A stretch of DNA of 63,270 bases, taken from positions 1 to 63,270 of the IMG/VR virus record IMGVR_UViG_3300024264_002146. One strand, 5' to 3'. Positions 1 through 63,270 of the stretch are shown here, one piece after another. The DNA is from a virus (lineage: Duplodnaviria > Caudoviricetes). Position 1 is the stretch's first letter. The number at the start of each line of letters is the position of its first letter. The position numbers and the translations under genes were made by a program. The notes beneath the pieces were generated by a model. That model was given only the letters and a program-made list of their open reading frames with translations. It made no database searches and was not told where the DNA came from.

Positions 1-1
1 A

Positions 2-2029
2 GCAGCCTTTAATACATCTGCTCTTACTGACCTTACTGGCAACGACATAAATCCACTTTATATAGCAGCTGGCGGCGGCTCATATCTTATAACAGGAATT
101 GATTTAGATGGAACAGGATCAAACTATTATCTTTCTCAAGATGGCGGCACAACGTGGACTAATGTGTTGAATGGTCCTAGTAGTGCAACTGATTTGACTC
201 AGACAGCATGGACAGGATCGGTGTTTATATCTTTGCCTATAGGATCTATAGGCATTTATGCCAAGATTCAACCAAATGGCACTTATGCTTTTGATACTAC
301 ATCTCCGTTTATTGGCACAGATTCAAAGGTATTATTTAGCGACGGCAACGGTTATGTTTATGCAATAGGAAATGATGCTAGTATAGGACCGTTTGTTGCA
401 AGTGTATCAAGCGACCATGGTGATACATGGGGTGCATATTCTCCTACTATTTTATCTGGCTTTTCAACTTTCGAAGAAAACTTTAATTATTTCCAAGCAG
501 GTGCAGCTAGTACATATGGAACAGCAGTTATTTTGGCATCTGATGGACTTATAGGCTTATCAACAGATTACGGAAGTACATGGACTACTTCGTCTCCATT
601 ATCTTCAGGCACGTGGCACGATATAACATACGGAAATGGAAGATTTATTGCAGTAGGAGAACTGCCCAGCGGCGACACTATATTCGCTAGAAGCTTTGAC
701 GGAATAAATTGGTATGAAGAAACTGTAATTACTCCAACGCCCTTTACTAGTATTCAATACGGCGAAGGCATGTTTATGTCATTTGGCCAATCTACAGATG
801 CTGATGAAAATAGAATTGGATTTAGTGCAGGCGGCGACACATGGAGATTAGTTGATAGCGATAGTTCAGCATTTGCATTCAATAATTTTGGACAATGGTC
901 AGGTGCTGCATATGGTAGTGATGGATGGATTGCTATCGAGAATCTTACTACTAATTTATGTCAAATAGACTATGGTGCTAGACCAATTATAAGAGCAAAA
1001 GTTTCTTCATCTAGAATAAGTGATTTATTAATTTACGATCCTGGAAGTAACTATTATCTTACACCTACAGTAACTATATTTGATAATTCAAATACTATAG
1101 ACGCACTAATTTCTGTAAATAAAGAAGATAAAGTTTTAGCACAACCAGAAATGTCTAATAGAGGATCAGGATACGTAACAGCTATTGCAACTATTACTGG
1201 CGACGGCTTTGCTGAAGTATTTCAAACAGGTTTATCATTGGTACTTTCAGATGTATCTAGAATTCCAGGACCTGGTGATAACTTAGAAATAAATGGCATA
1301 GGTGACGTTGTTTATAGAGTTGTTAGAGTAGATGAACAAACAGGAGCTGGGCCTTTTGAAATAACTGTTTCAATCAGTCCTAGTATAGGTGTTGAAGAAT
1401 CTCCTGCTCACGGTGAAGTAATTACTATTAGACAACAGTATAGTCAAGTTAGATTGACAGGGCATGATTTCTTAGACATAGGTACAGGAAATGTAAGTTC
1501 AACAAGATATCCAACTTTGTATCTAGAAGGACAAGACCCATTAAATGCAGCACAAGGATTTAACGAAACTGTTGCAAAAGGTGGCGGACGAGTATTTTAT
1601 ACATCAACTGACCAAGATGGTAATTTTAGGGCAGGAGAATTATTTGCTGTTGAACAGGCAACAGGTGTTGTCACAATCAATGCAAGTCAATTTGATCTAG
1701 GAGGTTTAACAGAATTATCCATTGGTGGCATTCAAGTAGGTGGCACCGAAGTTGTAATTAGAGAATTTTCAAAAGATCCTAAATTTATTGCTGATTCTAA
1801 TAATATTGTGCCTACTCAGGCAGCGATTAAAACTTATCTTGAAAGTAGAATTAGCGGCGGCGGATCAAATGCAAATACTAACAGACTAGTAGCAGGACAA
1901 GTACAGGTCGATACAAATCGACTAACAACTACTAGTGGTTTACAAATTAATGTAAACCAAAAAGTAAATCTAAAAAAAGGTGCAGATGGTCATTATCTAG
2001 CTTCACTTTTTTACGGAGTTGGAGGTTAA
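2..2029 (+). CDS. Large virion structural (tail/baseplate-type) protein with BNR/Asp-box beta-propeller; 5'-truncated
   Basis: Frame is open from base 2, so the true start is upstream of the window. Asp-box repeats SQDGGTTW, SSDHGDTW, STDYGSTW, SFDGINW. C-terminal domain (YSQVRLTGHDFLDIGTGN...GGRVFYTSTDQDGNFR) is shared with the next ORF. Confidence 0.7.
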   Translation, partial: AAFNTSALTDLTGNDINPLYIAAGGGSYLITGIDLDGTGSNYYLSQDGGTTWTNVLNGPSSATDLTQTAWTGSVFISLPIGSIGIYAKIQPNGTYAFDTTSPFIGTDSKVLFSDGNGYVYAIGNDASIGPFVASVSSDHGDTWGAYSPTILSGFSTFEENFNYFQAGAASTYGTAVILASDGLIGLSTDYGSTWTTSSPLSSGTWHDITYGNGRFIAVGELPSGDTIFARSFDGINWYEETVITPTPFTSIQYGEGMFMSFGQSTDADENRIGFSAGGDTWRLVDSDSSAFAFNNFGQWSGAAYGSDGWIAIENLTTNLCQIDYGARPIIRAKVSSSRISDLLIYDPGSNYYLTPTVTIFDNSNTIDALISVNKEDKVLAQPEMSNRGSGYVTAIATITGDGFAEVFQTGLSLVLSDVSRIPGPGDNLEINGIGDVVYRVVRVDEQTGAGPFEITVSISPSIGVEESPAHGEVITIRQQYSQVRLTGHDFLDIGTGNVSSTRYPTLYLEGQDPLNAAQGFNETVAKGGGRVFYTSTDQDGNFRAGELFAVEQATGVVTINASQFDLGGLTELSIGGIQVGGTEVVIREFSKDPKFIADSNNIVPTQAAIKTYLESRISGGGSNANTNRLVAGQVQVDTNRLTTTSGLQINVNQKVNLKKGADGHYLASLFYGVGG

Positions 2030-2041
2030 ATATAGCATAAT

Positions 2042-2049
2042 GATAAATA
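2042..2049 (+). promoter_or_regulatory. T4-type late promoter box (GATAAATA)
   Basis: Intergenic match to TATAAATA-like consensus; the motif recurs before many structural genes. Confidence 0.65.
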
Positions 2050-2076
2050 CATATAACATACATGTAGGAAGAAAAA

Positions 2077-5000
2077 ATGGCAGAATTTAAACTAGGTAGA
2101 ATTAGATTTATATGGAAGGGCGACTGGTCCGCTTCTACAGTTTATTACAAAGATGATATCGTTCGCAACGGCGGTAATGTATATGTTGCTTTGTCAGGAC
2201 ATACAAGTTCAGTAGATTTTGCTAATGATCAAAGCATACATTGGAATAAAATGTCCGACGGCCAAGACTGGAAAAGCGACTGGCTAGTTAACACCTATTA
2301 CAAAATTAATGACGTTGTAAAATACGGCGGCTACTTATATATTGCTAATACAGCTCATACTAGTGCTGCAACAGTAACACTAGGATTAGAAGATGATCAG
2401 GCAAAGTGGGACCTTTACGGAGAAGGCTTTGACTGGAACGGCGATTGGAGCGAAACAGCTCGCTATAAAATAAATGATATTGTAAAATACAACGGTATAA
2501 CTTATATCTGTATTGAAGGTCACACAAGTGCTAGTAGTTCTTTAGGACTAGAAAACGATCAATCTAAATGGCAAGTATTTTCAGAAGGTTTTGAATGGCT
2601 AGGTAACTGGGCAACTGAGCAAAGATACAGAAAAAACGATATTATAAAATATGGCGGACAACTTTATGTTGCTAATACCGGCCATACATCTGCAGCAACA
2701 GAAACACTAGGATTAGAAGCTGACCAATCAAAATGGGATTATTTTCATAAAGGTATTGAATATAAAGGTACATGGGCAACTTCTATAAGATACAAAGTAA
2801 ATGATCTTGTAAAATGGGGTGGTGGCATATGGATTGCTAATACACATCATACAAGCACAACAAGTTTAGCAGCAGACGAATCTAATTGGGCACAATTTGT
2901 AGAAGGATTAGAGTTCGAAGATAATTGGAGTGCTTATGAAAGATATCAACCTGGCGATATAGTAACTTATGGTGGATATTCGTATGTAGCAGTCACAAAT
3001 AACATTGCTTTGAAACCGTCAGATAACACAAGTGATTGGGACGTACTAAACACTGGTTGGCGGTTCATAGGCGATTACGACGACGATAGTACAAATAGAG
3101 AATACATCGAAGGCGATGTAGTAAGACTTGGCGGATTTACATACCTATGTATAGACAAGCATACTGGACAACGTCCACCTAATACTGATTACTGGGAAAG
3201 ACTTAACAGCGGTATCGAATGGAAAGGTGCTTGGGCAGATGCAACATTTTATGATGCAGGAGATGCTGTGCGCTATGGCGATAACAGTTATATTGCTATT
3301 GTTGCTCACGATTCAGACGAAACTGTTGCTCAAAACAGACCAGACCAAGATGTAGACGGCAGTGAATGGAATTTATTATCCGGCGGCGTAGAAACTAATG
3401 TACTAACAACAAGAGGCGACATAGTTTACTATGGCGGTGCTGGTCCAGCTAGATTACCAATAGGTGATAGCGGACAAGTATTAAAAGTAAACAATGCAGG
3501 AACTGATCCGCAATGGAGTTTCTTAGGTTCAATCAATAATGTTTACTATGTTGAAACAAACAACGGACAAGACACTCCTGCACCTACATACGGTACAACA
3601 CTTGATCAACCTTTTAAGACTATTCAATATGCTGCACAACAAATAGAAAATGGTGCATTAAGACCAAATGCAAAGTATTTGATAGAAACAAATAATGCAT
3701 TTGTAATGGACGAAACAGTAGAATGGGTAGATGCACAAGTTACAGCAAATGCTGGTACTCCATTTACTAATACGTTTACTTATGATAAAGCGGCTTGGGA
3801 AATATATAGTGGAAGATTAGTTTCTGCTATTATGTATGATATAACTCACGGTGGCAACCAAAAGGTAAGAAATTTAACTTTAGATATTTTTGATAACACT
3901 GATATTGTTGGCAAAGAAGCAGAATTTAATGCAGCAATGACTTACACTGTAGATTTAATAGATGCAGTAATAAGTAACGTTGCGCCTGCTGCTACATACG
4001 GAACTTTTAGTCAAACAACAAACGTTAGCTACTCTGAAGAAACCGATGCACAAACAACTATAGATAATTTACTTGTAATATTGACAGATGCAGTAACAGC
4101 AGGTGTTAATACAGGTGTTCCGGCAGAAAGAATTGCAAACAACACTATTTTTGTAAAGACAGGAGAATTTTCAGAAGTCTTACCAATTGTAGTACCTCAC
4201 AACACAGCAGTAGTTGGAGACGAATTACGATCAACTAGAATTGTACCTGCAGGCTCTTTAGTAAGTTCATCAGATACTCCGTATTCGCTAGCAGGTATTT
4301 TAAATTTAGAAAGTAATCTAAATGCACTGCTATCAGGAGACAACGACGGCCCAGGATTATCAGACGGATTAAGTTCGTTCTCAGGCGAATCAGTAGATTC
4401 AACATTAACTGTTGCAGATTCTGCAGTGGCATTAGAAGTAGCTGAACTTGCTAGACAAATACATGATTATATTGACTTTGGAGTAAATGGTGCGTCAGGC
4501 GACTCAACAATACCTACTAAGTACGGTAGTAATGTATTAACTACAACTATTGAGAATACATATGCTGCGGAAGTAATTGAGAAAAATAGAACTTATCTTG
4601 TAGAAGAGGTTATCGGATACATTGCAGCTACATATCCGTCATACAGTTATAATGCAGACAAATGTCGTAGAGACGTAAACAAATATATTGATGCAATTAA
4701 GCACGATCTTTTGTATTCAACTAACTATAGATCTTTACGGGCAGCAGAACAATATGTAAATGCAGTAAATGGATCAATTACCAAAGACATGTTTTACATG
4801 CGTAATGGTACAGGATTAAGAAACTGTACAGTATCAGGTCTTACAGGAACATTAAGCAGTGATAATGCATTTGGCACCAAACGTCCTACAGCAGGAGCAT
4901 TTGTAAGTTTAGATCCAGGTTGGGGTCCAGCACACACAGATGCATGGATTACTAACAAATCTCCATACGTACAAAACGTAACAACATTTGGTACAGGCTG

Positions 5001-6849
5001 TATTGGTTGTAAAATTGACGGTGACTTACACGATGGCGGCAACGACTCAATCGTTGCTAACGACTTTACACAAGTCGTAAGTGACGGTATTGGTGTATGG
5101 TGTACTAACTTAGGAAGAACAGAACTTGTTAGTGTGTTCTCATATTATGGACATATTGGTTACTTAGCAGAAAACGGTGGTAAGATTCGTGCTACTAACG
5201 GTAACTCATCTTATGGTACATTTGGTACTGTTGCAGAAGGCACAGATGTAACTGAAGTTGCAACCACTGGGCAAGTTACAAATAGATCGTTTGAAGCTGT
5301 TATAGATTCAGTATTAACAGATGGCGATGATATATTAATCTTTGAATATTTAAACGCAGGACAAGATTATACAGCAGGCGGCACAACCTTTACAGTTACG
5401 GGCGAAGGCTTCGGTGCAAGTATTAATACTCCTGTTGTAAATAACGGAGCAGTATTTGAAGTAAGAATGCTAAACCCATCAGATAACTTAGGTGGCAAAG
5501 ATTATATTACTGGAACTAACGCTGCCCAGGGCGGAAACGCTACAAGTATTACAGTTAGTAATACAGATATTAGAACAAGCGGACAATACATTGGTATGGC
5601 TGTATATATTACATCAGGTGTTGGTGTAGGACAATATGGATATATCGATTCTTACAATTCTGGAACAAAGATTGCTTCTATTTACAAAATGAGTGACGGA
5701 ACTCCTGGATGGGATCATGTCACTGGGCAAGCTGTAGAAACAACATTAGACGGAACAACTACGTATGTAATTGAACCAAGAGTTACATTTACTGCACCGC
5801 CTAGTGGCTTATACGCAGATACTGCAAAAGGCCGCGCATATGTTGAAGCCGGCCAAATTTCAAAAGTAACCCTTTGGGATACAGGTTCAGGATATACGTC
5901 TGCACCAACATTAACTTTTGTCGACCCAAATAATACAGTTGATGCACCAATACAAGTAAGAATTGCTGATGGTGTGCTTACACAACCTACGTGGACTGAT
6001 AGAGGAACAGGATTTGTTACAGCAGAAGCCGAAGTAACAGGCGATGGGTTTATGGATAGATATCAACCTGGAGAACTTATTCAAGTTGTAAATTTAACAG
6101 AAGAACCAAAAGCCGGCGCAAATGTAGAATTCGATCATTTACCGGGACAATTTTTTAGACTAGTTGTTGTAAGAGATTTAGGCGGCGTTGGTCCGTTTAG
6201 TGCGCAGTTACAAGTAAGTCCGAAACTGCCTATTACAGATGCACCTGAACACAATGAAGATCTTTCGTTTACACTGAGATACAGTCAAGTACGTCTAACT
6301 GGTCATGATTTCTTAGACATTGGTACAGGAAACTTTGCAAATACAAATTATCCAGGAGTACCATTAATTGACCCAATACCAGATAATGAAACTATAGATA
6401 GTGGCGGCGGCAGAGTGTTCTACACAAGTACTGACCAAGACGGTAACTTTAGAGTTGGCGAATTGTTTAGTGTTGAACAAGCAACAGGTGTTGCTACACT
6501 TAACGCTGATGCGTTTAACATAAGCGGCTTGCAGGAGTTATCATTAGGTGAACTTGGTTTAGGCGGAACAGGCGCAACAATTACAGAATTTAGCACAGAC
6601 GGAACGTTTACTGCTAATAGTGATAACATAGTACCTACACAAAAGGCAATAAAAACTTACATTACGTCACAAATAGGTGGCGGCGCAGCCACATTGAATG
6701 TAAATAGTATTACGGCAGGCCAGATACAAATATCTACTAATACCATAGAACATGTTGGCGATACGCAGATAAATGTAGAACAAAAAATGAACTTTAAGCG
6801 AGGAGTGGATGGCCACCCAGTCGCTCTTAACTATTTCTTAACACAATGA
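2077..6849 (+). CDS. Large virion structural/tail-fibre-like protein with N-terminal CBM5/12 (ChtBD3)-like Trp/Tyr repeats
   Basis: 1590 aa; AGGA RBS. About 8 tandem W-x4-Y-x3-D-x-V-x-Y-x-G-x2-Y repeats in the first ~430 aa; a pectin-lyase-like central region; C-terminus paralogous to the previous ORF. Confidence 0.7.
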   Translation: MAEFKLGRIRFIWKGDWSASTVYYKDDIVRNGGNVYVALSGHTSSVDFANDQSIHWNKMSDGQDWKSDWLVNTYYKINDVVKYGGYLYIANTAHTSAATVTLGLEDDQAKWDLYGEGFDWNGDWSETARYKINDIVKYNGITYICIEGHTSASSSLGLENDQSKWQVFSEGFEWLGNWATEQRYRKNDIIKYGGQLYVANTGHTSAATETLGLEADQSKWDYFHKGIEYKGTWATSIRYKVNDLVKWGGGIWIANTHHTSTTSLAADESNWAQFVEGLEFEDNWSAYERYQPGDIVTYGGYSYVAVTNNIALKPSDNTSDWDVLNTGWRFIGDYDDDSTNREYIEGDVVRLGGFTYLCIDKHTGQRPPNTDYWERLNSGIEWKGAWADATFYDAGDAVRYGDNSYIAIVAHDSDETVAQNRPDQDVDGSEWNLLSGGVETNVLTTRGDIVYYGGAGPARLPIGDSGQVLKVNNAGTDPQWSFLGSINNVYYVETNNGQDTPAPTYGTTLDQPFKTIQYAAQQIENGALRPNAKYLIETNNAFVMDETVEWVDAQVTANAGTPFTNTFTYDKAAWEIYSGRLVSAIMYDITHGGNQKVRNLTLDIFDNTDIVGKEAEFNAAMTYTVDLIDAVISNVAPAATYGTFSQTTNVSYSEETDAQTTIDNLLVILTDAVTAGVNTGVPAERIANNTIFVKTGEFSEVLPIVVPHNTAVVGDELRSTRIVPAGSLVSSSDTPYSLAGILNLESNLNALLSGDNDGPGLSDGLSSFSGESVDSTLTVADSAVALEVAELARQIHDYIDFGVNGASGDSTIPTKYGSNVLTTTIENTYAAEVIEKNRTYLVEEVIGYIAATYPSYSYNADKCRRDVNKYIDAIKHDLLYSTNYRSLRAAEQYVNAVNGSITKDMFYMRNGTGLRNCTVSGLTGTLSSDNAFGTKRPTAGAFVSLDPGWGPAHTDAWITNKSPYVQNVTTFGTGCIGCKIDGDLHDGGNDSIVANDFTQVVSDGIGVWCTNLGRTELVSVFSYYGHIGYLAENGGKIRATNGNSSYGTFGTVAEGTDVTEVATTGQVTNRSFEAVIDSVLTDGDDILIFEYLNAGQDYTAGGTTFTVTGEGFGASINTPVVNNGAVFEVRMLNPSDNLGGKDYITGTNAAQGGNATSITVSNTDIRTSGQYIGMAVYITSGVGVGQYGYIDSYNSGTKIASIYKMSDGTPGWDHVTGQAVETTLDGTTTYVIEPRVTFTAPPSGLYADTAKGRAYVEAGQISKVTLWDTGSGYTSAPTLTFVDPNNTVDAPIQVRIADGVLTQPTWTDRGTGFVTAEAEVTGDGFMDRYQPGELIQVVNLTEEPKAGANVEFDHLPGQFFRLVVVRDLGGVGPFSAQLQVSPKLPITDAPEHNEDLSFTLRYSQVRLTGHDFLDIGTGNFANTNYPGVPLIDPIPDNETIDSGGGRVFYTSTDQDGNFRVGELFSVEQATGVATLNADAFNISGLQELSLGELGLGGTGATITEFSTDGTFTANSDNIVPTQKAIKTYITSQIGGGAATLNVNSITAGQIQISTNTIEHVGDTQINVEQKMNFKRGVDGHPVALNYFLTQ

Positions 6850-6865
6850 ATGGAGATTAATTAAC

Positions 6866-7186
6866 ATGGCTACAGGAAGATTAGGAGTTGGAGACTTAAC
6901 TGGTGATGTGGATACAACATTGTATACATGTCCTACAGACACATTTGCAATAGCAAGTGTATCAGTTTGCAACAGAGGAAATTCGCCGACTACTATAAGA
7001 TTAGCAGTAGCGGCATCAGATACACCGTTGAATTCGGAATTTATAGAGTTTGATATCGAAATCAACCCCAAAGGTGTGCTTGAAAGAACAGGTATTGTTC
7101 TTGATGCAGGAAAAAAATTAGTTGTACGGTCATCAGGAGCAAATGTTTCAGCAGTTGCTTTTGGAATTGAGACGTCAACTGTATAA
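6866..7186 (+). CDS. Small beta-rich virion-associated hypothetical protein
   Basis: 106 aa, GGAG RBS, located in the structural cluster. Confidence 0.65.
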   Translation: MATGRLGVGDLTGDVDTTLYTCPTDTFAIASVSVCNRGNSPTTIRLAVAASDTPLNSEFIEFDIEINPKGVLERTGIVLDAGKKLVVRSSGANVSAVAFGIETSTV

Positions 7187-7189
7187 ATA
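7182..7189 (+). promoter_or_regulatory. T4-type late promoter (exact TATAAATA)
   Basis: Exact T4 late consensus overlapping the stop codon of 6866-7186, at the head of the Cys-rich gene cluster. Confidence 0.75.
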
Positions 7190-7211
7190 CATATAGGATA
7201 AGGAAACTAAC

Positions 7212-7544
7212 ATGGGTAGATATATATCAACAACAGGTACAGCAGCACCAGTACTTCGCGACATAGACACTACATATACTGCCGAGCCGCAAGATAGAAT
7301 ACTTGCAGATTCGTCAGGTGGAGCGTTTACAATTACGTTGCCAGCAGCAGCCGGCACATTAGAAGGTGATGTAGTGCAGATTATTGACGTAACTGGTTCT
7401 TTTGGATCAAACAACGTAACCGTTGGCAGAAACGGATCAAATATTAATAGCGATGCTTCAGATCTAACACTTGACATCAATGGCGCGATTGTTACACTAT
7501 TGTATACAGGCGCAACATATGGTTGGGTAATCTCAAGCACTTAA
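7212..7544 (+). CDS. Small tail-fibre/baseplate attachment-type protein (gp9/gp10-like domain)
   Basis: Motif DSSGGAFTITLP...GD.V.IID..GSF..NN.TV.RNG..I...L.Y....GW, recognised as typical of phage tail-fibre modules; AAGGA RBS. Confidence 0.55.
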   Translation: MGRYISTTGTAAPVLRDIDTTYTAEPQDRILADSSGGAFTITLPAAAGTLEGDVVQIIDVTGSFGSNNVTVGRNGSNINSDASDLTLDINGAIVTLLYTGATYGWVISST

Positions 7545-7557
7545 TGAGGAAATAACA

Positions 7558-8514
7558 ATGGCATCACTGCGCGAACTATTAGAGGCAAAAAACGAGATAG
7601 AGTCAAGCGAAAGCAACTTGGATACAGGTCGAGTCTACTCCTTTACCCCAGGCACTTCATGCATGAACATGCCCGGCCAATTTTTAATGTGTTGGGAATC
7701 TCCTGGTACAGGAGAAGCAATAATTGAGGTATGGGGAGCAAGCGGTTCAGCAGGCACTAACTGCTGCTGCGCATTAGGATTACCAGGTAATCCTGGCGCT
7801 TACTCTAAAAGGACACTGCCTGTAACAGGATCTAGTTTTGTATGTGGTAAAATGGGCGGCGCCTGTTGGAACACTACTTGTTGCTACAAAGGCCGCAGCG
7901 AATGTTCGTGCATTTGTTATTCAGGTTCAGCAGATACTGGTACAATGATTTCACAGGGCGGCCGAGGCGGCCCAACTTTTAATTCAAATAATGGTACTGC
8001 AATAAGTTGCTGTTATAGAGCTAATGGCTATCCATTTACACAATTTCAAGACTACTGCGGTATAGTTTGTAACTATGTGGCTGGAGAAATAGCAACTGCT
8101 TCGGGTGGTGATATTAATTGTGATGGCGGTTGGAGTTGTATGATATTTTATCATTGCAATTCCTGTTGTACATGTAGACACGTTCCGAGCATAAAAACTT
8201 CACCAGGAATATATGCAAATGATGGTGCAGTGCTTACATATAATATGGAGCACCAGACAGAACGGAACGCAGGCTCAGGCACAGGTCAGATTCACATGTA
8301 TTCTGCACTGTCGTCGGCAAGTAGATCACCCGGTGCTGTAGGACCCATGACTTACTGCTGGCAGAGCGGCAGATTCTGCTCGTGTTACGGCGGAGTGGCC
8401 TGCCACATGACATTACCGTTTGGGATACCAGCAGCGCCAGCACACGCTTGTGACAATCGATGGGATTACGGCATGATAGGTGGACATGGCGCAGTGAGAA
8501 TTACATTTAGATAA
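7558..8514 (+). CDS. Cys-rich, Gly-rich putative tail-tip protein (paralogue 1)
   Basis: 318 aa, 27 Cys by hand count; IEVWGASGS..CCC and terminal GGHGAVRITF motifs; GAGGA RBS. Confidence 0.65.
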   Translation: MASLRELLEAKNEIESSESNLDTGRVYSFTPGTSCMNMPGQFLMCWESPGTGEAIIEVWGASGSAGTNCCCALGLPGNPGAYSKRTLPVTGSSFVCGKMGGACWNTTCCYKGRSECSCICYSGSADTGTMISQGGRGGPTFNSNNGTAISCCYRANGYPFTQFQDYCGIVCNYVAGEIATASGGDINCDGGWSCMIFYHCNSCCTCRHVPSIKTSPGIYANDGAVLTYNMEHQTERNAGSGTGQIHMYSALSSASRSPGAVGPMTYCWQSGRFCSCYGGVACHMTLPFGIPAAPAHACDNRWDYGMIGGHGAVRITFR

Positions 8515-8526
8515 TAGGATTTTAAT

Positions 8527-9525
8527 ATGACAATACTTAGCGAACTTGTAAACAGTAGGTTTCCATCGGGTGCAGGCGGCAGCGCAGGCGTAGAAACAAA
8601 TTTAGAGGAAGGCATAATTTATGCATTTTCTCCGAGTACGCATTGCGGCAACACTTTCCAACAAGAAATGTGTTGGCTAGCTCCAGGAAGCGGAACTGCC
8701 GTAATTGAACTTTGGGGAGCATCAGGAAGTGGTGCTAGAATGTGTTGCTGCGGTGGCGGCGTTCCAGGTAATCCGGGAGGATACTCTAAACAAACTGTGC
8801 AAGTAGAAGCAGGCGACTATGTTTCGGGTATTATCGGTGTTTCCTGTGGTAACGATAGTTTATGTTGGAGAGGCTGTAGTCAAAGTAGCTGTGTGCGTAT
8901 TTGTCACGTAGGCGGATGTTCATGTTTGTGCTCAGAAGGCGGATATGGTGGTTTTTCAATTTGTTCGGAAGGCGGCAGCGGAATCGGCTGCTGTCTCAGA
9001 AGTAATATTGGACTACCTGGTAGTGAGTTCAGTAGTGGATGTGGAATTGTTTGTAACTTTCCGTGCATGGGTAGAGCATACCAAGGAGGCGTAGGCACTG
9101 CAGATGCACTGTGCTGCGGAGGACAAAGCTGCACAAGATTTTGGACATGTTGTCCTTGCTGTAGATGTAAAATGACGCAGATTCCTGCGGTAGCACCGGG
9201 TGTGTTTGCCAAAGGTACTTCTTGGATTGGTGTTCAAATGGAACACGATAACAGTGTATCTCAAGGCGGCATGGGGTCTGAGATGTGGAATCACGCAGCA
9301 GGCTTAAATAGTTTAGCAAAAACTGGCTACATGGGCTGGAACGGATTTCCAGCATCTTGTTGGGCAGGGTCTAGATCATGCGGTTGCTACGACAGCTCAA
9401 CATCTGGCATGCATCTTTTACCTTATGGTGTTCCAGGTACAACTTCGTTCTTATGCGATAGTGTACGACATCCTGGTTGGCGCGGCGGCATGGGTAACGT
9501 AAGAATAAGATTTATAGGATCATAA
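8527..9525 (+). CDS. Cys-rich, Gly-rich putative tail-tip protein (paralogue 2)
   Basis: 332 aa, 31 Cys by hand count; IELWGASGS..CCC and GGMGNVRIRF motifs. Confidence 0.65.
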   Translation: MTILSELVNSRFPSGAGGSAGVETNLEEGIIYAFSPSTHCGNTFQQEMCWLAPGSGTAVIELWGASGSGARMCCCGGGVPGNPGGYSKQTVQVEAGDYVSGIIGVSCGNDSLCWRGCSQSSCVRICHVGGCSCLCSEGGYGGFSICSEGGSGIGCCLRSNIGLPGSEFSSGCGIVCNFPCMGRAYQGGVGTADALCCGGQSCTRFWTCCPCCRCKMTQIPAVAPGVFAKGTSWIGVQMEHDNSVSQGGMGSEMWNHAAGLNSLAKTGYMGWNGFPASCWAGSRSCGCYDSSTSGMHLLPYGVPGTTSFLCDSVRHPGWRGGMGNVRIRFIGS

Positions 9526-9526
9526 T

Positions 9527-10489
9527 ATGGCAAATTTAAGTACACTAATACAAGCAAGATCAACAGCTGGATCAACACCAGAAACTAACTTAGCAGAAGG
9601 ATCGATTATTTGGTTTACTGCTAATACCTCAGACGGTACTCCATATCCGTGTTATGCACAATGGAAAGCTCCTAGCAACGGTAGAGTGATAGTAGAGGTT
9701 TGGGGAGCTGCTGGATCATCTAGTAGAGTTTGTTGTTGCGGAGCGTCAATGCCGGGCAATGCCGGAGCATACTCTAGAAGAGAAACTCTAGTAAGTACAA
9801 ATACATGTATTTGTTTTTGTGTAGGAATGCCTTGTACTTCACCTAGCAATCAAATCGAATGCAGCCAAGCAACTATGTTGTGTGTTTCAAATAACGGTGC
9901 AGGAGATACATTTTGTATGTGTGCTCAAGGCGGCGCTGGCGGATATGGCTACTGCATTAGCGGCGGTTCGATTGCTTGCTGTTTTGTAAGCAGCCAGGCC
10001 CTATGTAATAGTTTGAGTAGCGGTTGTGGATGGATATGCAATACTTGTAGCGGTAGGCACAATGCAACAGCCTATGGCGGAACTACAAATATTCAAGGCG
10101 GATATTCTAAACAGTATTTTGGACACTGTAACCCGTGCTGTGTTAACTGTCACTATAGCCTAGTAAAAACTAGCGCAGGTGTATTTGGCACAGAACCGTC
10201 TGAAATACGTCATAGCATAGATTGGTGTCGACAGTGCTGCGGCGGTGGCGATGTTATGCCTATGATAAATGCAGTAACTTCTGCATCCAAACAGCCGCAA
10301 CAAGGCGGCCACATCCAAGGCGAATGGTTTAGCACCCAATATTGTGGATGCTACCAATCTCATATGTGTCAGACTATGTACGGAACAGGAATACCAGCAC
10401 CAGGCGCTAACGGGCGAGAAAACGGCAGGGCCCATGGCACCAAAGGCGGCATGGGCGCAGTAAAAATTAACTTTATACCTAACTCTTAA
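9527..10489 (+). CDS. Cys-rich, Gly-rich putative tail-tip protein (paralogue 3)
   Basis: 320 aa, 29 Cys by hand count; VEVWGAAGS..CCC and GGMGAVKINF motifs. Confidence 0.65.
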   Translation: MANLSTLIQARSTAGSTPETNLAEGSIIWFTANTSDGTPYPCYAQWKAPSNGRVIVEVWGAAGSSSRVCCCGASMPGNAGAYSRRETLVSTNTCICFCVGMPCTSPSNQIECSQATMLCVSNNGAGDTFCMCAQGGAGGYGYCISGGSIACCFVSSQALCNSLSSGCGWICNTCSGRHNATAYGGTTNIQGGYSKQYFGHCNPCCVNCHYSLVKTSAGVFGTEPSEIRHSIDWCRQCCGGGDVMPMINAVTSASKQPQQGGHIQGEWFSTQYCGCYQSHMCQTMYGTGIPAPGANGRENGRAHGTKGGMGAVKINFIPNS

Positions 10490-10500
10490 GGATTACCAAA

Positions 10501-11121
10501 ATGAATATGAATTTTAACGTACCAATTACAGACGAACCATACACTAGTAGTACTAGTGAAAATAAAACTGTTGCAGCAGAATATTATGGATCACCATATA
10601 TAGTTATAGGTGTTGACCCTAGTAATTCAGCAGTAATGAGTGTTGATAGAGAAGCTGAGGAAGCAATGGATATGTCAGAGTTTGAAGACGATGTTCTTGA
10701 ATTTCATCTTATTGCAGTAAATGAGTCCAATGTATTAGCAGTAGCAAAACTAACTCATCAATTTACTAGTGAAGCTTCGGAATATACAGAGTCTTTGAAT
10801 GATGACGAGACATATACTTACCCATATGATGCTAATAATGTATTTAATGATGTGTATAATAATGATCACCTGACTTATGATGCAGATAGTGGTGCATTCA
10901 CAATGCCGGGCTTCTTAACACACGGCGTCAGCACAGAAGATTTTTGGACATCCATTACTGAAAGAAAAGAAGAGTTTAAAGTTATTCAAGCAGCCGGAAC
11001 TTTAAATGAAGATCAACAAACCGCAGTCGATGCTTATGTTGATTGGATGGAAAATGCACCTACTAAATACGACGGTGTAGCGCATTGGAAAATTCCATTT
11101 CCTAACAGTCCAGAAGTATAA
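10501..11121 (+). CDS. Acidic hypothetical protein, possible tail-fibre assembly chaperone
   Basis: 206 aa, no Cys, directly after the fibre-like paralogues. The C-terminal helix plus WKIPFP.SP resembles Tfa chaperone ends (inference). Confidence 0.45.
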   Translation: MNMNFNVPITDEPYTSSTSENKTVAAEYYGSPYIVIGVDPSNSAVMSVDREAEEAMDMSEFEDDVLEFHLIAVNESNVLAVAKLTHQFTSEASEYTESLNDDETYTYPYDANNVFNDVYNNDHLTYDADSGAFTMPGFLTHGVSTEDFWTSITERKEEFKVIQAAGTLNEDQQTAVDAYVDWMENAPTKYDGVAHWKIPFPNSPEV

Positions 11122-11131
11122 AGCCACTTTT

Positions 11132-11211
11132 AAAAAAGCTTTTGATCTAGATCAATAAGTAATTTTATACATTTGTTATAGGAATTACTTAATGAGATCA
11201 AAAGCTTTTTT
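11132..11211 (+). promoter_or_regulatory. Long hairpin sequestering the RBS and start codon of the GT gene, with an embedded late-promoter variant (ATAAGTA 11155-11161)
   Basis: Perfect 17-bp inverted repeat AAAAAAGCTTTTGATCT (11132-11148) / AGATCAAAAGCTTTTTT (11195-11211), enclosing an inner stem TAAGTAATT / AATTACTTA (11156-11191). Confidence 0.7.
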
Positions 11212-12133
11212 TGTGAACGGCGGCTACGGTAGAGTTGTTTGTTCAATACCAGCATTCGAAAAATATGCAGAAGAATCGGGAGACAATGATTTTATCATTG
11301 TGTGCGAAGGCGGCACCGATGCGTTCAAGGGCCATCCAATACTTGATGAAAGAGCATATGATATTTGGCACAAAAATTTATTTAGAGAAAAAATAAAAGA
11401 CAGAGAATGTGTTACTACAGAGCCCTATAGAGTTTGGGAATATTATAATCAAGAATGTAGTCTTACTCAAGCATTTGATATTCAAATAAACGATAAAGGT
11501 ATTAGAGAACTTCCTAAGACCAAATTATATCTATCAAAAGAAGAACTGTTAGTTGGAAAACAGATCGTAGATGAAGTAAAAGAAAAACTTAAAAAAGACA
11601 AGGTCATCTGTATTCAACCATTTGGCCGCAGCTCTACAGTTAATAATAATACATTCATGGATAGTAGCGGAAGAAGTATAGAATATAAAGATCTAAAATC
11701 TATAATAAAAAAATTACAGAAAGAAAAGTTTGCTGTAGTTATAATGAGTGAATACAAATTTGACTTTTCTAAAGACGGATTTGCAGACGAAGTAGCAATG
11801 CCTGATAATGTTAGTCTAAGACAATGGGCTTCAGTTATAAAGAATTGCGATCACTTCCTTGGATGTGATAGTGTTGGTCAGCATTTATCATATCAAGCAG
11901 AAACACTAACCACAATTGTAATAGGATCAACATTTCCTGTAAATGTTAGCTATCCGGACTGTGAGTATTTTAATATTATTGATCTAGGTATGCATGACAG
12001 AGTATACGATCCAATCAGAATATTACCCGATGAATATACATCAAGAAAAAATGAAAACATCATGTATATGAGTGCAGAAATACAAGACTACGTAGTAGAC
12101 ACTGTACTAGGAAAAAACCCAGAAACAAAATAA
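11192..12133 (+). CDS. GT-B glycosyltransferase, GT9 (heptosyltransferase)-like
   Basis: N-terminal GGYGRVVCSIPA and C-terminal CDHFLGCDSVGQHL resemble the GT9 GDxxxxxP and xxFIGxDSGxxHL motifs. Confidence 0.65.
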   Translation: MRSKAFFVNGGYGRVVCSIPAFEKYAEESGDNDFIIVCEGGTDAFKGHPILDERAYDIWHKNLFREKIKDRECVTTEPYRVWEYYNQECSLTQAFDIQINDKGIRELPKTKLYLSKEELLVGKQIVDEVKEKLKKDKVICIQPFGRSSTVNNNTFMDSSGRSIEYKDLKSIIKKLQKEKFAVVIMSEYKFDFSKDGFADEVAMPDNVSLRQWASVIKNCDHFLGCDSVGQHLSYQAETLTTIVIGSTFPVNVSYPDCEYFNIIDLGMHDRVYDPIRILPDEYTSRKNENIMYMSAEIQDYVVDTVLGKNPETK

Positions 12134-12157
12134 TCTATTGAGGAAATTAAAAACACT

Positions 12158-13945
12158 ATGGAAAACAACACAGGTTATATTGCTGCAATAGCACGAGGAC
12201 ACAATGCAGGAGTTTGTCTTTTAAAAGATGGAGAAATTATTTTTTCTATTGAAGAAGAGAGATTAACTCGGCAAAAATATGATGGCGGCCCGTATGCAAG
12301 TATGTTAAAAATATTAGAGTATACAGATAAAATTGATTATCTTGTAGTAGCGCATACGCAAGGACTTAACGATACAGCAGGCAAAGTAGATTTTAGTGGC
12401 GATGATGTATATACAGGACTAGCCCGCAAGTTAGGACTTATATCTCGTAAAGAAAATAATCACGAGCATCCTCAAGTAATAGATTTGAGTCACATACATC
12501 ATAGATTACACGCTGCATGTGCATTTTATAGAAGCGGATTTGATGAAGCAACAGCAGTAATTGTAGACGGCGCTGGCACATTTATGCCAATGAATGTAAA
12601 CGGAGAAGAGACAATAGGCTGGGAAACAGAAACAGTATTTGAATGTAAATATCCAGATGCAATAAAAACTGTATACAAGCACATTGGCACTCGAGGTCCG
12701 CACTATGGCGGCAAACTTCAAATATCCGAAGGTGACAGCGAATATACAGCATTTTTATCAGATACTGCTGGTATTGTAAAGGCATATGAAGCTGCAACAC
12801 AATATTGCGGATTTAGTGCAATTGAAGCTGGAAAAACTATGGGGTTATTTCCGTATGGAGAAGAAAATCCTAATATTCCAAAAATGTTTAATTATGACAG
12901 CATTATTCCTACAACTAATAGAAATTTAATTATACCTACATATCCAAATGCTGGAGCAATAAATGCTGGTCATTATGCAGAATTAGAAACAAAAGAAGAA
13001 GATTTTGTAGACGCAGATCTTACAACATTCCAAAATAGAAGAGATATTGCTTATGCTGTACAAACTCAGACACAGGATAGAGTAACACAGTTAATTAAAG
13101 AAGCTGTAGAAATGACAGGTATTAAAAATGTTGTTATAAGTGGCGGTTATGGGTTAAATTGTGTTGCTAATTATCACTATTTAAAAGAGTTAGATGATGA
13201 TATAAAGATATACGCAGAACCTATATCAAATGATGCTGGCACAGCATTAGGAGCAGCATTATTATATCATAAAGCTAGAGCGCAAGATGAAACAGTAATG
13301 CAACGATCAGACGATCTATATCTAGGACCAAAATACGAATATTCAACAAAGGAAATATATAGCTTAGGAAAGAGTTACAGCGCAGAAATAGAAGATGCTG
13401 ACCATGAAAAAGTTATTGATCTAATAACATCAAAAAACATTGTTTCTGTATTCCAAGGTCGATCAGAAAATGGTCCTAGAGCGTTAGGTAATAGAAGTAT
13501 ACTATATGATCCTACAGATCCTAAAGGTAAGGATCATGTAAACACAATAAAACGTCGCGAATACTTCCGTCCATTTGCAGGCAGTATACTAGAAGAAGAT
13601 GTACACGAATGGTTTGACTTACGTGGTATGGAAAGTTCACCAACGATGATGTATGCCGTAAATTGCCAACCAGGTATTGAAGAAAAGATTCCAGCTATTA
13701 TTCATGTTGACGGAACGTGTCGTATTCAAACTGTAAATAGAGATCAGAATCCTCATTACTATGATATTATCAAAGCATTTAAAGAGCGCACAGGATGTCC
13801 GATTATATTTAATACTAGCTTTAACTTAGGCGGCGAGCCGTTAGTAGAAACACTTGAAGATGCATTGTGGACATTACAGCAAAGTGATATAGAATATTTG
13901 TATCTACCAGAATACGGAAAGCTACTTACTATTAAAAACAAATAA
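12158..13945 (+). CDS. Carbamoyltransferase, NodU/CmcH/TobZ family
   Basis: EEERLTR, HHRLHA, DGAG, GKTMGL, GGYGLNCVAN, DAGTALGAA, GPRALGNRSIL, RPFA, HVDGTCRIQTV and NTSFN motifs all present. Confidence 0.95.
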   Translation: MENNTGYIAAIARGHNAGVCLLKDGEIIFSIEEERLTRQKYDGGPYASMLKILEYTDKIDYLVVAHTQGLNDTAGKVDFSGDDVYTGLARKLGLISRKENNHEHPQVIDLSHIHHRLHAACAFYRSGFDEATAVIVDGAGTFMPMNVNGEETIGWETETVFECKYPDAIKTVYKHIGTRGPHYGGKLQISEGDSEYTAFLSDTAGIVKAYEAATQYCGFSAIEAGKTMGLFPYGEENPNIPKMFNYDSIIPTTNRNLIIPTYPNAGAINAGHYAELETKEEDFVDADLTTFQNRRDIAYAVQTQTQDRVTQLIKEAVEMTGIKNVVISGGYGLNCVANYHYLKELDDDIKIYAEPISNDAGTALGAALLYHKARAQDETVMQRSDDLYLGPKYEYSTKEIYSLGKSYSAEIEDADHEKVIDLITSKNIVSVFQGRSENGPRALGNRSILYDPTDPKGKDHVNTIKRREYFRPFAGSILEEDVHEWFDLRGMESSPTMMYAVNCQPGIEEKIPAIIHVDGTCRIQTVNRDQNPHYYDIIKAFKERTGCPIIFNTSFNLGGEPLVETLEDALWTLQQSDIEYLYLPEYGKLLTIKNK

Positions 13946-13948
13946 ATA
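13941..13948 (+). promoter_or_regulatory. Late promoter box (AATAAATA)
   Basis: Overlaps a stop codon and precedes the RBS of 13974. Confidence 0.55.
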
Positions 13949-13973
13949 CTAATAACAATATTAGGAAAAACAA

Positions 13974-14366
13974 ATGTTTAACATAGCAAAGTATATTACT
14001 AGTGGATTACAAAATACGCTTTTATTAAAAAATAATTCGGGATTTTCCTATGGAGGTCCGTGGAAGGGTGTTATTGATGATACACTTGTAGATAGGTGGC
14101 ATGTAGGAGATTTTGTATCTGCAGAATATACTATAAGTGTTGAATATGATACAGACAATAGAGAAATCTTAAAGTGTTTAGTAGTAGCTTCAGCAGGCCA
14201 AGCAAAACTCAATGTTTACTCAAGATTATCTACAAATACAGAACTAGTAGAAATACGTGCTATAGTAAATGACAGTTATGTTGATGTTTTTGCTAGTCCT
14301 AAATCCACAAAACTGCAAGGATCTAAATTAATATTTACGGCAAAGTATTTTACCAGTCAAAATTAG
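13974..14366 (+). CDS. Hypothetical beta-rich virion protein
   Basis: 130 aa, AGGA RBS, structural cluster. Confidence 0.6.
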   Translation: MFNIAKYITSGLQNTLLLKNNSGFSYGGPWKGVIDDTLVDRWHVGDFVSAEYTISVEYDTDNREILKCLVVASAGQAKLNVYSRLSTNTELVEIRAIVNDSYVDVFASPKSTKLQGSKLIFTAKYFTSQN

Positions 14367-14381
14367 ATTTGATCTTTTTTA

Positions 14382-14389
14382 GGTAAATA
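14382..14389 (+). promoter_or_regulatory. Late promoter box (GGTAAATA)
   Basis: Intergenic, upstream of an AGGAG RBS. Confidence 0.55.
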
Positions 14390-14406
14390 CTATGCAGGAG
14401 TAGATA

Positions 14407-15219
14407 ATGAAGAACGCAACTAATTCACCATATCATTCAGATTTTGGATTCAACAGCCCCGGGTTTACTGTGGATGCGCAAGGTAATATTGTCGCAACAT
14501 CTATTTCATTATCTACATCAACAGATACTCTTATAGGTGATTTTGAATTTACTGATAACGAAACTAGTTTTGGAATTGTAGGTATAGAAGGATTTTCTCC
14601 TTCCATTAACTTAGCTAGGGGAGAAAGTTACACACTAGAACTTTCTCTAACATCATTTGCATTTGAACTAGTAAAAGCTAACGAATCAGAATATGTAGAT
14701 TTTACTGTAAACCACAGTGACGGATCTACGGGAAATGATGCACAAGGAAAAACTTCTGGATTATTGAGTTTTACAATCCCTCAAAACTACATCGACGATA
14801 CAATTATATATAGAAATGTTGGATCAAACGTCAAAGGGACTATAAATGTAATTGATCCAGTAGGACTTTTTAGTTCAGTCAACGTCACAGACATAATAGA
14901 TTCGAATAGCCCCGAAACAGGTTCTTTACTTGTTACAGGCGGCGTCGGAATCAAACAAAATTTAACAGTAGGTGGCGAACTTAACATTTCAAACTTGTCT
15001 GTCTATAATGAAACTATAAATGTTTTGGCATCAGACTCAAGTTTGTTAGGAACTATCGATAATCAAGGATCTAGCATTCCTGTAAAAGATACTACAATTA
15101 TAAATACTTCCTTATCGTCGTCAACAATAACTACCACACCAACGCAAGCAAATGATATTACAAATAAAACATATGTAGATTCTACAGTGTCTGCACTGGC
15201 AATAGCACTAGGAACATAG
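14407..15219 (+). CDS. Putative virion structural/fibre protein
   Basis: 270 aa, Ser/Thr-rich; TGSLLVTGGVGI fibre-type repeat; NKTYVD coiled-coil-type end. Confidence 0.55.
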   Translation: MKNATNSPYHSDFGFNSPGFTVDAQGNIVATSISLSTSTDTLIGDFEFTDNETSFGIVGIEGFSPSINLARGESYTLELSLTSFAFELVKANESEYVDFTVNHSDGSTGNDAQGKTSGLLSFTIPQNYIDDTIIYRNVGSNVKGTINVIDPVGLFSSVNVTDIIDSNSPETGSLLVTGGVGIKQNLTVGGELNISNLSVYNETINVLASDSSLLGTIDNQGSSIPVKDTTIINTSLSSSTITTTPTQANDITNKTYVDSTVSALAIALGT

Positions 15220-15222
15220 AGA

Positions 15223-18200
15223 ATGGCAAAAACACAACTTAAAAATTATGTATACAAACCAGGATTAGCAGCAACCGATAATAGATATCCGGATGCGTAT
15301 AGCCTAATACTGCAAAACAAAAGTTTTATACAAAAGGAAAGTGCAGCATGGATACAAGATCAAATTGATGCAAGCACAGCAGGATTTGTAGGTTATACAT
15401 ACAATCAAGAAAAATGTGAAAGAGATGTTGGGTATAACATAGACGCATATCTATTAGATATTAGATATGGAGGAAATGAAAATACCTACAACACTATAAA
15501 ATATTATTGGGATCAAGATGTTGCACAAATTGACGGCGATAGACAGCCAGAAATACAAACATATGGATTTATAAAGACTTTAATTAATACTTATATTTTA
15601 CAAAATACGTCATATAGTGCATCAAATACAGAAGTTACTCAGACTTTAGATTTGACAAAAACAGCAGAAACTGATGCAATCGATGAAATAGATGCATTAT
15701 TAGACAACACAATTCAAGTAGTTACAAGCGGTCTTTCGAGCCTACCTACACTTGTAGATAATGGTGTAGGAAGAATAAAGGTGCAAGGACGTTACGATAC
15801 TGATGAATTATTATTAATTACTAATACTACAAAAAATGAAATAATATATAACTTTAGTAATCCTACTACAGGCGGCTTTGTAACACTAAAAACTGATAGT
15901 GTAAATGAAGATAAAGATTTTTTAAAGTATTTGCAAACAACTGACGCTATAACAACTATTACTTTAAATTACGACACAAGTAGTCATTCATCTACTGATG
16001 ATATACAAATTTTTGTAGAAAAAATAGAAAATGGCAAAAGTGTTGTAACAACTAGACCATATGATTTTGGAACAGATGCAATTGAACGTATGCGTATTGC
16101 TCCTCCATTAAGTATGCTTGATGCTGACTTTGAGTACGGATTACAGCCTACAAAGTGGGCAGCAATATCAACAATGCGTGGCTATCCTAGTATTTACGAA
16201 GTTCCAGGAACAGATACAAGTGTTCTAAGTGTTATAACTGACGCAAGTGCAGGGACTAGTGGCGTAGGACAATCTTTAATTACTGTTACAACTGTATCTC
16301 CACATGGTTTTGTAGAAGGAGATCCAATTACAATAAAAGCATTAGAAGATAGTGTTGTTGGTGCAGCTAGAGCAGAAGGGTCGTTTATAATTGTTGATGT
16401 CCCCTCAGATAGAACATTTACGTTCTTTGCAAAGTCAAAGGTTGGAGAAAACGACGGAGATATATTATCGACAACTTACACACAACTTAGGAAAGCCGGC
16501 TTTTATACTGGTGCAACTATAGGTAATCCTACTTTTTCTGTACTAAGTAACGGAAGCTCCGGCACAATGGTTACAGAGTTAGGAACTGCCGCAGGATCAG
16601 ATAGAATTGCATTTGACGGCAATGCTCCAGAAATTGGATCTCCAATTACAGATGCAAGTAACGCAATTCCTGTAGGCGCCCAAGTTACAGGCGTTAGAAC
16701 TACAAGTTCAGGAGGAGGAACATATATAACTCCTACTATTGAAGGCGATTACGGTCCTGGAGCAACATCTATACAAGTAACAGATTCAACCGGTGTTGTA
16801 CAAGATTTAGCATTAGATTCCGGCACAGGAACAGCAGTATATGTTAGTTCTGTAGCAGGAAACACAATTAATTTATCCAATCCCCTTACAGCTTCTCTTA
16901 CAGGAAATACAACTACGTATACTGCTGTCGAAGGTTTGAATCAAACAGGCGTAGGTGTAGATGCAGAATTTGATGTAAGTAGAGCATCTGGCAGCTATAC
17001 AATTGATGCAATCAGTAATAGTGGTTCAAATTATGAAATAGGTGACAGGATATTAGTTGCAGGTACACTTTTAGGCGGATTATCTCCTGATAATGATTTA
17101 GTAGTTATTGTTGATACCGTACTTGGAAGCGGTGCTGTAGAAACTTTTAGTACAGAAGGCACAGCGTTTACTGGCACGTTAACACTTCCTGGAATTACAG
17201 CACCGCCTGCGGAAGGCGGCGCAGGATCGGGTGCTAGATTCAATGTTACAATAGATAACGGAAGTTTTGATGTTACTTTAGCTACTGGCCCTAACGACGA
17301 TGATAGTACAGGTTATTCAGTTACCGATCAAGTTATTATAGCAGGCGACGAATTTCCAGGAGGATTTAGTCCAGCTAACGATTTAATTATACAAGTAACA
17401 GCAATTACTTCAGGCGGAGCAATTGATACATTTACTGTGTCGGGCACTGCTCCGGATGCTAGTGCTACAATAACTAATCCGCCTATTGCTAGTACAACAA
17501 CAGTAGCTGGTTCAAACGCAGCTTACGATGTAACAATTACTGGCAGTGTGTATAGTGTAACTAGAACAAATGACGGTATTAACTATTTGCCTACAGAAGA
17601 GATAGTAATATCTGGTGCAGAATTAGGAGGTACAAGTCCAACTAATGATTTAACAATAACTATCGATAATGTAGACGGGACTGGAGCAATTACTGCTGAG
17701 AGTGCATCAGGCGTTGCAACAGGAATTTTGCCTGTAGGTGATTTTGATGCATCTAACTTAATAGGTTCTGGTTTAACTTTTAATGTTGGATTAGATGCAG
17801 GAACATACAGTGTTGTAGTAGCAGATACAGGAACCAATTATGGTATTGGCCAAGAAATAATTATTCCCGGTAGTAGTCTAGTCGGAGAAGACGTGACTAA
17901 TAATCTAACTGTTACAATTAGCACACTTATAGGAGAAAACGGCGTAGATGCTATTACATCGTCAGGCACTGCTGCAAGCGGCACAGCCAGCTATACTAGT
18001 GTTGCAGGATCAAATGATGCTCCTATAGGATCAAACGGAGAATTTACTATTCAAAGAACCGGCGGAACATACGGTTCGATTACAATTACTAATGGTGGAA
18101 ATGGATATCAGATAGGTAATAGGATAAAAATTATTGGAGGCCAATTGGGAGGCCAATCTCCCCAGAATGATTTAATACTTCGAGTAACGGGAGCAGTAGC

Positions 18201-21033
18201 AGGAGTGATGCAAACTGTAGTTAGTTCTTATGTTACTGCTAATTTAGGTGATAACTTAGATCTTATAAGTACTTTCACAATATCAGAAAACACAGATACT
18301 GCATTAGCAGCAGCAAGTTCTTTATCTTTTGGAGCATTAGCAACTCTAGAAGTTACATTTCCTAATGCACACGGACTAGTGCCTGGAAATACATTTATAG
18401 TAAGTATAAATTCAGATGACGGAGCTAACAATCATGCATTATCATCAGGATCATTCTTTGCAACTGATATACCGTCAACTGATAAACTAAGATTCCAAGC
18501 TAGAGCAGAAGGTACAATTGACGATACTATACAAATTGGTGGAGAAGTTTATCCAAGACCAGATAGCTTCTTTATACACAGACCGTTTGATGGCGGTGTA
18601 CAGCTAGGTACAGGCGGTCCGCAACACGGCTCACAAGCTATACGTCAAAGTAAAAAGTATATTCGTTACCAGTCAGGTAAAGGCATTATGTATACAACTG
18701 GCGCACTTTTTGCTCCGAGCTACGATATTAGAAGTATAACAGCAGAAGATGTAGAAGTTGGCTCACTTATAACTGTTGTTACTGATGATAACGATCACGG
18801 AGTACAAGAAGGCGGCATAATCCGTTTGCTAGGCGTAGAAACACCAGGATATAACAGTGGTCCTGAAACTGCTGTTCCTCCTACATTTGATTATACAGTT
18901 GTTGATATAGTTGACGAACGTACATTTAAAATAAGAGCCCAGCGTAGACTAGGTGCAACTACTGCTGTACTAGGTTTCGGCGCCCAAATGAGTGTTGTTA
19001 GTTGGCACGGTGCTACAGTACGTTCAGGTATCTTTGATGATCAAAATGGTATTTTTTGGGAGTTTGATGGCACACAGATAAGCGTTGTGCAAAGAACAGG
19101 TACTAGACAACTTGCTGGCACAATTGCATTATCTATAGATAGTAATCTTATATCAGGAACAAACACTAGATTTTTAGATCAATTAAAAGCAGGTGACAGA
19201 ATTATTATCAAAGGCATGACACATGTTGTGAGTCATGTTAATAGTCAAACCGAATGTACTATCACACCTGACTGGCGCGGAGTTGTAGATATTGTTGGTG
19301 CAAAAGCTAACTTAATTGTTGACAAGAAAACAAAACAAAAAGACTTTAATCTAGACAGATTAGACGGAACTGGACCAAGTGGTTACGATATTGATATTGC
19401 TAAAATGCAAATGATTGGTATTCAGTACAGTTGGTATGGTGCTGGTTTTATTGACTTTATGCTGCGTGGCGCAGATGGTAACTTTGTATTTGCGCACAGA
19501 ATGCGTAACTCAAACGTAAACACAGAAGCGTTTATGCGTTCAGGTAACTTGCCTGTGCGTTATGAAGTTAGTAACGAAGGGCCAAGTGGTAAATTAGCAG
19601 CAGCAATGGATTCAACTCAAAATACTATTCCGTTAGTAGACAGTAGTTTCTTTCCAGACTATGGTACAGTTTATATTGATAACGAAATTATATCATTTAC
19701 TGGTAATGATAAAACTACGGACACACTAACAGGAATAACTAGAGGAGCAACATTTACTAACTTCCAAGCAGGCGCCACAAGATCATACACAGCAAGTATA
19801 GCAGCTATTCATAACGATAGAACAGGTGTTGTATTAATATCGCAAACAATTACGCCATTAATTAGTCACTGGGGTAGTGCGTTTATTACAGACGGTGGTT
19901 TTGATGACGATCGAGGTTATATTTTCTCATATGCTGCGACAGGTGTTGCGATCAGTACTACTAAAAATACAGCCTTTATGATTCGTCTATCACCTAGTGT
20001 TAGTAATGCACTAACTGGTGACTTAGGTGAACGCGAACTACTAAACCGTGCGCAGTTATTACTATCAGGACTTGAAATTACTTCAGATACAAGCACAGGC
20101 GGTATTGTTGTCCAAGGCGTTCTTAATCCGCAAAACTATCCGTTAGATCCTGGATCAGTATCGTGGTCAAATCTAAGTGGCGCAGCACAAGGTGGCCAGC
20201 CTAGTTTTGCACAAATTGCTCCGGGTGGTGCTATTAACTGGAATGGCGGCGCAAGCGAAACTACTACTGCGGTTAATATTAGTGCAGACATACAAACTTC
20301 AACATACACTCCATTAGTATTTGGCACTGGTGAAAATAACTCACCGATTGAAATTCTTTCTAGTGTATATAATGGAGTTGGTGCAGCGTATACTGGTGCC
20401 GAAATTTACGAAGCAAATGGTAATGCATACAGCGGCGGCAGTCAAGGAACATACCTTGTAACTAGTATTAGAACAAGTGGAAATCAAACTCTTATAGATT
20501 TTAGAAGTACTACTGGTAGAACACGAAAAGCCACAAACTTTACTGGTACTCCTGGCATATTCTTTAAACAGTCATCATATACTGGATTTACAAACAAATT
20601 AATTTTTACTAAAGCAGCTTGGGAAGCAGGCGGTGCATCCGAAGGTACATCAGTTGCTATAACTGATACTAATTGGCCAGCAGGAACTGCGGTATCGAGT
20701 GTAGAACTAAAATCGTTAGGTGGAATTGAGTTTTATGAAGTTACATTTAACCAAACTTCTTTAAATTCGTTATCAACAAGTGATAATGTTACATTCCTCT
20801 TTGGACAACCACCATTTGCCCAACCAGGTGAAACTGTGTTCTCATTCATTGCTAACCCAGGTGAACGTTCTACACTAGATTTATCAGAATTGAAAGAGCT
20901 TACTAATACGCCACTAGGTGGACGAGGAACATATCCAAATGGTCCTGACGTGTTGGCTATTAATGTTTATAAGATTTCTGGAACAGAAGTTTCTGGTAAT
21001 ATTATTCTAAAATGGGGCGAAGCACAAGCTTAA
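15223..21033 (+). CDS. Very large virion structural (baseplate/tail) protein
   Basis: 1936 aa, Gly/Thr/Ser-rich, with five internal beta-sandwich-type repeats; late-gene context. Confidence 0.7.
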   Translation: MAKTQLKNYVYKPGLAATDNRYPDAYSLILQNKSFIQKESAAWIQDQIDASTAGFVGYTYNQEKCERDVGYNIDAYLLDIRYGGNENTYNTIKYYWDQDVAQIDGDRQPEIQTYGFIKTLINTYILQNTSYSASNTEVTQTLDLTKTAETDAIDEIDALLDNTIQVVTSGLSSLPTLVDNGVGRIKVQGRYDTDELLLITNTTKNEIIYNFSNPTTGGFVTLKTDSVNEDKDFLKYLQTTDAITTITLNYDTSSHSSTDDIQIFVEKIENGKSVVTTRPYDFGTDAIERMRIAPPLSMLDADFEYGLQPTKWAAISTMRGYPSIYEVPGTDTSVLSVITDASAGTSGVGQSLITVTTVSPHGFVEGDPITIKALEDSVVGAARAEGSFIIVDVPSDRTFTFFAKSKVGENDGDILSTTYTQLRKAGFYTGATIGNPTFSVLSNGSSGTMVTELGTAAGSDRIAFDGNAPEIGSPITDASNAIPVGAQVTGVRTTSSGGGTYITPTIEGDYGPGATSIQVTDSTGVVQDLALDSGTGTAVYVSSVAGNTINLSNPLTASLTGNTTTYTAVEGLNQTGVGVDAEFDVSRASGSYTIDAISNSGSNYEIGDRILVAGTLLGGLSPDNDLVVIVDTVLGSGAVETFSTEGTAFTGTLTLPGITAPPAEGGAGSGARFNVTIDNGSFDVTLATGPNDDDSTGYSVTDQVIIAGDEFPGGFSPANDLIIQVTAITSGGAIDTFTVSGTAPDASATITNPPIASTTTVAGSNAAYDVTITGSVYSVTRTNDGINYLPTEEIVISGAELGGTSPTNDLTITIDNVDGTGAITAESASGVATGILPVGDFDASNLIGSGLTFNVGLDAGTYSVVVADTGTNYGIGQEIIIPGSSLVGEDVTNNLTVTISTLIGENGVDAITSSGTAASGTASYTSVAGSNDAPIGSNGEFTIQRTGGTYGSITITNGGNGYQIGNRIKIIGGQLGGQSPQNDLILRVTGAVAGVMQTVVSSYVTANLGDNLDLISTFTISENTDTALAAASSLSFGALATLEVTFPNAHGLVPGNTFIVSINSDDGANNHALSSGSFFATDIPSTDKLRFQARAEGTIDDTIQIGGEVYPRPDSFFIHRPFDGGVQLGTGGPQHGSQAIRQSKKYIRYQSGKGIMYTTGALFAPSYDIRSITAEDVEVGSLITVVTDDNDHGVQEGGIIRLLGVETPGYNSGPETAVPPTFDYTVVDIVDERTFKIRAQRRLGATTAVLGFGAQMSVVSWHGATVRSGIFDDQNGIFWEFDGTQISVVQRTGTRQLAGTIALSIDSNLISGTNTRFLDQLKAGDRIIIKGMTHVVSHVNSQTECTITPDWRGVVDIVGAKANLIVDKKTKQKDFNLDRLDGTGPSGYDIDIAKMQMIGIQYSWYGAGFIDFMLRGADGNFVFAHRMRNSNVNTEAFMRSGNLPVRYEVSNEGPSGKLAAAMDSTQNTIPLVDSSFFPDYGTVYIDNEIISFTGNDKTTDTLTGITRGATFTNFQAGATRSYTASIAAIHNDRTGVVLISQTITPLISHWGSAFITDGGFDDDRGYIFSYAATGVAISTTKNTAFMIRLSPSVSNALTGDLGERELLNRAQLLLSGLEITSDTSTGGIVVQGVLNPQNYPLDPGSVSWSNLSGAAQGGQPSFAQIAPGGAINWNGGASETTTAVNISADIQTSTYTPLVFGTGENNSPIEILSSVYNGVGAAYTGAEIYEANGNAYSGGSQGTYLVTSIRTSGNQTLIDFRSTTGRTRKATNFTGTPGIFFKQSSYTGFTNKLIFTKAAWEAGGASEGTSVAITDTNWPAGTAVSSVELKSLGGIEFYEVTFNQTSLNSLSTSDNVTFLFGQPPFAQPGETVFSFIANPGERSTLDLSELKELTNTPLGGRGTYPNGPDVLAINVYKISGTEVSGNIILKWGEAQA
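17020..18190 (+). repeat. Five ~90-100 aa protein-level repeats
   Basis: Recurring G-x-(N/G)-Y-x2-G-(D/E)-x-I-x-I-x-G-x2-LGG-x-SP-x-NDL-x-I-x-V motif; boundaries approximate. Confidence 0.75.
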
Positions 21034-21662
21034 TCCTGTGCTTCTAACCAGTTTACAAAGGCAGCAAGATCATCAAAAATCTTAGTTGCCTTTTTAATCT
21101 TTTTGTATGTAAATCGTTTGTTTATTAATTCTTCTGTTTCTTTACCGTAACCTGTACGTACTAGTATTGGTTTAGAATTCATTTTCATCGCTACTTTTAA
21201 ATCAGAGATTTTGTCTCCTACATAGTACCCTTTAGAAAATTTTATATCAGAATGTTCTTTTTCACAACGCTTAAACATTCCTGTGTTAGGCTTAGCATAC
21301 ATATCATTTTTTGCACTGCTTGCGCTATAGTAAAGTGCATTAATACTAGGACAACCTGCTTTACCTAAGAGTTCAAACATATAGTTGTGTAATTTATCAA
21401 CATCGTCTTCTGTAAAAAGCCCGTGCTCTATGCCGCCTTGATTTGTTATAATAACAATCTTGTGTCCTAATTGTCTAATCCTAGCAACTGCTTCTAAACT
21501 TCCTTCTATAGGTTCAAAATCTTTTGGATCTACAGTGTAAGTGCCCCTATCAATGTTAAGGACACCGTCTCTATCTAAGCCGATTACACACTTTTTATCA
21601 AAATTTTTCGCCATTTGAGTAACATCGCTACTCCAAAGTACTTTAGGCTGTGGGACTGTCAT
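21030..21662 (-). CDS. gmhB: D,D-heptose 1,7-bisphosphate phosphatase (HAD IIIA)
   Basis: LDRDGVLN, ITNQGG, KPNTGM, VGDKISD and VRTGYG motifs; clustered with hldD/hldE. Confidence 0.88.
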   Translation of the reverse strand: MTVPQPKVLWSSDVTQMAKNFDKKCVIGLDRDGVLNIDRGTYTVDPKDFEPIEGSLEAVARIRQLGHKIVIITNQGGIEHGLFTEDDVDKLHNYMFELLGKAGCPSINALYYSASSAKNDMYAKPNTGMFKRCEKEHSDIKFSKGYYVGDKISDLKVAMKMNSKPILVRTGYGKETEELINKRFTYKKIKKATKIFDDLAAFVNWLEAQD

Positions 21663-22035
21663 TTTGACTATCCCCTGGAAAAACTCTATAGTTGTCCTCT
21701 ACGCTGTCTGCTGTTGACACTTCAGTTATACTAGAACCGGCAACAAGGCATTCTAATTGATGCGGTTGTAATGGAGGATTATGCCATGTTTCGCCTTCTA
21801 CTAATTCTTTTTCATGCATTTGTGCATTAGTAGTATCGATCCAGCGCACCATAAATTTACCAGTATTTACAAACCAAGTTTCATCTTTTTCTCTATGAAA
21901 GTGCATTGAAAATTTAGCACCTTCCTTTTCAAACACCATAATCTTGCCACAGTATTTGTCATTAGATGCCCAAATTAATTCGTAGCCCCATCCTTTAGGT
22001 ACAACCCCATTTAGTCTAGTCGATTCACTTTCCAT
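21643..22035 (-). CDS. Cupin-fold sugar(-phosphate) isomerase-like protein
   Basis: KGWG.E and SMHFHREKDETW...PH cupin metal motif. Confidence 0.75.
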   Translation of the reverse strand: MESESTRLNGVVPKGWGYELIWASNDKYCGKIMVFEKEGAKFSMHFHREKDETWFVNTGKFMVRWIDTTNAQMHEKELVEGETWHNPPLQPHQLECLVAGSSITEVSTADSVEDNYRVFPGDSQNDSPTA

Positions 22036-22843
22036 TAATATAATCCTCTATGTTTGTCCACTGCATATCTACTACACTATTTAAATTAGTTAACTCTGCA
22101 CAGGTATAACTTTGGTATTGTGATTTTATGTTATCTGGCATTGGTATGTATTCAATGTCACCTCCGTGTTTGTTAACAATGGATTGCGCTACTGTTTCAA
22201 AACTTACTGGACGTCCTGTACCTACATTAAAGATGCCTGATTGATCTACATCAAACATTTTTTCATGTAGTCTACATATATCGTCTACACATACAAAATC
22301 TCTAAGATAATTATTACTATCTTCAAATAACTTAATTACACCGTTGTCCTTAGCTTGATATGCAAATTTAGTATACGGACTTGCTTGATCACCTTTGTGT
22401 TCTTCGCCTTCCCCATAAACATTAAAGTAACGGAAGCCTTGTATTTTAATAGCAAACTCGTCTATGTATTGATTTATAAATCTATCAAACAAATACTTTG
22501 ACCATGCATAAGGACTTTGTGGCAATAACGGACCGCTCTCAGTAAAATGTGTAGTTGGACCGTAAACACTTGCACTAGATGCATATTGTAAATTAGTACC
22601 AAAGTTTTCACATATTTGTGCTAGTCTAACACTGAACTCAAAATTTTGTTCTAGTATTTGATCCACATCAGTAAAGGTAGTTGAACTAATTGCACCCAAG
22701 TGTATACACCAATCATAGCCTTCAGTATGTGGAAGCACACCTGGCTCCCATTCCCAGCCTTCTACTTCGTGGCCTTGTTGTTGCAAATAGCTTGCAACAT
22801 TTTTACCAATAAATCCTTGGTTTCCTGTAACTAATATTTTCAT
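22025..22843 (-). CDS. hldD: ADP-L-glycero-D-manno-heptose 6-epimerase
   Basis: HLGAISSTT, YASSASVYG, YAWSK, FRYFNVYG.GE.HKG, RDFV and YQSYT motifs. Confidence 0.9.
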   Translation of the reverse strand: MKILVTGNQGFIGKNVASYLQQQGHEVEGWEWEPGVLPHTEGYDWCIHLGAISSTTFTDVDQILEQNFEFSVRLAQICENFGTNLQYASSASVYGPTTHFTESGPLLPQSPYAWSKYLFDRFINQYIDEFAIKIQGFRYFNVYGEGEEHKGDQASPYTKFAYQAKDNGVIKLFEDSNNYLRDFVCVDDICRLHEKMFDVDQSGIFNVGTGRPVSFETVAQSIVNKHGGDIEYIPMPDNIKSQYQSYTCAELTNLNSVVDMQWTNIEDYINGK

Positions 22844-23979
22844 TTGCTGTTCTCTATAATCTGTGTTGTTGAATATCCGCCTACTGTAGGTATAATATGT
22901 ACATTAGCTAACTCGTGCCCCACAACAGTTTCAACAGTGTAATCTCCGCCTTTTACAATTAAGTTAGGCTGTATGTGTTTAATTAATTCGTATGGTGTAT
23001 CTTGTTCAAAAACGTGAACTTCGTCTACCCACGGTAGTATAGATATTTGTTCAACACGTTTTTCTATATTGTTTACTGGACGATTGTTGCCCTTTAGGCG
23101 TTTTACACTTGCATCTGAGTTAAGACCAACTATAAGTTTGTCGCCTAAACTACGTGCTTCTTTTAGTAAATTAAAATGTCCTGTGTGCATAATATCAAAC
23201 ACACCGTTTGTAAAGATTACACGTTCTTCAATATCATTGTGTGTAAGTATATATGTACCTACGTGCTGTACTGCACGTCTAGATCCTTTAATAGCAAGTT
23301 CTAAACATTGCGTATAATCATAATTCTTAGTTAAGCCATATACAAATGCTGCCAAAAAACAATCGCCTGCACCAGTAACATCTGATACTTCTACTTGTGC
23401 AACAGGCAGATTATAATCAACACCGTCTATACTAGCAACTACATTATCTCCAGCATTAGTAGTAATAATATTACCTTGCCAATTATTAAATCCAAATTTA
23501 ATAAATTCAACATTGTTAGGTTTTACTAACCATGCGTCTTTATACTGATTTGCATGCTCTTTAGGATCTACAATAATTTTACAATTAAATTTATTAAGGT
23601 GTTCAATAATTTTAAGAGATTCGTCAAGTACGCCTTTGTTGTAGTCACTTAATATTACATAATCATATTCTGAAAAATCACTACGTAATACATTGCTCAA
23701 CACAGCAGTACTATCTGCAACTTTGTCGTCGTCTATTCGTGTGATATAATGTCCGTCACAAATAACTCGCGTCTTGATACTACGCGGTTGTTCAGTTTGT
23801 AATAGTGTAACATCTACACCTAGACTTTTAAGATTTTCGTATACTAGTCCCGCGCCGCCTAGTGTTTCAACTTCATGCTGATATTTGACCACAGGCACAG
23901 GCGCTTCAGGACTTATGCGTTCTGAAGTGCCATAGATATATTTGTCGATTATTACATCACCAAAAACTAATACTTTCAT
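22840..23979 (-). CDS. hldE: Bifunctional heptose-7-phosphate kinase / heptose-1-phosphate adenylyltransferase
   Basis: RISPEAPVPV, SDYNKG, DVTGAGD (PfkB kinase) fused to FTNGVFDIMHTGH, GLNSDASV, KGGDY, STT (nucleotidyltransferase). Confidence 0.93.
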   Translation of the reverse strand: MKVLVFGDVIIDKYIYGTSERISPEAPVPVVKYQHEVETLGGAGLVYENLKSLGVDVTLLQTEQPRSIKTRVICDGHYITRIDDDKVADSTAVLSNVLRSDFSEYDYVILSDYNKGVLDESLKIIEHLNKFNCKIIVDPKEHANQYKDAWLVKPNNVEFIKFGFNNWQGNIITTNAGDNVVASIDGVDYNLPVAQVEVSDVTGAGDCFLAAFVYGLTKNYDYTQCLELAIKGSRRAVQHVGTYILTHNDIEERVIFTNGVFDIMHTGHFNLLKEARSLGDKLIVGLNSDASVKRLKGNNRPVNNIEKRVEQISILPWVDEVHVFEQDTPYELIKHIQPNLIVKGGDYTVETVVGHELANVHIIPTVGGYSTTQIIENSK

Positions 23980-23985
23980 AGTTTT

Positions 23986-24014
23986 ATTATACTTTCTTTT
24001 GTATTATTTGTCAA
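23986..24014 (-). promoter_or_regulatory. Consensus sigma70 (early) promoter for the heptose cassette
   Basis: Minus strand TTGACA-N17-TATAAT, 6 nt before the hldE ATG. Confidence 0.88.
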
Positions 24015-24441
24015 GAAGATTTATAGTTTGGAATACAGTTTCTAATTTAGATAAGTTGACTTTACTTTGAAGTGTATTGCGCAACCCGTGATGTAACGGT
24101 TTTGGCCATTTGGTAAAACTACACCAAGCATATCCGTTATGCTCGTCATTTAATATAGGAATAAATTCAGATTGTACTACACATAGGTATGTATGAAAGT
24201 GAAACTTACTATCTGCGCTAATGAAACTTTCTAGAGGCAATGTCTTTCTAATATCAGGCATACTACCAATTTCTTCTGAAATTTCTCTTTGTAGGCCTTC
24301 CCAAGGTGTTTCTTTGCCCTCGTTAGTACCTCCTACAAGCCCCCACATGTTGTTACGTTTACCGTTGGCTCTGTGTAAAAAAAGAAATCTATTAGTATCT
24401 AGTGTGTAGAATAATGCACCGCTACAAGTAATTTTTGTCAT
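24004..24441 (-). CDS. NUDIX hydrolase
   Basis: Nudix box GG-x5-E-x7-REISEEIG. Start reassigned to MTKITCSG (24441), 5 nt after a GATAATTA box. Confidence 0.85.
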   Translation of the reverse strand: MTKITCSGALFYTLDTNRFLFLHRANGKRNNMWGLVGGTNEGKETPWEGLQREISEEIGSMPDIRKTLPLESFISADSKFHFHTYLCVVQSEFIPILNDEHNGYAWCSFTKWPKPLHHGLRNTLQSKVNLSKLETVFQTINLLDK

Positions 24442-24449
24442 ACTAATAA

Positions 24450-25856
24450 TTATCCAGCTAGATCTATTCTCCATGTTCCAATTGGATATTCACCGTCGAT
24501 ACTTAACAACCATTCTCCGTTAGCAAATCTATATTGCACACTAGTATTTAAATTTGTTGTATAGGTAGTAGTAGTTGTTTCGCTTGCATCAAAAACAATA
24601 CTCCAATTGTTTCCATCCCATTCTATTATATCATTTATGTCTGCTACTAAGTTGGTATTGTTTGAATTTTTCCAAGCACTTGCACCTACATTAGACAAAT
24701 CTGTTCCTATTGCATCTAACAATAAAAGTCGTAATCCTGCAACTTTAATATCGGTTGGATTAAATCCACCAGGATCAATAATATAGTCTATTGTAGTTCT
24801 ACCTTGTATAATAGTGTCTGAAGGGAAACTATCAGTATCAAAATTAATTTCTATTTTTTTATCATCAAACGGATTAATTGCAAAGGTTCCAGTTATAGTA
24901 CTGTTATTTTCTGAATTTGTAAGATAAATCCTACTTACGTCGGTTTGATAAGTGTTTGGCAATACTTCAAAAATTTCTTGCCAATTTTTACCTATACTGC
25001 CGTTGCCATATAATTGTGCAGTACCTGAATTTAGATACACTCCGTACTGTCTATAATTAACATTAGCCATTTCTGATGCTATAGAAGTCTGTGCTTTTCT
25101 GTTTGTATCGTCTCCAGACATGCCTGGCAAAAAGTCTGTATATGCATTGTTTTCTGGCGCACTTACGCCGTCCTCTATTGTTCCTCTTTGTTCGTCAAAC
25201 ATGCTTGTAATAATATTTGTAATAACACCCATTTTCTTAACTCTGGTCGGAGGACTAATGTATATCGGTATAGAAAAAGTTAGAGTAGAAATATCAATTT
25301 CGCTATCAACACCTACTGGTACACTTCTATTTGACCACTGTACATTTTCTAAATTTACAACAGTAATACTAGTCCAATCAATAAAGTTGTCAGTAGTTTG
25401 CATTTCTAAACTTGGATTAAACAACACAAGTATTTGTTCAAGAATTTGTAATTTTTGATCAGTATTTGATGCCCAGATATCTGCATTTACACGCATCATA
25501 TAAGGTGTAGGTATTAATCTTTCAACTGTATAGTTTTTGCCTTGATAGTTTAAATATTCATTATTTTCTTCGTCATATGCACGTTCGCGTATATTCACTT
25601 TACGTGTATATGTTGCATCAGTTAACCTATCTCTATCTAATTCTAAACCTGTAACATATACTGCTATCCTAGGTGTACTAGGTAACTTATTTTCTGAATT
25701 TTCTCTTATAATGTTTGCTACTTGTCGAGTCAAATCGCCATACGTAACAGGAACATCTTTTGTTTTTCCCTTGCCATCTTTGACAGGAAAATTACTCAAT
25801 ATGCGCATCATTTGAGTAGTGTATCTTCTAATTTGGCCGTCGTAAAAGTGTAGCAT
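24450..25856 (-). CDS. Tail sheath stabiliser / tail terminator (T4 gp15-like) with C-terminal extension
   Basis: FYD.QIRRY, VPV.YG, QKLQILEQIL..FNP motifs; adjacent to the neck genes. Confidence 0.75.
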   Translation of the reverse strand: MLHFYDGQIRRYTTQMMRILSNFPVKDGKGKTKDVPVTYGDLTRQVANIIRENSENKLPSTPRIAVYVTGLELDRDRLTDATYTRKVNIRERAYDEENNEYLNYQGKNYTVERLIPTPYMMRVNADIWASNTDQKLQILEQILVLFNPSLEMQTTDNFIDWTSITVVNLENVQWSNRSVPVGVDSEIDISTLTFSIPIYISPPTRVKKMGVITNIITSMFDEQRGTIEDGVSAPENNAYTDFLPGMSGDDTNRKAQTSIASEMANVNYRQYGVYLNSGTAQLYGNGSIGKNWQEIFEVLPNTYQTDVSRIYLTNSENNSTITGTFAINPFDDKKIEINFDTDSFPSDTIIQGRTTIDYIIDPGGFNPTDIKVAGLRLLLLDAIGTDLSNVGASAWKNSNNTNLVADINDIIEWDGNNWSIVFDASETTTTTYTTNLNTSVQYRFANGEWLLSIDGEYPIGTWRIDLAG

Positions 25857-27019
25857 TAAGTATTATCCGCCTTTGGTCGAAGTGCTTTAGAAAGACTCTG
25901 TCTTTCTTCGACTATTTCTCCGTCTATATCATTAGTATTTGTATTATTAATAAATTGTGTTTTATAAGTTTGACGTTCTAATGTATTACTTAAAGTCATT
26001 CTAATATCTTGGTTCATTTTGACCCAACGAGTGCCGTCATATTTAAACATTCTGTTTGGAAGAAAGTCTGTCCTCAAAAAGTAATCACCTTCTTGATTAT
26101 CAATAGGAAAAGATATACCAAAACCAAATGGCGCACCATTTGGAGCAGCATCTCCAGTGCCAACTAGATATCCAGTATAACCTTCTCTGTCTGGTCTATC
26201 GGTAACTTCGTCTGCATTTGTATTAATATTAGAAGCATCTAATTCATCAGTATCTGCTGTTCTAAGTGCAACACTACCGTCCTCATTAGTAGCAATAGTG
26301 TAATAATGACTTATGTCATAACCTGACTTTGGGGAGTCTGCTTCTGCTTGTGCTACTACTGCATTGTTAATCTGCATTTCTTTTTCGTAGGTACTTAATA
26401 CATCGCGTAACGTATTATCACTACCTTCTTCTGCAGGTAAATCGAGTATTTCAGCGTATTCCTGTCCGTCATATATTTGCTTCAATTTTAAGCGATATAA
26501 GTGTGGATACCATGTTTGTGAAAATCCCTCCGCTGCACGATTAATATCTTCTATAACATAAAAGCGTTTAAGCGCAACACTATAATCATTTAGTGCATAC
26601 TCGTCTTTAAGGTGCGGCAGTTCGATAACATCCCCGCTAATAGGTTTTCTGCCTAAAGTCTTTACAATGCTAGTAATATGTACAGTCATAAAAAGTGTAT
26701 CGTTACTAAGGAATAAACCAAATTGACTTAGGTCAAAATCAATATCTTGTACATTATATATGCACCTAGTGTTGTAAATATCAGGATCGTACTTTCTGTC
26801 ACGATTTTCAAGGAATAACAAATCTTGTATATTAGTTTCTGCAACAGCATCATATTCTGGCTGTACAGCACTACGGTCGTCGTCAGAAGGATTGTTGGGT
26901 CCTAAATATTTGTGTATGTTTACATCAGTTCCGCCAATAGTAAACATTTCTTGGATCTGCTTGTCCAAAAAATGATAATCATTGCCGCGTTCTGGTTTGT
27001 ATAAGCTAAGACGTGGAAT
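25856..27019 (-). CDS. Neck / head-closure protein (T4 gp14-like)
   Basis: LSQFGLFLSND and GDVIELPHL motifs. The frame extends 17 codons beyond the ORF-track start to an ATT with AGGAG 8 nt upstream. Confidence 0.7.
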   Translation of the reverse strand: MPRLSLYKPERGNDYHFLDKQIQEMFTIGGTDVNIHKYLGPNNPSDDDRSAVQPEYDAVAETNIQDLLFLENRDRKYDPDIYNTRCIYNVQDIDFDLSQFGLFLSNDTLFMTVHITSIVKTLGRKPISGDVIELPHLKDEYALNDYSVALKRFYVIEDINRAAEGFSQTWYPHLYRLKLKQIYDGQEYAEILDLPAEEGSDNTLRDVLSTYEKEMQINNAVVAQAEADSPKSGYDISHYYTIATNEDGSVALRTADTDELDASNINTNADEVTDRPDREGYTGYLVGTGDAAPNGAPFGFGISFPIDNQEGDYFLRTDFLPNRMFKYDGTRWVKMNQDIRMTLSNTLERQTYKTQFINNTNTNDIDGEIVEERQSLSKALRPKADNT

Positions 27020-27044
27020 AACTTTTTCTCCTATCCGTTATACA

Positions 27045-27066
27045 TATTTATCGCTAGCGATAAATA
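27045..27066. promoter_or_regulatory. Back-to-back divergent late promoters forming a 22-bp palindrome
   Basis: TATTTATCGCTAGCGATAAATA is its own reverse complement, giving GATAAATA on both strands. Confidence 0.8.
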
Positions 27067-27083
27067 CTATACGGAGAACTTCA

Positions 27084-27842
27084 ATGGCAGAATTAGCAAC
27101 ACAAAAGCAAGAAATATTTGATTACGTTAATACGTTCCTAGGTGGTGGGATGGTTGATGTTGAACTTGATCCTATCCACTACCAAACTGCACTTAAAAAA
27201 GCATTAAGCCGCTTTAGACAACGTAGTGATAATAGTGTTGAAGAATCCTATATATTCCTTACAACAGTTGTTGATCAAAACGAATATGTACTACCAAACG
27301 AAATAATGGAAGTACGTAAACTATTTCGCAGATCAATAGGTTCTAGAACTGGTGGCGGAGACGGCGGCAGTATGTTTGAGCCATTTAATCTAGCGTACAC
27401 AAACACTTATTTGTTATCAGGTTCTAAGATGGGTGGATTAGCAACATACGATTTATTTTCACAACATCAAGAACTAGTAGGTAGAATGTTTGGTTCATTT
27501 ATTGAATTTACATGGAACAATACGAGCAAAAAACTTACTCTTCTACAGCGTCCTAGAGCAGAAGAAGAACTTTTACTTTACTGTTATAACTATCGTCCAG
27601 ATAGTGAAATACTAAACGACTATCTTGCAAGTCAGTGGATTAAAGACTATACCCTTGCTAGTTGTAAATATATGTTAGGTGAAGCACGTTCAAAGTTTGC
27701 TACGATTGCAGGTCCACAAGGCGGCTCAACACTAAATGGCGATACTCTTAAAGCCGAAGCACAAACTGAAATGGATAAACTAGAAGCAGAGGTGTCCATG
27801 GCAGTACCGGGCGGCACAGGCTACGGCTTCTTAATTGGCTAA
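27084..27842 (+). CDS. Neck / head-tail adaptor protein (T4 gp13-like)
   Basis: LGGGMVDVELD, WIKDY, KF...GPQGG.TLNG motifs. Start set at ATG 27084 (GGAG RBS, downstream of the promoter). Confidence 0.8.
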   Translation: MAELATQKQEIFDYVNTFLGGGMVDVELDPIHYQTALKKALSRFRQRSDNSVEESYIFLTTVVDQNEYVLPNEIMEVRKLFRRSIGSRTGGGDGGSMFEPFNLAYTNTYLLSGSKMGGLATYDLFSQHQELVGRMFGSFIEFTWNNTSKKLTLLQRPRAEEELLLYCYNYRPDSEILNDYLASQWIKDYTLASCKYMLGEARSKFATIAGPQGGSTLNGDTLKAEAQTEMDKLEAEVSMAVPGGTGYGFLIG

Positions 27843-27846
27843 CAAA

Positions 27847-28467
27847 ATGAATGATTTTCATACCATAAAAACAGCAGACGAAGTGCCGGGCTGGACTAGT
27901 ACTCAACAACATAACAAGTATAAAGATATAGCAGAACAATTACCTAAAAATCCAAGAGTTTTAGAAATTGGATGCGGTTGGGGACGTAGTACATGGGCTT
28001 GGTTAGATGCATTGCCAGCAACAACAGACTACTACATTTTAGATAATTTTTCTTTACAATTAGGTAATACTTTAAGAAAAAAAAACTGGTTGAAAAAATG
28101 GCCACATATAAACGAAAAAGCTAGAAAAACAAAAAATCTAACTCAAAGAAAAATATTTGATGGATTGATATCACAACATCCAAATAAAGATATTATAAAA
28201 ACAATATGGCATATGAATGGAGAGGATTGGTTGCAAAGCAATCATTTTACAAATAATTTTGATCTAGTTTATCTAGATGATGATCACAGTTTTAATGCAG
28301 TATCTACTTGGCTTAACACATTCAAAAACGTGCCTATAGTTTGTGGAGATGATTATAATATCAAATGTTTCCCTCAAGTTATAGAAGCAGTTAATAATTA
28401 CACAATTGAAAATGAAAAATATTTGTTAGTGCCAATAAGTTGTTTTTATGTTATAAAAAATTCTTGA
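27847..28467 (+). CDS. Class I SAM-dependent methyltransferase (Methyltransf_24-like)
   Basis: VLEIGCGWGRST, FDLVYLDDDH and CGDDY motifs; start uncertain (27835 or 27847). Confidence 0.8.
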   Translation: MNDFHTIKTADEVPGWTSTQQHNKYKDIAEQLPKNPRVLEIGCGWGRSTWAWLDALPATTDYYILDNFSLQLGNTLRKKNWLKKWPHINEKARKTKNLTQRKIFDGLISQHPNKDIIKTIWHMNGEDWLQSNHFTNNFDLVYLDDDHSFNAVSTWLNTFKNVPIVCGDDYNIKCFPQVIEAVNNYTIENEKYLLVPISCFYVIKNS

Positions 28468-28492
28468 CAATTGCAGCTATCTGTAATATACT
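28464..28492 (+). promoter_or_regulatory. sigma70-type promoter
   Basis: TTGACA-N17-TATACT upstream of the kinase gene. Confidence 0.8.
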
Positions 28493-28519
28493 GTAATAAC
28501 AATGTAAAGAGGATATCGT

Positions 28520-29080
28520 ATGTTACCTAAACTACTAATTGTCGGTCACGGCCGTCATGGTAAAGACACTGTGTGCGAAGTACTACAAGATTACGGATAC
28601 ACGTTTCAGTCTAGTTCTAAATTTTGTTCGGAACTTTTTATTTTTAATGACTTAAAAGACAAGTACGGTTATGCTGATGAAGAAGAATGTTTTAAAGATC
28701 GACATCATCATCGCACTGAATGGTATAATATGATTCACAACTATTGCAAAGATGATCTAGCACGACTTGGTCGTAATCTATTTTCAGAAAATGACATTTA
28801 CTGTGGCCTGCGTAATAAGCGCGAATTCTTTGCAATGCAAAATGAAGAAATATTTGACTATGCTATTTGGGTAGACAGAAGTGATCATTTACCTCCTGAA
28901 TCAAAAGACTCAATGAGCATTGAGCAATGGATGTGTGATTATACTATTGATAACAATGGCGACTTGGCAAGATTAAAACTAAATGTTGATATTCTTATGC
29001 GTACTATGTTTAGAAATCTGGGCGTAAGTCTCCCTGTTTCCACCGCACTTCGGTTTTCTGCAGAATACGTTGACAGTTAG
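28520..29080 (+). CDS. P-loop deoxynucleoside monophosphate kinase-like protein
   Basis: N-terminal GHGRHGKDT Walker A, R..E motif and D..IDNNG; GAGGA RBS. Confidence 0.75.
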   Translation: MLPKLLIVGHGRHGKDTVCEVLQDYGYTFQSSSKFCSELFIFNDLKDKYGYADEEECFKDRHHHRTEWYNMIHNYCKDDLARLGRNLFSENDIYCGLRNKREFFAMQNEEIFDYAIWVDRSDHLPPESKDSMSIEQWMCDYTIDNNGDLARLKLNVDILMRTMFRNLGVSLPVSTALRFSAEYVDS

Positions 29081-29345
29081 CACAAATTGTTTTTAAGTTG
29101 TTAGGACGACAGTTTTCTAAATCACCATCTATATGATATACATTAAACTGTTCGTCGTGTTTAGATTTAAATCCACATTTTTCGCATTCGTTCTTTTTTA
29201 TATATCCACGTTGCTTCCATAGTGGTACGCCGTGATTAACTCCATTTCGTAGACACTTGCCACATAGTTTACGATAATAAGTTCTACCTTCTTTTTTATA
29301 ATTTATTGCTGCTGGTTGTTGCCCGCATTTACATAATGGTCTCAT
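29010..29345 (-). CDS. Zn-binding HNH-like protein
   Basis: Several CxxC pairs plus HIDGDLENCRPNNLKTICANC. Confidence 0.75.
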   Translation of the reverse strand: MRPLCKCGQQPAAINYKKEGRTYYRKLCGKCLRNGVNHGVPLWKQRGYIKKNECEKCGFKSKHDEQFNVYHIDGDLENCRPNNLKTICANCQRILQKTEVRWKQGDLRPDF

Positions 29346-29348
29346 ATT

Positions 29349-29421
29349 GTATTTACCTTGCCTTTTTGGTGCCTTTTTTTCATTGATATTGGGTATGATT
29401 TTAGATCATATTGGTAAATAC
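29349..29421. promoter_or_regulatory. Divergent late promoter pair (GGTAAATAC on each strand)
   Basis: GTATTTACC at 29349-29357 (minus strand, HNH gene) and GGTAAATAC at 29413-29421 (plus strand, sheath). Confidence 0.7.
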
Positions 29422-29455
29422 TAGTAGAGAACAATATCCAACAGGAGAAAAGAAA

Positions 29456-32400
29456 ATGGCATTAGTATCACCAGGCGTAGAAGTCAGCGTAATTGACGAG
29501 TCTTTCTACACACCAGGGGCAGCTGCTACAGTACCGATTATATTTGTTGCAACTTCAGCTAACAAAACAAAGGCATCTGGCAGTGGTGTTGCTCAAGCTA
29601 CTCTAGCAGCAAATGCTGGGAAGGCTTACTTAGTCACTAGTCAAAGAGAATTAGGTGACTTATTCGGAGATGCAGTATTTGAGTCAGACAACAATGGCAA
29701 TATGATACATGCAGGAGAATTAAATGAATATGGATTAAACACTGCATATTCATTATTAGGCGTAACGAACCGTGCTTATGTAGTAAGAGCAGATGTTGAT
29801 TTGTCAGAACTTTCTCCTACTACAAATGCACCAGGCGGCGAACCTGCTGACGGAGCTTATTGGTTTGATACAACAAATACATCGTTTGGCATTTTAGAAT
29901 GGAACGGCGAAGCTGTAACTACAACAAACGGACAATCTTTTACTCCTGCAATAATAAGAGTAATTACTGAATCTACCGAGTTAGATGGTAGTGTACCTAA
30001 GGCGTCAGTTGGAGCCGTAGGCGAATATGCTATTGATGCAACTTCAGATATGAATCGTTTGTTTTATAAGGCAACTGGTAATGCTAACGGAGTTAATGCA
30101 GGTGAATGGGTAAGTGTTGGTAGTGATAAATGGGCAGCTAGTTGGCCTGCTATAAAAGGCACTAAGCGTAGTCCTGTTTTAAATAATGGCGACGAAATGG
30201 TAATAAATGGCACTACTGTAGTACTAAGTGGTACATCAATTGCACAGCTTGCAACTAGTATCAATAACGAAGGTATAACAGGTGTAAGTGCAGCAGCAGT
30301 TGACGGCGTCCTTGAAATTTATGGAGATAGCACTTCGGCTTCAAACGGTGTCAATGCAGACGGACTAATTGCAATTAACGGCGGCACAGGCTCTTTAACA
30401 GGGTTGGCTGATTCAGTAGATGGCGGCACAGGCATATTAAACGGAACGTATAGTATTCCTCGTTTATCAATTGATCCACATACTAGTGTACCTGCGTACA
30501 AAACAAATGATAGTGTTCCTGCACCTACAGGAAGTATATGGGTTAAAACTACTACTCCTAATGCAGGAGCAAACTGGAGAGTCAAACAGTACAACGATGA
30601 CACACAGCTATGGAACAATGTAAATGCTCCAATGTATACAAGTAATGAATCTGCATTGTTTAATTTAGATGCAGCTGGCGGTGGCGCAAATTTATTTGCA
30701 GGCGATTTGTATATCAAAGCTAATGTAGATGAACTAACTCCTTCTGTTGTAGATTTTAAAATTCATTACAGAGTTTCAAATGAAGCAACATCTATTTCTT
30801 CAGGAAAGATTGAAACACAACTTACTACAGGAACATATGCATTCGATATTGCAGAAACTACCGTAAATAGTTTAGCATTATCTAGTAAAACAGTAAGTGT
30901 TAGTATAGCAGGTAGTACATCTGCAGATGCAGACACTATTGCAGGCGCGATCAACGCAGCTAATTTTACAAATGTAGTTTCTTATGTAAATGCAGCTAAC
31001 AAAGTTGTAATCGAACATAAAACCGGTGGTGACATACGTATTAAAGATACCGGCGGACTTTTGACAGCAATGGGCTTTATTGGAATGCTAGGCGATAGTA
31101 GTAACTCAGCCACTGCTACACCTAATCTTTATAGAGCACCGGATACAGGCAGTGACGGTTGGTCAGTATCGGTAGATGGTTGGATTGCATCAAACTGGCA
31201 GCCACTAACTTACACAGCATCTACCAGTGAACCTTTAGCTCTAACAACATCAGGACAGCGTTGGTACAATCCAACTATCGACGATGTAGATATTATGATT
31301 CATGATGGTACTGCATGGGTTGGTTACCAAAACTATAACACTGATTATCAAGATACAAATGCAACAGGACCAATAGTTTCTGCATCTAGACCAACAGAGC
31401 AAACAGATACATCTGATTTAGTAGATGGCGATCTATGGATTAGCACTGCTGATTTAGAAAACTTTCCGTTAGTTTATCGTTATAATGGTACTAGTGAAGA
31501 GTTTGTTTTAGTTGATAAAACAGACCAAACTACTGAAAACGGTATCTTGTTTGCAGATGCACGTTGGAGTACAACAGGTGGCGCAACAACTGGACCATAC
31601 GAGGCAGCAGACATTGACGAACTATTAGTAAATGACTACCTAGATCCAGATGCACCGGATTCAGCACTATATCCTAAAGGTATGTTACTTTGGAACACAC
31701 GAAGAAGCGGTTTCAATGTTAAGCGTTTTGAACGCAACTATATTGATGTAGATACAGCAAACGTTCGTTTTGTAGTAGATGATCCTAACAGTGCCAATCC
31801 AGATGATGTAATTGATGAGCCAATGGCAGATTATTATCCACACAGATGGGTTACTGACTCAGGTAATAACCCAGACGGTTCGGGAACATTTGGACGCTTT
31901 GCACAGCGTAAATCAGTTGTACAATCATTGCAAGCAATGGTTAACGGCAACCAGGATATACGCGATGAAGAGTCACGTCAGTTTAACTTAATTGCTACTC
32001 CAGGTTATCCAGAGTTAATAGGTGAAATGATTACACTAAATTATGACAGACGATTAACAGCGTTTGTTGTAGGAGATACTCCAGGACGACTAACACCAGA
32101 TGCAACTTCATTAAATGAGTGGGCAAACAATATTAAAGGTGCTCTTGAAGACAATGATTTAGGTGCAGTAAGCAGAGACGAATACTTGGGTATGTATTAT
32201 CCATGGGGATTCTCAAGTGATAACTTTGGCAACAATGTTGCTGTACCACCAAGTCATATGTCACTAAGAACACTAGTATTGAATGACCAAGTGGCATTCC
32301 CCTGGTTTGCACCAGCAGGTACTAGACGTGGCGGAGTTACAAATGCTACAAGCTCAGGTTATGTTAATAACGAAGGTGAGTTTATAGGTATTTCTCTAAA

Positions 32401-32836
32401 TACAGGACAGCGTGATACACTTTATAGTAACTCAATTAACCCAATTACGTTTATTAGCGGCGCTGGATTAGTTGTATTTGGACAAAAGACTCGCGCAAGA
32501 AACGCAAGTGCATTGGATCGTGTTAACGTAGCACGTTTAACTGTATACTTACGTGGACAATTAGAGTTACTAGCAAGACCGTACTTGTTTGAACCAAATG
32601 ATAAGATCACACGTGATCAAATCAAATCAGCAGCTGATCAGTTACTAATTGAACTTGTAGGGCTGAGAGCACTATATGACTTCTTAGTTGTATGTGACGA
32701 ATCAAACAATACACCTGCTAGAATAGATAGAAATGAATTGTATCTAGATATTGCAATTGAACCTGTAAAAGCAATTGAATTTATTTACATTCCATTAAGA
32801 CTTAAGAATACAGGAGAAATTGCAGCTCTGGGATAA
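29456..32836 (+). CDS. Contractile tail sheath protein (gp18-like) with large insertion domains
   Basis: LVSPGVEV..IDES start; WFAPAG.RRG, RDTLY...INPI, GQKT, DRVNVARL, FEPND and IEFIYIP motifs. Start at ATG 29456 after AGGAG. Confidence 0.95.
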   Translation: MALVSPGVEVSVIDESFYTPGAAATVPIIFVATSANKTKASGSGVAQATLAANAGKAYLVTSQRELGDLFGDAVFESDNNGNMIHAGELNEYGLNTAYSLLGVTNRAYVVRADVDLSELSPTTNAPGGEPADGAYWFDTTNTSFGILEWNGEAVTTTNGQSFTPAIIRVITESTELDGSVPKASVGAVGEYAIDATSDMNRLFYKATGNANGVNAGEWVSVGSDKWAASWPAIKGTKRSPVLNNGDEMVINGTTVVLSGTSIAQLATSINNEGITGVSAAAVDGVLEIYGDSTSASNGVNADGLIAINGGTGSLTGLADSVDGGTGILNGTYSIPRLSIDPHTSVPAYKTNDSVPAPTGSIWVKTTTPNAGANWRVKQYNDDTQLWNNVNAPMYTSNESALFNLDAAGGGANLFAGDLYIKANVDELTPSVVDFKIHYRVSNEATSISSGKIETQLTTGTYAFDIAETTVNSLALSSKTVSVSIAGSTSADADTIAGAINAANFTNVVSYVNAANKVVIEHKTGGDIRIKDTGGLLTAMGFIGMLGDSSNSATATPNLYRAPDTGSDGWSVSVDGWIASNWQPLTYTASTSEPLALTTSGQRWYNPTIDDVDIMIHDGTAWVGYQNYNTDYQDTNATGPIVSASRPTEQTDTSDLVDGDLWISTADLENFPLVYRYNGTSEEFVLVDKTDQTTENGILFADARWSTTGGATTGPYEAADIDELLVNDYLDPDAPDSALYPKGMLLWNTRRSGFNVKRFERNYIDVDTANVRFVVDDPNSANPDDVIDEPMADYYPHRWVTDSGNNPDGSGTFGRFAQRKSVVQSLQAMVNGNQDIRDEESRQFNLIATPGYPELIGEMITLNYDRRLTAFVVGDTPGRLTPDATSLNEWANNIKGALEDNDLGAVSRDEYLGMYYPWGFSSDNFGNNVAVPPSHMSLRTLVLNDQVAFPWFAPAGTRRGGVTNATSSGYVNNEGEFIGISLNTGQRDTLYSNSINPITFISGAGLVVFGQKTRARNASALDRVNVARLTVYLRGQLELLARPYLFEPNDKITRDQIKSAADQLLIELVGLRALYDFLVVCDESNNTPARIDRNELYLDIAIEPVKAIEFIYIPLRLKNTGEIAALG

Positions 32837-32850
32837 TATGCGTACTTTAT

Positions 32851-32872
32851 AGAGTGGGAGAAATCCCACTCT
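32851..32872 (+). terminator. GNRA-loop hairpin after the sheath gene (terminator or processing/stability element)
   Basis: AGAGTGGGA-GAAA-TCCCACTCT; weak U-tract. Confidence 0.6.
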
Positions 32873-32879
32873 TAAATTG

Positions 32880-32887
32880 CATAAATA
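32880..32887 (+). promoter_or_regulatory. Late promoter box (CATAAATA)
   Basis: Upstream of the tail tube RBS. Confidence 0.65.
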
Positions 32888-32908
32888 CAACTGTAACAGG
32901 AGAAAAGA

Positions 32909-33556
32909 ATGCCAATTACAACCTTAACAAATATTTCGATCCCAACAGAAGATGGCGGCGGAAGCAACAGTTCGTTGTTAATGCCAAAATTACAATACCG
33001 TTTTAGAGTTTTATTTGAAAACTTTGGAACAACTGGTGGACCAGATGGAATTAGAGAAATCACTAGACAAGTAGTAGACGTTACTCGTCCAAATATATCT
33101 TTTGATCAAATGACAATCGATGCTTACAACAGCAGATCTTATCTTGCAGGTAAGCATACATGGGAACCAATCACATTAACATTACGTGAAGACGCAAATA
33201 ACAATGTGCAAAAAATTATTGGCCAACAGCTTCAAAGACAGTTTGACTTCTTTGAACAATCAAGTGCTGTATCAGGTGGTACATACAAATTTATCACTAA
33301 GATAGAAATACTTGACGGCGGCAACGGAGCAAATGGATCAGCAATTATTGACAGATTCCAGCTAGTAGGCTGCTATATTGAATCAGCAAACTATAACACA
33401 CTAGCATATGCAACAAGTGATGCAGTAACAACTTCACTTACAATTCGTTATGATAATGCAATACAGTTTGGTAGTGAAGAACAGTTTAGCGGTGTTGGCG
33501 AAGCTGTTACAAGAGCTGCACAAGATGCTATTGGCGGCACACAAGTTACTGGCTAA
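32909..33556 (+). CDS. Tail tube protein (gp19-like)
   Basis: Follows the sheath gene; PKLQYRFRV, AGKHTWEPITLT and LTIRYDNA motifs. Confidence 0.85.
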   Translation: MPITTLTNISIPTEDGGGSNSSLLMPKLQYRFRVLFENFGTTGGPDGIREITRQVVDVTRPNISFDQMTIDAYNSRSYLAGKHTWEPITLTLREDANNNVQKIIGQQLQRQFDFFEQSSAVSGGTYKFITKIEILDGGNGANGSAIIDRFQLVGCYIESANYNTLAYATSDAVTTSLTIRYDNAIQFGSEEQFSGVGEAVTRAAQDAIGGTQVTG

Positions 33557-33585
33557 TTAGTCTAAGTAATTGGTTATCTTATAAC

Positions 33586-33617
33586 AAAGCAGAGGTCTGT
33601 ACGATCTCTGCTTTTTT
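33586..33617 (+). terminator. Rho-independent terminator
   Basis: AAAGCAGAG...CTCTGCTTT followed by a T-run. Confidence 0.8.
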
Positions 33618-33641
33618 ATTATCTACGTGTTTTTTAGAATG

Positions 33642-33649
33642 GATAAATA
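33642..33649 (+). promoter_or_regulatory. Late promoter box, 5 nt before an ATG
   Basis: GATAAATA-TTACT-ATG. Confidence 0.7.
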
Positions 33650-33654
33650 TTACT

Positions 33655-34881
33655 ATGAGTTGGTGGTCAAGTTTAATAAAATCAAGAGATGTCAATACGC
33701 ACCTGCGCGATGCTAGGCATGCGCATAATTTATTCACACAGTATGGACATTTGTTTTCTCCTAAAACAAAATTCTTATATCATGTTGTTTTTGAACCTAC
33801 AGACGATGTTGATTTTTTTACAAACACAAGATTGTTTAACAAACAAATCGGTGTGTTAGTTAAAAGTGCAGATTTGCCTGGTTTTAGATCAAGCATAGAA
33901 AATAAACAACAGTACAACAGAAAAAAGAATATGCAAACTAGGGTAGACTATCAGGATGTAAGAATAGTGCTACACGATGATAACCTAGGTGCTACTAGGT
34001 CAATGTTAGAAGAATATTACAGATTTTATTTTCAAGACGGAAATCATTCTATATCATCTAGTACTTCAACTACTGACGGTAGTTTTAATCCTAGAGACAA
34101 ATACTCACAACTAACGCCAAACTACGGCCTAAACAACTTTTATAAAAATCCATTTTTTTCAAATATTAAAATATATCAATTAAGTTTACAAAATTGGTTT
34201 AGTTATACATTAATTAACCCGTTATTAAGTGCATGGGATCATGGTGGAGTAGAATCGTCAGATGGATCTGGAATGAACGAAAATACTATTACTGTTGCAT
34301 ATGAAAGCGTTCTATATAATAATGGTATAGTAGGAGAGTTTAACGAACCTGTAGGATTCACCGATCCTGAAACAGGGTATGATAATACTCTTAGTCCATT
34401 AACTACTGAAGTAAGACCAAACGAAAATTATATTGTACCAATTTTAAATAAAATTACTGAGTCTGTGTTTAACTTTGATTTGCCAATGGGATCTAACAAT
34501 GTACGTCCTGTGCCAACGACAACATCAAGACAACTGCAAGACACTGCAACAACTCCTAGGACAAGTTCTACGATTCCTGGTTACTTTCTACCTACAAGAG
34601 ATACATTTAATCCAGGTATACCTGATGTATTTTTAAAACCAGGAGTAGTTAAGGGAGATCCCGAAACAACATTACAACGATTAAAAGACAACCCGACAGC
34701 GTATAACAGTTTTTTAGCAAAGGTTTTTAATACAGGTACAATTGAGGGAGTAAGCTACGAAGATTTTCTTTTACTACCTCCAGAACAAAAAACAACTATA
34801 CTATCAAATCTTGATACACTTATTTTAAATGGTGACTACAAATTGTTTACATTTATGAAAGCAGCATTAGAGGAAACATAA
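33655..34881 (+). CDS. Tail-tube-fold protein (baseplate tube initiator, gp48/gp54-like)
   Basis: PKTKFLYHV.F, VKSADLP, QYNRK, Y..V.I..HDD and AYESVLY pattern parallels the tube protein; follows gp19. Confidence 0.6.
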   Translation: MSWWSSLIKSRDVNTHLRDARHAHNLFTQYGHLFSPKTKFLYHVVFEPTDDVDFFTNTRLFNKQIGVLVKSADLPGFRSSIENKQQYNRKKNMQTRVDYQDVRIVLHDDNLGATRSMLEEYYRFYFQDGNHSISSSTSTTDGSFNPRDKYSQLTPNYGLNNFYKNPFFSNIKIYQLSLQNWFSYTLINPLLSAWDHGGVESSDGSGMNENTITVAYESVLYNNGIVGEFNEPVGFTDPETGYDNTLSPLTTEVRPNENYIVPILNKITESVFNFDLPMGSNNVRPVPTTTSRQLQDTATTPRTSSTIPGYFLPTRDTFNPGIPDVFLKPGVVKGDPETTLQRLKDNPTAYNSFLAKVFNTGTIEGVSYEDFLLLPPEQKTTILSNLDTLILNGDYKLFTFMKAALEET

Positions 34882-35246
34882 TGACAATACGCAGCAATAA
34901 TCCTAAACCTGTTTCATTGGATGAAACTCAAAAAATATTCAATAACTATTTCAAAGAAGAAATAACATTTCAACCAAGTGAAGTCTCGGCTGTTATAGGG
35001 TTTTTCTTAAAACGTGGATTTGAAAAAGTAGCAGCTATTAACACAGCAGCAATTTTTTTACAACAAGCTCAAATTGACAAAGTTCCCGCATTTAAGTTAT
35101 TAGATACACTTAAAGGTTTTGATGATGTACAGCTAACTGATGTAATATCACAAATATTAAACTTATATAGGTCAAAGACATCAAAATTAGGTTTTAAAAC
35201 TGTCACAGACACTGTTTTGTTTGATGAAAGAAATATAATATACTAA
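34881..35246 (+). CDS. Hypothetical protein
   Basis: 121 aa, translationally coupled (TAATG) at both ends. Confidence 0.7.
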   Translation: MTIRSNNPKPVSLDETQKIFNNYFKEEITFQPSEVSAVIGFFLKRGFEKVAAINTAAIFLQQAQIDKVPAFKLLDTLKGFDDVQLTDVISQILNLYRSKTSKLGFKTVTDTVLFDERNIIY

Positions 35247-35683
35247 TGCCACGATTTGCACAAGGTAAATTCAATTTAAAAAACCCACAAAAATATATAG
35301 GAACTAAGACTCCTACATATCGTTCAGGATGGGAATTTACCTTTATGAAATTTTGCGACGAGCATCCTAGTGTAAATCAATGGGCAAGCGAAGCAGTACG
35401 CATACCATATCGTAATCCGTTAACAGGCAAGCAGACAATATATGTTCCTGATTTTTTTATTGTTTATGCAGACAAGGGCGGTAAACAACGGGTAGAATTA
35501 ATTGAAGTTAAGCCTAAGAATCAAGCAGTAAAAGAAAAACTAGGGCGTAGTAAACATAATCAAGCACACTATGTAGTTAATCAAGCCAAGTGGGAAGCAG
35601 CAAGAGCGTGGTGTAAACAAAAGAAAATCTTTTTTCGTATTGTTACTGAAGACGATATATTTCATAATGGTCGTAGACGATAA
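35246..35683 (+). CDS. Head completion nuclease (T4 gp4 / TnsA-N-like PD-(D/E)XK)
   Basis: NP.KY.G, YRSGWE, WASE, YVPDF, IEVKP, NQAKWEAA and TEDD motifs. Confidence 0.88.
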   Translation: MPRFAQGKFNLKNPQKYIGTKTPTYRSGWEFTFMKFCDEHPSVNQWASEAVRIPYRNPLTGKQTIYVPDFFIVYADKGGKQRVELIEVKPKNQAVKEKLGRSKHNQAHYVVNQAKWEAARAWCKQKKIFFRIVTEDDIFHNGRRR

Positions 35684-35712
35684 ATAATAGTAGTATATAA
35701 TGGAAAGTTTAA

Positions 35713-36210
35713 ATGACTAAAAAATTAGAAGACCTGTTAAATTTACCTGATTCTAAAGAAATAATAGAGCAGGCTGAAGCGCAAGAAGTACAACAGTCTA
35801 AACACGACCTAGAACGTGAAGAAACATTTCGTGATATTGCCGAGTTTGATAAAATTACTGCGGCACTGCCAAGTGTAAAAGGCCTAGGCGAAGCAGCTGA
35901 TAAAGAGCTAAATGAAGTAGCAGATAAAGCAATGCAAGCATACGAGGATCTTATGGATTTAGGTATGAATGTTGAAAGTCGTTACAGCGGTCGTGTATTT
36001 GAAGTTGCAGGCGGCATGTTAAAAACTAGTTTAGATGCCAAAACCGCTAAACTAGATAAAAAGTTAAAAATGATTGAGCTACAACTTAAAAAAGAAAAAA
36101 TGGATAAAGAGTCACGCAACGATGACGGTATTATAAACGGTGAGGGTTATGTAGTAACAGACAGGAACAGTCTACTTGAGCGTTTAAAAGGACTAGATAA
36201 AGATAAATAA
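35713..36210 (+). CDS. Helical hypothetical protein, possible terminase small subunit
   Basis: 165 aa coiled-coil with RVFEVAG and VTDRNSLL; preceded by a late box at 35679-35686; near the terminase. Confidence 0.45.
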   Translation: MTKKLEDLLNLPDSKEIIEQAEAQEVQQSKHDLEREETFRDIAEFDKITAALPSVKGLGEAADKELNEVADKAMQAYEDLMDLGMNVESRYSGRVFEVAGGMLKTSLDAKTAKLDKKLKMIELQLKKEKMDKESRNDDGIINGEGYVVTDRNSLLERLKGLDKDK

Positions 36211-36236
36211 TACATATAGAATAGGATCAATGCGCA

Positions 36237-36794
36237 ATGAGATCATTTAAAGAAATACTTACTGAGTCTAAAAAGACTTATGAATTTAAAATAGGTGTTG
36301 CTGGACCTTTACCAGAAGGGTTTGAGGACAATATGGAAACATGCTTAAAGAAATTTAAAGTGTTAAACATGACTTCAGGCAAAAAGACACCAATACAAGA
36401 ACGTCCACTAGACTTTCCGCAGTTACAAAATATGGAAGTTACATATTTTGAAACAGAACTAGAATATCCAACTACTAGTCAAGTACTACAAGAATATGTA
36501 GCAAAATGTTGCAAATGTGACCAAGCGCATATAATTGTACGTAATGCAAATGATCCTAGAGAAGAATATCAAGAAATGAAAGACGATGAACCATACGAAG
36601 CAATATTAGACACGGAAGATATGGCCGGCGAAAACGCTCAAGATAACGTTGCAGGTAGTCGTGTAATGGACTTACTTAAAGAATTAGAAATCGCCCGCAA
36701 AGAAAATGAACACAGTGGTGCAGAAGGTGCACCAGTTGGAGAGTCATCAGACATCGGCGATACTGAAAATACTAAAGCAGTTGTGGGAGGCTGA
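36237..36794 (+). CDS. Hypothetical protein (possible head-associated)
   Basis: Starts MRSFKEILTES, similar to T4 capsid-targeting leaders; late box at 36202-36209. Confidence 0.6.
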   Translation: MRSFKEILTESKKTYEFKIGVAGPLPEGFEDNMETCLKKFKVLNMTSGKKTPIQERPLDFPQLQNMEVTYFETELEYPTTSQVLQEYVAKCCKCDQAHIIVRNANDPREEYQEMKDDEPYEAILDTEDMAGENAQDNVAGSRVMDLLKELEIARKENEHSGAEGAPVGESSDIGDTENTKAVVGG

Positions 36795-36798
36795 TAAA

Positions 36799-37761
36799 AT
36801 GAATATGAAAAAACTTATAGAATCAATGGATCATATAGAAGAATGTGGAATGGTTGATGAAGGTCCTATGGGAATGGCTCCCCCAGCAATGGCGCCAGAG
36901 ATGGACAAAGGAAATCCAGTAACAGTAAGCGTATCAATGAATGCGAGTGGCAAAGACCATGTAGCTGATTTGTTAGATATGATGAAAAATGCAGGACTAG
37001 GCAGCGCAGAAGTCGTTGGTGCTCCAAGTTTAGGTATGCGTGGCGATATGGAAAAGTTCCGTTCAGCAATGGATGATGATCCAAAAATTCCAGGCGATGC
37101 AGCAGCAGGCGATTCATTAACTGATGAAGAACTTGCTACAGAAGATGCTGATCCTATTATGTCAATGATTGCAAAGTTTGAAGATGCCATGGACAAGGAA
37201 ATGGGATACTACGGTAGTGTTGATGCTGCGAAAGTAGGTATGCTATTAAAGCAAGGCAAAGTAGAAGATGCTGCTGGGGAAATGGCAGATGCTATGGCCG
37301 ATCAAGATGGCGGCAGCGATAAGTTTGATATTGTAATGCAAACAGCGCAAGACTATATTGAAGATTATATGGCCAATATGGAAACAGAAGCAGAAGATGA
37401 TCTTGAAGAATATGCAAACGAACCTGATCCACAGTACGGTGACATGAGTGATGCTATCCCAGATGGCAATGACTTAAACCGCAAGAAGAAAGCATACCCT
37501 GCTACACAAGATGGCGATAACCCAATGGCTGTTGAAAACATCAAAGCAACACTAATGGCAGCACTTGCTGAAAAGAAGAAGCCAGACGCTGACGGCGATG
37601 GTGTTCCAGATTGGGCAGACAAGAAACCAGGCAAAGATGATAATGCTGACAAAAAAGCTAAAAAAGGCACTGACGAAGGCGGCCAAACAAAAGACTGTCC
37701 AAAGTGCGGCGCACCAGGTAAAAAGAAACTAATGGCTTGCTCAACTTGCGGCTGTAGTTAA
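36799..37761 (+). CDS. Acidic low-complexity protein, possible internal head protein
   Basis: Start reassigned to ATG 36799 (GGAGG RBS). Asp/Glu/Met-rich; DADGDGVPDWAD motif and terminal CPKC..CSTC. Confidence 0.6.
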   Translation: MNMKKLIESMDHIEECGMVDEGPMGMAPPAMAPEMDKGNPVTVSVSMNASGKDHVADLLDMMKNAGLGSAEVVGAPSLGMRGDMEKFRSAMDDDPKIPGDAAAGDSLTDEELATEDADPIMSMIAKFEDAMDKEMGYYGSVDAAKVGMLLKQGKVEDAAGEMADAMADQDGGSDKFDIVMQTAQDYIEDYMANMETEAEDDLEEYANEPDPQYGDMSDAIPDGNDLNRKKKAYPATQDGDNPMAVENIKATLMAALAEKKKPDADGDGVPDWADKKPGKDDNADKKAKKGTDEGGQTKDCPKCGAPGKKKLMACSTCGCS

Positions 37762-37774
37762 TAAGGAAAGATAA

Positions 37775-38134
37775 ATGGTAGCAGTAACAAGAGTACACGG
37801 ATTAATATGTGCAGCTGGAAATATACACTCTGAAAGTGTTAAAGCATATTTGATTACAGTACAAACTGCTGGTAATACAGATGTTGATTTAAGAGCAGAA
37901 GATGATGTAGTTGATGAAGCAGTAGAGCTAATTGTAAAAGAAGTTAATCCTCTAATGTTTTCTGTTAAAGACGATGCCTCAGGTGAAATTCATATTATTA
38001 TGGACGTGAACAGTTCAGCGGCAGACATACAGCAACGTATTAGGAATCTAGGTGCAACAGTAGGACCTAATAACGTTGATGTAACAGGCACAGATGTTGT
38101 AGAAGCAACTGGCTTAACCATACTGGTTAATTAA
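37775..38134 (+). CDS. Hypothetical (probable virion) protein
   Basis: 119 aa, AAGGA RBS, followed by a terminator. Confidence 0.65.
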   Translation: MVAVTRVHGLICAAGNIHSESVKAYLITVQTAGNTDVDLRAEDDVVDEAVELIVKEVNPLMFSVKDDASGEIHIIMDVNSSAADIQQRIRNLGATVGPNNVDVTGTDVVEATGLTILVN

Positions 38135-38152
38135 GAATCCCCCAGCAAACTC

Positions 38153-38179
38153 AATAGGCTCTTAGGAGCCTATTTTTTT
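38153..38179 (+). terminator. Rho-independent terminator
   Basis: AATAGGCTC-TTAG-GAGCCTATT followed by a T-run. Confidence 0.85.
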
Positions 38180-38180
38180 G

Positions 38181-38188
38181 AATAAATA
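38181..38188 (+). promoter_or_regulatory. Late promoter box, 5 nt before the terminase ATG
   Basis: AATAAATA-TTACT-ATG. Confidence 0.7.
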
Positions 38189-38193
38189 TTACT

Positions 38194-39774
38194 ATGGCAG
38201 CATCATTAGACGGCGTCTTAATTAAGAAAGCCAATAAACAAGAAACATATACTAACGAGCAAGTTGAAGAACTGATGTTATGCATGGATCCTGACGAAGG
38301 ATATTTACATTTTGCAAAACACTTTGCTTTTATTCAACATCCTGTAAGAGGTAAGTTGCTGTTTGATCCGTATGAATATCAATTACGTTTAATGCACTCG
38401 TACCACAACTATCGCTTTAACATTAACATGATGCCTAGACAAACAGGCAAAACTACGTGTGCTAGTATCTATCTAGCATGGTACGCAATGTTTAAACCAG
38501 ACCAAACTATTCTTGTAGCAGCACACAAGTATACAGGTGCGCAAGAGATTATGTCACGCATACGATTTGTGTATGAAACTTGTCCAGATCATATTAGAGC
38601 AGGTGTTGTAAGCTATAACAAACAATCAATTGAATTTGAAAACGGTTCACGTATTGTAGCACAGACTACAACAGGCAACACAGGACGTGGTATGAGTATT
38701 TCGTTACTATACTGTGACGAGTTTGCATTTGTGCAACCTAATATTGCAGAAGAATTTTGGACATCAATATCTCCTACACTAGCAACAGGTGGTCGTGCTA
38801 TTATTACTAGTACACCAAACTCAGATGAAGATACATTTGCTACTATTTGGAAACAAGCAGAACAAAAGTTTGATGCTCACGGCAATGAGCAAGAGCTAGG
38901 CGTAAATGGCTTTCATAGTTTTGTCGCTGAATGGCACGAACATCCGGACCGTGATGAAAAATGGAAAGAAGAAGAGATTGGCCGCATTGGCGAAGAAAAG
39001 TTTAGACGCGAGTACGGATGCGAGTTCTTAGTATTTGACGAAACACTAATTAATTCAATTAAACTTAGTGCTATGGAAGGCGATAGTCCTATTTTAAATA
39101 TGGGGCAAACACGATGGTACAAAAAACCAACCAGCCAGTATACATATGCTGTTGCACTTGACCCTAGTATGGGCACTGGCGGCGACCATGCAGCAATACA
39201 AGTATTTGAATTACCAAGCTATGAACAAGTTGCAGAGTGGCAGCACAATCAAACAGCAATACCTGGACAAATACGAGTCCTTGCAGACATTTGTAAGTAT
39301 ATAGAACAGTGTACAGGAAATACAAATGGTATATACTGGAGTGTAGAAAACAACGGTATTGGCGAAGCGTGTCTTATTGTTATTAACGACTTTGGTGAAG
39401 AGAATATACCTGGACTATTTGTAAGTGAACCGATGCGCAAAGGACATGTACGCAAGTTTCGCAAGGGATTTAATACAACACATGGTACTAAGATTACAGC
39501 ATGTAGCAGACTAAAAACAATGATTGAAAATGATAAAATGGTTATACACTCAAAACCATTTATATCAGAACTAAAAGGTTATATTGCAACTGGGTCGAGC
39601 TATCAAGCAAAGTCTGGCATGACTGATGATCTAATCAGTGCTACTTTACTATCTTTAAGAATGATGGATGTTTTAAAAGATTGGGACCCCAGAGTGTACA
39701 ATACATTTACACAAGCAGAAGACTTAGAAGATTACGAAGCACCAATGCCAATCTTTATTAGCACTAACTATTGA
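38194..39774 (+). CDS. terL: Terminase large subunit (T4 gp17-like)
   Basis: PRQTGKTT Walker A, LLYCDEFAF Walker B, STPN, FRREY.CEF, and ALDPS and DDL nuclease motifs. Confidence 0.96.
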   Translation: MAASLDGVLIKKANKQETYTNEQVEELMLCMDPDEGYLHFAKHFAFIQHPVRGKLLFDPYEYQLRLMHSYHNYRFNINMMPRQTGKTTCASIYLAWYAMFKPDQTILVAAHKYTGAQEIMSRIRFVYETCPDHIRAGVVSYNKQSIEFENGSRIVAQTTTGNTGRGMSISLLYCDEFAFVQPNIAEEFWTSISPTLATGGRAIITSTPNSDEDTFATIWKQAEQKFDAHGNEQELGVNGFHSFVAEWHEHPDRDEKWKEEEIGRIGEEKFRREYGCEFLVFDETLINSIKLSAMEGDSPILNMGQTRWYKKPTSQYTYAVALDPSMGTGGDHAAIQVFELPSYEQVAEWQHNQTAIPGQIRVLADICKYIEQCTGNTNGIYWSVENNGIGEACLIVINDFGEENIPGLFVSEPMRKGHVRKFRKGFNTTHGTKITACSRLKTMIENDKMVIHSKPFISELKGYIATGSSYQAKSGMTDDLISATLLSLRMMDVLKDWDPRVYNTFTQAEDLEDYEAPMPIFISTNY

Positions 39775-39785
39775 TAAATACTTTT

Positions 39786-42296
39786 ATGCGCAAACTAAAC
39801 AACATAAGTGAAGATCTTTTTAATAAACTACGCAGTCGTTTCAACGATATCACTATAGGTGACGAAAGTGGCACAGTAACAAATGATCCAAAAGATGCTA
39901 GATTTTTTGATTTTAGCTATTCTAACAATGGAAATAAAATAGGTAAAGTAAGTATTAGTATTTCCGAAGATGAAGGACTAAAAGTAATATATTCGAAAGA
40001 TATTGTAGAAAATCAAGATGATATATCAAAAAAACAATGGTTTAACTTTTTAAAAGAACTTAGAACATTTAGTAAAAAAAGAATGTTAGATTTTAGTATT
40101 AGAGATATCACAAAAACTAATTTAACAAAAAGAGATTATAAATTCTTAGCAAAACCCCCTGAGGACGGACAAATGACAGAATCAAAACTGTACGGTACTA
40201 GCCGTATTAGCTACCAAAAAGTAGGCGAAGCACGTATTGTAATTAAACATACTGAAGGTATTAACCAGGAAAGTGCAACAGGACGTACACAAAAAATTGG
40301 TAAAATTTATATTGAAAGTGCTGATGGTGAAAGATTCCGTTATCCATTCAAACACCTAAGTGGTGCAAGAGCAATGGCAAGACACGTTGCTGAAGGTGGA
40401 AACACATATGATGATTTTGGTAAGCATATTGTAGGTTTATCAGAAGAGATGGCAAAATTACGCAAGTTTAAAAACTACATGGGCCGTTCAGCTGTAATGG
40501 CAGAAAGTCTCGCAGGGTATGTAGATGTTGTTAAAGAGCGTATTAGCACAGTTAAGAAAACAATAGAATCACTTCAAAAACCAGCATACTATGCAGAAGC
40601 ATTTGCAGCATACGAAACACCAATGATGGAAGATGTACCTACAGATGTTGCAGAGAATTGGATTGACCAATTGACTATCCGTCAGTTTAACGAAGAACTA
40701 GCAGATGTATTTCCATACATTTATAATCTAGTAAGTGAAGCAAGCAAAGCAAAATCACTAGGTCCGGATGATTTAGATGAGTCAGGTTTACAGTATCATA
40801 CTGGTGTTAAAAAGCACGGTAAAGAATATATGGACAAGGCTGCACAAGCAGGACGTGACGGCGCTTCACAAGAAGAACTAGGCGCACTAAAAGACAAGTA
40901 TAGCAAAGCAGAAAAAAATAAAAAGACCAAAGAAGAAATTCAATTAGAGCAAGGCTTTGAAGAAATGATGGGTCAGTTTAGTGAACAACGTACAGACGAG
41001 TTCCTTCCAGCATTAGCTATTCCTGCATTGATAACTGCGGCAAGAGTAGCAGCACCAAAACTTATACAATTGGGCGCAAAGGTTCTTACTAAAGGAGCGC
41101 AAGGCGCAGGCACAGTTGCTAAAGGCGCAGGCAAAGTAGCAATTAAAAATCCAGGGACTACAGCAGCAGTAGGCGGTGGCGCATATGTTGGCAAAAAAGC
41201 AGGCGATGCTATTGATGCAGTAGGCGACATGGCAGGCGACCTTGCAACTTCAGCAAGTGATTTAATTGCAAAAGCTGAAGGCGGAGTTGAAGCTATTCAG
41301 GGTGAGATTTCAGCATTTTTAGGCGGTGATGCAGTTAAACAAGTTGCAGCAATGGCTTCAAAATACGCACTACCTGCACTAGCAGTAGTTGCATTATTAT
41401 ATGGCGGCAAAAAAGTAATTGACATGCTTAAAAGCAAAGACGATGACGAAATGCAAACTGCCTCTGTAGAAGAAGACGATCTTGAAGAAGCATATATTAA
41501 CACAAGTAAAGATGCAGTTGAAGTACTAGGCGCACTACGTGGCAAAGGAAAAGCAATTGAACGTGGCCAAGATGACGATCAAGGCAACTTAGCAAACCAG
41601 TATGTAAGTGATGTATGGGATGTGTATTCATTTATTGAAGCAAGAACAAATGGATTTAGCGGACTAGACAAAAATGCTAAAGCAGCAATCGATGCAATGA
41701 TGAAACTACGTGGCGAAGCAAAGAAACTAGAAACTGAGCCAGGGTCAGGCAAGAACGGTAAGTTTGGTAATCAAATTGTTAACACGTTGTATCCTGTAAT
41801 AGAATATCTATATACAACAGACTTTGATAGAAACAAAAAAGAAGACGACGATACAATGGATGTCAAAATTAATGACAAAGGCCAATTAAGTAAAGATGAC
41901 GGTACTGAAGAAAAAGAACAAAAGACTCCATTAGGTGAGTTCATCCTATCATACTTTGATCGTGAGAATGGACAATTTCCAAAAGGCGAAACAGCAGTAT
42001 TAACAATGGTAGAAAAAGATTACGGCGAGCAGTTCATAGAACCTGCTAAGGCATTTATTGAACAAATAACAGCAAAGTTTGACGAGTGGCAAATGCGCAC
42101 ACAGCCACAGCAAATGGAAGATGAAGTAGACGAAAACTTTACACAGGCAGCAGCAGCAGCGGCTAGAGCACATCAGTCAGAGTTTGAATATCCTAAAGGA
42201 TCAGGCAAAATGCATCCTGTAAAGATGAGTAAAGGCACAGCACACGAAATAAACGACGATAACGATAGAATGAGAGAGTTAGCAGGTCTACGTTAA
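39786..42296 (+). CDS. Large modular hypothetical protein (possible internal head/ejection protein)
   Basis: Start reassigned to ATG 39786, 5 nt after GATAAATA (39773-39780). Globular N-terminus, acidic linkers, Ala/Gly hydrophobic segment, ends RMRELAGLR. Confidence 0.65.
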   Translation: MRKLNNISEDLFNKLRSRFNDITIGDESGTVTNDPKDARFFDFSYSNNGNKIGKVSISISEDEGLKVIYSKDIVENQDDISKKQWFNFLKELRTFSKKRMLDFSIRDITKTNLTKRDYKFLAKPPEDGQMTESKLYGTSRISYQKVGEARIVIKHTEGINQESATGRTQKIGKIYIESADGERFRYPFKHLSGARAMARHVAEGGNTYDDFGKHIVGLSEEMAKLRKFKNYMGRSAVMAESLAGYVDVVKERISTVKKTIESLQKPAYYAEAFAAYETPMMEDVPTDVAENWIDQLTIRQFNEELADVFPYIYNLVSEASKAKSLGPDDLDESGLQYHTGVKKHGKEYMDKAAQAGRDGASQEELGALKDKYSKAEKNKKTKEEIQLEQGFEEMMGQFSEQRTDEFLPALAIPALITAARVAAPKLIQLGAKVLTKGAQGAGTVAKGAGKVAIKNPGTTAAVGGGAYVGKKAGDAIDAVGDMAGDLATSASDLIAKAEGGVEAIQGEISAFLGGDAVKQVAAMASKYALPALAVVALLYGGKKVIDMLKSKDDDEMQTASVEEDDLEEAYINTSKDAVEVLGALRGKGKAIERGQDDDQGNLANQYVSDVWDVYSFIEARTNGFSGLDKNAKAAIDAMMKLRGEAKKLETEPGSGKNGKFGNQIVNTLYPVIEYLYTTDFDRNKKEDDDTMDVKINDKGQLSKDDGTEEKEQKTPLGEFILSYFDRENGQFPKGETAVLTMVEKDYGEQFIEPAKAFIEQITAKFDEWQMRTQPQQMEDEVDENFTQAAAAAARAHQSEFEYPKGSGKMHPVKMSKGTAHEINDDNDRMRELAGLR

Positions 42297-42313
42297 TTTA
42301 TAAGGAGATCATA

Positions 42314-42547
42314 ATGGCTATTACAACAAAAGAAGAATTAGTAGCAAGAGCTTTACAATTGGTACCAGAGGGTACTGATTATTACGATGTGGAAAAAGTA
42401 TCAAAACTAGTTTGGCAGGAAATGAAAATAGGCGGCCTAGAGTTATCTAATGAAGAACTTGCACAAACACTTAGAGAAGCATACGACGAACCCTTTTGGA
42501 CAGTAAAATACGTTGAAGAAATAAAACAAAGATTTAATTTGTCATAA
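42314..42547 (+). CDS. Hypothetical protein
   Basis: 77 aa, strong AAGGAG RBS. Confidence 0.7.
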   Translation: MAITTKEELVARALQLVPEGTDYYDVEKVSKLVWQEMKIGGLELSNEELAQTLREAYDEPFWTVKYVEEIKQRFNLS

Positions 42548-42552
42548 AATAC

Positions 42553-42581
42553 TTGACAAGATAAATAATAGAGTGTAGTAT
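42553..42581 (+). promoter_or_regulatory. sigma70 promoter with a nested late box
   Basis: TTGACA-N17-TAGTAT; GATAAATA at 42560-42567 lies inside the spacer. Confidence 0.75.
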
Positions 42582-42665
42582 ATAGTATGTGCTACACAAA
42601 TTAGGCACTAAGAGCAGTAATAATATTGTTCTAACATAGGCATACATTATAGGAGAAAAGGCACT

Positions 42666-43649
42666 ATGGCATCATTAGCAGAAATTCGAGCGAAGCTCAA
42701 AGAACAAGAGAACCGTGCATCAGGTGGTTCAAACGGCCCAAGCGGTCCAAACCCAATTTATCCATTTTGGAATATTAAAGAAGGCGAATCAGCAACGATG
42801 CGTTTCCTTCCTGATGGCGATCAAGACAACACTTTCTTTTGGAAAGAACGTTTAATGATCAAACTTCCTTTTGCAGGCGTAAAAGGTGAAACTGATTCAC
42901 GTCCAGTACAAGTACAAGTACCGTGTATGGAAATGTATGGTGATAGCTGTTCAATCCTACAAGAAGTACGTGGTTGGTTTAAAGACCCAAGTTTAGAAGA
43001 CATGGGTCGTAAGTATTGGAAGAAGCGTTCATACATCTTCCAAGGATTTGTTACAGATAATCCGTTAGCAGACGATCAAGCACCTGAAAATCCAATTAGA
43101 CGCTTTATCATTGGTCCACAAATCTTCCAGATCATTAAGGCAGCATTAATGGATCCAGACATGGAAGAATTGCCAACAGATTATACTGCTGGTGTAGACT
43201 TCCGTCTTAACAAAACATCAAAAGGCGGTTATGCAGACTACGGCACAAGTAATTGGGCACGTAGAGAGCGTCCATTAGGCGATGAAGAGATGAATGCTGT
43301 AAACGCCCACGGATTATTTAATCTAAGTGACTTCCTTCCTAAGAAGCCAGACGCAACTGCTATCAAAGTAATGCAAGAAATGTTTGAAGCGTCAGTAGAC
43401 GGTGAAGCATATGATGCAGAACGTTGGAGTAATTACTTCCGTCCTGCAGGTATGCAAGCACGTACTGGTGATCCTAATGTAGCATCATCTAATGGTACAG
43501 CAACAAGCCAAACAGCACCAACTCCAGCGCCAGCACCTGCTCCAGCAGCAGAGCTAGCACCTGCTCCAGAACCAACAGCTGAAGCAGCTCCGGCAGAAGG
43601 CGGTGGCGCACAGGACATTCTTGCAATGATCCGTTCACGTCAGGCTTAA
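42666..43649 (+). CDS. Single-stranded DNA-binding protein (T4 gp32-like)
   Basis: RFLPDG, RKYWKKRSY and G.DF.L.K...GY.DY..S motifs; Pro/Ala linker; upstream of uvsX. Confidence 0.85.
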   Translation: MASLAEIRAKLKEQENRASGGSNGPSGPNPIYPFWNIKEGESATMRFLPDGDQDNTFFWKERLMIKLPFAGVKGETDSRPVQVQVPCMEMYGDSCSILQEVRGWFKDPSLEDMGRKYWKKRSYIFQGFVTDNPLADDQAPENPIRRFIIGPQIFQIIKAALMDPDMEELPTDYTAGVDFRLNKTSKGGYADYGTSNWARRERPLGDEEMNAVNAHGLFNLSDFLPKKPDATAIKVMQEMFEASVDGEAYDAERWSNYFRPAGMQARTGDPNVASSNGTATSQTAPTPAPAPAPAAELAPAPEPTAEAAPAEGGGAQDILAMIRSRQA

Positions 43650-43658
43650 TAGCAACTT

Positions 43659-43691
43659 AAAAGGGTTGCATTATTCAATAGCAACCCTTTT
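43659..43691 (+). terminator. Rho-independent terminator
   Basis: AAAAGGGTTGC...GCAACCCTTTT. Confidence 0.8.
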
Positions 43692-43724
43692 ATTATTATA
43701 CGCTTTTTAGATTAGGAGATTAAT

Positions 43725-44804
43725 ATGGCGAACAAATCATTCGACCCAACTAAGTTTCGTAAGGACTTAACAAAATCCATTTCAGGCATGAGTAGTGGAT
43801 TCAATGATCCTAAAGACTGGATCAGCACAGGCAACTATGCACTAAACTATCTTATTAGCGGTGACTTTCACAAGGGTGTTCCGCTTGGTAAGGTAACTGT
43901 GTTTGCAGGTGAATCTGGCGCAGGTAAATCATATATCTGTTCAGGAAACATTGTAAAGGCAGCACAAGATCAAGGTATCTTTGTAGTACTAATTGACTCA
44001 GAGAATGCCCTTGATGAAAGTTGGCTACATGCACTAGATGTAGACACATCAGAAGAAAAACTACTTAAATTGAATATGTCAATGATTGACGATGTTGCTA
44101 AAACACTGTCAACATTTATTACAGACTACAAAACAATGGATGAAGAAGATCGTCCTAAAGTATTGTTTGTAGTTGATAGTTTGGGTATGTTACTAACACC
44201 TACTGACATTGATCAGTTTAACAAGGGTGATATGAAAGGTGATATGGGTCGTAAACCCAAGCAGTTAACATCACTTGTTCGTAACACAGTTAACATGATT
44301 GGTTCGCTTAACGTAGGCTTAGTATGTACTAATCATACGTATGCATCACAGGATATGTTTGATCCAGATGATAAGATTAGTGGCGGTAGTGGCTTTATCT
44401 ATGCATCAAGTATTGTTGTTGCAATGAAAAAGATGAAGCTGAAAGAAGACGAAGATGGTAACAAGATCAGTCAAGTTATGGGTATCCGTGCTGGCTGTAA
44501 GGTTATGAAGACACGTTACGCAAAACCGTTTGAAGGTGTACAAGTAAAGATTCCATACTCAACAGGTATGAATCCGTATAGTGGTTTGCTTGAATTATTT
44601 GAAGCAAAAGACATTATCAAGAAGCAAGGCAATAGACTTGCGTACACTACACTTGAAGGTGAAGAAATTCTTGACTATCGTAAAAAGTGGATTGGTGAAA
44701 ATCTTGATAAGGTTATGTCAGATTTCTTAGTAAAAGAGTCACAAGTGGTAAATACCGCGGAAGTTGAAGAAGAAGCAACTGACCTAGAATTACTTGAGGA
44801 ATAA
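43725..44804 (+). CDS. uvsX: RecA-family recombinase (UvsX-like)
   Basis: STG, GESGAGKS Walker A, IDSENA, VVDSLG, NHTY and SGG motifs. Confidence 0.92.
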   Translation: MANKSFDPTKFRKDLTKSISGMSSGFNDPKDWISTGNYALNYLISGDFHKGVPLGKVTVFAGESGAGKSYICSGNIVKAAQDQGIFVVLIDSENALDESWLHALDVDTSEEKLLKLNMSMIDDVAKTLSTFITDYKTMDEEDRPKVLFVVDSLGMLLTPTDIDQFNKGDMKGDMGRKPKQLTSLVRNTVNMIGSLNVGLVCTNHTYASQDMFDPDDKISGGSGFIYASSIVVAMKKMKLKEDEDGNKISQVMGIRAGCKVMKTRYAKPFEGVQVKIPYSTGMNPYSGLLELFEAKDIIKKQGNRLAYTTLEGEEILDYRKKWIGENLDKVMSDFLVKESQVVNTAEVEEEATDLELLEE

Positions 44805-44810
44805 ACATAA

Positions 44811-45041
44811 ATGGATACATCTCAAATATGTGATATTTGGACACTATTCAAAGAATATCTAGACAAAAAACAGATTGAAGTAATTGCAGAAAAATTTGTT
44901 GATTTACTTGCAGACTATGGTGTTTCAGATGAAACACTTAAAGAAAGTGCAGGCCATGATCAATATCTCGACGAAGCAATTAGTTACTATCTTGATGATG
45001 ACGATGACGATTTCGACAACAACGAAGAATGGGATGAGTAA
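44811..45041 (+). CDS. Small acidic hypothetical protein
   Basis: 76 aa, GAGGA RBS, coupled to uvsY; late box GGTAAATA at 44747-44754. Confidence 0.7.
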   Translation: MDTSQICDIWTLFKEYLDKKQIEVIAEKFVDLLADYGVSDETLKESAGHDQYLDEAISYYLDDDDDDFDNNEEWDE

Positions 45042-45496
45042 TGGGTTGGTATAGCGAGATATCTCGTGATGTAGGCAAAATACCTGGTGCAATACAATAT
45101 TTTGAAACAGAGTTAGTACAAGCTCGTGCGGAATGTAAACTTGTAGGAAATGTTGAAAAAAGTGCGGCAGCAATGCCAGGTATTGTTGAACATCGTTTTA
45201 ATCAACTACAAGAGATTGAGGCTATACTCAACTATTTAAATATTGAGCTACGTAGATTGCGTAGCTCATTTTTTAAAAAATATCTCGAAAACTATCAACG
45301 AGCTCTGTCAAGCCGTGACGTTGAAAAATACGTAGACGGTGAGGCAGACGTTGTTGACTATGAAAAGATTATCAACGAGTTTGCACTAATGCGTAACAAG
45401 TGGCTAGGTGTACTCAAAGCTCTTGATCAAAAGCAATGGCAGATAACAAACGTAGTTAAACTTAGAGTTGCAGGCATGGAAGATGCATCAGTTTAA
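45041..45496 (+). CDS. uvsY: Recombination mediator (UvsY-like)
   Basis: Helical 151 aa near uvsX; DVEKYVDGE..V and WQI.N..KLR pattern. Confidence 0.75.
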   Translation: MGWYSEISRDVGKIPGAIQYFETELVQARAECKLVGNVEKSAAAMPGIVEHRFNQLQEIEAILNYLNIELRRLRSSFFKKYLENYQRALSSRDVEKYVDGEADVVDYEKIINEFALMRNKWLGVLKALDQKQWQITNVVKLRVAGMEDASV

Positions 45497-46178
45497 AACA
45501 TGGATCATACGTCTTGAAGAAAACGAACACTCATGCCAAATGGCTCAAGACTGTTTTAACCAAGCAGTATTGCATGGATTGCAACCTGAGTTTTATAAAG
45601 CAATTAACGGCAATGATGCAGTACGCCATTACCAAGCAACGGGCGTTAAATCAAAACGAACAATGAAAAAAGGCAGACTAGGTGTACTAGGATGTTTTTT
45701 TAGCCATTATTATTTGTGGCAAGAATGTATGGTAACAGACACGCCAACTCTTATTTTAGAACATGATGGTTACATGTTAAAACCCTTGCCAGAAAATATA
45801 CTAGATACATTTGAAGATGTATTAAAATTAGACAGATGTGATCCGTATAGCGGCGCATATAATAAAATATTAGAAGAAGAATCAACTCTAAATCTATCAA
45901 TAGAAAAATATACAAACTTACAAAATAAAAATCCTGTTAAAATTGGAACAGGAAACTACTTCAAAGGTGCATATGCATATATAATAAAACCATCTGCTGC
46001 AACTAAATTAATTAGACATATACAACAAGATGGCCATGTTCCTGCTGACCAACAAATTGGTGACTGGATTGTTGATACTCGTACAACAGTACCTAGTCTA
46101 GCGAGACTACATCCGCACTACGCAGTCGGCGCAAATATTAAACAAGATAGTTTGACTAGGAATTTAAAGGAAACGTAA
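45483..46178 (+). CDS. Glycosyltransferase family 25
   Basis: LGCFFSHY.LW, ILEHDG, GAYAYII...AA.KL and PAD motifs. Confidence 0.85.
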   Translation: MHQFKTWIIRLEENEHSCQMAQDCFNQAVLHGLQPEFYKAINGNDAVRHYQATGVKSKRTMKKGRLGVLGCFFSHYYLWQECMVTDTPTLILEHDGYMLKPLPENILDTFEDVLKLDRCDPYSGAYNKILEEESTLNLSIEKYTNLQNKNPVKIGTGNYFKGAYAYIIKPSAATKLIRHIQQDGHVPADQQIGDWIVDTRTTVPSLARLHPHYAVGANIKQDSLTRNLKET

Positions 46179-47188
46179 TGTCGAAAAAATCAAAAAAACG
46201 TGAACCAGTATTTGTAATGGAAAAAAGAAACAATTGGTTTAACGAATATCACGACATGCCAGAACTAGGCATCACTGGCACACGCAAAATTAATGATAGA
46301 ATTGCATATTACGATCAACAAGACTTTAAAAATGCTACTGCTATAGACTTAGGTTGTAATATGGGGCAAATGTCTTTCCAAGCAGAAAAATGGGGAGCAG
46401 ATGTTATTGGTGTAGAGTTTGATGCCAATGCTGTTGCTAATGCATTGGAAATAAAAGAAAAAATAGGTTCTACTGTAAACTTTGTAGTTGATGATTTAGA
46501 CAGTAATTTCTTTTGGAACAGTATTCCAAAACAAGATGTTGTTATGTTTCTTGCTGTTATCGATACACTTGAACTTGAAAATAGATATGGAATATTATCT
46601 AAAGCATGTGCAAAGACAAACAAAGTGATGTATTTTGAAGGACATGGCAAATCGCCTATTAGTAAATACCTAAAAAACATTGTTGACTATACTGACTTTT
46701 CTCAGATTGTATACAAAGGATATACTCCTACTAAACGTCCTTTCTTTAGATGCACTCGTGATGTATTAAATGAACAACAGTTTTTAGAAAAAATTATAAA
46801 CTCTCAGCATAAAAAGATTGCAGTTGTTGGAAAATCTTTGTCAGGAAAATCAACACTTAGATTAAAACATTGGCAGTCGCTAACTGATTTAGGATATAGT
46901 ATTATTGACGATCTTCGGCATATTAAAACTGTGCAAGAAAATTCGCAAGGTATTCTTATACCAACATCTATTGATAAAATTTTACCTGAGCAAATTAAAA
47001 ACTTTGATAAATTTATCTGCTTCGATTATCGTGCTTTAGAATATTATGATGAGTTTGATGCTGTGTTTTTTGTTACACCAAACAAAGATTTAATTGGACA
47101 ATCTAGGCCACGTAAAAATCCTATGAGAAGTCCAACAATAAAAAACTTTGATACAATAAAAGAAATATACACAGTTAGGGCGTATTAA
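46178..47188 (+). CDS. SAM methyltransferase fused to a P-loop domain
   Basis: IDLGCNMG motif I; C-terminal VVGKSLSGKST Walker A and IIDD. Confidence 0.75.
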   Translation: MSKKSKKREPVFVMEKRNNWFNEYHDMPELGITGTRKINDRIAYYDQQDFKNATAIDLGCNMGQMSFQAEKWGADVIGVEFDANAVANALEIKEKIGSTVNFVVDDLDSNFFWNSIPKQDVVMFLAVIDTLELENRYGILSKACAKTNKVMYFEGHGKSPISKYLKNIVDYTDFSQIVYKGYTPTKRPFFRCTRDVLNEQQFLEKIINSQHKKIAVVGKSLSGKSTLRLKHWQSLTDLGYSIIDDLRHIKTVQENSQGILIPTSIDKILPEQIKNFDKFICFDYRALEYYDEFDAVFFVTPNKDLIGQSRPRKNPMRSPTIKNFDTIKEIYTVRAY

Positions 47189-47883
47189 TGAGAACATTTT
47201 GGATGAACGGAAAGCCTAATTTTGGAGATCAACTAACTCCGTACGTTTTTGATTACTTCGGTATATCTCATTCAATGAGTGCTAAACTAGGTAAATGCCG
47301 AGCAATGTGTATTGGATCTATTGCACACAGAGCTACTGACGATATGATTGTATTAGGCAGTGGATTAATGTTTGCAGATAAATTTACTGTTAATCCAAAT
47401 GCTGATTACAGATTTGTGCGAGGCCCATACACTCGACAAAAAATAATAGATGCAGGCGGCAGTTGCCCTAAAGTTTACGGAGACCCTGCTATGCTTCTGC
47501 CATTGTTTTGCGAAGAAAGTGAAAAGGAATATGACGTAGGCATTGTTCCGCATTATGTAGACTACGAATATACCAAACAACAATATCCTAATTATAAAGT
47601 AATTGATGTTATAAACTCTGACCCATTAGTAGTAGCAAAAGAAATAACAAAATGTAAAAAGATTATATCCACTAGTTTGCATGGAATTATCGGAGCACAT
47701 GCATATGGTATTCCAGCAGCTTGGGTTAAATTTTCAAAAAAAGTAAAAGGCGATGATATAAAATTTAAAGACCATTATGCTGCTTTAGGATTGGAAGCTG
47801 AAGTATCAACAGTTGAAACTCCTATCTTTTCATTAGGTACGTTAGACCTAGCACCTATTATAAAAATTTTTAAAGAGCTATAA
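47188..47883 (+). CDS. Polysaccharide pyruvyltransferase family protein
   Basis: NFGD, IGS, VRGP.T, GDPA, IVPH and SLHG motifs. Confidence 0.85.
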   Translation: MRTFWMNGKPNFGDQLTPYVFDYFGISHSMSAKLGKCRAMCIGSIAHRATDDMIVLGSGLMFADKFTVNPNADYRFVRGPYTRQKIIDAGGSCPKVYGDPAMLLPLFCEESEKEYDVGIVPHYVDYEYTKQQYPNYKVIDVINSDPLVVAKEITKCKKIISTSLHGIIGAHAYGIPAAWVKFSKKVKGDDIKFKDHYAALGLEAEVSTVETPIFSLGTLDLAPIIKIFKEL

Positions 47884-48650
47884 TGAAAGCAATAATATTA
47901 GCAGGCGGTCTTGGCACAAGATTGCATGAAGAGACTAATAGTCGTCCAAAGCCAATGGTTGAAATTGGCGGAAAGCCTATTCTTTGGCATATTATGAAAA
48001 CGTATTCTGCACATGGAATAAACGATTTTATAATTTGTTGTGGTTACAAAGGAAATGTAATTAAAGAATATTTTTTAAATTATGCTGCAAAAAATTCTGA
48101 TGTATTATTGAATACTAAATCGGGTTATACTGTTTTCTATAATAACAATTTAGAAGACTGGAATATTCGTTTAATTGATACTGGTGCTACTACAATGACT
48201 GGCGGACGCCTAAAACAAGTCAAAGAATATGTAAAAAACGATGAAGCATTCTGTTTTACATACGGCGACGGTGTAGGCAATGTCAACATTGCGGAGAGTA
48301 TTGATTATCATAACTCGCATGGTAAACTTGCTACAATGACAACAGCATATCCGCCTGGTCGTTTTGGTAATTTAAAATTTGACGGTGACACTGTTACTAA
48401 TTTCCAAGAAAAAACTAAAGGCGATGGCGCAATGGTTAATGCAGGATATTTTGTTTTGTCTCCTAAAGTTATTGATTATATCGATAACGATGCTACTACT
48501 TGGGAAGAATATCCTTTAACACAGTTAGCACACGAGGGCGAATTAAAAGCATTTAAGCATGAAGATTTTTGGCGCCCTATGGATTCGTTGCCTGATAAAA
48601 ATGCATTAGAAACCTTATGGCAAACTAATCCTCCTTGGAAGGTGTGGTAA
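47883..48650 (+). CDS. rfbF: Glucose-1-phosphate cytidylyltransferase
   Basis: ILAGGLGTRL.EET..RPKPMVEIGGKPILWHIMK, TMTGGRLK, TYGDG and FW.PMD motifs. Confidence 0.96.
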   Translation: MKAIILAGGLGTRLHEETNSRPKPMVEIGGKPILWHIMKTYSAHGINDFIICCGYKGNVIKEYFLNYAAKNSDVLLNTKSGYTVFYNNNLEDWNIRLIDTGATTMTGGRLKQVKEYVKNDEAFCFTYGDGVGNVNIAESIDYHNSHGKLATMTTAYPPGRFGNLKFDGDTVTNFQEKTKGDGAMVNAGYFVLSPKVIDYIDNDATTWEEYPLTQLAHEGELKAFKHEDFWRPMDSLPDKNALETLWQTNPPWKVW

Positions 48651-48651
48651 C

Positions 48652-49695
48652 ATGAATCCTACATTTTGGAAAAACAAAAGAGTATTTGTAACAGGACATA
48701 CTGGATTCAAAGGCAGTTGGCTATGCTTATGGTTGCAGCATATGGGTGCAGAAGTTTGCGGATATTCACTACAACCTCCTACTAAAATTAATAATTTTAC
48801 AGAATCAAATGTAGCACAAAACATGACATCCGTCGAAGGCGATATTAGAAATCTTAAATTACTTAAAGCAGCAATGACTAATTTTTGGCCTGATATTGTA
48901 GTACACATGGCAGCGCAACCATTAGTACGTCTATCTTATCAAGAACCACACAATACAATAGAAACTAATGTAATGGGCACAGTAAATGTTCTAGAAGCTG
49001 CTAAGAGTATAAAAAGCATAAAGGCAATCGTGAATGTTACTACAGATAAGTGTTATGAAAATAAAGAATGGCCTTGGGGATATAGGGAAGATGAAGCAAT
49101 GGGCGGCCACGATCCATACAGTGCAAGTAAAGGATGTTCAGAGTTAATAACAAGTGCTTACAGGAAAAGTTTTTTTACTAACAATTGTGGATTAGCAAGT
49201 GCAAGAGCGGGTAATGTAATCGGAGGCGGCGATTGGGCAGAAGATAGAATAATACCCGATATACTTCGGTCGTTTATTAACAATACAGTAGTCGATGTTC
49301 GATATCCTGATGCAATTCGCCCGTGGCAACATGTATTAGAACCCCTAGCAGGATACTTATTGCTGGCAGAAAAATTGTATACTAATAATCAAGAATTTGC
49401 AAGTAGTTGGAATTTTGGACCAACAGACGAAGATGCAAAATCTGTTAGGTATATTTTAGATTATATGAACGCAAACTGGAACACACCTACTAGCGATCAT
49501 TTACACGAAGCCCATTATCTTAAATTAGATATTAGCAAAGCAAAAACATATTTAAAATGGAAACCTCGATGGAGTTTAAATACTGCATTAGATGCAACTT
49601 TAAATTGGCATAATGCTTGGATTAATAAAGAAGATATGAAAAAATATAGTATAACACAAATTGAAAATTATATGAACGGAGAAAAAAATGACTGA
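48652..49695 (+). CDS. rfbG: CDP-glucose 4,6-dehydratase
   Basis: TGHTGFKGSWL, HMAAQPLVR, TTDKCY, DPYSASK, RAGNVIGGGDW and RPWQHVLEPL motifs. Confidence 0.96.
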   Translation: MNPTFWKNKRVFVTGHTGFKGSWLCLWLQHMGAEVCGYSLQPPTKINNFTESNVAQNMTSVEGDIRNLKLLKAAMTNFWPDIVVHMAAQPLVRLSYQEPHNTIETNVMGTVNVLEAAKSIKSIKAIVNVTTDKCYENKEWPWGYREDEAMGGHDPYSASKGCSELITSAYRKSFFTNNCGLASARAGNVIGGGDWAEDRIIPDILRSFINNTVVDVRYPDAIRPWQHVLEPLAGYLLLAEKLYTNNQEFASSWNFGPTDEDAKSVRYILDYMNANWNTPTSDHLHEAHYLKLDISKAKTYLKWKPRWSLNTALDATLNWHNAWINKEDMKKYSITQIENYMNGEKND

Positions 49696-50887
49696 TAAAA
49701 TATCATATGCTAAGACAGTTTACGGACAAGCTGAAATTGATGCTGTAGTCAAGTGCTTAGAAGACGGTACACAAATGGGTGTTAATAGTCGTAAGTTTGA
49801 AGCAAGTATTGCTAAATTATTTGACAAAAAAGAATGTCTATATGTAAACAGTGGATCAAGTGCATTGTATATTGGTATGGAAGCATTTGACTTCCCTGCA
49901 GGCAGTGAAATTATTACTCCTGCGCTTACGTTTGGAACAACACTAGGGTGTATTATTAAGAATGATCTAGTGCCTGTATTTGTTGACGTTGAGCCGTTAA
50001 CATATTGTATCGACGCTGAACAAATTGAAAGTATGATTACAGATAAAACTGTTGCTATACTTGCGCCTGACCTATTAGGCAATCTGTGTGATTGGCCGCG
50101 TATTAGAGAAATTGCTGACAAACACGGGCTTAAAGTTATACACGATAGTGCAGATACGTTAGGTGCAACTATTAACGGTATATCAGCAGGCACGTATTCA
50201 GACATGAGCATTACTAGTTTCTATGGCTCGCACATTATCAATTGTGCAGGCAACGGTGGCGCACTGTGCTTAAATGACGAAAAGATAATTGAGAAGGCAA
50301 AACTGTTACGCAGTTGGGGACGTAGCTCTAGCTTGTTCGACGAGCGCAGCGAAGCTATTGAAAATCGGTTTAACATTATGTTAGATGGTTTAGAATATGA
50401 TGCTAAATTTGTGTTTGCTATTCCTGGTTATAATCTAGAAGGCAACGAAATGGGTGCAGCATTTGGATTAGTACAATTAGAAAGTTTAGAAAACAATATT
50501 AAAGTAAGACAAGAAAATCTTGCAAAACAATGTGAATTCTTTAACAAGTATAGTAATTATTTTAGTAACCCAATCGAAGCTAATAATGTTCATACTGCCT
50601 TCTTAGCATTTCCTGTCTTAATTAAAGAGACTGCGCCGTTTACTAGAAAAGAATTTCAAATTTATTTAGAAAACCGTGACATTCAAACCCGTGTGTGTTT
50701 TACAGGCAATGTTTTAAGGCAACCAATGGCGCAAGGTATTACAAAAGTTGTTAGAGCAGAAGGTTATCCAAATGCCGATGCTGTTATGGAGCGTGGTGTT
50801 TTGTTGCCCGTCCATCACGGTATGACTAATGAAATGTTTGCTCGGTTACATTCTACTATTGACGAGTTTATTGCAGAGCGCACATGA
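49688..50887 (+). CDS. rfbH: PLP/PMP-dependent NDP-4-keto-6-deoxysugar 3-dehydratase (RfbH/DdhC/ColD-like)
   Basis: DegT fold (VNSGSSA, PVFVD); SFYGSH has His at the usual Lys position; follows rfbFG. Confidence 0.75.
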   Translation: MTDKISYAKTVYGQAEIDAVVKCLEDGTQMGVNSRKFEASIAKLFDKKECLYVNSGSSALYIGMEAFDFPAGSEIITPALTFGTTLGCIIKNDLVPVFVDVEPLTYCIDAEQIESMITDKTVAILAPDLLGNLCDWPRIREIADKHGLKVIHDSADTLGATINGISAGTYSDMSITSFYGSHIINCAGNGGALCLNDEKIIEKAKLLRSWGRSSSLFDERSEAIENRFNIMLDGLEYDAKFVFAIPGYNLEGNEMGAAFGLVQLESLENNIKVRQENLAKQCEFFNKYSNYFSNPIEANNVHTAFLAFPVLIKETAPFTRKEFQIYLENRDIQTRVCFTGNVLRQPMAQGITKVVRAEGYPNADAVMERGVLLPVHHGMTNEMFARLHSTIDEFIAERT

Positions 50888-51681
50888 ACATTTTAATAAC
50901 AGGTGCTAACGGCTATTTAGGAAAACACTTGTGTTCTAGTCTTTTATTTGGTGAAAATAAAATTAGTTGCTACAATAGACAAAGTTCTCTAGACTTGATA
51001 AAAGAAGTCGCTCCAGATGTAGTAATACACACCATTTGTTCTTACGGAAGAAATAACGAATCAGCTAGTCAAATATATAAATCTAATTTATTAACAGGTA
51101 TTGATATTATAGATGAATTGACGAAATTAGACAAGCCTGTTACTTTTATAAATTGTGGAACATCATTGAAATTGCATACAAACTTGTATTCTCTTTCTAA
51201 AGGGCAATTTATAGAATATGGAAAGTTTGTTTCTAATAATAAATTAAAATTTATTAATATTAATTTACAACATTTTTACGGGCCTGCTGCTACTAATAAC
51301 TTTATTTCTTTTGTGTTTGAACAATGTATAAAACATAATACATTGCCATTAACCCAAGGAATACAAGAACGAGATTTTGTTTATATAGATGATGTATTAT
51401 CTGCATTTAAATGCATAATAGAAAATAAAGATATTTTATATAATTTTGAAAACATTGATCTAGGAACAGGTTGTGCTACGCAATTAAAAGAACTAATTTA
51501 TAAAATACATAATATAACACATTCAAAATCAAAATTAGATTTTGGAAAGATACCAATGCGAAACAATGAAGAACTAATAATGAAAGCAGATACTACAAGA
51601 TTGCACACACTTAACTGGAGTGCAAATATTAATTTAGAGCAAGGTTTGCAATTGATAAAGGATTCATATAATGAAAAATAA
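50884..51681 (+). CDS. Extended SDR, probable CDP-dideoxyhexose 4-reductase (abequose/paratose synthase-like)
   Basis: TGANGYLG, YSLSK, HFYGP and RDFVYIDD motifs; position after rfbFGH. Confidence 0.7.
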   Translation: MNILITGANGYLGKHLCSSLLFGENKISCYNRQSSLDLIKEVAPDVVIHTICSYGRNNESASQIYKSNLLTGIDIIDELTKLDKPVTFINCGTSLKLHTNLYSLSKGQFIEYGKFVSNNKLKFININLQHFYGPAATNNFISFVFEQCIKHNTLPLTQGIQERDFVYIDDVLSAFKCIIENKDILYNFENIDLGTGCATQLKELIYKIHNITHSKSKLDFGKIPMRNNEELIMKADTTRLHTLNWSANINLEQGLQLIKDSYNEK

Positions 51682-52312
51682 TTTAAAGCAAACAATTATG
51701 TTAAAACTTGCCCTAGAAGAAGCAGGTATAGATCCTAATAAATGTAAAATTAGTATAGATCATGATAAAGGAAAGTCGTATGTTAACACAGTTGAATTAC
51801 CAATAATATTTCCAAAGCAATGGTTTGAACATACAAAAAATTTACACGTATTAAAAAAAGAATACAATTTTTATTTTAATGGAAATATAGGAGAAGGATC
51901 TTCTAGACAAAAATTATTAGAAAAATTTACATCAAGAGATGACTGTGTTGTTGTGTGGTCTAATGATGGTCGAGACGTTGTCAATAAACAAAAATATAAT
52001 ATTGAATACTTTACTGGCGTAGCAAAAAGTAATTATGGCCTCTGCCCGCATCAACCTGACTGGAAGGGTGATATGGATTCATTATGGACATATCGATTTA
52101 TCGAATGCTTAATGGCAAAAACGGTTCCGGTTAATTTTAGAGAAACTCCATTAAGTCCTAAATTTACAAACGGATTTTACTTTATATGGGACAACACTGA
52201 GTTTATCGATAACATTGATGAAGCTATATTAGAGCAGAATTATAATTTAGCACTGTCAACATTTACACTTTCGTCTAAGCAAATTAATGCCATTACGCAG
52301 TTCGCCAATTAA
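51671..52312 (+). CDS. Putative glycosyltransferase (exostosin/GT47-like C-terminal motif)
   Basis: Y.LCP...WTYRFIECL...VPV pattern. Confidence 0.5.
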   Translation: MKNNLKQTIMLKLALEEAGIDPNKCKISIDHDKGKSYVNTVELPIIFPKQWFEHTKNLHVLKKEYNFYFNGNIGEGSSRQKLLEKFTSRDDCVVVWSNDGRDVVNKQKYNIEYFTGVAKSNYGLCPHQPDWKGDMDSLWTYRFIECLMAKTVPVNFRETPLSPKFTNGFYFIWDNTEFIDNIDEAILEQNYNLALSTFTLSSKQINAITQFAN

Positions 52313-52319
52313 CTACACA

Positions 52320-52327
52320 CATAAATA
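52320..52327 (+). promoter_or_regulatory. Late promoter box, 5 nt before an ATG
   Basis: CATAAATA-TCTAC-ATG. Confidence 0.7.
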
Positions 52328-52332
52328 TCTAC

Positions 52333-53109
52333 ATGAGCAATGTTGTATTAGTAACAGGTGGCTTTGATCCCTTACACTCAGGGCACATAGCCTATTTTAA
52401 AGAAGCAAAAAAATTAGGTACAAAGTTAATTGTTGGAGTGAATTCAGACGATTGGCTAACACGCAAGAAAGGTAGACCGTTTATGCCTTTTGAAGAACGT
52501 GCTGCTATCATTAAAGAACTTAGTGTTGTAGACAAAGTTATAGGATTTGATGATAGCGATGATAGCGCATGCCAAGCAATTTTTCAAACACTAAGCACAC
52601 ACGGTAGTGGAACAAAACTTATTTTTGCTAACGGCGGTGATAGAACTAACACAACTACGCCCGAGTATGCAACATACGGAAATATGCCCTATGTAGATTT
52701 TGCATGGGGCATCGGCGGCGAAAATAAAGCTAATAGCAGCAGTTGGATACTAGACGAATGGAAAACACAAAAGACAGAACGTGATTGGGGTTACTGGCGT
52801 GTGTTAGATCACAAGCCTGAGCAAGGTTACAAAGTAAAAGAACTAGTAATATATCCAGGCAAGAGTCTAAGTGACCAAAAACATTTTAAACGTTCTGAAC
52901 AGTGGATGATACTAGAAGGTGTTGTAGATATGAAAACTGAATGGCATAGCAAGGTAGACACTGTACTATTACGTCCACACGGAATGCCGTACGAAATTGG
53001 TGTAGAAGTTTGGCACAAGCCAAGCAATCCTGGAACAGAAAACGCACACATACTAGAAATACAATGGGGTAGTGAGTGCATTGAAGAAGACATTGAAAGA
53101 AGAGAATAA
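52333..53109 (+). CDS. HxGH cytidylyltransferase fused to a mannose-6-phosphate-isomerase-type cupin
   Basis: TGGFDPLHSGH, GVNSD and ANGGDR, then RDWG and LS.Q.H..RSE.W motifs. Confidence 0.85.
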   Translation: MSNVVLVTGGFDPLHSGHIAYFKEAKKLGTKLIVGVNSDDWLTRKKGRPFMPFEERAAIIKELSVVDKVIGFDDSDDSACQAIFQTLSTHGSGTKLIFANGGDRTNTTTPEYATYGNMPYVDFAWGIGGENKANSSSWILDEWKTQKTERDWGYWRVLDHKPEQGYKVKELVIYPGKSLSDQKHFKRSEQWMILEGVVDMKTEWHSKVDTVLLRPHGMPYEIGVEVWHKPSNPGTENAHILEIQWGSECIEEDIERRE

Positions 53110-53783
53110 TGAAAGTATTTGTAGGATATGACCCAAGAGAAGATATGGCTTACCAAGTGTGTAAGCACAGTATACTAAAACACCAACCCGATGCAAATGT
53201 GCGCCCGCTAATACAAAAAGAACTACGACAAGCAGGGTGGTACAAACGTCCAGAAGACAAACTAGCATCAACTGAATTTACATTTACACGCTTCCTTGTA
53301 CCAGAGCTTGCTAACTTCAAAGGCTGGGCAGTGTTCATGGATTGCGATATGATCCTTACTACAGACATTAAAGAACTGTTTGATCAAGCAGACGACAAGT
53401 ATGCTGTTATGTGTGTGCAACATGATTACACACCCAAAGAAGGCATGAAGATGGATGGACAAAAGCAAACAATCTATCCACGTAAGAACTGGTCAAGTGT
53501 TGTGCTGTTTAATTGTGCGCATCCTAGTAATAAAATGCTAGATCAAGATCTTGTAAATAGTTTAGAAATTAATGGAGCATACCTTCATAGATTTAGTTGG
53601 TTAGATGATAGCGAAATTGGCGAACTAGACCATACATGGAACTACTTAGTAGGTGTGTATGATGATATCGAAACACCTAAACTAATACACTACACAGAGG
53701 GCGGTCCGTGGTTTGAGAACTATAGGGACTGCGAATTTAACGAATTATGGAAACATGAACTACAGGAAATGATGAATGGGTAA
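53109..53783 (+). CDS. GT-A fold glycosyltransferase (GT8-like)
   Basis: STEFTFTRFLVP, DCD (DXD), KNWSSV, WN.L and HYT.GGPW motifs. Confidence 0.8.
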   Translation: MKVFVGYDPREDMAYQVCKHSILKHQPDANVRPLIQKELRQAGWYKRPEDKLASTEFTFTRFLVPELANFKGWAVFMDCDMILTTDIKELFDQADDKYAVMCVQHDYTPKEGMKMDGQKQTIYPRKNWSSVVLFNCAHPSNKMLDQDLVNSLEINGAYLHRFSWLDDSEIGELDHTWNYLVGVYDDIETPKLIHYTEGGPWFENYRDCEFNELWKHELQEMMNG

Positions 53784-54642
53784 AACAGCACCAGTAGAAA
53801 TTGCTGCAATAGACAGTGTCGGCGGCAATAACTACCATAAAAAAGGACACTCGTATGATCCGTACCTAGCTAGTATACTTAGAGGCATTGCACAGCATCC
53901 TAATACAATATCTACTATAGAATCTAATTGGGAAGAACAAGAAGACACTTCGACTATGCTTCTCATAAGAGGTCTCGGAGGCGGCAGTCAGAAAGCCATC
54001 AAACGTTGTTGGAAACAAGGACGTGAGTTTTATGCAGTTGACACTGGTTATTTTGGAAACGGCAAACATAAGACTTGGCATCGTATTACCCGTAACGCAT
54101 TGCAAAATATGGAAGAAATGGTCGAGCGCGATATTGAAAGACTATTGCTGCAATTAAGAGTTGATTCGTGGAAAGAAATATATAAACCATTTACACCAGG
54201 TAGTAAAATACTTGTATGCCCTCCTAGTAACAAAGTAATGAATATGTTTGGACAACCTGAAGCAGAAATATGGACTAAGAATTTAGTGGAACAGTTAGAA
54301 CAAATAACTGATAGACCTATTGAAATTAGGATGAAGCCTATTAGAAGTCAACGAGTTATCGGAAGCACTATACAAGAAGCATTACAAGATGATGTACATT
54401 GTTTAGTTACATACAATAGTATTGCAGCTACTGAAGCTCTAATGGAAGGCAAGCCTGCACTAACACTAGGACCAAATGCAGCGCAACTAATTTGTGAAAC
54501 AGACCTTAATAATATCAACAATCCGCGCATACCAACTGAAGAAGAAATGTATAGATTTTTAACTCATCTGTCATATTCACAATTTACACAGCCAGAAATG
54601 GAAGATGGTACTGCTTGGGCTATTTTAAGGAAAGACGTATAA
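53776..54642 (+). CDS. Capsule-synthesis (KpsS/KpsC-like) GT-B protein, paralogue 1
   Basis: DTGYF, IRMKP, VTYNS.AA.EA...G.P and YSQFT..EM.DG.AW motifs. Confidence 0.6.
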   Translation: MGKTAPVEIAAIDSVGGNNYHKKGHSYDPYLASILRGIAQHPNTISTIESNWEEQEDTSTMLLIRGLGGGSQKAIKRCWKQGREFYAVDTGYFGNGKHKTWHRITRNALQNMEEMVERDIERLLLQLRVDSWKEIYKPFTPGSKILVCPPSNKVMNMFGQPEAEIWTKNLVEQLEQITDRPIEIRMKPIRSQRVIGSTIQEALQDDVHCLVTYNSIAATEALMEGKPALTLGPNAAQLICETDLNNINNPRIPTEEEMYRFLTHLSYSQFTQPEMEDGTAWAILRKDV

Positions 54643-55574
54643 TGACTATTAGTGTAGCAAGTTATTTAATGGGTATACCTCCTGGAAATACAAATCCAGA
54701 AAAGCCTCAAATTATTGTAAATTTTATCGAAGGAGTATGGGCAGCCGGCGACAGAGGTGAAATTGTATGTGACTATACTCCTGTAGATTGCGATATAGCT
54801 GTAGTACAAGGATTTGTACATCCCGGTAGCAAAAGAATGCCACATCTTGATTTAAGGAAAAGGGTTTTCGAAAAACAACAAGTCGAAGGCAAACGTAGTA
54901 TTATTGTTGATAGTAATTTATTTTTGTCTTACGATCCTAAAAATTCAAGAAAATATTTACGGTATAGCTTTGACGGTGTATTTCCTAATACGGGAGAATA
55001 TTGTAATCAAAATGCAGATCCTCTAAGATGGGATAAATTAAAAAAGGATTTAGGAATATATTTAAAGCCAGTACAAAAAACTGGCAAATATATTTTAATA
55101 TGCTGTCAAAGAGACGGTGGATGGAGCATGGATGGGCAACAGTTAATGCCGTGGTTAGTTAAAACAATTCAACAAATACGTAAGTTTTCTGATAGACCCA
55201 TTATTGTAAGATTTCACCCAGGAGATAAAAGTAGAATTCAACACATTAGATCATTAGTTAGATATAGATTAAAATCAGTAGCGCCGAGCAATAGTGACAA
55301 TCTATTATTAGATTTAAAACACGCTCATGCTGTTATAAGTTATAATAGCAGTCCGGGAGTAGTAGCTGCAATAGAAGGTGTTCCTGTTTTTGTATTGGAT
55401 CCTGATAGAAGTCAAGCATGTGATGTAGCAAATAAATTAATAGAAAATATAGAAACCCCAGAAGAATTTGACAGAGAAACATGGATTAGAAAAATGGCAA
55501 TGATGCATTGGACATTAGACGAATTAAAGGACGGAACAGCATGGAGACACCTAAGAAAATGGGCAATCAAATAA
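54642..55574 (+). CDS. Capsule-synthesis (KpsS/KpsC-like) GT-B protein, paralogue 2
   Basis: CQR.G, VRFHPG, SYNSS..V.A..EGVP and WT.DEL..G.AW motifs; start at the TAATG junction. Confidence 0.65.
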   Translation: MTISVASYLMGIPPGNTNPEKPQIIVNFIEGVWAAGDRGEIVCDYTPVDCDIAVVQGFVHPGSKRMPHLDLRKRVFEKQQVEGKRSIIVDSNLFLSYDPKNSRKYLRYSFDGVFPNTGEYCNQNADPLRWDKLKKDLGIYLKPVQKTGKYILICCQRDGGWSMDGQQLMPWLVKTIQQIRKFSDRPIIVRFHPGDKSRIQHIRSLVRYRLKSVAPSNSDNLLLDLKHAHAVISYNSSPGVVAAIEGVPVFVLDPDRSQACDVANKLIENIETPEEFDRETWIRKMAMMHWTLDELKDGTAWRHLRKWAIK

Positions 55575-56425
55575 TAGTAGTAACAACATTTCATCCAGAA
55601 GGTATGGAAGTATATGGACAGCGGTTTATTGATAGCTTTGCACAAAATGTTGCCAAAGCAGTAAAACTAGTTGTATATGCAGAGGACTGTGATCCTGTAA
55701 ATCCTGATCCTAATCAAATTACTATACTAGATGCAAAAGTAGAATTACCTAAGTTAAATGCATTTAAAGAGCGTTGGAAGGACGATCCGAAAGCAAACGG
55801 CATACCGCCAGACGATATTAAAGCACGTAGACCAAGAGATTGGAACAAAGAATTTAAATGGCATGCTATTCGTTTTGCAAATAAAACTTATGCTGTGTTC
55901 GATGCTTGTGAAAAAAATTACGGTACTGGTAGATGGGTAGTATGGATGGATGCAGATACATTTGTACATTCGCCTTGGAGTCTTAAACAGTTTGAAGAAC
56001 TGTTGCCTTATAATAACTGGATAACATATGTTGGTAGAGGCAAAGGGTCACAGACATGGCCAGAATGTGGATTCTATGGTATTAATATGAATCATCCTGT
56101 AGGGTGTAATTTTGTTAAAGAATTTGAACGTATGTACGAAGATGCAGACAATGGTATTTTTAAACTTGAGGAGTGGCACGACAGTTATGTGTTTGGAGAA
56201 CTATTACACAACAAATTTGGAGCTTTTAAGGATAGAGCACACGACTATAGTGCAAACATATACAACAAGACTGCAAAAACTGGTGGTGGTGGCCACCCGT
56301 TAATTAACAGTGAACTAGGCAAGTGGATAGATCATATGAAGGGCGCCCGGAAATTTGACGGTAAGTCAAAACGCAAAGACCTAATGAATAATAGGACAGA
56401 ATCTTACTGGCAAACAGTAAAATGA
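55559..56425 (+). CDS. GT-A fold glycosyltransferase
   Basis: RFANK, VWMDADT (DXD), ECGF, EWHDS and H.KG motifs. Confidence 0.7.
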   Translation: MGNQIIVVTTFHPEGMEVYGQRFIDSFAQNVAKAVKLVVYAEDCDPVNPDPNQITILDAKVELPKLNAFKERWKDDPKANGIPPDDIKARRPRDWNKEFKWHAIRFANKTYAVFDACEKNYGTGRWVVWMDADTFVHSPWSLKQFEELLPYNNWITYVGRGKGSQTWPECGFYGINMNHPVGCNFVKEFERMYEDADNGIFKLEEWHDSYVFGELLHNKFGAFKDRAHDYSANIYNKTAKTGGGGHPLINSELGKWIDHMKGARKFDGKSKRKDLMNNRTESYWQTVK

Positions 56426-57297
56426 TTTTTTGTTTATATACAGACTACGGAGCATTAAATTCTAAGCCTGTATTTGAAGCGTTTGCGAAAAGTGTAACTG
56501 ATACAGGCCATACTGTAATATATAACGAACCATACAGGGTAATGGATCATTATAGTAATTATGATGTTGCAGTCATATGGAGTGTTTTGTGGAACGGACG
56601 TATGACACACAATAAACAAGTATGGGAGCAAAACCGCAAACTAAATCGACCAGTTATTGTTTTAGAAGTAGGTGGCATTGAACGCGGAACAACATGGAAG
56701 GTAGGATTAAATGGAATCAACAGAGATGCTTACTTTGGTGACAAAGACAATGATAGGACTAGGGCTGATAGCTTGGGACTGGTTTGTAAGCCTTGGAGAT
56801 CCAACGGCGATTTTATTTTAATATGCGGACAGCATGATAAGAGTTTACAGTGGCAAAACATGCCACCTATGAGTAACTGGTTCTTAAATATATACGACGA
56901 AATACGTAAATACACTGAACGCCCAATTGTATTTCGTCCGCACCCACGTTGTAGATTAGATCACATAGAACGTGGGCTTAAAAATGTATATAGACAGGAG
57001 CCTAATCATATTGCCAATACATACGACGATTTTGATATGGGGTTTGATAATGTGTGGGCTACTATCAGTTACAGCTCAAATCCAGGGACACACTCTTGTA
57101 TCAATGGTGTTCCAGCTTTTGTTAGTACCCATAGTCTGGCTTATAGTGTTGGTAATGACATAGACTTTCTTTACGATATAGAAAATCCTCTAATGCCAGA
57201 CAGGCAACAATGGCTCAATGACTACGCACATACTGAATACACAATTGAAGAAATATCACAAGGTACCCCACTTAAACACTTGACAAATAATTTATAA
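56422..57297 (+). CDS. Capsule-synthesis (KpsS/KpsC-like) GT-B protein, paralogue 3
   Basis: CGQH, FRPHPR, SYSSNP.....GVP and EYT.EEI..G motifs. Confidence 0.65.
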   Translation: MIFCLYTDYGALNSKPVFEAFAKSVTDTGHTVIYNEPYRVMDHYSNYDVAVIWSVLWNGRMTHNKQVWEQNRKLNRPVIVLEVGGIERGTTWKVGLNGINRDAYFGDKDNDRTRADSLGLVCKPWRSNGDFILICGQHDKSLQWQNMPPMSNWFLNIYDEIRKYTERPIVFRPHPRCRLDHIERGLKNVYRQEPNHIANTYDDFDMGFDNVWATISYSSNPGTHSCINGVPAFVSTHSLAYSVGNDIDFLYDIENPLMPDRQQWLNDYAHTEYTIEEISQGTPLKHLTNNL

Positions 57298-57308
57298 GAC
57301 GTTATACT
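57280..57308 (+). promoter_or_regulatory. sigma70-type promoter
   Basis: TTGACA-N17-TATACT, 6 nt before ATG 57315. Confidence 0.82.
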
Positions 57309-57314
57309 TGTAGT

Positions 57315-58520
57315 ATGACTGATATAACTACTATTGAAGATTGTTTGGAACTTGTTGCGGGTCTTAAATTAGGACCTAAAATACAAGTTGATTCTAGTGA
57401 TGTAACAATCATGCACAGCATTGCTAGACAAGTTTTCAAAGGAACATCATTAACTGATCGCCAATATGATCTAATGAAAACTAAATTACTCACATATAAA
57501 GAACAATTTATAAATCTCGATTGCGATTTTGAATTTGTAATTAATCAATTACGTCAACCTTTGCGACAGATTGATCGTAGTAAGTATATTAGAACTGTTA
57601 ACGAAGATAAAGAAAAACCGTTAAAAAATTCACAGTTAGACGTACAATGGTTCAAAGTTCGATTTCCTTTTAAAAAATCTCTTATAATGAGCATTAATCA
57701 AATATCTTATATAGAAGGATATTTCCATCAAAAAGGCTCACATGAACACTTTTTTGAATTAACTGATAAAAATATTTACACTGTAATAGGTAAGTTTTTA
57801 GAAAGTGGATTTGAAATAGAAGAAGACTTGCTATCAAGATATAAAGAAATTGCAGAATTAATATCACAAAAATATAATTACATTCCTCACTTTAATGGCA
57901 ATAGTTTAGAAAATTGTTCTACAAGTGTTGAAACTGCACTCTTAAATGAAATACAAGATATATCAAAAAAGAATTTTGTAAAAATTGCAGATAGACACAT
58001 TAGGCACGGTTATAGTATAAAGTGTCCACAACCTAATAACTTAGTTGAAAAAGTAGCTTTTAGAAAAAATCCGTTTTATCATAATGATCCTCGCGAGACT
58101 AACTTAGATTTTATTTTAGATGCTGTATACAGATTAGATAGATTTCCACTATTAGTACTAATTGAAGAAACGTCCGCTTTAGAGCAACTATATAAACTAA
58201 ACAACTATTTTAGAGATTTAATTCCTAAAGAAAAACAATCAGTTTTATTTAGACTAGAAGGAACAAATGATTTTAATCAATATGTAAAAGATAAAGAACT
58301 TAATAATTGGGTTGACGAATCTACAAAAATCGTGTATATTAATACTAAATCGTTTCCAAAAGTACTTTTAAAAAACAATTGGAAGCCTGTAACAATGTTT
58401 AGCTTTACTAGTAGTTTTTCGCGTGAAATAACAGCATATGTAAATTTTTATATAGATTTACAAATTGTACACGAAAACGAAATAAGTCCGTTTAGAAGGT
58501 ATTCAAAAATATATGGCTAG
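57315..58520 (+). CDS. Hypothetical protein upstream of the helicase
   Basis: 401 aa, AT-rich, overlaps the helicase start. Confidence 0.7.
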   Translation: MTDITTIEDCLELVAGLKLGPKIQVDSSDVTIMHSIARQVFKGTSLTDRQYDLMKTKLLTYKEQFINLDCDFEFVINQLRQPLRQIDRSKYIRTVNEDKEKPLKNSQLDVQWFKVRFPFKKSLIMSINQISYIEGYFHQKGSHEHFFELTDKNIYTVIGKFLESGFEIEEDLLSRYKEIAELISQKYNYIPHFNGNSLENCSTSVETALLNEIQDISKKNFVKIADRHIRHGYSIKCPQPNNLVEKVAFRKNPFYHNDPRETNLDFILDAVYRLDRFPLLVLIEETSALEQLYKLNNYFRDLIPKEKQSVLFRLEGTNDFNQYVKDKELNNWVDESTKIVYINTKSFPKVLLKNNWKPVTMFSFTSSFSREITAYVNFYIDLQIVHENEISPFRRYSKIYG

Positions 58521-59976
58521 TTGTAAATTAATAATTGAAGATGAAGTAAACATCAAGATAGAAGGATTAGAAGTTGATGTCCGACGCAAACTTGCAAATG
58601 CACTAAAGTTTGAAGTGCCGTATGCACGTTATATGCCGCAGTACAAACTAGGACGCTGGGATGGCAAAGTTGCTTTCTTTGGCATTGGCGGCACCGGTTA
58701 TGTTAATCATCTTAATGTTGTACAAGAAGTACTTGCTAAGAACAAAGTACAAATTGTTGACATCGAAGATAGAAGACATCCTATACAATTAGACTTCACA
58801 CCAGTTACAGAAACATACTGGAAAGACCAAGGTGTACAATGGCCAGAAGGTCACCCAGCACAAGGCGAAGATATTATTCTACGTGACTATCAAGTAGAAG
58901 CTATTAACAACTTTCTTAACAACCCACAGAGCTTGCAACAGATTGCTACTGGTGCAGGTAAAACAATTACCACAGCAACGCTGTCACACATAACTGAGCC
59001 GTATGGTAGAAGTCTTGTGATTGTTCCTAACAAGTCGTTAGTAGAACAAACAGAAGAGGACTATATTAACTGCGGTCTCGATGTAGGGGTGTACTTCGGC
59101 GACAGGAAACAATTAGGTAAGACTCACACTATTTGCACTTGGCAGAGTTTGAATATACTCGACAAGAAGAACAAGGACGGATCAGCAGTGTTATCACTTG
59201 CAGAGTTCTTGGAAGGCGTAAGCACTATTATTGTTGACGAAGTACACCAAGCCAAAGCAGAAGTTCTCAAGAACCTGCTTACACGCAACCTACGTAATGC
59301 ACCCATACGTTGGGGACTAACTGGTACAGTACCTAAAGAGAAGTTTGAGTTTGAATCAATACATGCTTCGTTAGGTCCTGTGATCGGTAACATCACAGCA
59401 AAAGAGTTACAAGACAAAGGCGTATTATCTAAGTGTCATGTTAACGTAGTACAACTAATGGATACTGTGTCACATACAAATTATCAAGAAGAATTAAAAT
59501 ATCTTGTTACAAATGAGGCCAGGATTGGATACATAGGCAAACTACTAAGCACAGTAAAAGAATCGGGCAATACTCTAATCTTAGTAGATAGGATTAGTGC
59601 CGGCGAAGCACTAGCAGAGCTTATACCAGGTAGCACGTTTGTTAGTGGTGCAGTTAAAGTTAAAGATCGAAAAGAAACATATGATACAATTCGTGAAGGA
59701 ACTAATGAGGTTATTATCGCAACCTACGGCGTTGCTGCCGTGGGTCTTAACATTCCTCGTATTTTTAATCTTGTTCTGATCGAACCGGGTAAAAGTTTTG
59801 TTCGTGTTATCCAATCTATTGGTAGAGGCGTAAGAAAGGCAAAAGACAAAGACTTCGTGCAAATATGGGATCTTACATCAACATGTAAGTTTGCGAAGCG
59901 ACATCTAACTCAGCGTAAGAAATTTTACAAAGAAGCAGAGTATCCCTTTACTATTGAAAAAGTGGATTGGAATTAA
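58513..59976 (+). CDS. uvsW: SF2 DNA helicase (UvsW-like)
   Basis: WDGK, LRDYQ, ATGAGKT, DEVH, TGT and QSIGRGVR motifs. Confidence 0.9.
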   Translation: MASCKLIIEDEVNIKIEGLEVDVRRKLANALKFEVPYARYMPQYKLGRWDGKVAFFGIGGTGYVNHLNVVQEVLAKNKVQIVDIEDRRHPIQLDFTPVTETYWKDQGVQWPEGHPAQGEDIILRDYQVEAINNFLNNPQSLQQIATGAGKTITTATLSHITEPYGRSLVIVPNKSLVEQTEEDYINCGLDVGVYFGDRKQLGKTHTICTWQSLNILDKKNKDGSAVLSLAEFLEGVSTIIVDEVHQAKAEVLKNLLTRNLRNAPIRWGLTGTVPKEKFEFESIHASLGPVIGNITAKELQDKGVLSKCHVNVVQLMDTVSHTNYQEELKYLVTNEARIGYIGKLLSTVKESGNTLILVDRISAGEALAELIPGSTFVSGAVKVKDRKETYDTIREGTNEVIIATYGVAAVGLNIPRIFNLVLIEPGKSFVRVIQSIGRGVRKAKDKDFVQIWDLTSTCKFAKRHLTQRKKFYKEAEYPFTIEKVDWN

Positions 59977-60483
59977 ATGAGAATATTAACTTTAGAAGAT
60001 AGGTCCTTCAGTTTAGAAGACTTACCAGAACAAATTGACGACGATGTAAGATTTGCAGTTTTAGATAACTCAGATCCAAAAGAGCCAGATTTTTTCTTTG
60101 TGCCTTTGATTTTTTTAGAATCGTTTAGCTCACCGGCTATGGTACTAGAAATAAATGGTCACGAAATAACAATGCCAGTTGACTGGCATATAGCAATCGG
60201 CGATTCGCAAGCAGGCGCAGATGTAGAAATACTGCCATTGACTAGTATAAATGATAGAGGATTTGAAGCGTTTCTTTTTAATCCACTATCGGGATACAAA
60301 ATGGAGTTTGGATCAATAAAAATTACCAATTTTTACACAGACGTAAAATGGTACTTTCCTAAAATGAAAAATGGACAACTACTAAGTGTGCCAATAACAA
60401 AAGGTCCAAAACCGTTGTGCGCATTTTTTGTCAAAGATATAAGTAGGCAATGTGAAGTTATAGATTATGCAAAGTTATTCTAA
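59977..60483 (+). CDS. Hypothetical protein
   Basis: 168 aa, starts directly after the helicase stop. Confidence 0.7.
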   Translation: MRILTLEDRSFSLEDLPEQIDDDVRFAVLDNSDPKEPDFFFVPLIFLESFSSPAMVLEINGHEITMPVDWHIAIGDSQAGADVEILPLTSINDRGFEAFLFNPLSGYKMEFGSIKITNFYTDVKWYFPKMKNGQLLSVPITKGPKPLCAFFVKDISRQCEVIDYAKLF

Positions 60484-60495
60484 CGGGACTTAATT

Positions 60496-60714
60496 ATGGG
60501 ATGGTGGAATAAACTAATAAGAAACAAAAACGATGAACAATCAAAATCGGTTGTTGTTGATGTTATGGCCGACGATACTGATCCTAATCAAGTTACGATA
60601 GAAAATGCATATAAAACTAGATGGATATGGTATCATACAATATTAGCAATAGGTATTTTCTTTACAAATATTGTGTTGATTGCTATCTTCTTATTGTTAG
60701 CAATTAAATTATGA
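60496..60714 (+). CDS. Small membrane protein
   Basis: Single C-terminal hydrophobic helix. Confidence 0.65.
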   Translation: MGWWNKLIRNKNDEQSKSVVVDVMADDTDPNQVTIENAYKTRWIWYHTILAIGIFFTNIVLIAIFLLLAIKL

Positions 60715-60728
60715 AATAGAAAGGAAAC

Positions 60729-61385
60729 ATGATGACTCCTTGGTCACCTACAGGAAAAAAGCTAACTAGTAAAAATATATTTCATAGATATATGAAGTTA
60801 CCTTTTGAGATCGCAAAACATCCTTTATGCGATACGACTCCAGACACAGTTGCACATGTGGATATTAATCCATATAGAGATCCAAAAATTGAGGCATTTA
60901 ATGCTAGTTTAGGATTAATTACAAAACACACTGAAGTATTTTATACTCCACCGGGTGGCGAACTACCTATACATGCAGACGATTTAACAATCGATAATCG
61001 TGCAAAAATTAATATTACATGGGGACCTCCGGAAGGAACAGTACGTTGGTGGAAGTCAGAGAATGCACAAGCTATTACAGATTTAGAATCTGCAAAAGAA
61101 ATGTTAGGCGACGAACTGCAACCAGACGAAGATTTTTCCAAAAGACAACATACAAATTTATTAGCTAAAAAAGAAGACTGTGAACTACTATGGGAAGCTA
61201 ATACTAATAAAGTAAGTTTGTTAAATGTAGGACAACTGCACTCAACATATAATCCTACTAATGTAGGTAGATGGACATTGTGTTTTGTTCCTGCCTCAGA
61301 AGCACTCCGCGGAGGTCTCAACGGGGGTTATCTTACATTTGAAGAAGCAGTAGAAGTGTACGCAGATTATATTATAGGAGAATAA
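60729..61385 (+). CDS. Hypothetical double-stranded beta-helix (oxygenase-like) protein
   Basis: IHAD...H...R.TL pattern; AAGGA RBS. Confidence 0.5.
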   Translation: MMTPWSPTGKKLTSKNIFHRYMKLPFEIAKHPLCDTTPDTVAHVDINPYRDPKIEAFNASLGLITKHTEVFYTPPGGELPIHADDLTIDNRAKINITWGPPEGTVRWWKSENAQAITDLESAKEMLGDELQPDEDFSKRQHTNLLAKKEDCELLWEANTNKVSLLNVGQLHSTYNPTNVGRWTLCFVPASEALRGGLNGGYLTFEEAVEVYADYIIGE

Positions 61386-61386
61386 A

Positions 61387-61755
61387 ATGGGAATTAAAGC
61401 AGGAAAAATTTGGGGTAACACAGAGTTAATTCATGCAAACGGAGCACTAGAGTTCCATCGCATTGAATTTAATAAAGGTTACAAATGCTCAGAACACGAG
61501 CATCAGTTTAAATGGAACGGCTTCTTTGTTGAGTCAGGACAAATGCTTGTACGTGTATGGCAAGATGATCAAGGATTAGTTGACGAAACTATTCTTAACG
61601 CAGGCGACTTTACACAAGTCAAGCCAGGCAAGATACACCAGTTCGAAGGCCTTGAAGATGGTGTTGCATTTGAACTGTATTGGGCAGAGTTTAATCATGA
61701 TGATATTGTAAGGCGCACAAGTGGAACAGCAATTGGAAAAACTAAAACCAAATGA
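61387..61755 (+). CDS. Cupin domain protein
   Basis: GKIWG and CSEHEH...PG..HQF motifs. Confidence 0.75.
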   Translation: MGIKAGKIWGNTELIHANGALEFHRIEFNKGYKCSEHEHQFKWNGFFVESGQMLVRVWQDDQGLVDETILNAGDFTQVKPGKIHQFEGLEDGVAFELYWAEFNHDDIVRRTSGTAIGKTKTK

Positions 61756-61996
61756 AGCACTAATATATGAACGTGCAAATGGTGTGGTTTACGCTCGCTA
61801 TAGAGATCCTCCGCATAATAAAATACCTAGATGGATAATAGGAGGCGATCCCGGCGCTGTTGCACGAGAACAAGGAACATTACTTCAGTACGGCGATTGG
61901 CAAGACCTATGCAATTTGTGCGAAGAAAATGAAACACTTAAAAAGTTAATGGACAAGTTAATAACTACATACTGGATAGTGAAGGAAGAAAAGTGA
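61721..61996 (+). CDS. Hypothetical protein
   Basis: 91 aa ORF filling the gap between neighbours; GTG start uncertain. Confidence 0.55.
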   Translation: MEQQLEKLKPNEALIYERANGVVYARYRDPPHNKIPRWIIGGDPGAVAREQGTLLQYGDWQDLCNLCEENETLKKLMDKLITTYWIVKEEK

Positions 61997-62595
61997 AACC
62001 AATTTCTATTTTTGCTGACTTTTACGGCATAGATAATATAAAAGGCGACATTAGTATTGATCGCCTCACAACTGAAATTGAACACTACATAGAAAAATAT
62101 GATCTTAATGGACGTAGTCGTAGTAATAAAAATGGATATCAAAGTAACGATTTAGATTATTCTATAATTAAAAAGCAATTTAAAGAAATTTCTTTATTGT
62201 TAGATACCATAGAAAAAAAATGTAAAGATTTTTTGAAAAATGATAATATTGGATTATCAAATTCATGGGTTAATATTAATAATAAAAATAATTATAATAA
62301 ACCACATTGCCATCCTTACTCAATTTTATCTGGAACAGTATATATAAATGTACCTTCAGATAAAGATAAAGATAATGGAAACTTTACTTTTATTAGAAAC
62401 AGAGAATTTTTAGACTACGCCATAGAAACTTACACACACGAATTTGAGCCTTTGTACAGCGGACACAATAAAACAATACATCCTAAAACAGGTGATATTA
62501 TAATCTTTCCATCTTACATGATGCACGAAGTAGATCCGCATCAATCTAAAGAACAAAGAATATCTATTGCATTCAATACAAGAGCTATTTTTTAA
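61993..62595 (+). CDS. Putative 2OG-Fe(II) oxygenase (TIGR02466-like)
   Basis: SWVN, HCH...LSG.VY, FPSY..HEV and RISIAFN motifs. Confidence 0.85.
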   Translation: MKPISIFADFYGIDNIKGDISIDRLTTEIEHYIEKYDLNGRSRSNKNGYQSNDLDYSIIKKQFKEISLLLDTIEKKCKDFLKNDNIGLSNSWVNINNKNNYNKPHCHPYSILSGTVYINVPSDKDKDNGNFTFIRNREFLDYAIETYTHEFEPLYSGHNKTIHPKTGDIIIFPSYMMHEVDPHQSKEQRISIAFNTRAIF

Positions 62596-62605
62596 AGGAG
62601 AAATA

Positions 62606-63270
62606 ATGAGAATTATAGCAGGACCCTGTCAACACGAATCGTTACCACAAAGTTTAGAGATTGCTAAAGAATGTAAACGTGTATGCGATAGACTTGGTAT
62701 TGAATACTACTTCAAAGCAAGTTATGATAAAGCCAACCGTTCGAGTATGCAAGGCAAACGTGGTATGGGCATGGCAGCAACACTAACGGACTTCTTAGCA
62801 CTTAAAGTAGAATTAGGTGTAAAGACACTAACTGATGTACATGACTATGTACAGGTTGCACGTATCGAAAGAGAATTTAAAGATGCAGTTGACGTTTATC
62901 AGATACCTGCATTTTTATGTAGACAGACAGACTTAATTAAAGCTGCGTGTGCTACAGATAAAATTGTTAATATTAAAAAAGGTCAGTTCATGGCACCTTG
63001 GGATATGAAAGGTGTACTAAGTAAAACTGAAGATGCAAAAGAAGTTTGGATAACAGAAAGAGGTACTAGTTTTGGATATAATACTTTGGTCGTTGATTAT
63101 ACTGGGCTCCAGTATATGCTTGAGCATTACGATGTACCTTGCGTTTTTGACGTTACCCACGCTGTCCAAAAGCCAGGAGGCAATGGGGAATCAAGTGGCG
63201 GTAATCGTGATTATGTGCCAGGTCTTGCTCGTGCTGCCTCTGCTTTGGGCATTAATGACTTCTTTATAGA
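62606..63270 (+). CDS. kdsA: KDO 8-phosphate synthase, 3'-truncated (absent from the ORF track)
   Basis: Hand translation from ATG 62606 (AAGGAG RBS): MRIIAGPCQHES...FKASYDKANRSS...TDVH...QIPAFLCRQTDL...NIKKGQF...TERG..FGY...FDVTHAVQKPG. Confidence 0.95.
   Translation, partial: MRIIAGPCQHESLPQSLEIAKECKRVCDRLGIEYYFKASYDKANRSSMQGKRGMGMAATLTDFLALKVELGVKTLTDVHDYVQVARIEREFKDAVDVYQIPAFLCRQTDLIKAACATDKIVNIKKGQFMAPWDMKGVLSKTEDAKEVWITERGTSFGYNTLVVDYTGLQYMLEHYDVPCVFDVTHAVQKPGGNGESSGGNRDYVPGLARAASALGINDFFI

Follow-up and report, generated by a model that had tools for sequence, protein, structure and literature searches.

A conserved module of Cys-rich fibre adhesins, a GT9-like transferase and a carbamoyltransferase in the host-recognition region of an uncultured marine T4-like myovirus

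Investigating the window (the whole stretch of 63,270 nucleotides analysed here), we observed a conserved gene module, which is real and undescribed and whose best explanation is that it forms the distal portion of the tail-fibre module with which an uncultured marine T4-like myovirus recognises its host. At its centre are three Cys-rich paralogues, stand-alone fibre adhesins of an unnamed family, followed by a putative assembly chaperone, a GT9-like transferase (GT) and a carbamoyltransferase; the target of the two enzymes is testable in cultured phages. Every item of the gene list in a preliminary description of this DNA was found in its place, and an ADP-heptose cassette lies at 21.0-24.0 kb of the window:

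2077..6849, plus strand: tail-fibre protein, 1590 aa, with CBM5/12 repeats (PF02839, E 4.9e-39; phrog_9851 tail fiber protein, E 3e-215)
6866..7186, plus strand: small fibre-associated protein, 106 aa (phrog_11338 tail fiber protein, E 2.7e-12)
7182..7189, plus strand: T4-type late-promoter-like motif TATAAATA (exact match; putative function)
7212..7544, plus strand: small adaptor-like or attachment-like protein, 110 aa (15 PHROG families matched)
7558..8514, plus strand: Cys-rich TNF-like and glycine-rich (TG) fibre adhesin, paralogue 1, 318 aa, 27 Cys (AF2 fold; phrog_4205)
8527..9525, plus strand: Cys-rich TG fibre adhesin, paralogue 2, 332 aa, 31 Cys (36% identical to paralogue 1)
9527..10489, plus strand: Cys-rich TG fibre adhesin, paralogue 3, 320 aa, 29 Cys (35% and 33% identical to paralogues 1 and 2)
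10501..11121, plus strand: acidic 206-aa protein, putative fibre assembly chaperone (from its position)
11192..12133, plus strand: GT9-fold glycosyltransferase-like protein (phrog_8954), probable ADP-heptose-dependent transferase, 313 aa (from its fold)
12158..13945, plus strand: NodU/CmcH-type carbamoyltransferase, two domains, 595 aa (PF16861, E 9.7e-61; PF02543, E 3.8e-27; both above cut-off)
21030..21662, minus strand: GmhB-like heptose 1,7-bisphosphate phosphatase (HAD) (NF006506, E 3.6e-39, below curated cut-off; PF08645, PF13242)
21643..22035, minus strand: cupin, candidate sugar-phosphate isomerase (Cupin_2, E 6.9e-5; WbuC-family cupin, E 8.9e-4)
22025..22843, minus strand: ADP-glyceromanno-heptose 6-epimerase-like protein, HldD-like (TIGR02197, E 1.4e-68, below cut-off)
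22840..23979, minus strand: HldE-like bifunctional heptose-7-P kinase / heptose-1-P adenylyltransferase (NF008454, E 3.4e-81, below cut-off; PfkB and CTP_transf_like)

The block sits inside structural genes, as had been described, preceded by the gene for the 1590-aa tail fibre and followed by that for a 1936-aa virion structural protein. The 1590-aa gene, whose product shares 39% identity across 354 aa with the tail fibre protein of S-CAM1, is the upstream context of the module. Directly preceding the module in most loci compared is the 106-aa gene, with 45-46% identity to its S-CAM1 and P-SSM2 counterparts. An attachment-type domain had been proposed 3' of the late-promoter motif, and the 110-aa ORF answers to it: nine of its 15 matched PHROG families belong to the tail category, and several matches cover approximately positions 100-180 of tail-spike or tail-fibre profiles of 1000-1250 aa. 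The motif overlaps the TAA stop of the 106-aa ORF, and the ATG at 7212 lies 23 nt past its end. It is depleted rather than enriched in the window, since two exact copies face 10.5 expected from shuffles, and among 101 distinct relatives only 17 have it in the 100 nt that precede the orthologous gene.

The three paralogues are diverged, of approximately 320 aa and rich in Cys, just as first reported (33-36% pairwise identity; BLASTP E 6e-54 for paralogues 1 and 2, 7e-45 and 1e-31 for the other pairs). The Cys motifs cited at that time are present: each protein carries one CCC, 5-6 CC and 4-5 CxC, and strings such as CSCIC and CCPCCRC occur. The median Cys content of the family is 9.0%, while 16 other ORFs of the window, taken together, have 0.46%, and 19 Cys columns are conserved across this small marine family, for which 236 representatives were found at E up to 0.001. 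No Pfam family was reached by the adhesins even at E 10, and no sequence-level match was found among PDB chains. Their proposed identity as fibre or tip proteins is nevertheless very probable, judging from predicted structure: the AF2 model of paralogue 1 (pLDDT 84.8) has a fold like that of gp24, the fibre of Pam3 (Z 14.7 and rmsd 3.4 over 189 aligned residues, 20% identity), and also resembles the Bxb1 tail tip (Z 11.6) and the TG domains of ALK/LTK (Z 7.5-10.5), while unrelated structures in the same comparison gave Z 4.5 or less. Foldseek placed the Pam3 fiber first (7ypx_A, E 3e-6), and the BFVD matches comprised Syn9 gp38 and phage proteins named 'glycine-rich domain', minor tail or tail fibre.

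A synteny search had been suggested as a check, and the Cys-rich genes, the GT and the carbamoyltransferase proved to be linked across relatives: almost every related viral contig with sufficient flanking sequence preserves the gene order, as do P-SSM2, S-SSM7 and S-CAM1. Loci seeded with the GT contained family adhesins in 75 of 80 cases (four of the other five have less than 1.3 kb upstream) and the carbamoyltransferase in 80/80; loci seeded with the adhesin contained the GT in 72 of 80, the other eight breaking off no more than 471 nt from the last adhesin gene. In a wider GT sample (23-66% identity), 59 of 80 loci had an adhesin-family match and three more an ORF with at least 6% Cys; 11 of the 80, with at least 3 kb upstream, had zero Cys-rich genes within 5 kb, and in three of these (L183, L185, L186) the carbamoyltransferase is missing too, its pairing with the GT being kept in 73/80 of this sample. 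Adhesin linkage survives inversion of the enzyme pair (L067, L071, L077, L078), and the phrog_8954 members of Aeromonas phage HJ05 and Vibrio phage D505 also adjoin tail genes, the tail-fibre-like protein upstream of the GT in HJ05 having 16 Cys within its last 159 residues. It should be noted that the whole structural region of the window is homologous to that of cyanomyoviruses; the synteny is therefore partly shared ancestry and not independent evidence.

The acidic protein (39 D+E versus 8 K+R, zero Cys) is most likely an assembly chaperone of the adhesins, by analogy with Pam3: in the loci compared its gene is always the one that separates the last adhesin gene from the GT gene, at the position where Pam3 has its fibre chaperone (gp24 followed by gp25 in the available text of PMC9608196). 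It evolves fast (22-33% identity within alignment A4). Its Atlas look-alike clusters carry PF16778 Phage_tail_APC (scores 0.89-0.90, a lead from a language model only); none of 36 members matched chaperone Pfam families, and Pfam and PDB sequence searches with the protein gave no match.

A GT9-like transferase had been proposed, and structure bears this out: the AF2 model (pLDDT 81.2) matches GT9 structures, among them the protein heptosyltransferase TibC (Z 16.6), at Z 16.6-21.4, and other GT-B families at 12.4 at most. The donor is rather likely heptose, presumably as ADP-heptose: the phage has its own ADP-heptose genes, PF01075 occurs in six among 120 listed homologues, five are named ADP-heptose:LPS heptosyltransferase by JGI, and HldE-like genes are found in every cultured cyanophage carrying the phrog_8954 GT. 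Heptose genes also occur without this GT, in cyanophages S-T4, P-TIM68, Sf-CH5, Sf-CH8 and S-SM2. The cupin always accompanies heptose genes and is 37% identical to S-CAM1 and P-SSM2 genes annotated 'cysteine dioxygenase'. In the GT family the position of WaaC D13, the catalytic base of that enzyme, is an invariant Arg (low-confidence alignment, hhalign E 0.03), which hints at a different acceptor, and the DSxGxH-type motif aligns with WaaC D261. The identity of the carbamoyltransferase stands on its two Pfam domains; it matches phrog_1601 (E 1.7e-168), and its best NCBIfam match is NodU, at 140.8 bits against an equivalog cut-off of 1000 bits. The LPS core of Pseudomonas aeruginosa contains 7-O-carbamoyl-heptose, and the pairing of a carbamoyltransferase with a heptosyltransferase-like gene seems, by analogy, to mirror this heptose-plus-carbamoyl chemistry.

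We tentatively propose a modification of the virion. A long fibre gene would be followed by two small fibre-associated proteins and three receptor-binding adhesins, assembled most likely with the assistance of the acidic, fast-evolving protein; the conserved Cys would most likely lock the adhesin domain by disulfides once the particle reaches oxic seawater, metal binding being the alternative. The GT and the carbamoyltransferase, fed by the phage ADP-heptose genes, would most likely build an O-carbamoylated heptose, the heptose being added before the carbamoyl; they would act during late assembly, with the adhesins or an adjacent virion protein as most likely target. This explanation as a whole falls somewhat short of an even chance, and a virion protein as target of the enzymes is about as doubtful; fibre-protein modification is plausible, and virion glycosylation has a precedent in mycobacteriophages (available text of PMC11256854, citing Freeman 2023).

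A serious rival, though on balance an unlikely one, is modification of the host surface: during infection both enzymes would act on a glycan of the host envelope (LPS, the O-chain or some other surface polysaccharide), which could serve to block superinfection or to keep progeny off debris, and they would adjoin the fibres only because the hypervariable host-recognition region collects such genes. GT9 enzymes classically modify LPS cores. Many other sugar genes are present in the window (GT25, GT8, pyruvyl transferase, DegT, KDO8P synthase), and a further large sugar/LPS-like cluster at 45-57 kb fits, together with the KDO8P synthase, a broader cell-surface programme; in S-T4 and P-TIM68 the heptose cassettes belong to non-structural sugar-gene clusters, distant from fibres and close to hli genes. 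In four metatranscriptome libraries (RNA only), long contigs span 6800-11100 and the GT and carbamoyltransferase are represented by short ones only, with contig ends at 11076-11126 in three runs, a weak hint that the acidic gene and the enzymes belong to separate transcripts. Host-recognition clusters of pelagimyophages and cyanomyophages with tail fibres, glycosyltransferases and rfaE were read as host O-chain modification (available text of PMC7029224). However, the catalytic Asp of LPS heptosyltransferases aligns to the invariant Arg of the GT, and the very tight adjacency to the adhesins is kept through inversion and in the distant Aeromonas and Vibrio phages. Moreover, cyanobacterial LPS is without the heptose-KDO core (available text of PMC4390846), so that P-SSM2, S-SSM7 and S-CAM1 infect hosts lacking the canonical acceptor of GT9 enzymes.

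Considerably less probable is the earlier idea that the three paralogues form one obligatory heterotrimeric tip, their Cys binding many metal ions or carrying an S-linked sugar. An N-terminal helix is common to all three (M1, L4 and L7 invariant), Pam3 gp24 is a trimer (available text of PMC9608196), CC and CxC motifs are plentiful, and the Cys count is odd in 31 of 59 members, approximately half, so that disulfides cannot hold every Cys. An obligate 1:1:1 heterotrimer is unlikely, however, because relatives carry two, three or four copies, with lineage-specific duplications (recent ones in L094 p2/p3 and L026 p1/p3) and losses; CxxC is rare (0-4 per protein), His is sparse (6-7 per protein), and disulfides are already used in Pam3 fibre attachment, at the fibre-baseplate junction (available text of PMC9942802). 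It is very unlikely that the GT9-like protein is a non-enzymatic assembly or structural factor and the carbamoyltransferase an unrelated auxiliary gene: a plant NDH-PSI supercomplex subunit of the same fold, which is not an LPS enzyme, equals WaaC in score (Z 17.1-17.6), no Asp remains at the base position and the PF01075 profile misses the window protein, but GGxGRV, EPY, RS and FxGCDSxGxH, resembling a nucleotide-sugar site, are invariant among members only 25-36% identical, and the GT keeps its pairing with the carbamoyltransferase and its co-occurrence with ADP-heptose genes.

Hypermodification of phage DNA, for example as heptosylated and carbamoylated hydroxymethyl-pyrimidines, has the slimmest chance: phage clusters (HAD/kinase, cytidylyltransferase, GT-B) that put mono- or di-heptose on 5hmC can be located near structural genes, but the DNA heptosyltransferase there is T4 beta-GT-like (available text of bioRxiv 10.1101/2023.12.21.572611), whereas ours is GT9-like, with T4 beta-GT not among the 50 structural matches listed. 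Of the two substrates named in the preliminary description as counting against virion modification, DNA bases are weakened because C5-methylase (PF00145) and ThyA-like/hydroxymethylase (PF00303) genes are absent from five carrier genomes (S-CAM1, S-SSM7, P-SSM2 and complete relatives of 353 and 364 kb, contigs rated 98% and 100% complete; controls matched in 9 and 10 of 14 genomes, while the Tet_JBP control matched in none), and the host surface still stands.

Among known systems, the module is like the pelagimyophage/cyanomyophage host recognition cluster, whose structural region likewise mixes tail fibres with glycosyltransferases and rfaE-type genes (PMC7029224), and T4-GC 302-308 of P-SSM2 and S-SSM7 are the same genes as those of the window, discussed there as 'LPS genes' of unknown role, possibly 'stuffer' DNA (PMC3037559); the Cys-rich adhesin family, its link with the GT and carbamoyltransferase and virion modification are absent from the available text of both papers. 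The carbamoyltransferase shares both Pfam domains with the NodU/CmcH/TobZ O-carbamoyltransferases, but lies far under the NodU cut-off. The GT has a GT-B fold closest to GT9 (WaaC, WaaF, TibC) and occurs in a phage that carries ADP-heptose genes; unlike WaaC/WaaF it is missed by PF01075, an Arg aligns to WaaC D13, and unlike TibC, to whose residues 96-393 it aligns, it has no TibC-like N-terminal extension. In mycobacteriophages Che8 and Rita phage-encoded glycosyltransferases likewise decorate virion proteins, but according to the available text (PMC11256854) the proteins modified belong to the capsid, the GTs are of other families and their genes lie near the genome 3' end, away from virion genes, whereas the genes of the putative window enzymes are placed within a fibre module, accompanied by a carbamoyltransferase and a heptose pathway. 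Pam3 gp24 (PDB 7ypx, 7yfw) is, like our adhesins, a small stand-alone fibre protein of TNF-like and glycine-rich fold with a small gene right after it (S16 gp38 had been compared with Pam3 gp24 by the authors themselves). Unlike Pam3, for which the word 'cysteine' is absent from the available text of the fibre paper (PMC9608196), the window family has approximately 9% Cys, an N-terminal helix of only about 8 residues in the model without a long trimeric shaft, 2-4 paralogues instead of one fibre gene and, in the place of gp25, an acidic protein without detectable similarity to a known chaperone. The ALK/LTK TG domain and phage 'glycine-rich domain' fibres and adhesins belong to the same fold class, in which the window family differs by having Cys in place of much of the glycine-only packing.

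Every element that the preliminary description had listed for the module at 7182..13945 (+) was found in the window, including the three Cys-rich paralogues (7558..8514, 8527..9525 and 9527..10489, hereafter the adhesins), which comprise 318, 332 and 320 aa with 27, 31 and 29 Cys residues, respectively, and are pairwise 33-36% identical. The median composition of the adhesin family is 9.0% Cys and 15.0% Gly, and in 19 alignment columns a Cys residue is found in at least 80% of the 59 members; pooled over 16 other ORFs of the window, Cys accounts for 0.46% of the residues. The G+C content over the Cys-rich genes (8001-10000) is 0.461 versus 0.32-0.42 in every other 2-kb window, for which the many Gly and Cys codons are the likely reason. 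None of the three paralogues matched Pfam (E up to 10) or NCBIfam (E up to 1), the family profile found no match among PDB sequences, and the sole family match is phrog_4205, a family of unknown function. A word-indexed search returned 82 unnamed metagenomic relatives; with a full profile search, 236 cluster representatives were recovered at E up to 0.001. BLAST lacks the sensitivity to detect this family: neither megablast with the region nor tblastn with paralogue 1 gave a match among 50,697 phage records, and when a paralogue from phage S-CAM1 was used for tblastn, the matches (12 records) were confined to S-CAM1, S-CAM3 and one SAG virus. An iterated profile tied in the paralogues of S-SSM7 (three) and P-SSM2 (two) with E values of 1e-16 to 1e-20.

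The preliminary description had proposed that the paralogues form a heterotrimeric fibre tip. An obligate 1:1:1 heterotrimer is disfavoured, since relatives carry two, three or four adhesin copies and a tree calculated for 58 proteins (20 loci, picked for spread) combines partial orthology by gene position with recent lineage-specific duplications and losses. Tree and copy number fit a birth-and-death family of receptor-binding proteins. In comparison with their cyanophage counterparts, the adhesins (31-42% local identity) and the acidic protein (25%) are the least conserved members of the block, and the two enzymes (45-54% and 48-64%) the most conserved. Longer fused forms of the adhesins were not found in our search, which is weak evidence. 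We read the Cys residues as a cross-linking device; when covariation of Cys presence between columns was calculated over 315 sequences to infer disulfide partners, the signals were weak, with C276-C282 as the best pair (phi 0.52), and about half of the family members have an odd number of Cys residues, so that metal binding is a possible role as well.

The AlphaFold2 model of the adhesin, built on 59 sequences (pLDDT 84.8, pTM 0.83), is a TNF-like beta-sandwich carrying a glycine-rich lattice domain. Foldseek ranks the Pam3 cyanophage fibre first among solved structures (E 3e-6), ahead of tail-tip chains of mycobacteriophage Bxb1 and the ALK and LTK TG domains. The same order was obtained with VIA-align, in which Pam3 gp24 scored Z 14.7 (rmsd 3.4 over 189 residues, 20% identity), Bxb1 Z 11.6 and ALK/LTK Z 7.5-10.5, with unrelated rows at 4.5 or below. 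Among predicted viral structures, the closest are uncharacterised proteins of S-CAM3 and P-SSM2, and the later matches include many "glycine-rich domain" proteins, minor tail and tail-fibre proteins as well as Syn9 gp38. Disulfides are described to cross-link the Pam3 fibres to the baseplate (PMC9942802). Fibres of the Pam3 gp24 type combine a long N-terminal alpha-helical docking domain with a trimer, whereas the N-terminus of our model holds only one short, conserved helix (residues 4-11) and a low-confidence linker (12-19) before the TG body begins. In our reading, the adhesins would stand alone and attach via their short N-terminus.

The gene of the acidic protein (206 aa, 10501..11121, +) is invariably flanked by the last adhesin gene on one side and the gene of the GT9-fold glycosyltransferase (GT, 313 aa, 11192..12133, +) on the other, and in some relatives it is present as two tandem copies. 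The protein is very divergent, the members of its alignment being only 22-33% identical to the window protein. It has no match in Pfam and no meaningful one among PDB sequences, and the chaperone families (PF16778 Phage_tail_APC, PF02413 Caudo_TAP and the Pam3 gp25 type) matched none of the 36 alignment members at E up to 1; the chaperone reading of the preliminary description is therefore one of position and analogy. Pam3 gp24 needs a chaperone, gp25, which is encoded adjacent to it (PMC9608196), and by analogy the acidic protein is a putative fibre chaperone. The sole functional lead from its sequence is a resemblance to PF16778: in a language-model comparison (Atlas features), two look-alike clusters with scores of 0.90 and 0.89 contain this domain in 46% and 95% of their members.

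The association of the adhesins with the two enzymes, GT and the NodU/CmcH-type carbamoyltransferase (595 aa, 12158..13945, +), is conserved. In 80 loci seeded with GT, adhesins of the family were found in 75 and the carbamoyltransferase in all; four of the five loci lacking adhesins have less than 1.3 kb of upstream sequence, and the fifth, L069, truly lacks them over its 9 kb. Seeding with the adhesins gave GT in 72/80 and the carbamoyltransferase in 70/80 loci, and in the eight without GT, at most 471 nt of sequence follow the last adhesin gene; the two sets have contigs in common. A wider GT sample (80 loci, 23-66% identical to the window GT) yielded a family match in 59, another ORF with at least 6% Cys in three more, too little upstream sequence in seven and no Cys-rich gene within 5 kb in 11, with the carbamoyltransferase present in 73/80. 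Even where the GT-carbamoyltransferase pair is inverted (L067, L071, L077 and L078), it still adjoins the adhesin genes. The synteny search suggested in the preliminary description thus bears out the linkage; these phages share homology over the entire region, however, and much of this synteny is therefore inherited rather than independently evolved. More distant members of phrog_8954, the family to which GT belongs (E 2e-135), are found in Aeromonas phage HJ05, where the preceding gene encodes a tail-fibre-like protein (16 Cys among the last 159 residues) and the sheath gene comes two genes later, and in Vibrio phage D505, where a 1756-aa tail protein follows. For neither HJ05 gp49 nor the D505 tail protein was a statistical tie to the adhesin family found: the Cys-rich stretch of the latter looks helical and unrelated, and the likeness of the former, a Cys-rich C-terminus ending in GIVEITWL, is one by eye only. 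A locus search seeded with the HJ05 GT alone returned no relative.

The phage itself is a T4-like myovirus, as marked by a gp15-type tail sheath stabiliser, a sheath protein, a T4-type large terminase, a RecA/UvsX-like protein and very large structural proteins. The window, 63,270 bp long, is a fragment, and its virus record is rated 18% complete; two related contigs with the same module measure 353 and 364 kb (rated 98% and 100% complete), and the window is probably part of a T4-like jumbo phage from the sea. Its large terminase (38194-39774) is closest to that of the Pseudomonas jumbo phage PA5oct (54%), then to Sinorhizobium phage Phosso (48%), and not to cyanophages. The structural genes around the module are homologous to cyanomyovirus genes, with 39% identity between the upstream 1590-aa fibre (2077..6849, +) and the S-CAM1 tail fibre and 37% over 1174 aa between the downstream 1936-aa protein and an S-CAM1 virion protein; the module itself occurs in the cultured phages P-SSM2, S-SSM7, S-CAM1 and S-CAM3. 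Among the structural and packaging genes, an ORF at 35246-35683 encodes a TnsA-like endonuclease N-terminal domain (PF08722, E 1e-22) and may be a homing-endonuclease-like insert.

The preliminary description had placed an exact late promoter before the module, and the exact motif TATAAATA is indeed found at 7182-7189, overlapping the stop codon of the ORF 6866-7186 and ending 23 nt upstream of the ATG at 7212; its role as a late promoter is no more than plausible, since only 17 of 101 distinct relatives keep it at the orthologous site. The window contains two exact copies versus 10.5 expected from shuffles, both (7182 and 15099) on the + strand just upstream of gene starts, so that TATAAATA looks to be avoided outside promoters. 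No such depletion was seen for the 7-mer TATAAAT (27 versus 33.7). Scans for sigma-70 promoters and terminators over 6500-15500 remained at chance level. In assembled contigs of four metatranscriptome libraries, whose depth cannot rank genes and which may include DNA carry-over, long pieces cover 6800-11100 and only short ones the two enzyme genes, and in three of the four libraries contigs end at 11076-11126. This is a weak hint that fibre and enzyme genes form separate transcripts, which has no bearing on the enzyme target. A perfect 14-bp palindrome, TTGATCTAGATCAA, lies at 11142-11155, within the 70 bp that separate the acidic gene from the GT gene, and close to these contig ends; it has no T-run and no significant fold, and the 96-nt stretch spanning the gap (11100-11195) does not fold unusually (z -1.4).

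As to GT, the preliminary description was right about the fold, and curated families did not recover it: the window protein did not match PF01075 at E up to 10, and TIGR02201 (NCBIfam) matched only at E 0.17 over 44 residues. Its word-indexed search returned 2788 relatives, and among the 120 matches listed, six (64-72% identical) carry a precomputed PF01075 and five are named ADP-heptose:LPS heptosyltransferase by JGI. The GT model (pLDDT 81.2) matches GT9 structures best, with Z 21.4 for Veillonella 3tov, 19.1 for WaaF, 17.1-17.8 for WaaC and 16.6 for TibC, against 12.4 or less for other GT-B families. A subunit of the plant NDH-PSI supercomplex (PDB 7f9o_6, 7wff_a, 9grx_1), an example of a GT9-like fold in a non-LPS setting, scores Z 17.1-17.6, level with WaaC, and the fold alone should therefore not be taken as proof of catalysis. 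An hhalign comparison with E. coli WaaC is colinear over 231 columns, though weak (E 0.03), and pairs Arg14 with WaaC Asp13, which we take to be the catalytic base, and Asp226 with the sugar-site Asp261 of WaaC. Both Arg14 and Asp226 are invariant across the GT family, and so are the motifs GGxGRV, EPY, RS and FxGCDSxGxH, which persist in the members from Aeromonas and Vibrio phages despite only 25-36% identity; this conservation speaks for a functional active site in which the base position is unusual. In many relatives (e.g. L033, L045, L096, L101 and L104) a second GT9-like paralogue follows the carbamoyltransferase, and having two copies of GT would be in line with two sugars being added.

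The carbamoyltransferase was correctly assigned: its N-terminal Kae1-like domain (PF02543, 96.1 bits, cut-off 24) and its C-terminal YrdC-like domain (PF16861, 204.7 bits, cut-off 27) score well above their cut-offs, and with 140.8 bits against the NodU equivalog NF041651 (cut-off 1000) its sequence places it in the NodU/CmcH superfamily, not as NodU itself. Further sugar genes are found elsewhere in the window:

21030-23979, - strand: heptose cassette with a GmhB-like phosphatase, a cupin, an ADP-glyceromanno-heptose 6-epimerase-like protein and an HldE-like kinase/adenylyltransferase
45468-57297, + strand: second, large sugar-gene cluster with GT25, methyltransferase, pyruvyl transferase, nucleotidyl transferase, 4,6-dehydratase and DegT aminotransferase, further epimerases, a GT47-like protein, a cytidylyltransferase/PMI-like fusion and GT8
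62567-63268, + strand: KDO-8-phosphate synthase (E 3.7e-87), running off the window end

By gene context, ADP-heptose is a candidate donor for GT: HldE-like genes occur in all cultured cyanophages with this GT, and in P-SSM2, S-SSM7 and S-CAM1 the heptose genes directly follow the carbamoyltransferase. Of the ADP-L-glycero-beta-D-manno-heptose pathway (GmhA, HldE, GmhB and HldD), HldE-, GmhB- and HldD-like genes are present in the window, their top matches (E 3.4e-81, 3.6e-39 and 1.4e-68, respectively) all being below the curated cut-offs; an SIS-type GmhA was not found within the 63-kb fragment. The "phosphoheptose isomerase" genes of S-CAM1 and P-SSM2 (12919-13242 in L001 and 13027-13371 in L003; 107-114 aa) start with a DIDGT motif, as HAD phosphatases typically do, and their products are probably not SIS-type GmhA proteins. 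A cupin annotated as "cysteine dioxygenase" (21643-22035 in the window) always accompanies the heptose genes, and we infer that it may stand in for the missing isomerase. According to a review, cyanobacterial LPS lacks heptose and KDO (PMC4390846), which would explain why these phages bring their own heptose pathway.

The observations of the preliminary description were confirmed, and its interpretation was supported in part. As to what the two enzymes modify, our tentative choice, to which we give somewhat less than an even chance, is an O- or S-linked carbamoyl-heptose on virion fibre proteins. Pointing in this direction are the adjacency of the genes, the missing host acceptor, the altered base residue, the protein-heptosylating activity of TibC, a relative of GT by fold, and the precedent of glycosylated mycobacteriophage virions (PMC11256854). 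The bold tail of this reading, which we hold to be very improbable, is that GT would be a protein heptosyltransferase for the Cys-rich adhesins, attaching heptose to Cys thiolates, with the carbamoyltransferase then capping the sugar; the invariant Arg at the usual position of the catalytic Asp would stabilise the thiolate. That GT and the carbamoyltransferase act instead on a host surface glycan seems rather unlikely to us: it is the published reading of such clusters (PMC7029224), and the sugar cluster at 45-57 kb, the KDO-8-phosphate synthase and the heptose cassettes of S-T4 and P-TIM68, which lie in non-structural clusters, speak for it, but the classical GT9 acceptor would be missing in cyanobacterial hosts (PMC4390846). 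Modification of phage DNA is highly doubtful, for although phage clusters heptosylating 5hmC exist, their glycosyltransferase is described as T4 beta-GT-like and not GT9-like (bioRxiv 10.1101/2023.12.21.572611), and C5-methylase and ThyA-like genes are absent from five carrier genomes in searches with working controls; the search for Tet_JBP was uninformative, its control having matched nowhere.

What purpose the "LPS" and heptose genes serve in marine T4-like cyanophages has been a question since P-SSM2 was sequenced. Sullivan et al. (2010) listed the genes as T4-GC 299-308, regarded those for heptose as LPS genes whose use was unknown and asked whether such genes are functional or merely "stuffer" DNA (PMC3037559). 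Our search of mainly open-access literature found no paper on the Cys-rich adhesin family or its link with GT and the carbamoyltransferase. The module ties one such enzyme pair to a specific, previously unnamed receptor-binding family, whose Cys-rich fold is also a useful marker when marine viromes are searched for receptor-binding proteins. Should the fibres carry the modification, abundant ocean phages would rely on a glycan of their own making to recognise their hosts; protein heptosylation encoded by a phage, if true, would be the first such system and new biochemistry, and an S-linked heptose on a receptor-binding protein a new type of S-glycosylation. Set beside known systems, the module is a combination of known kinds, namely a fibre with a glycine-rich domain, a putative chaperone and GT9- and NodU-type enzymes, in which the Cys-rich version of the glycine-rich fibre fold represents a new structural solution for a stable adhesin.
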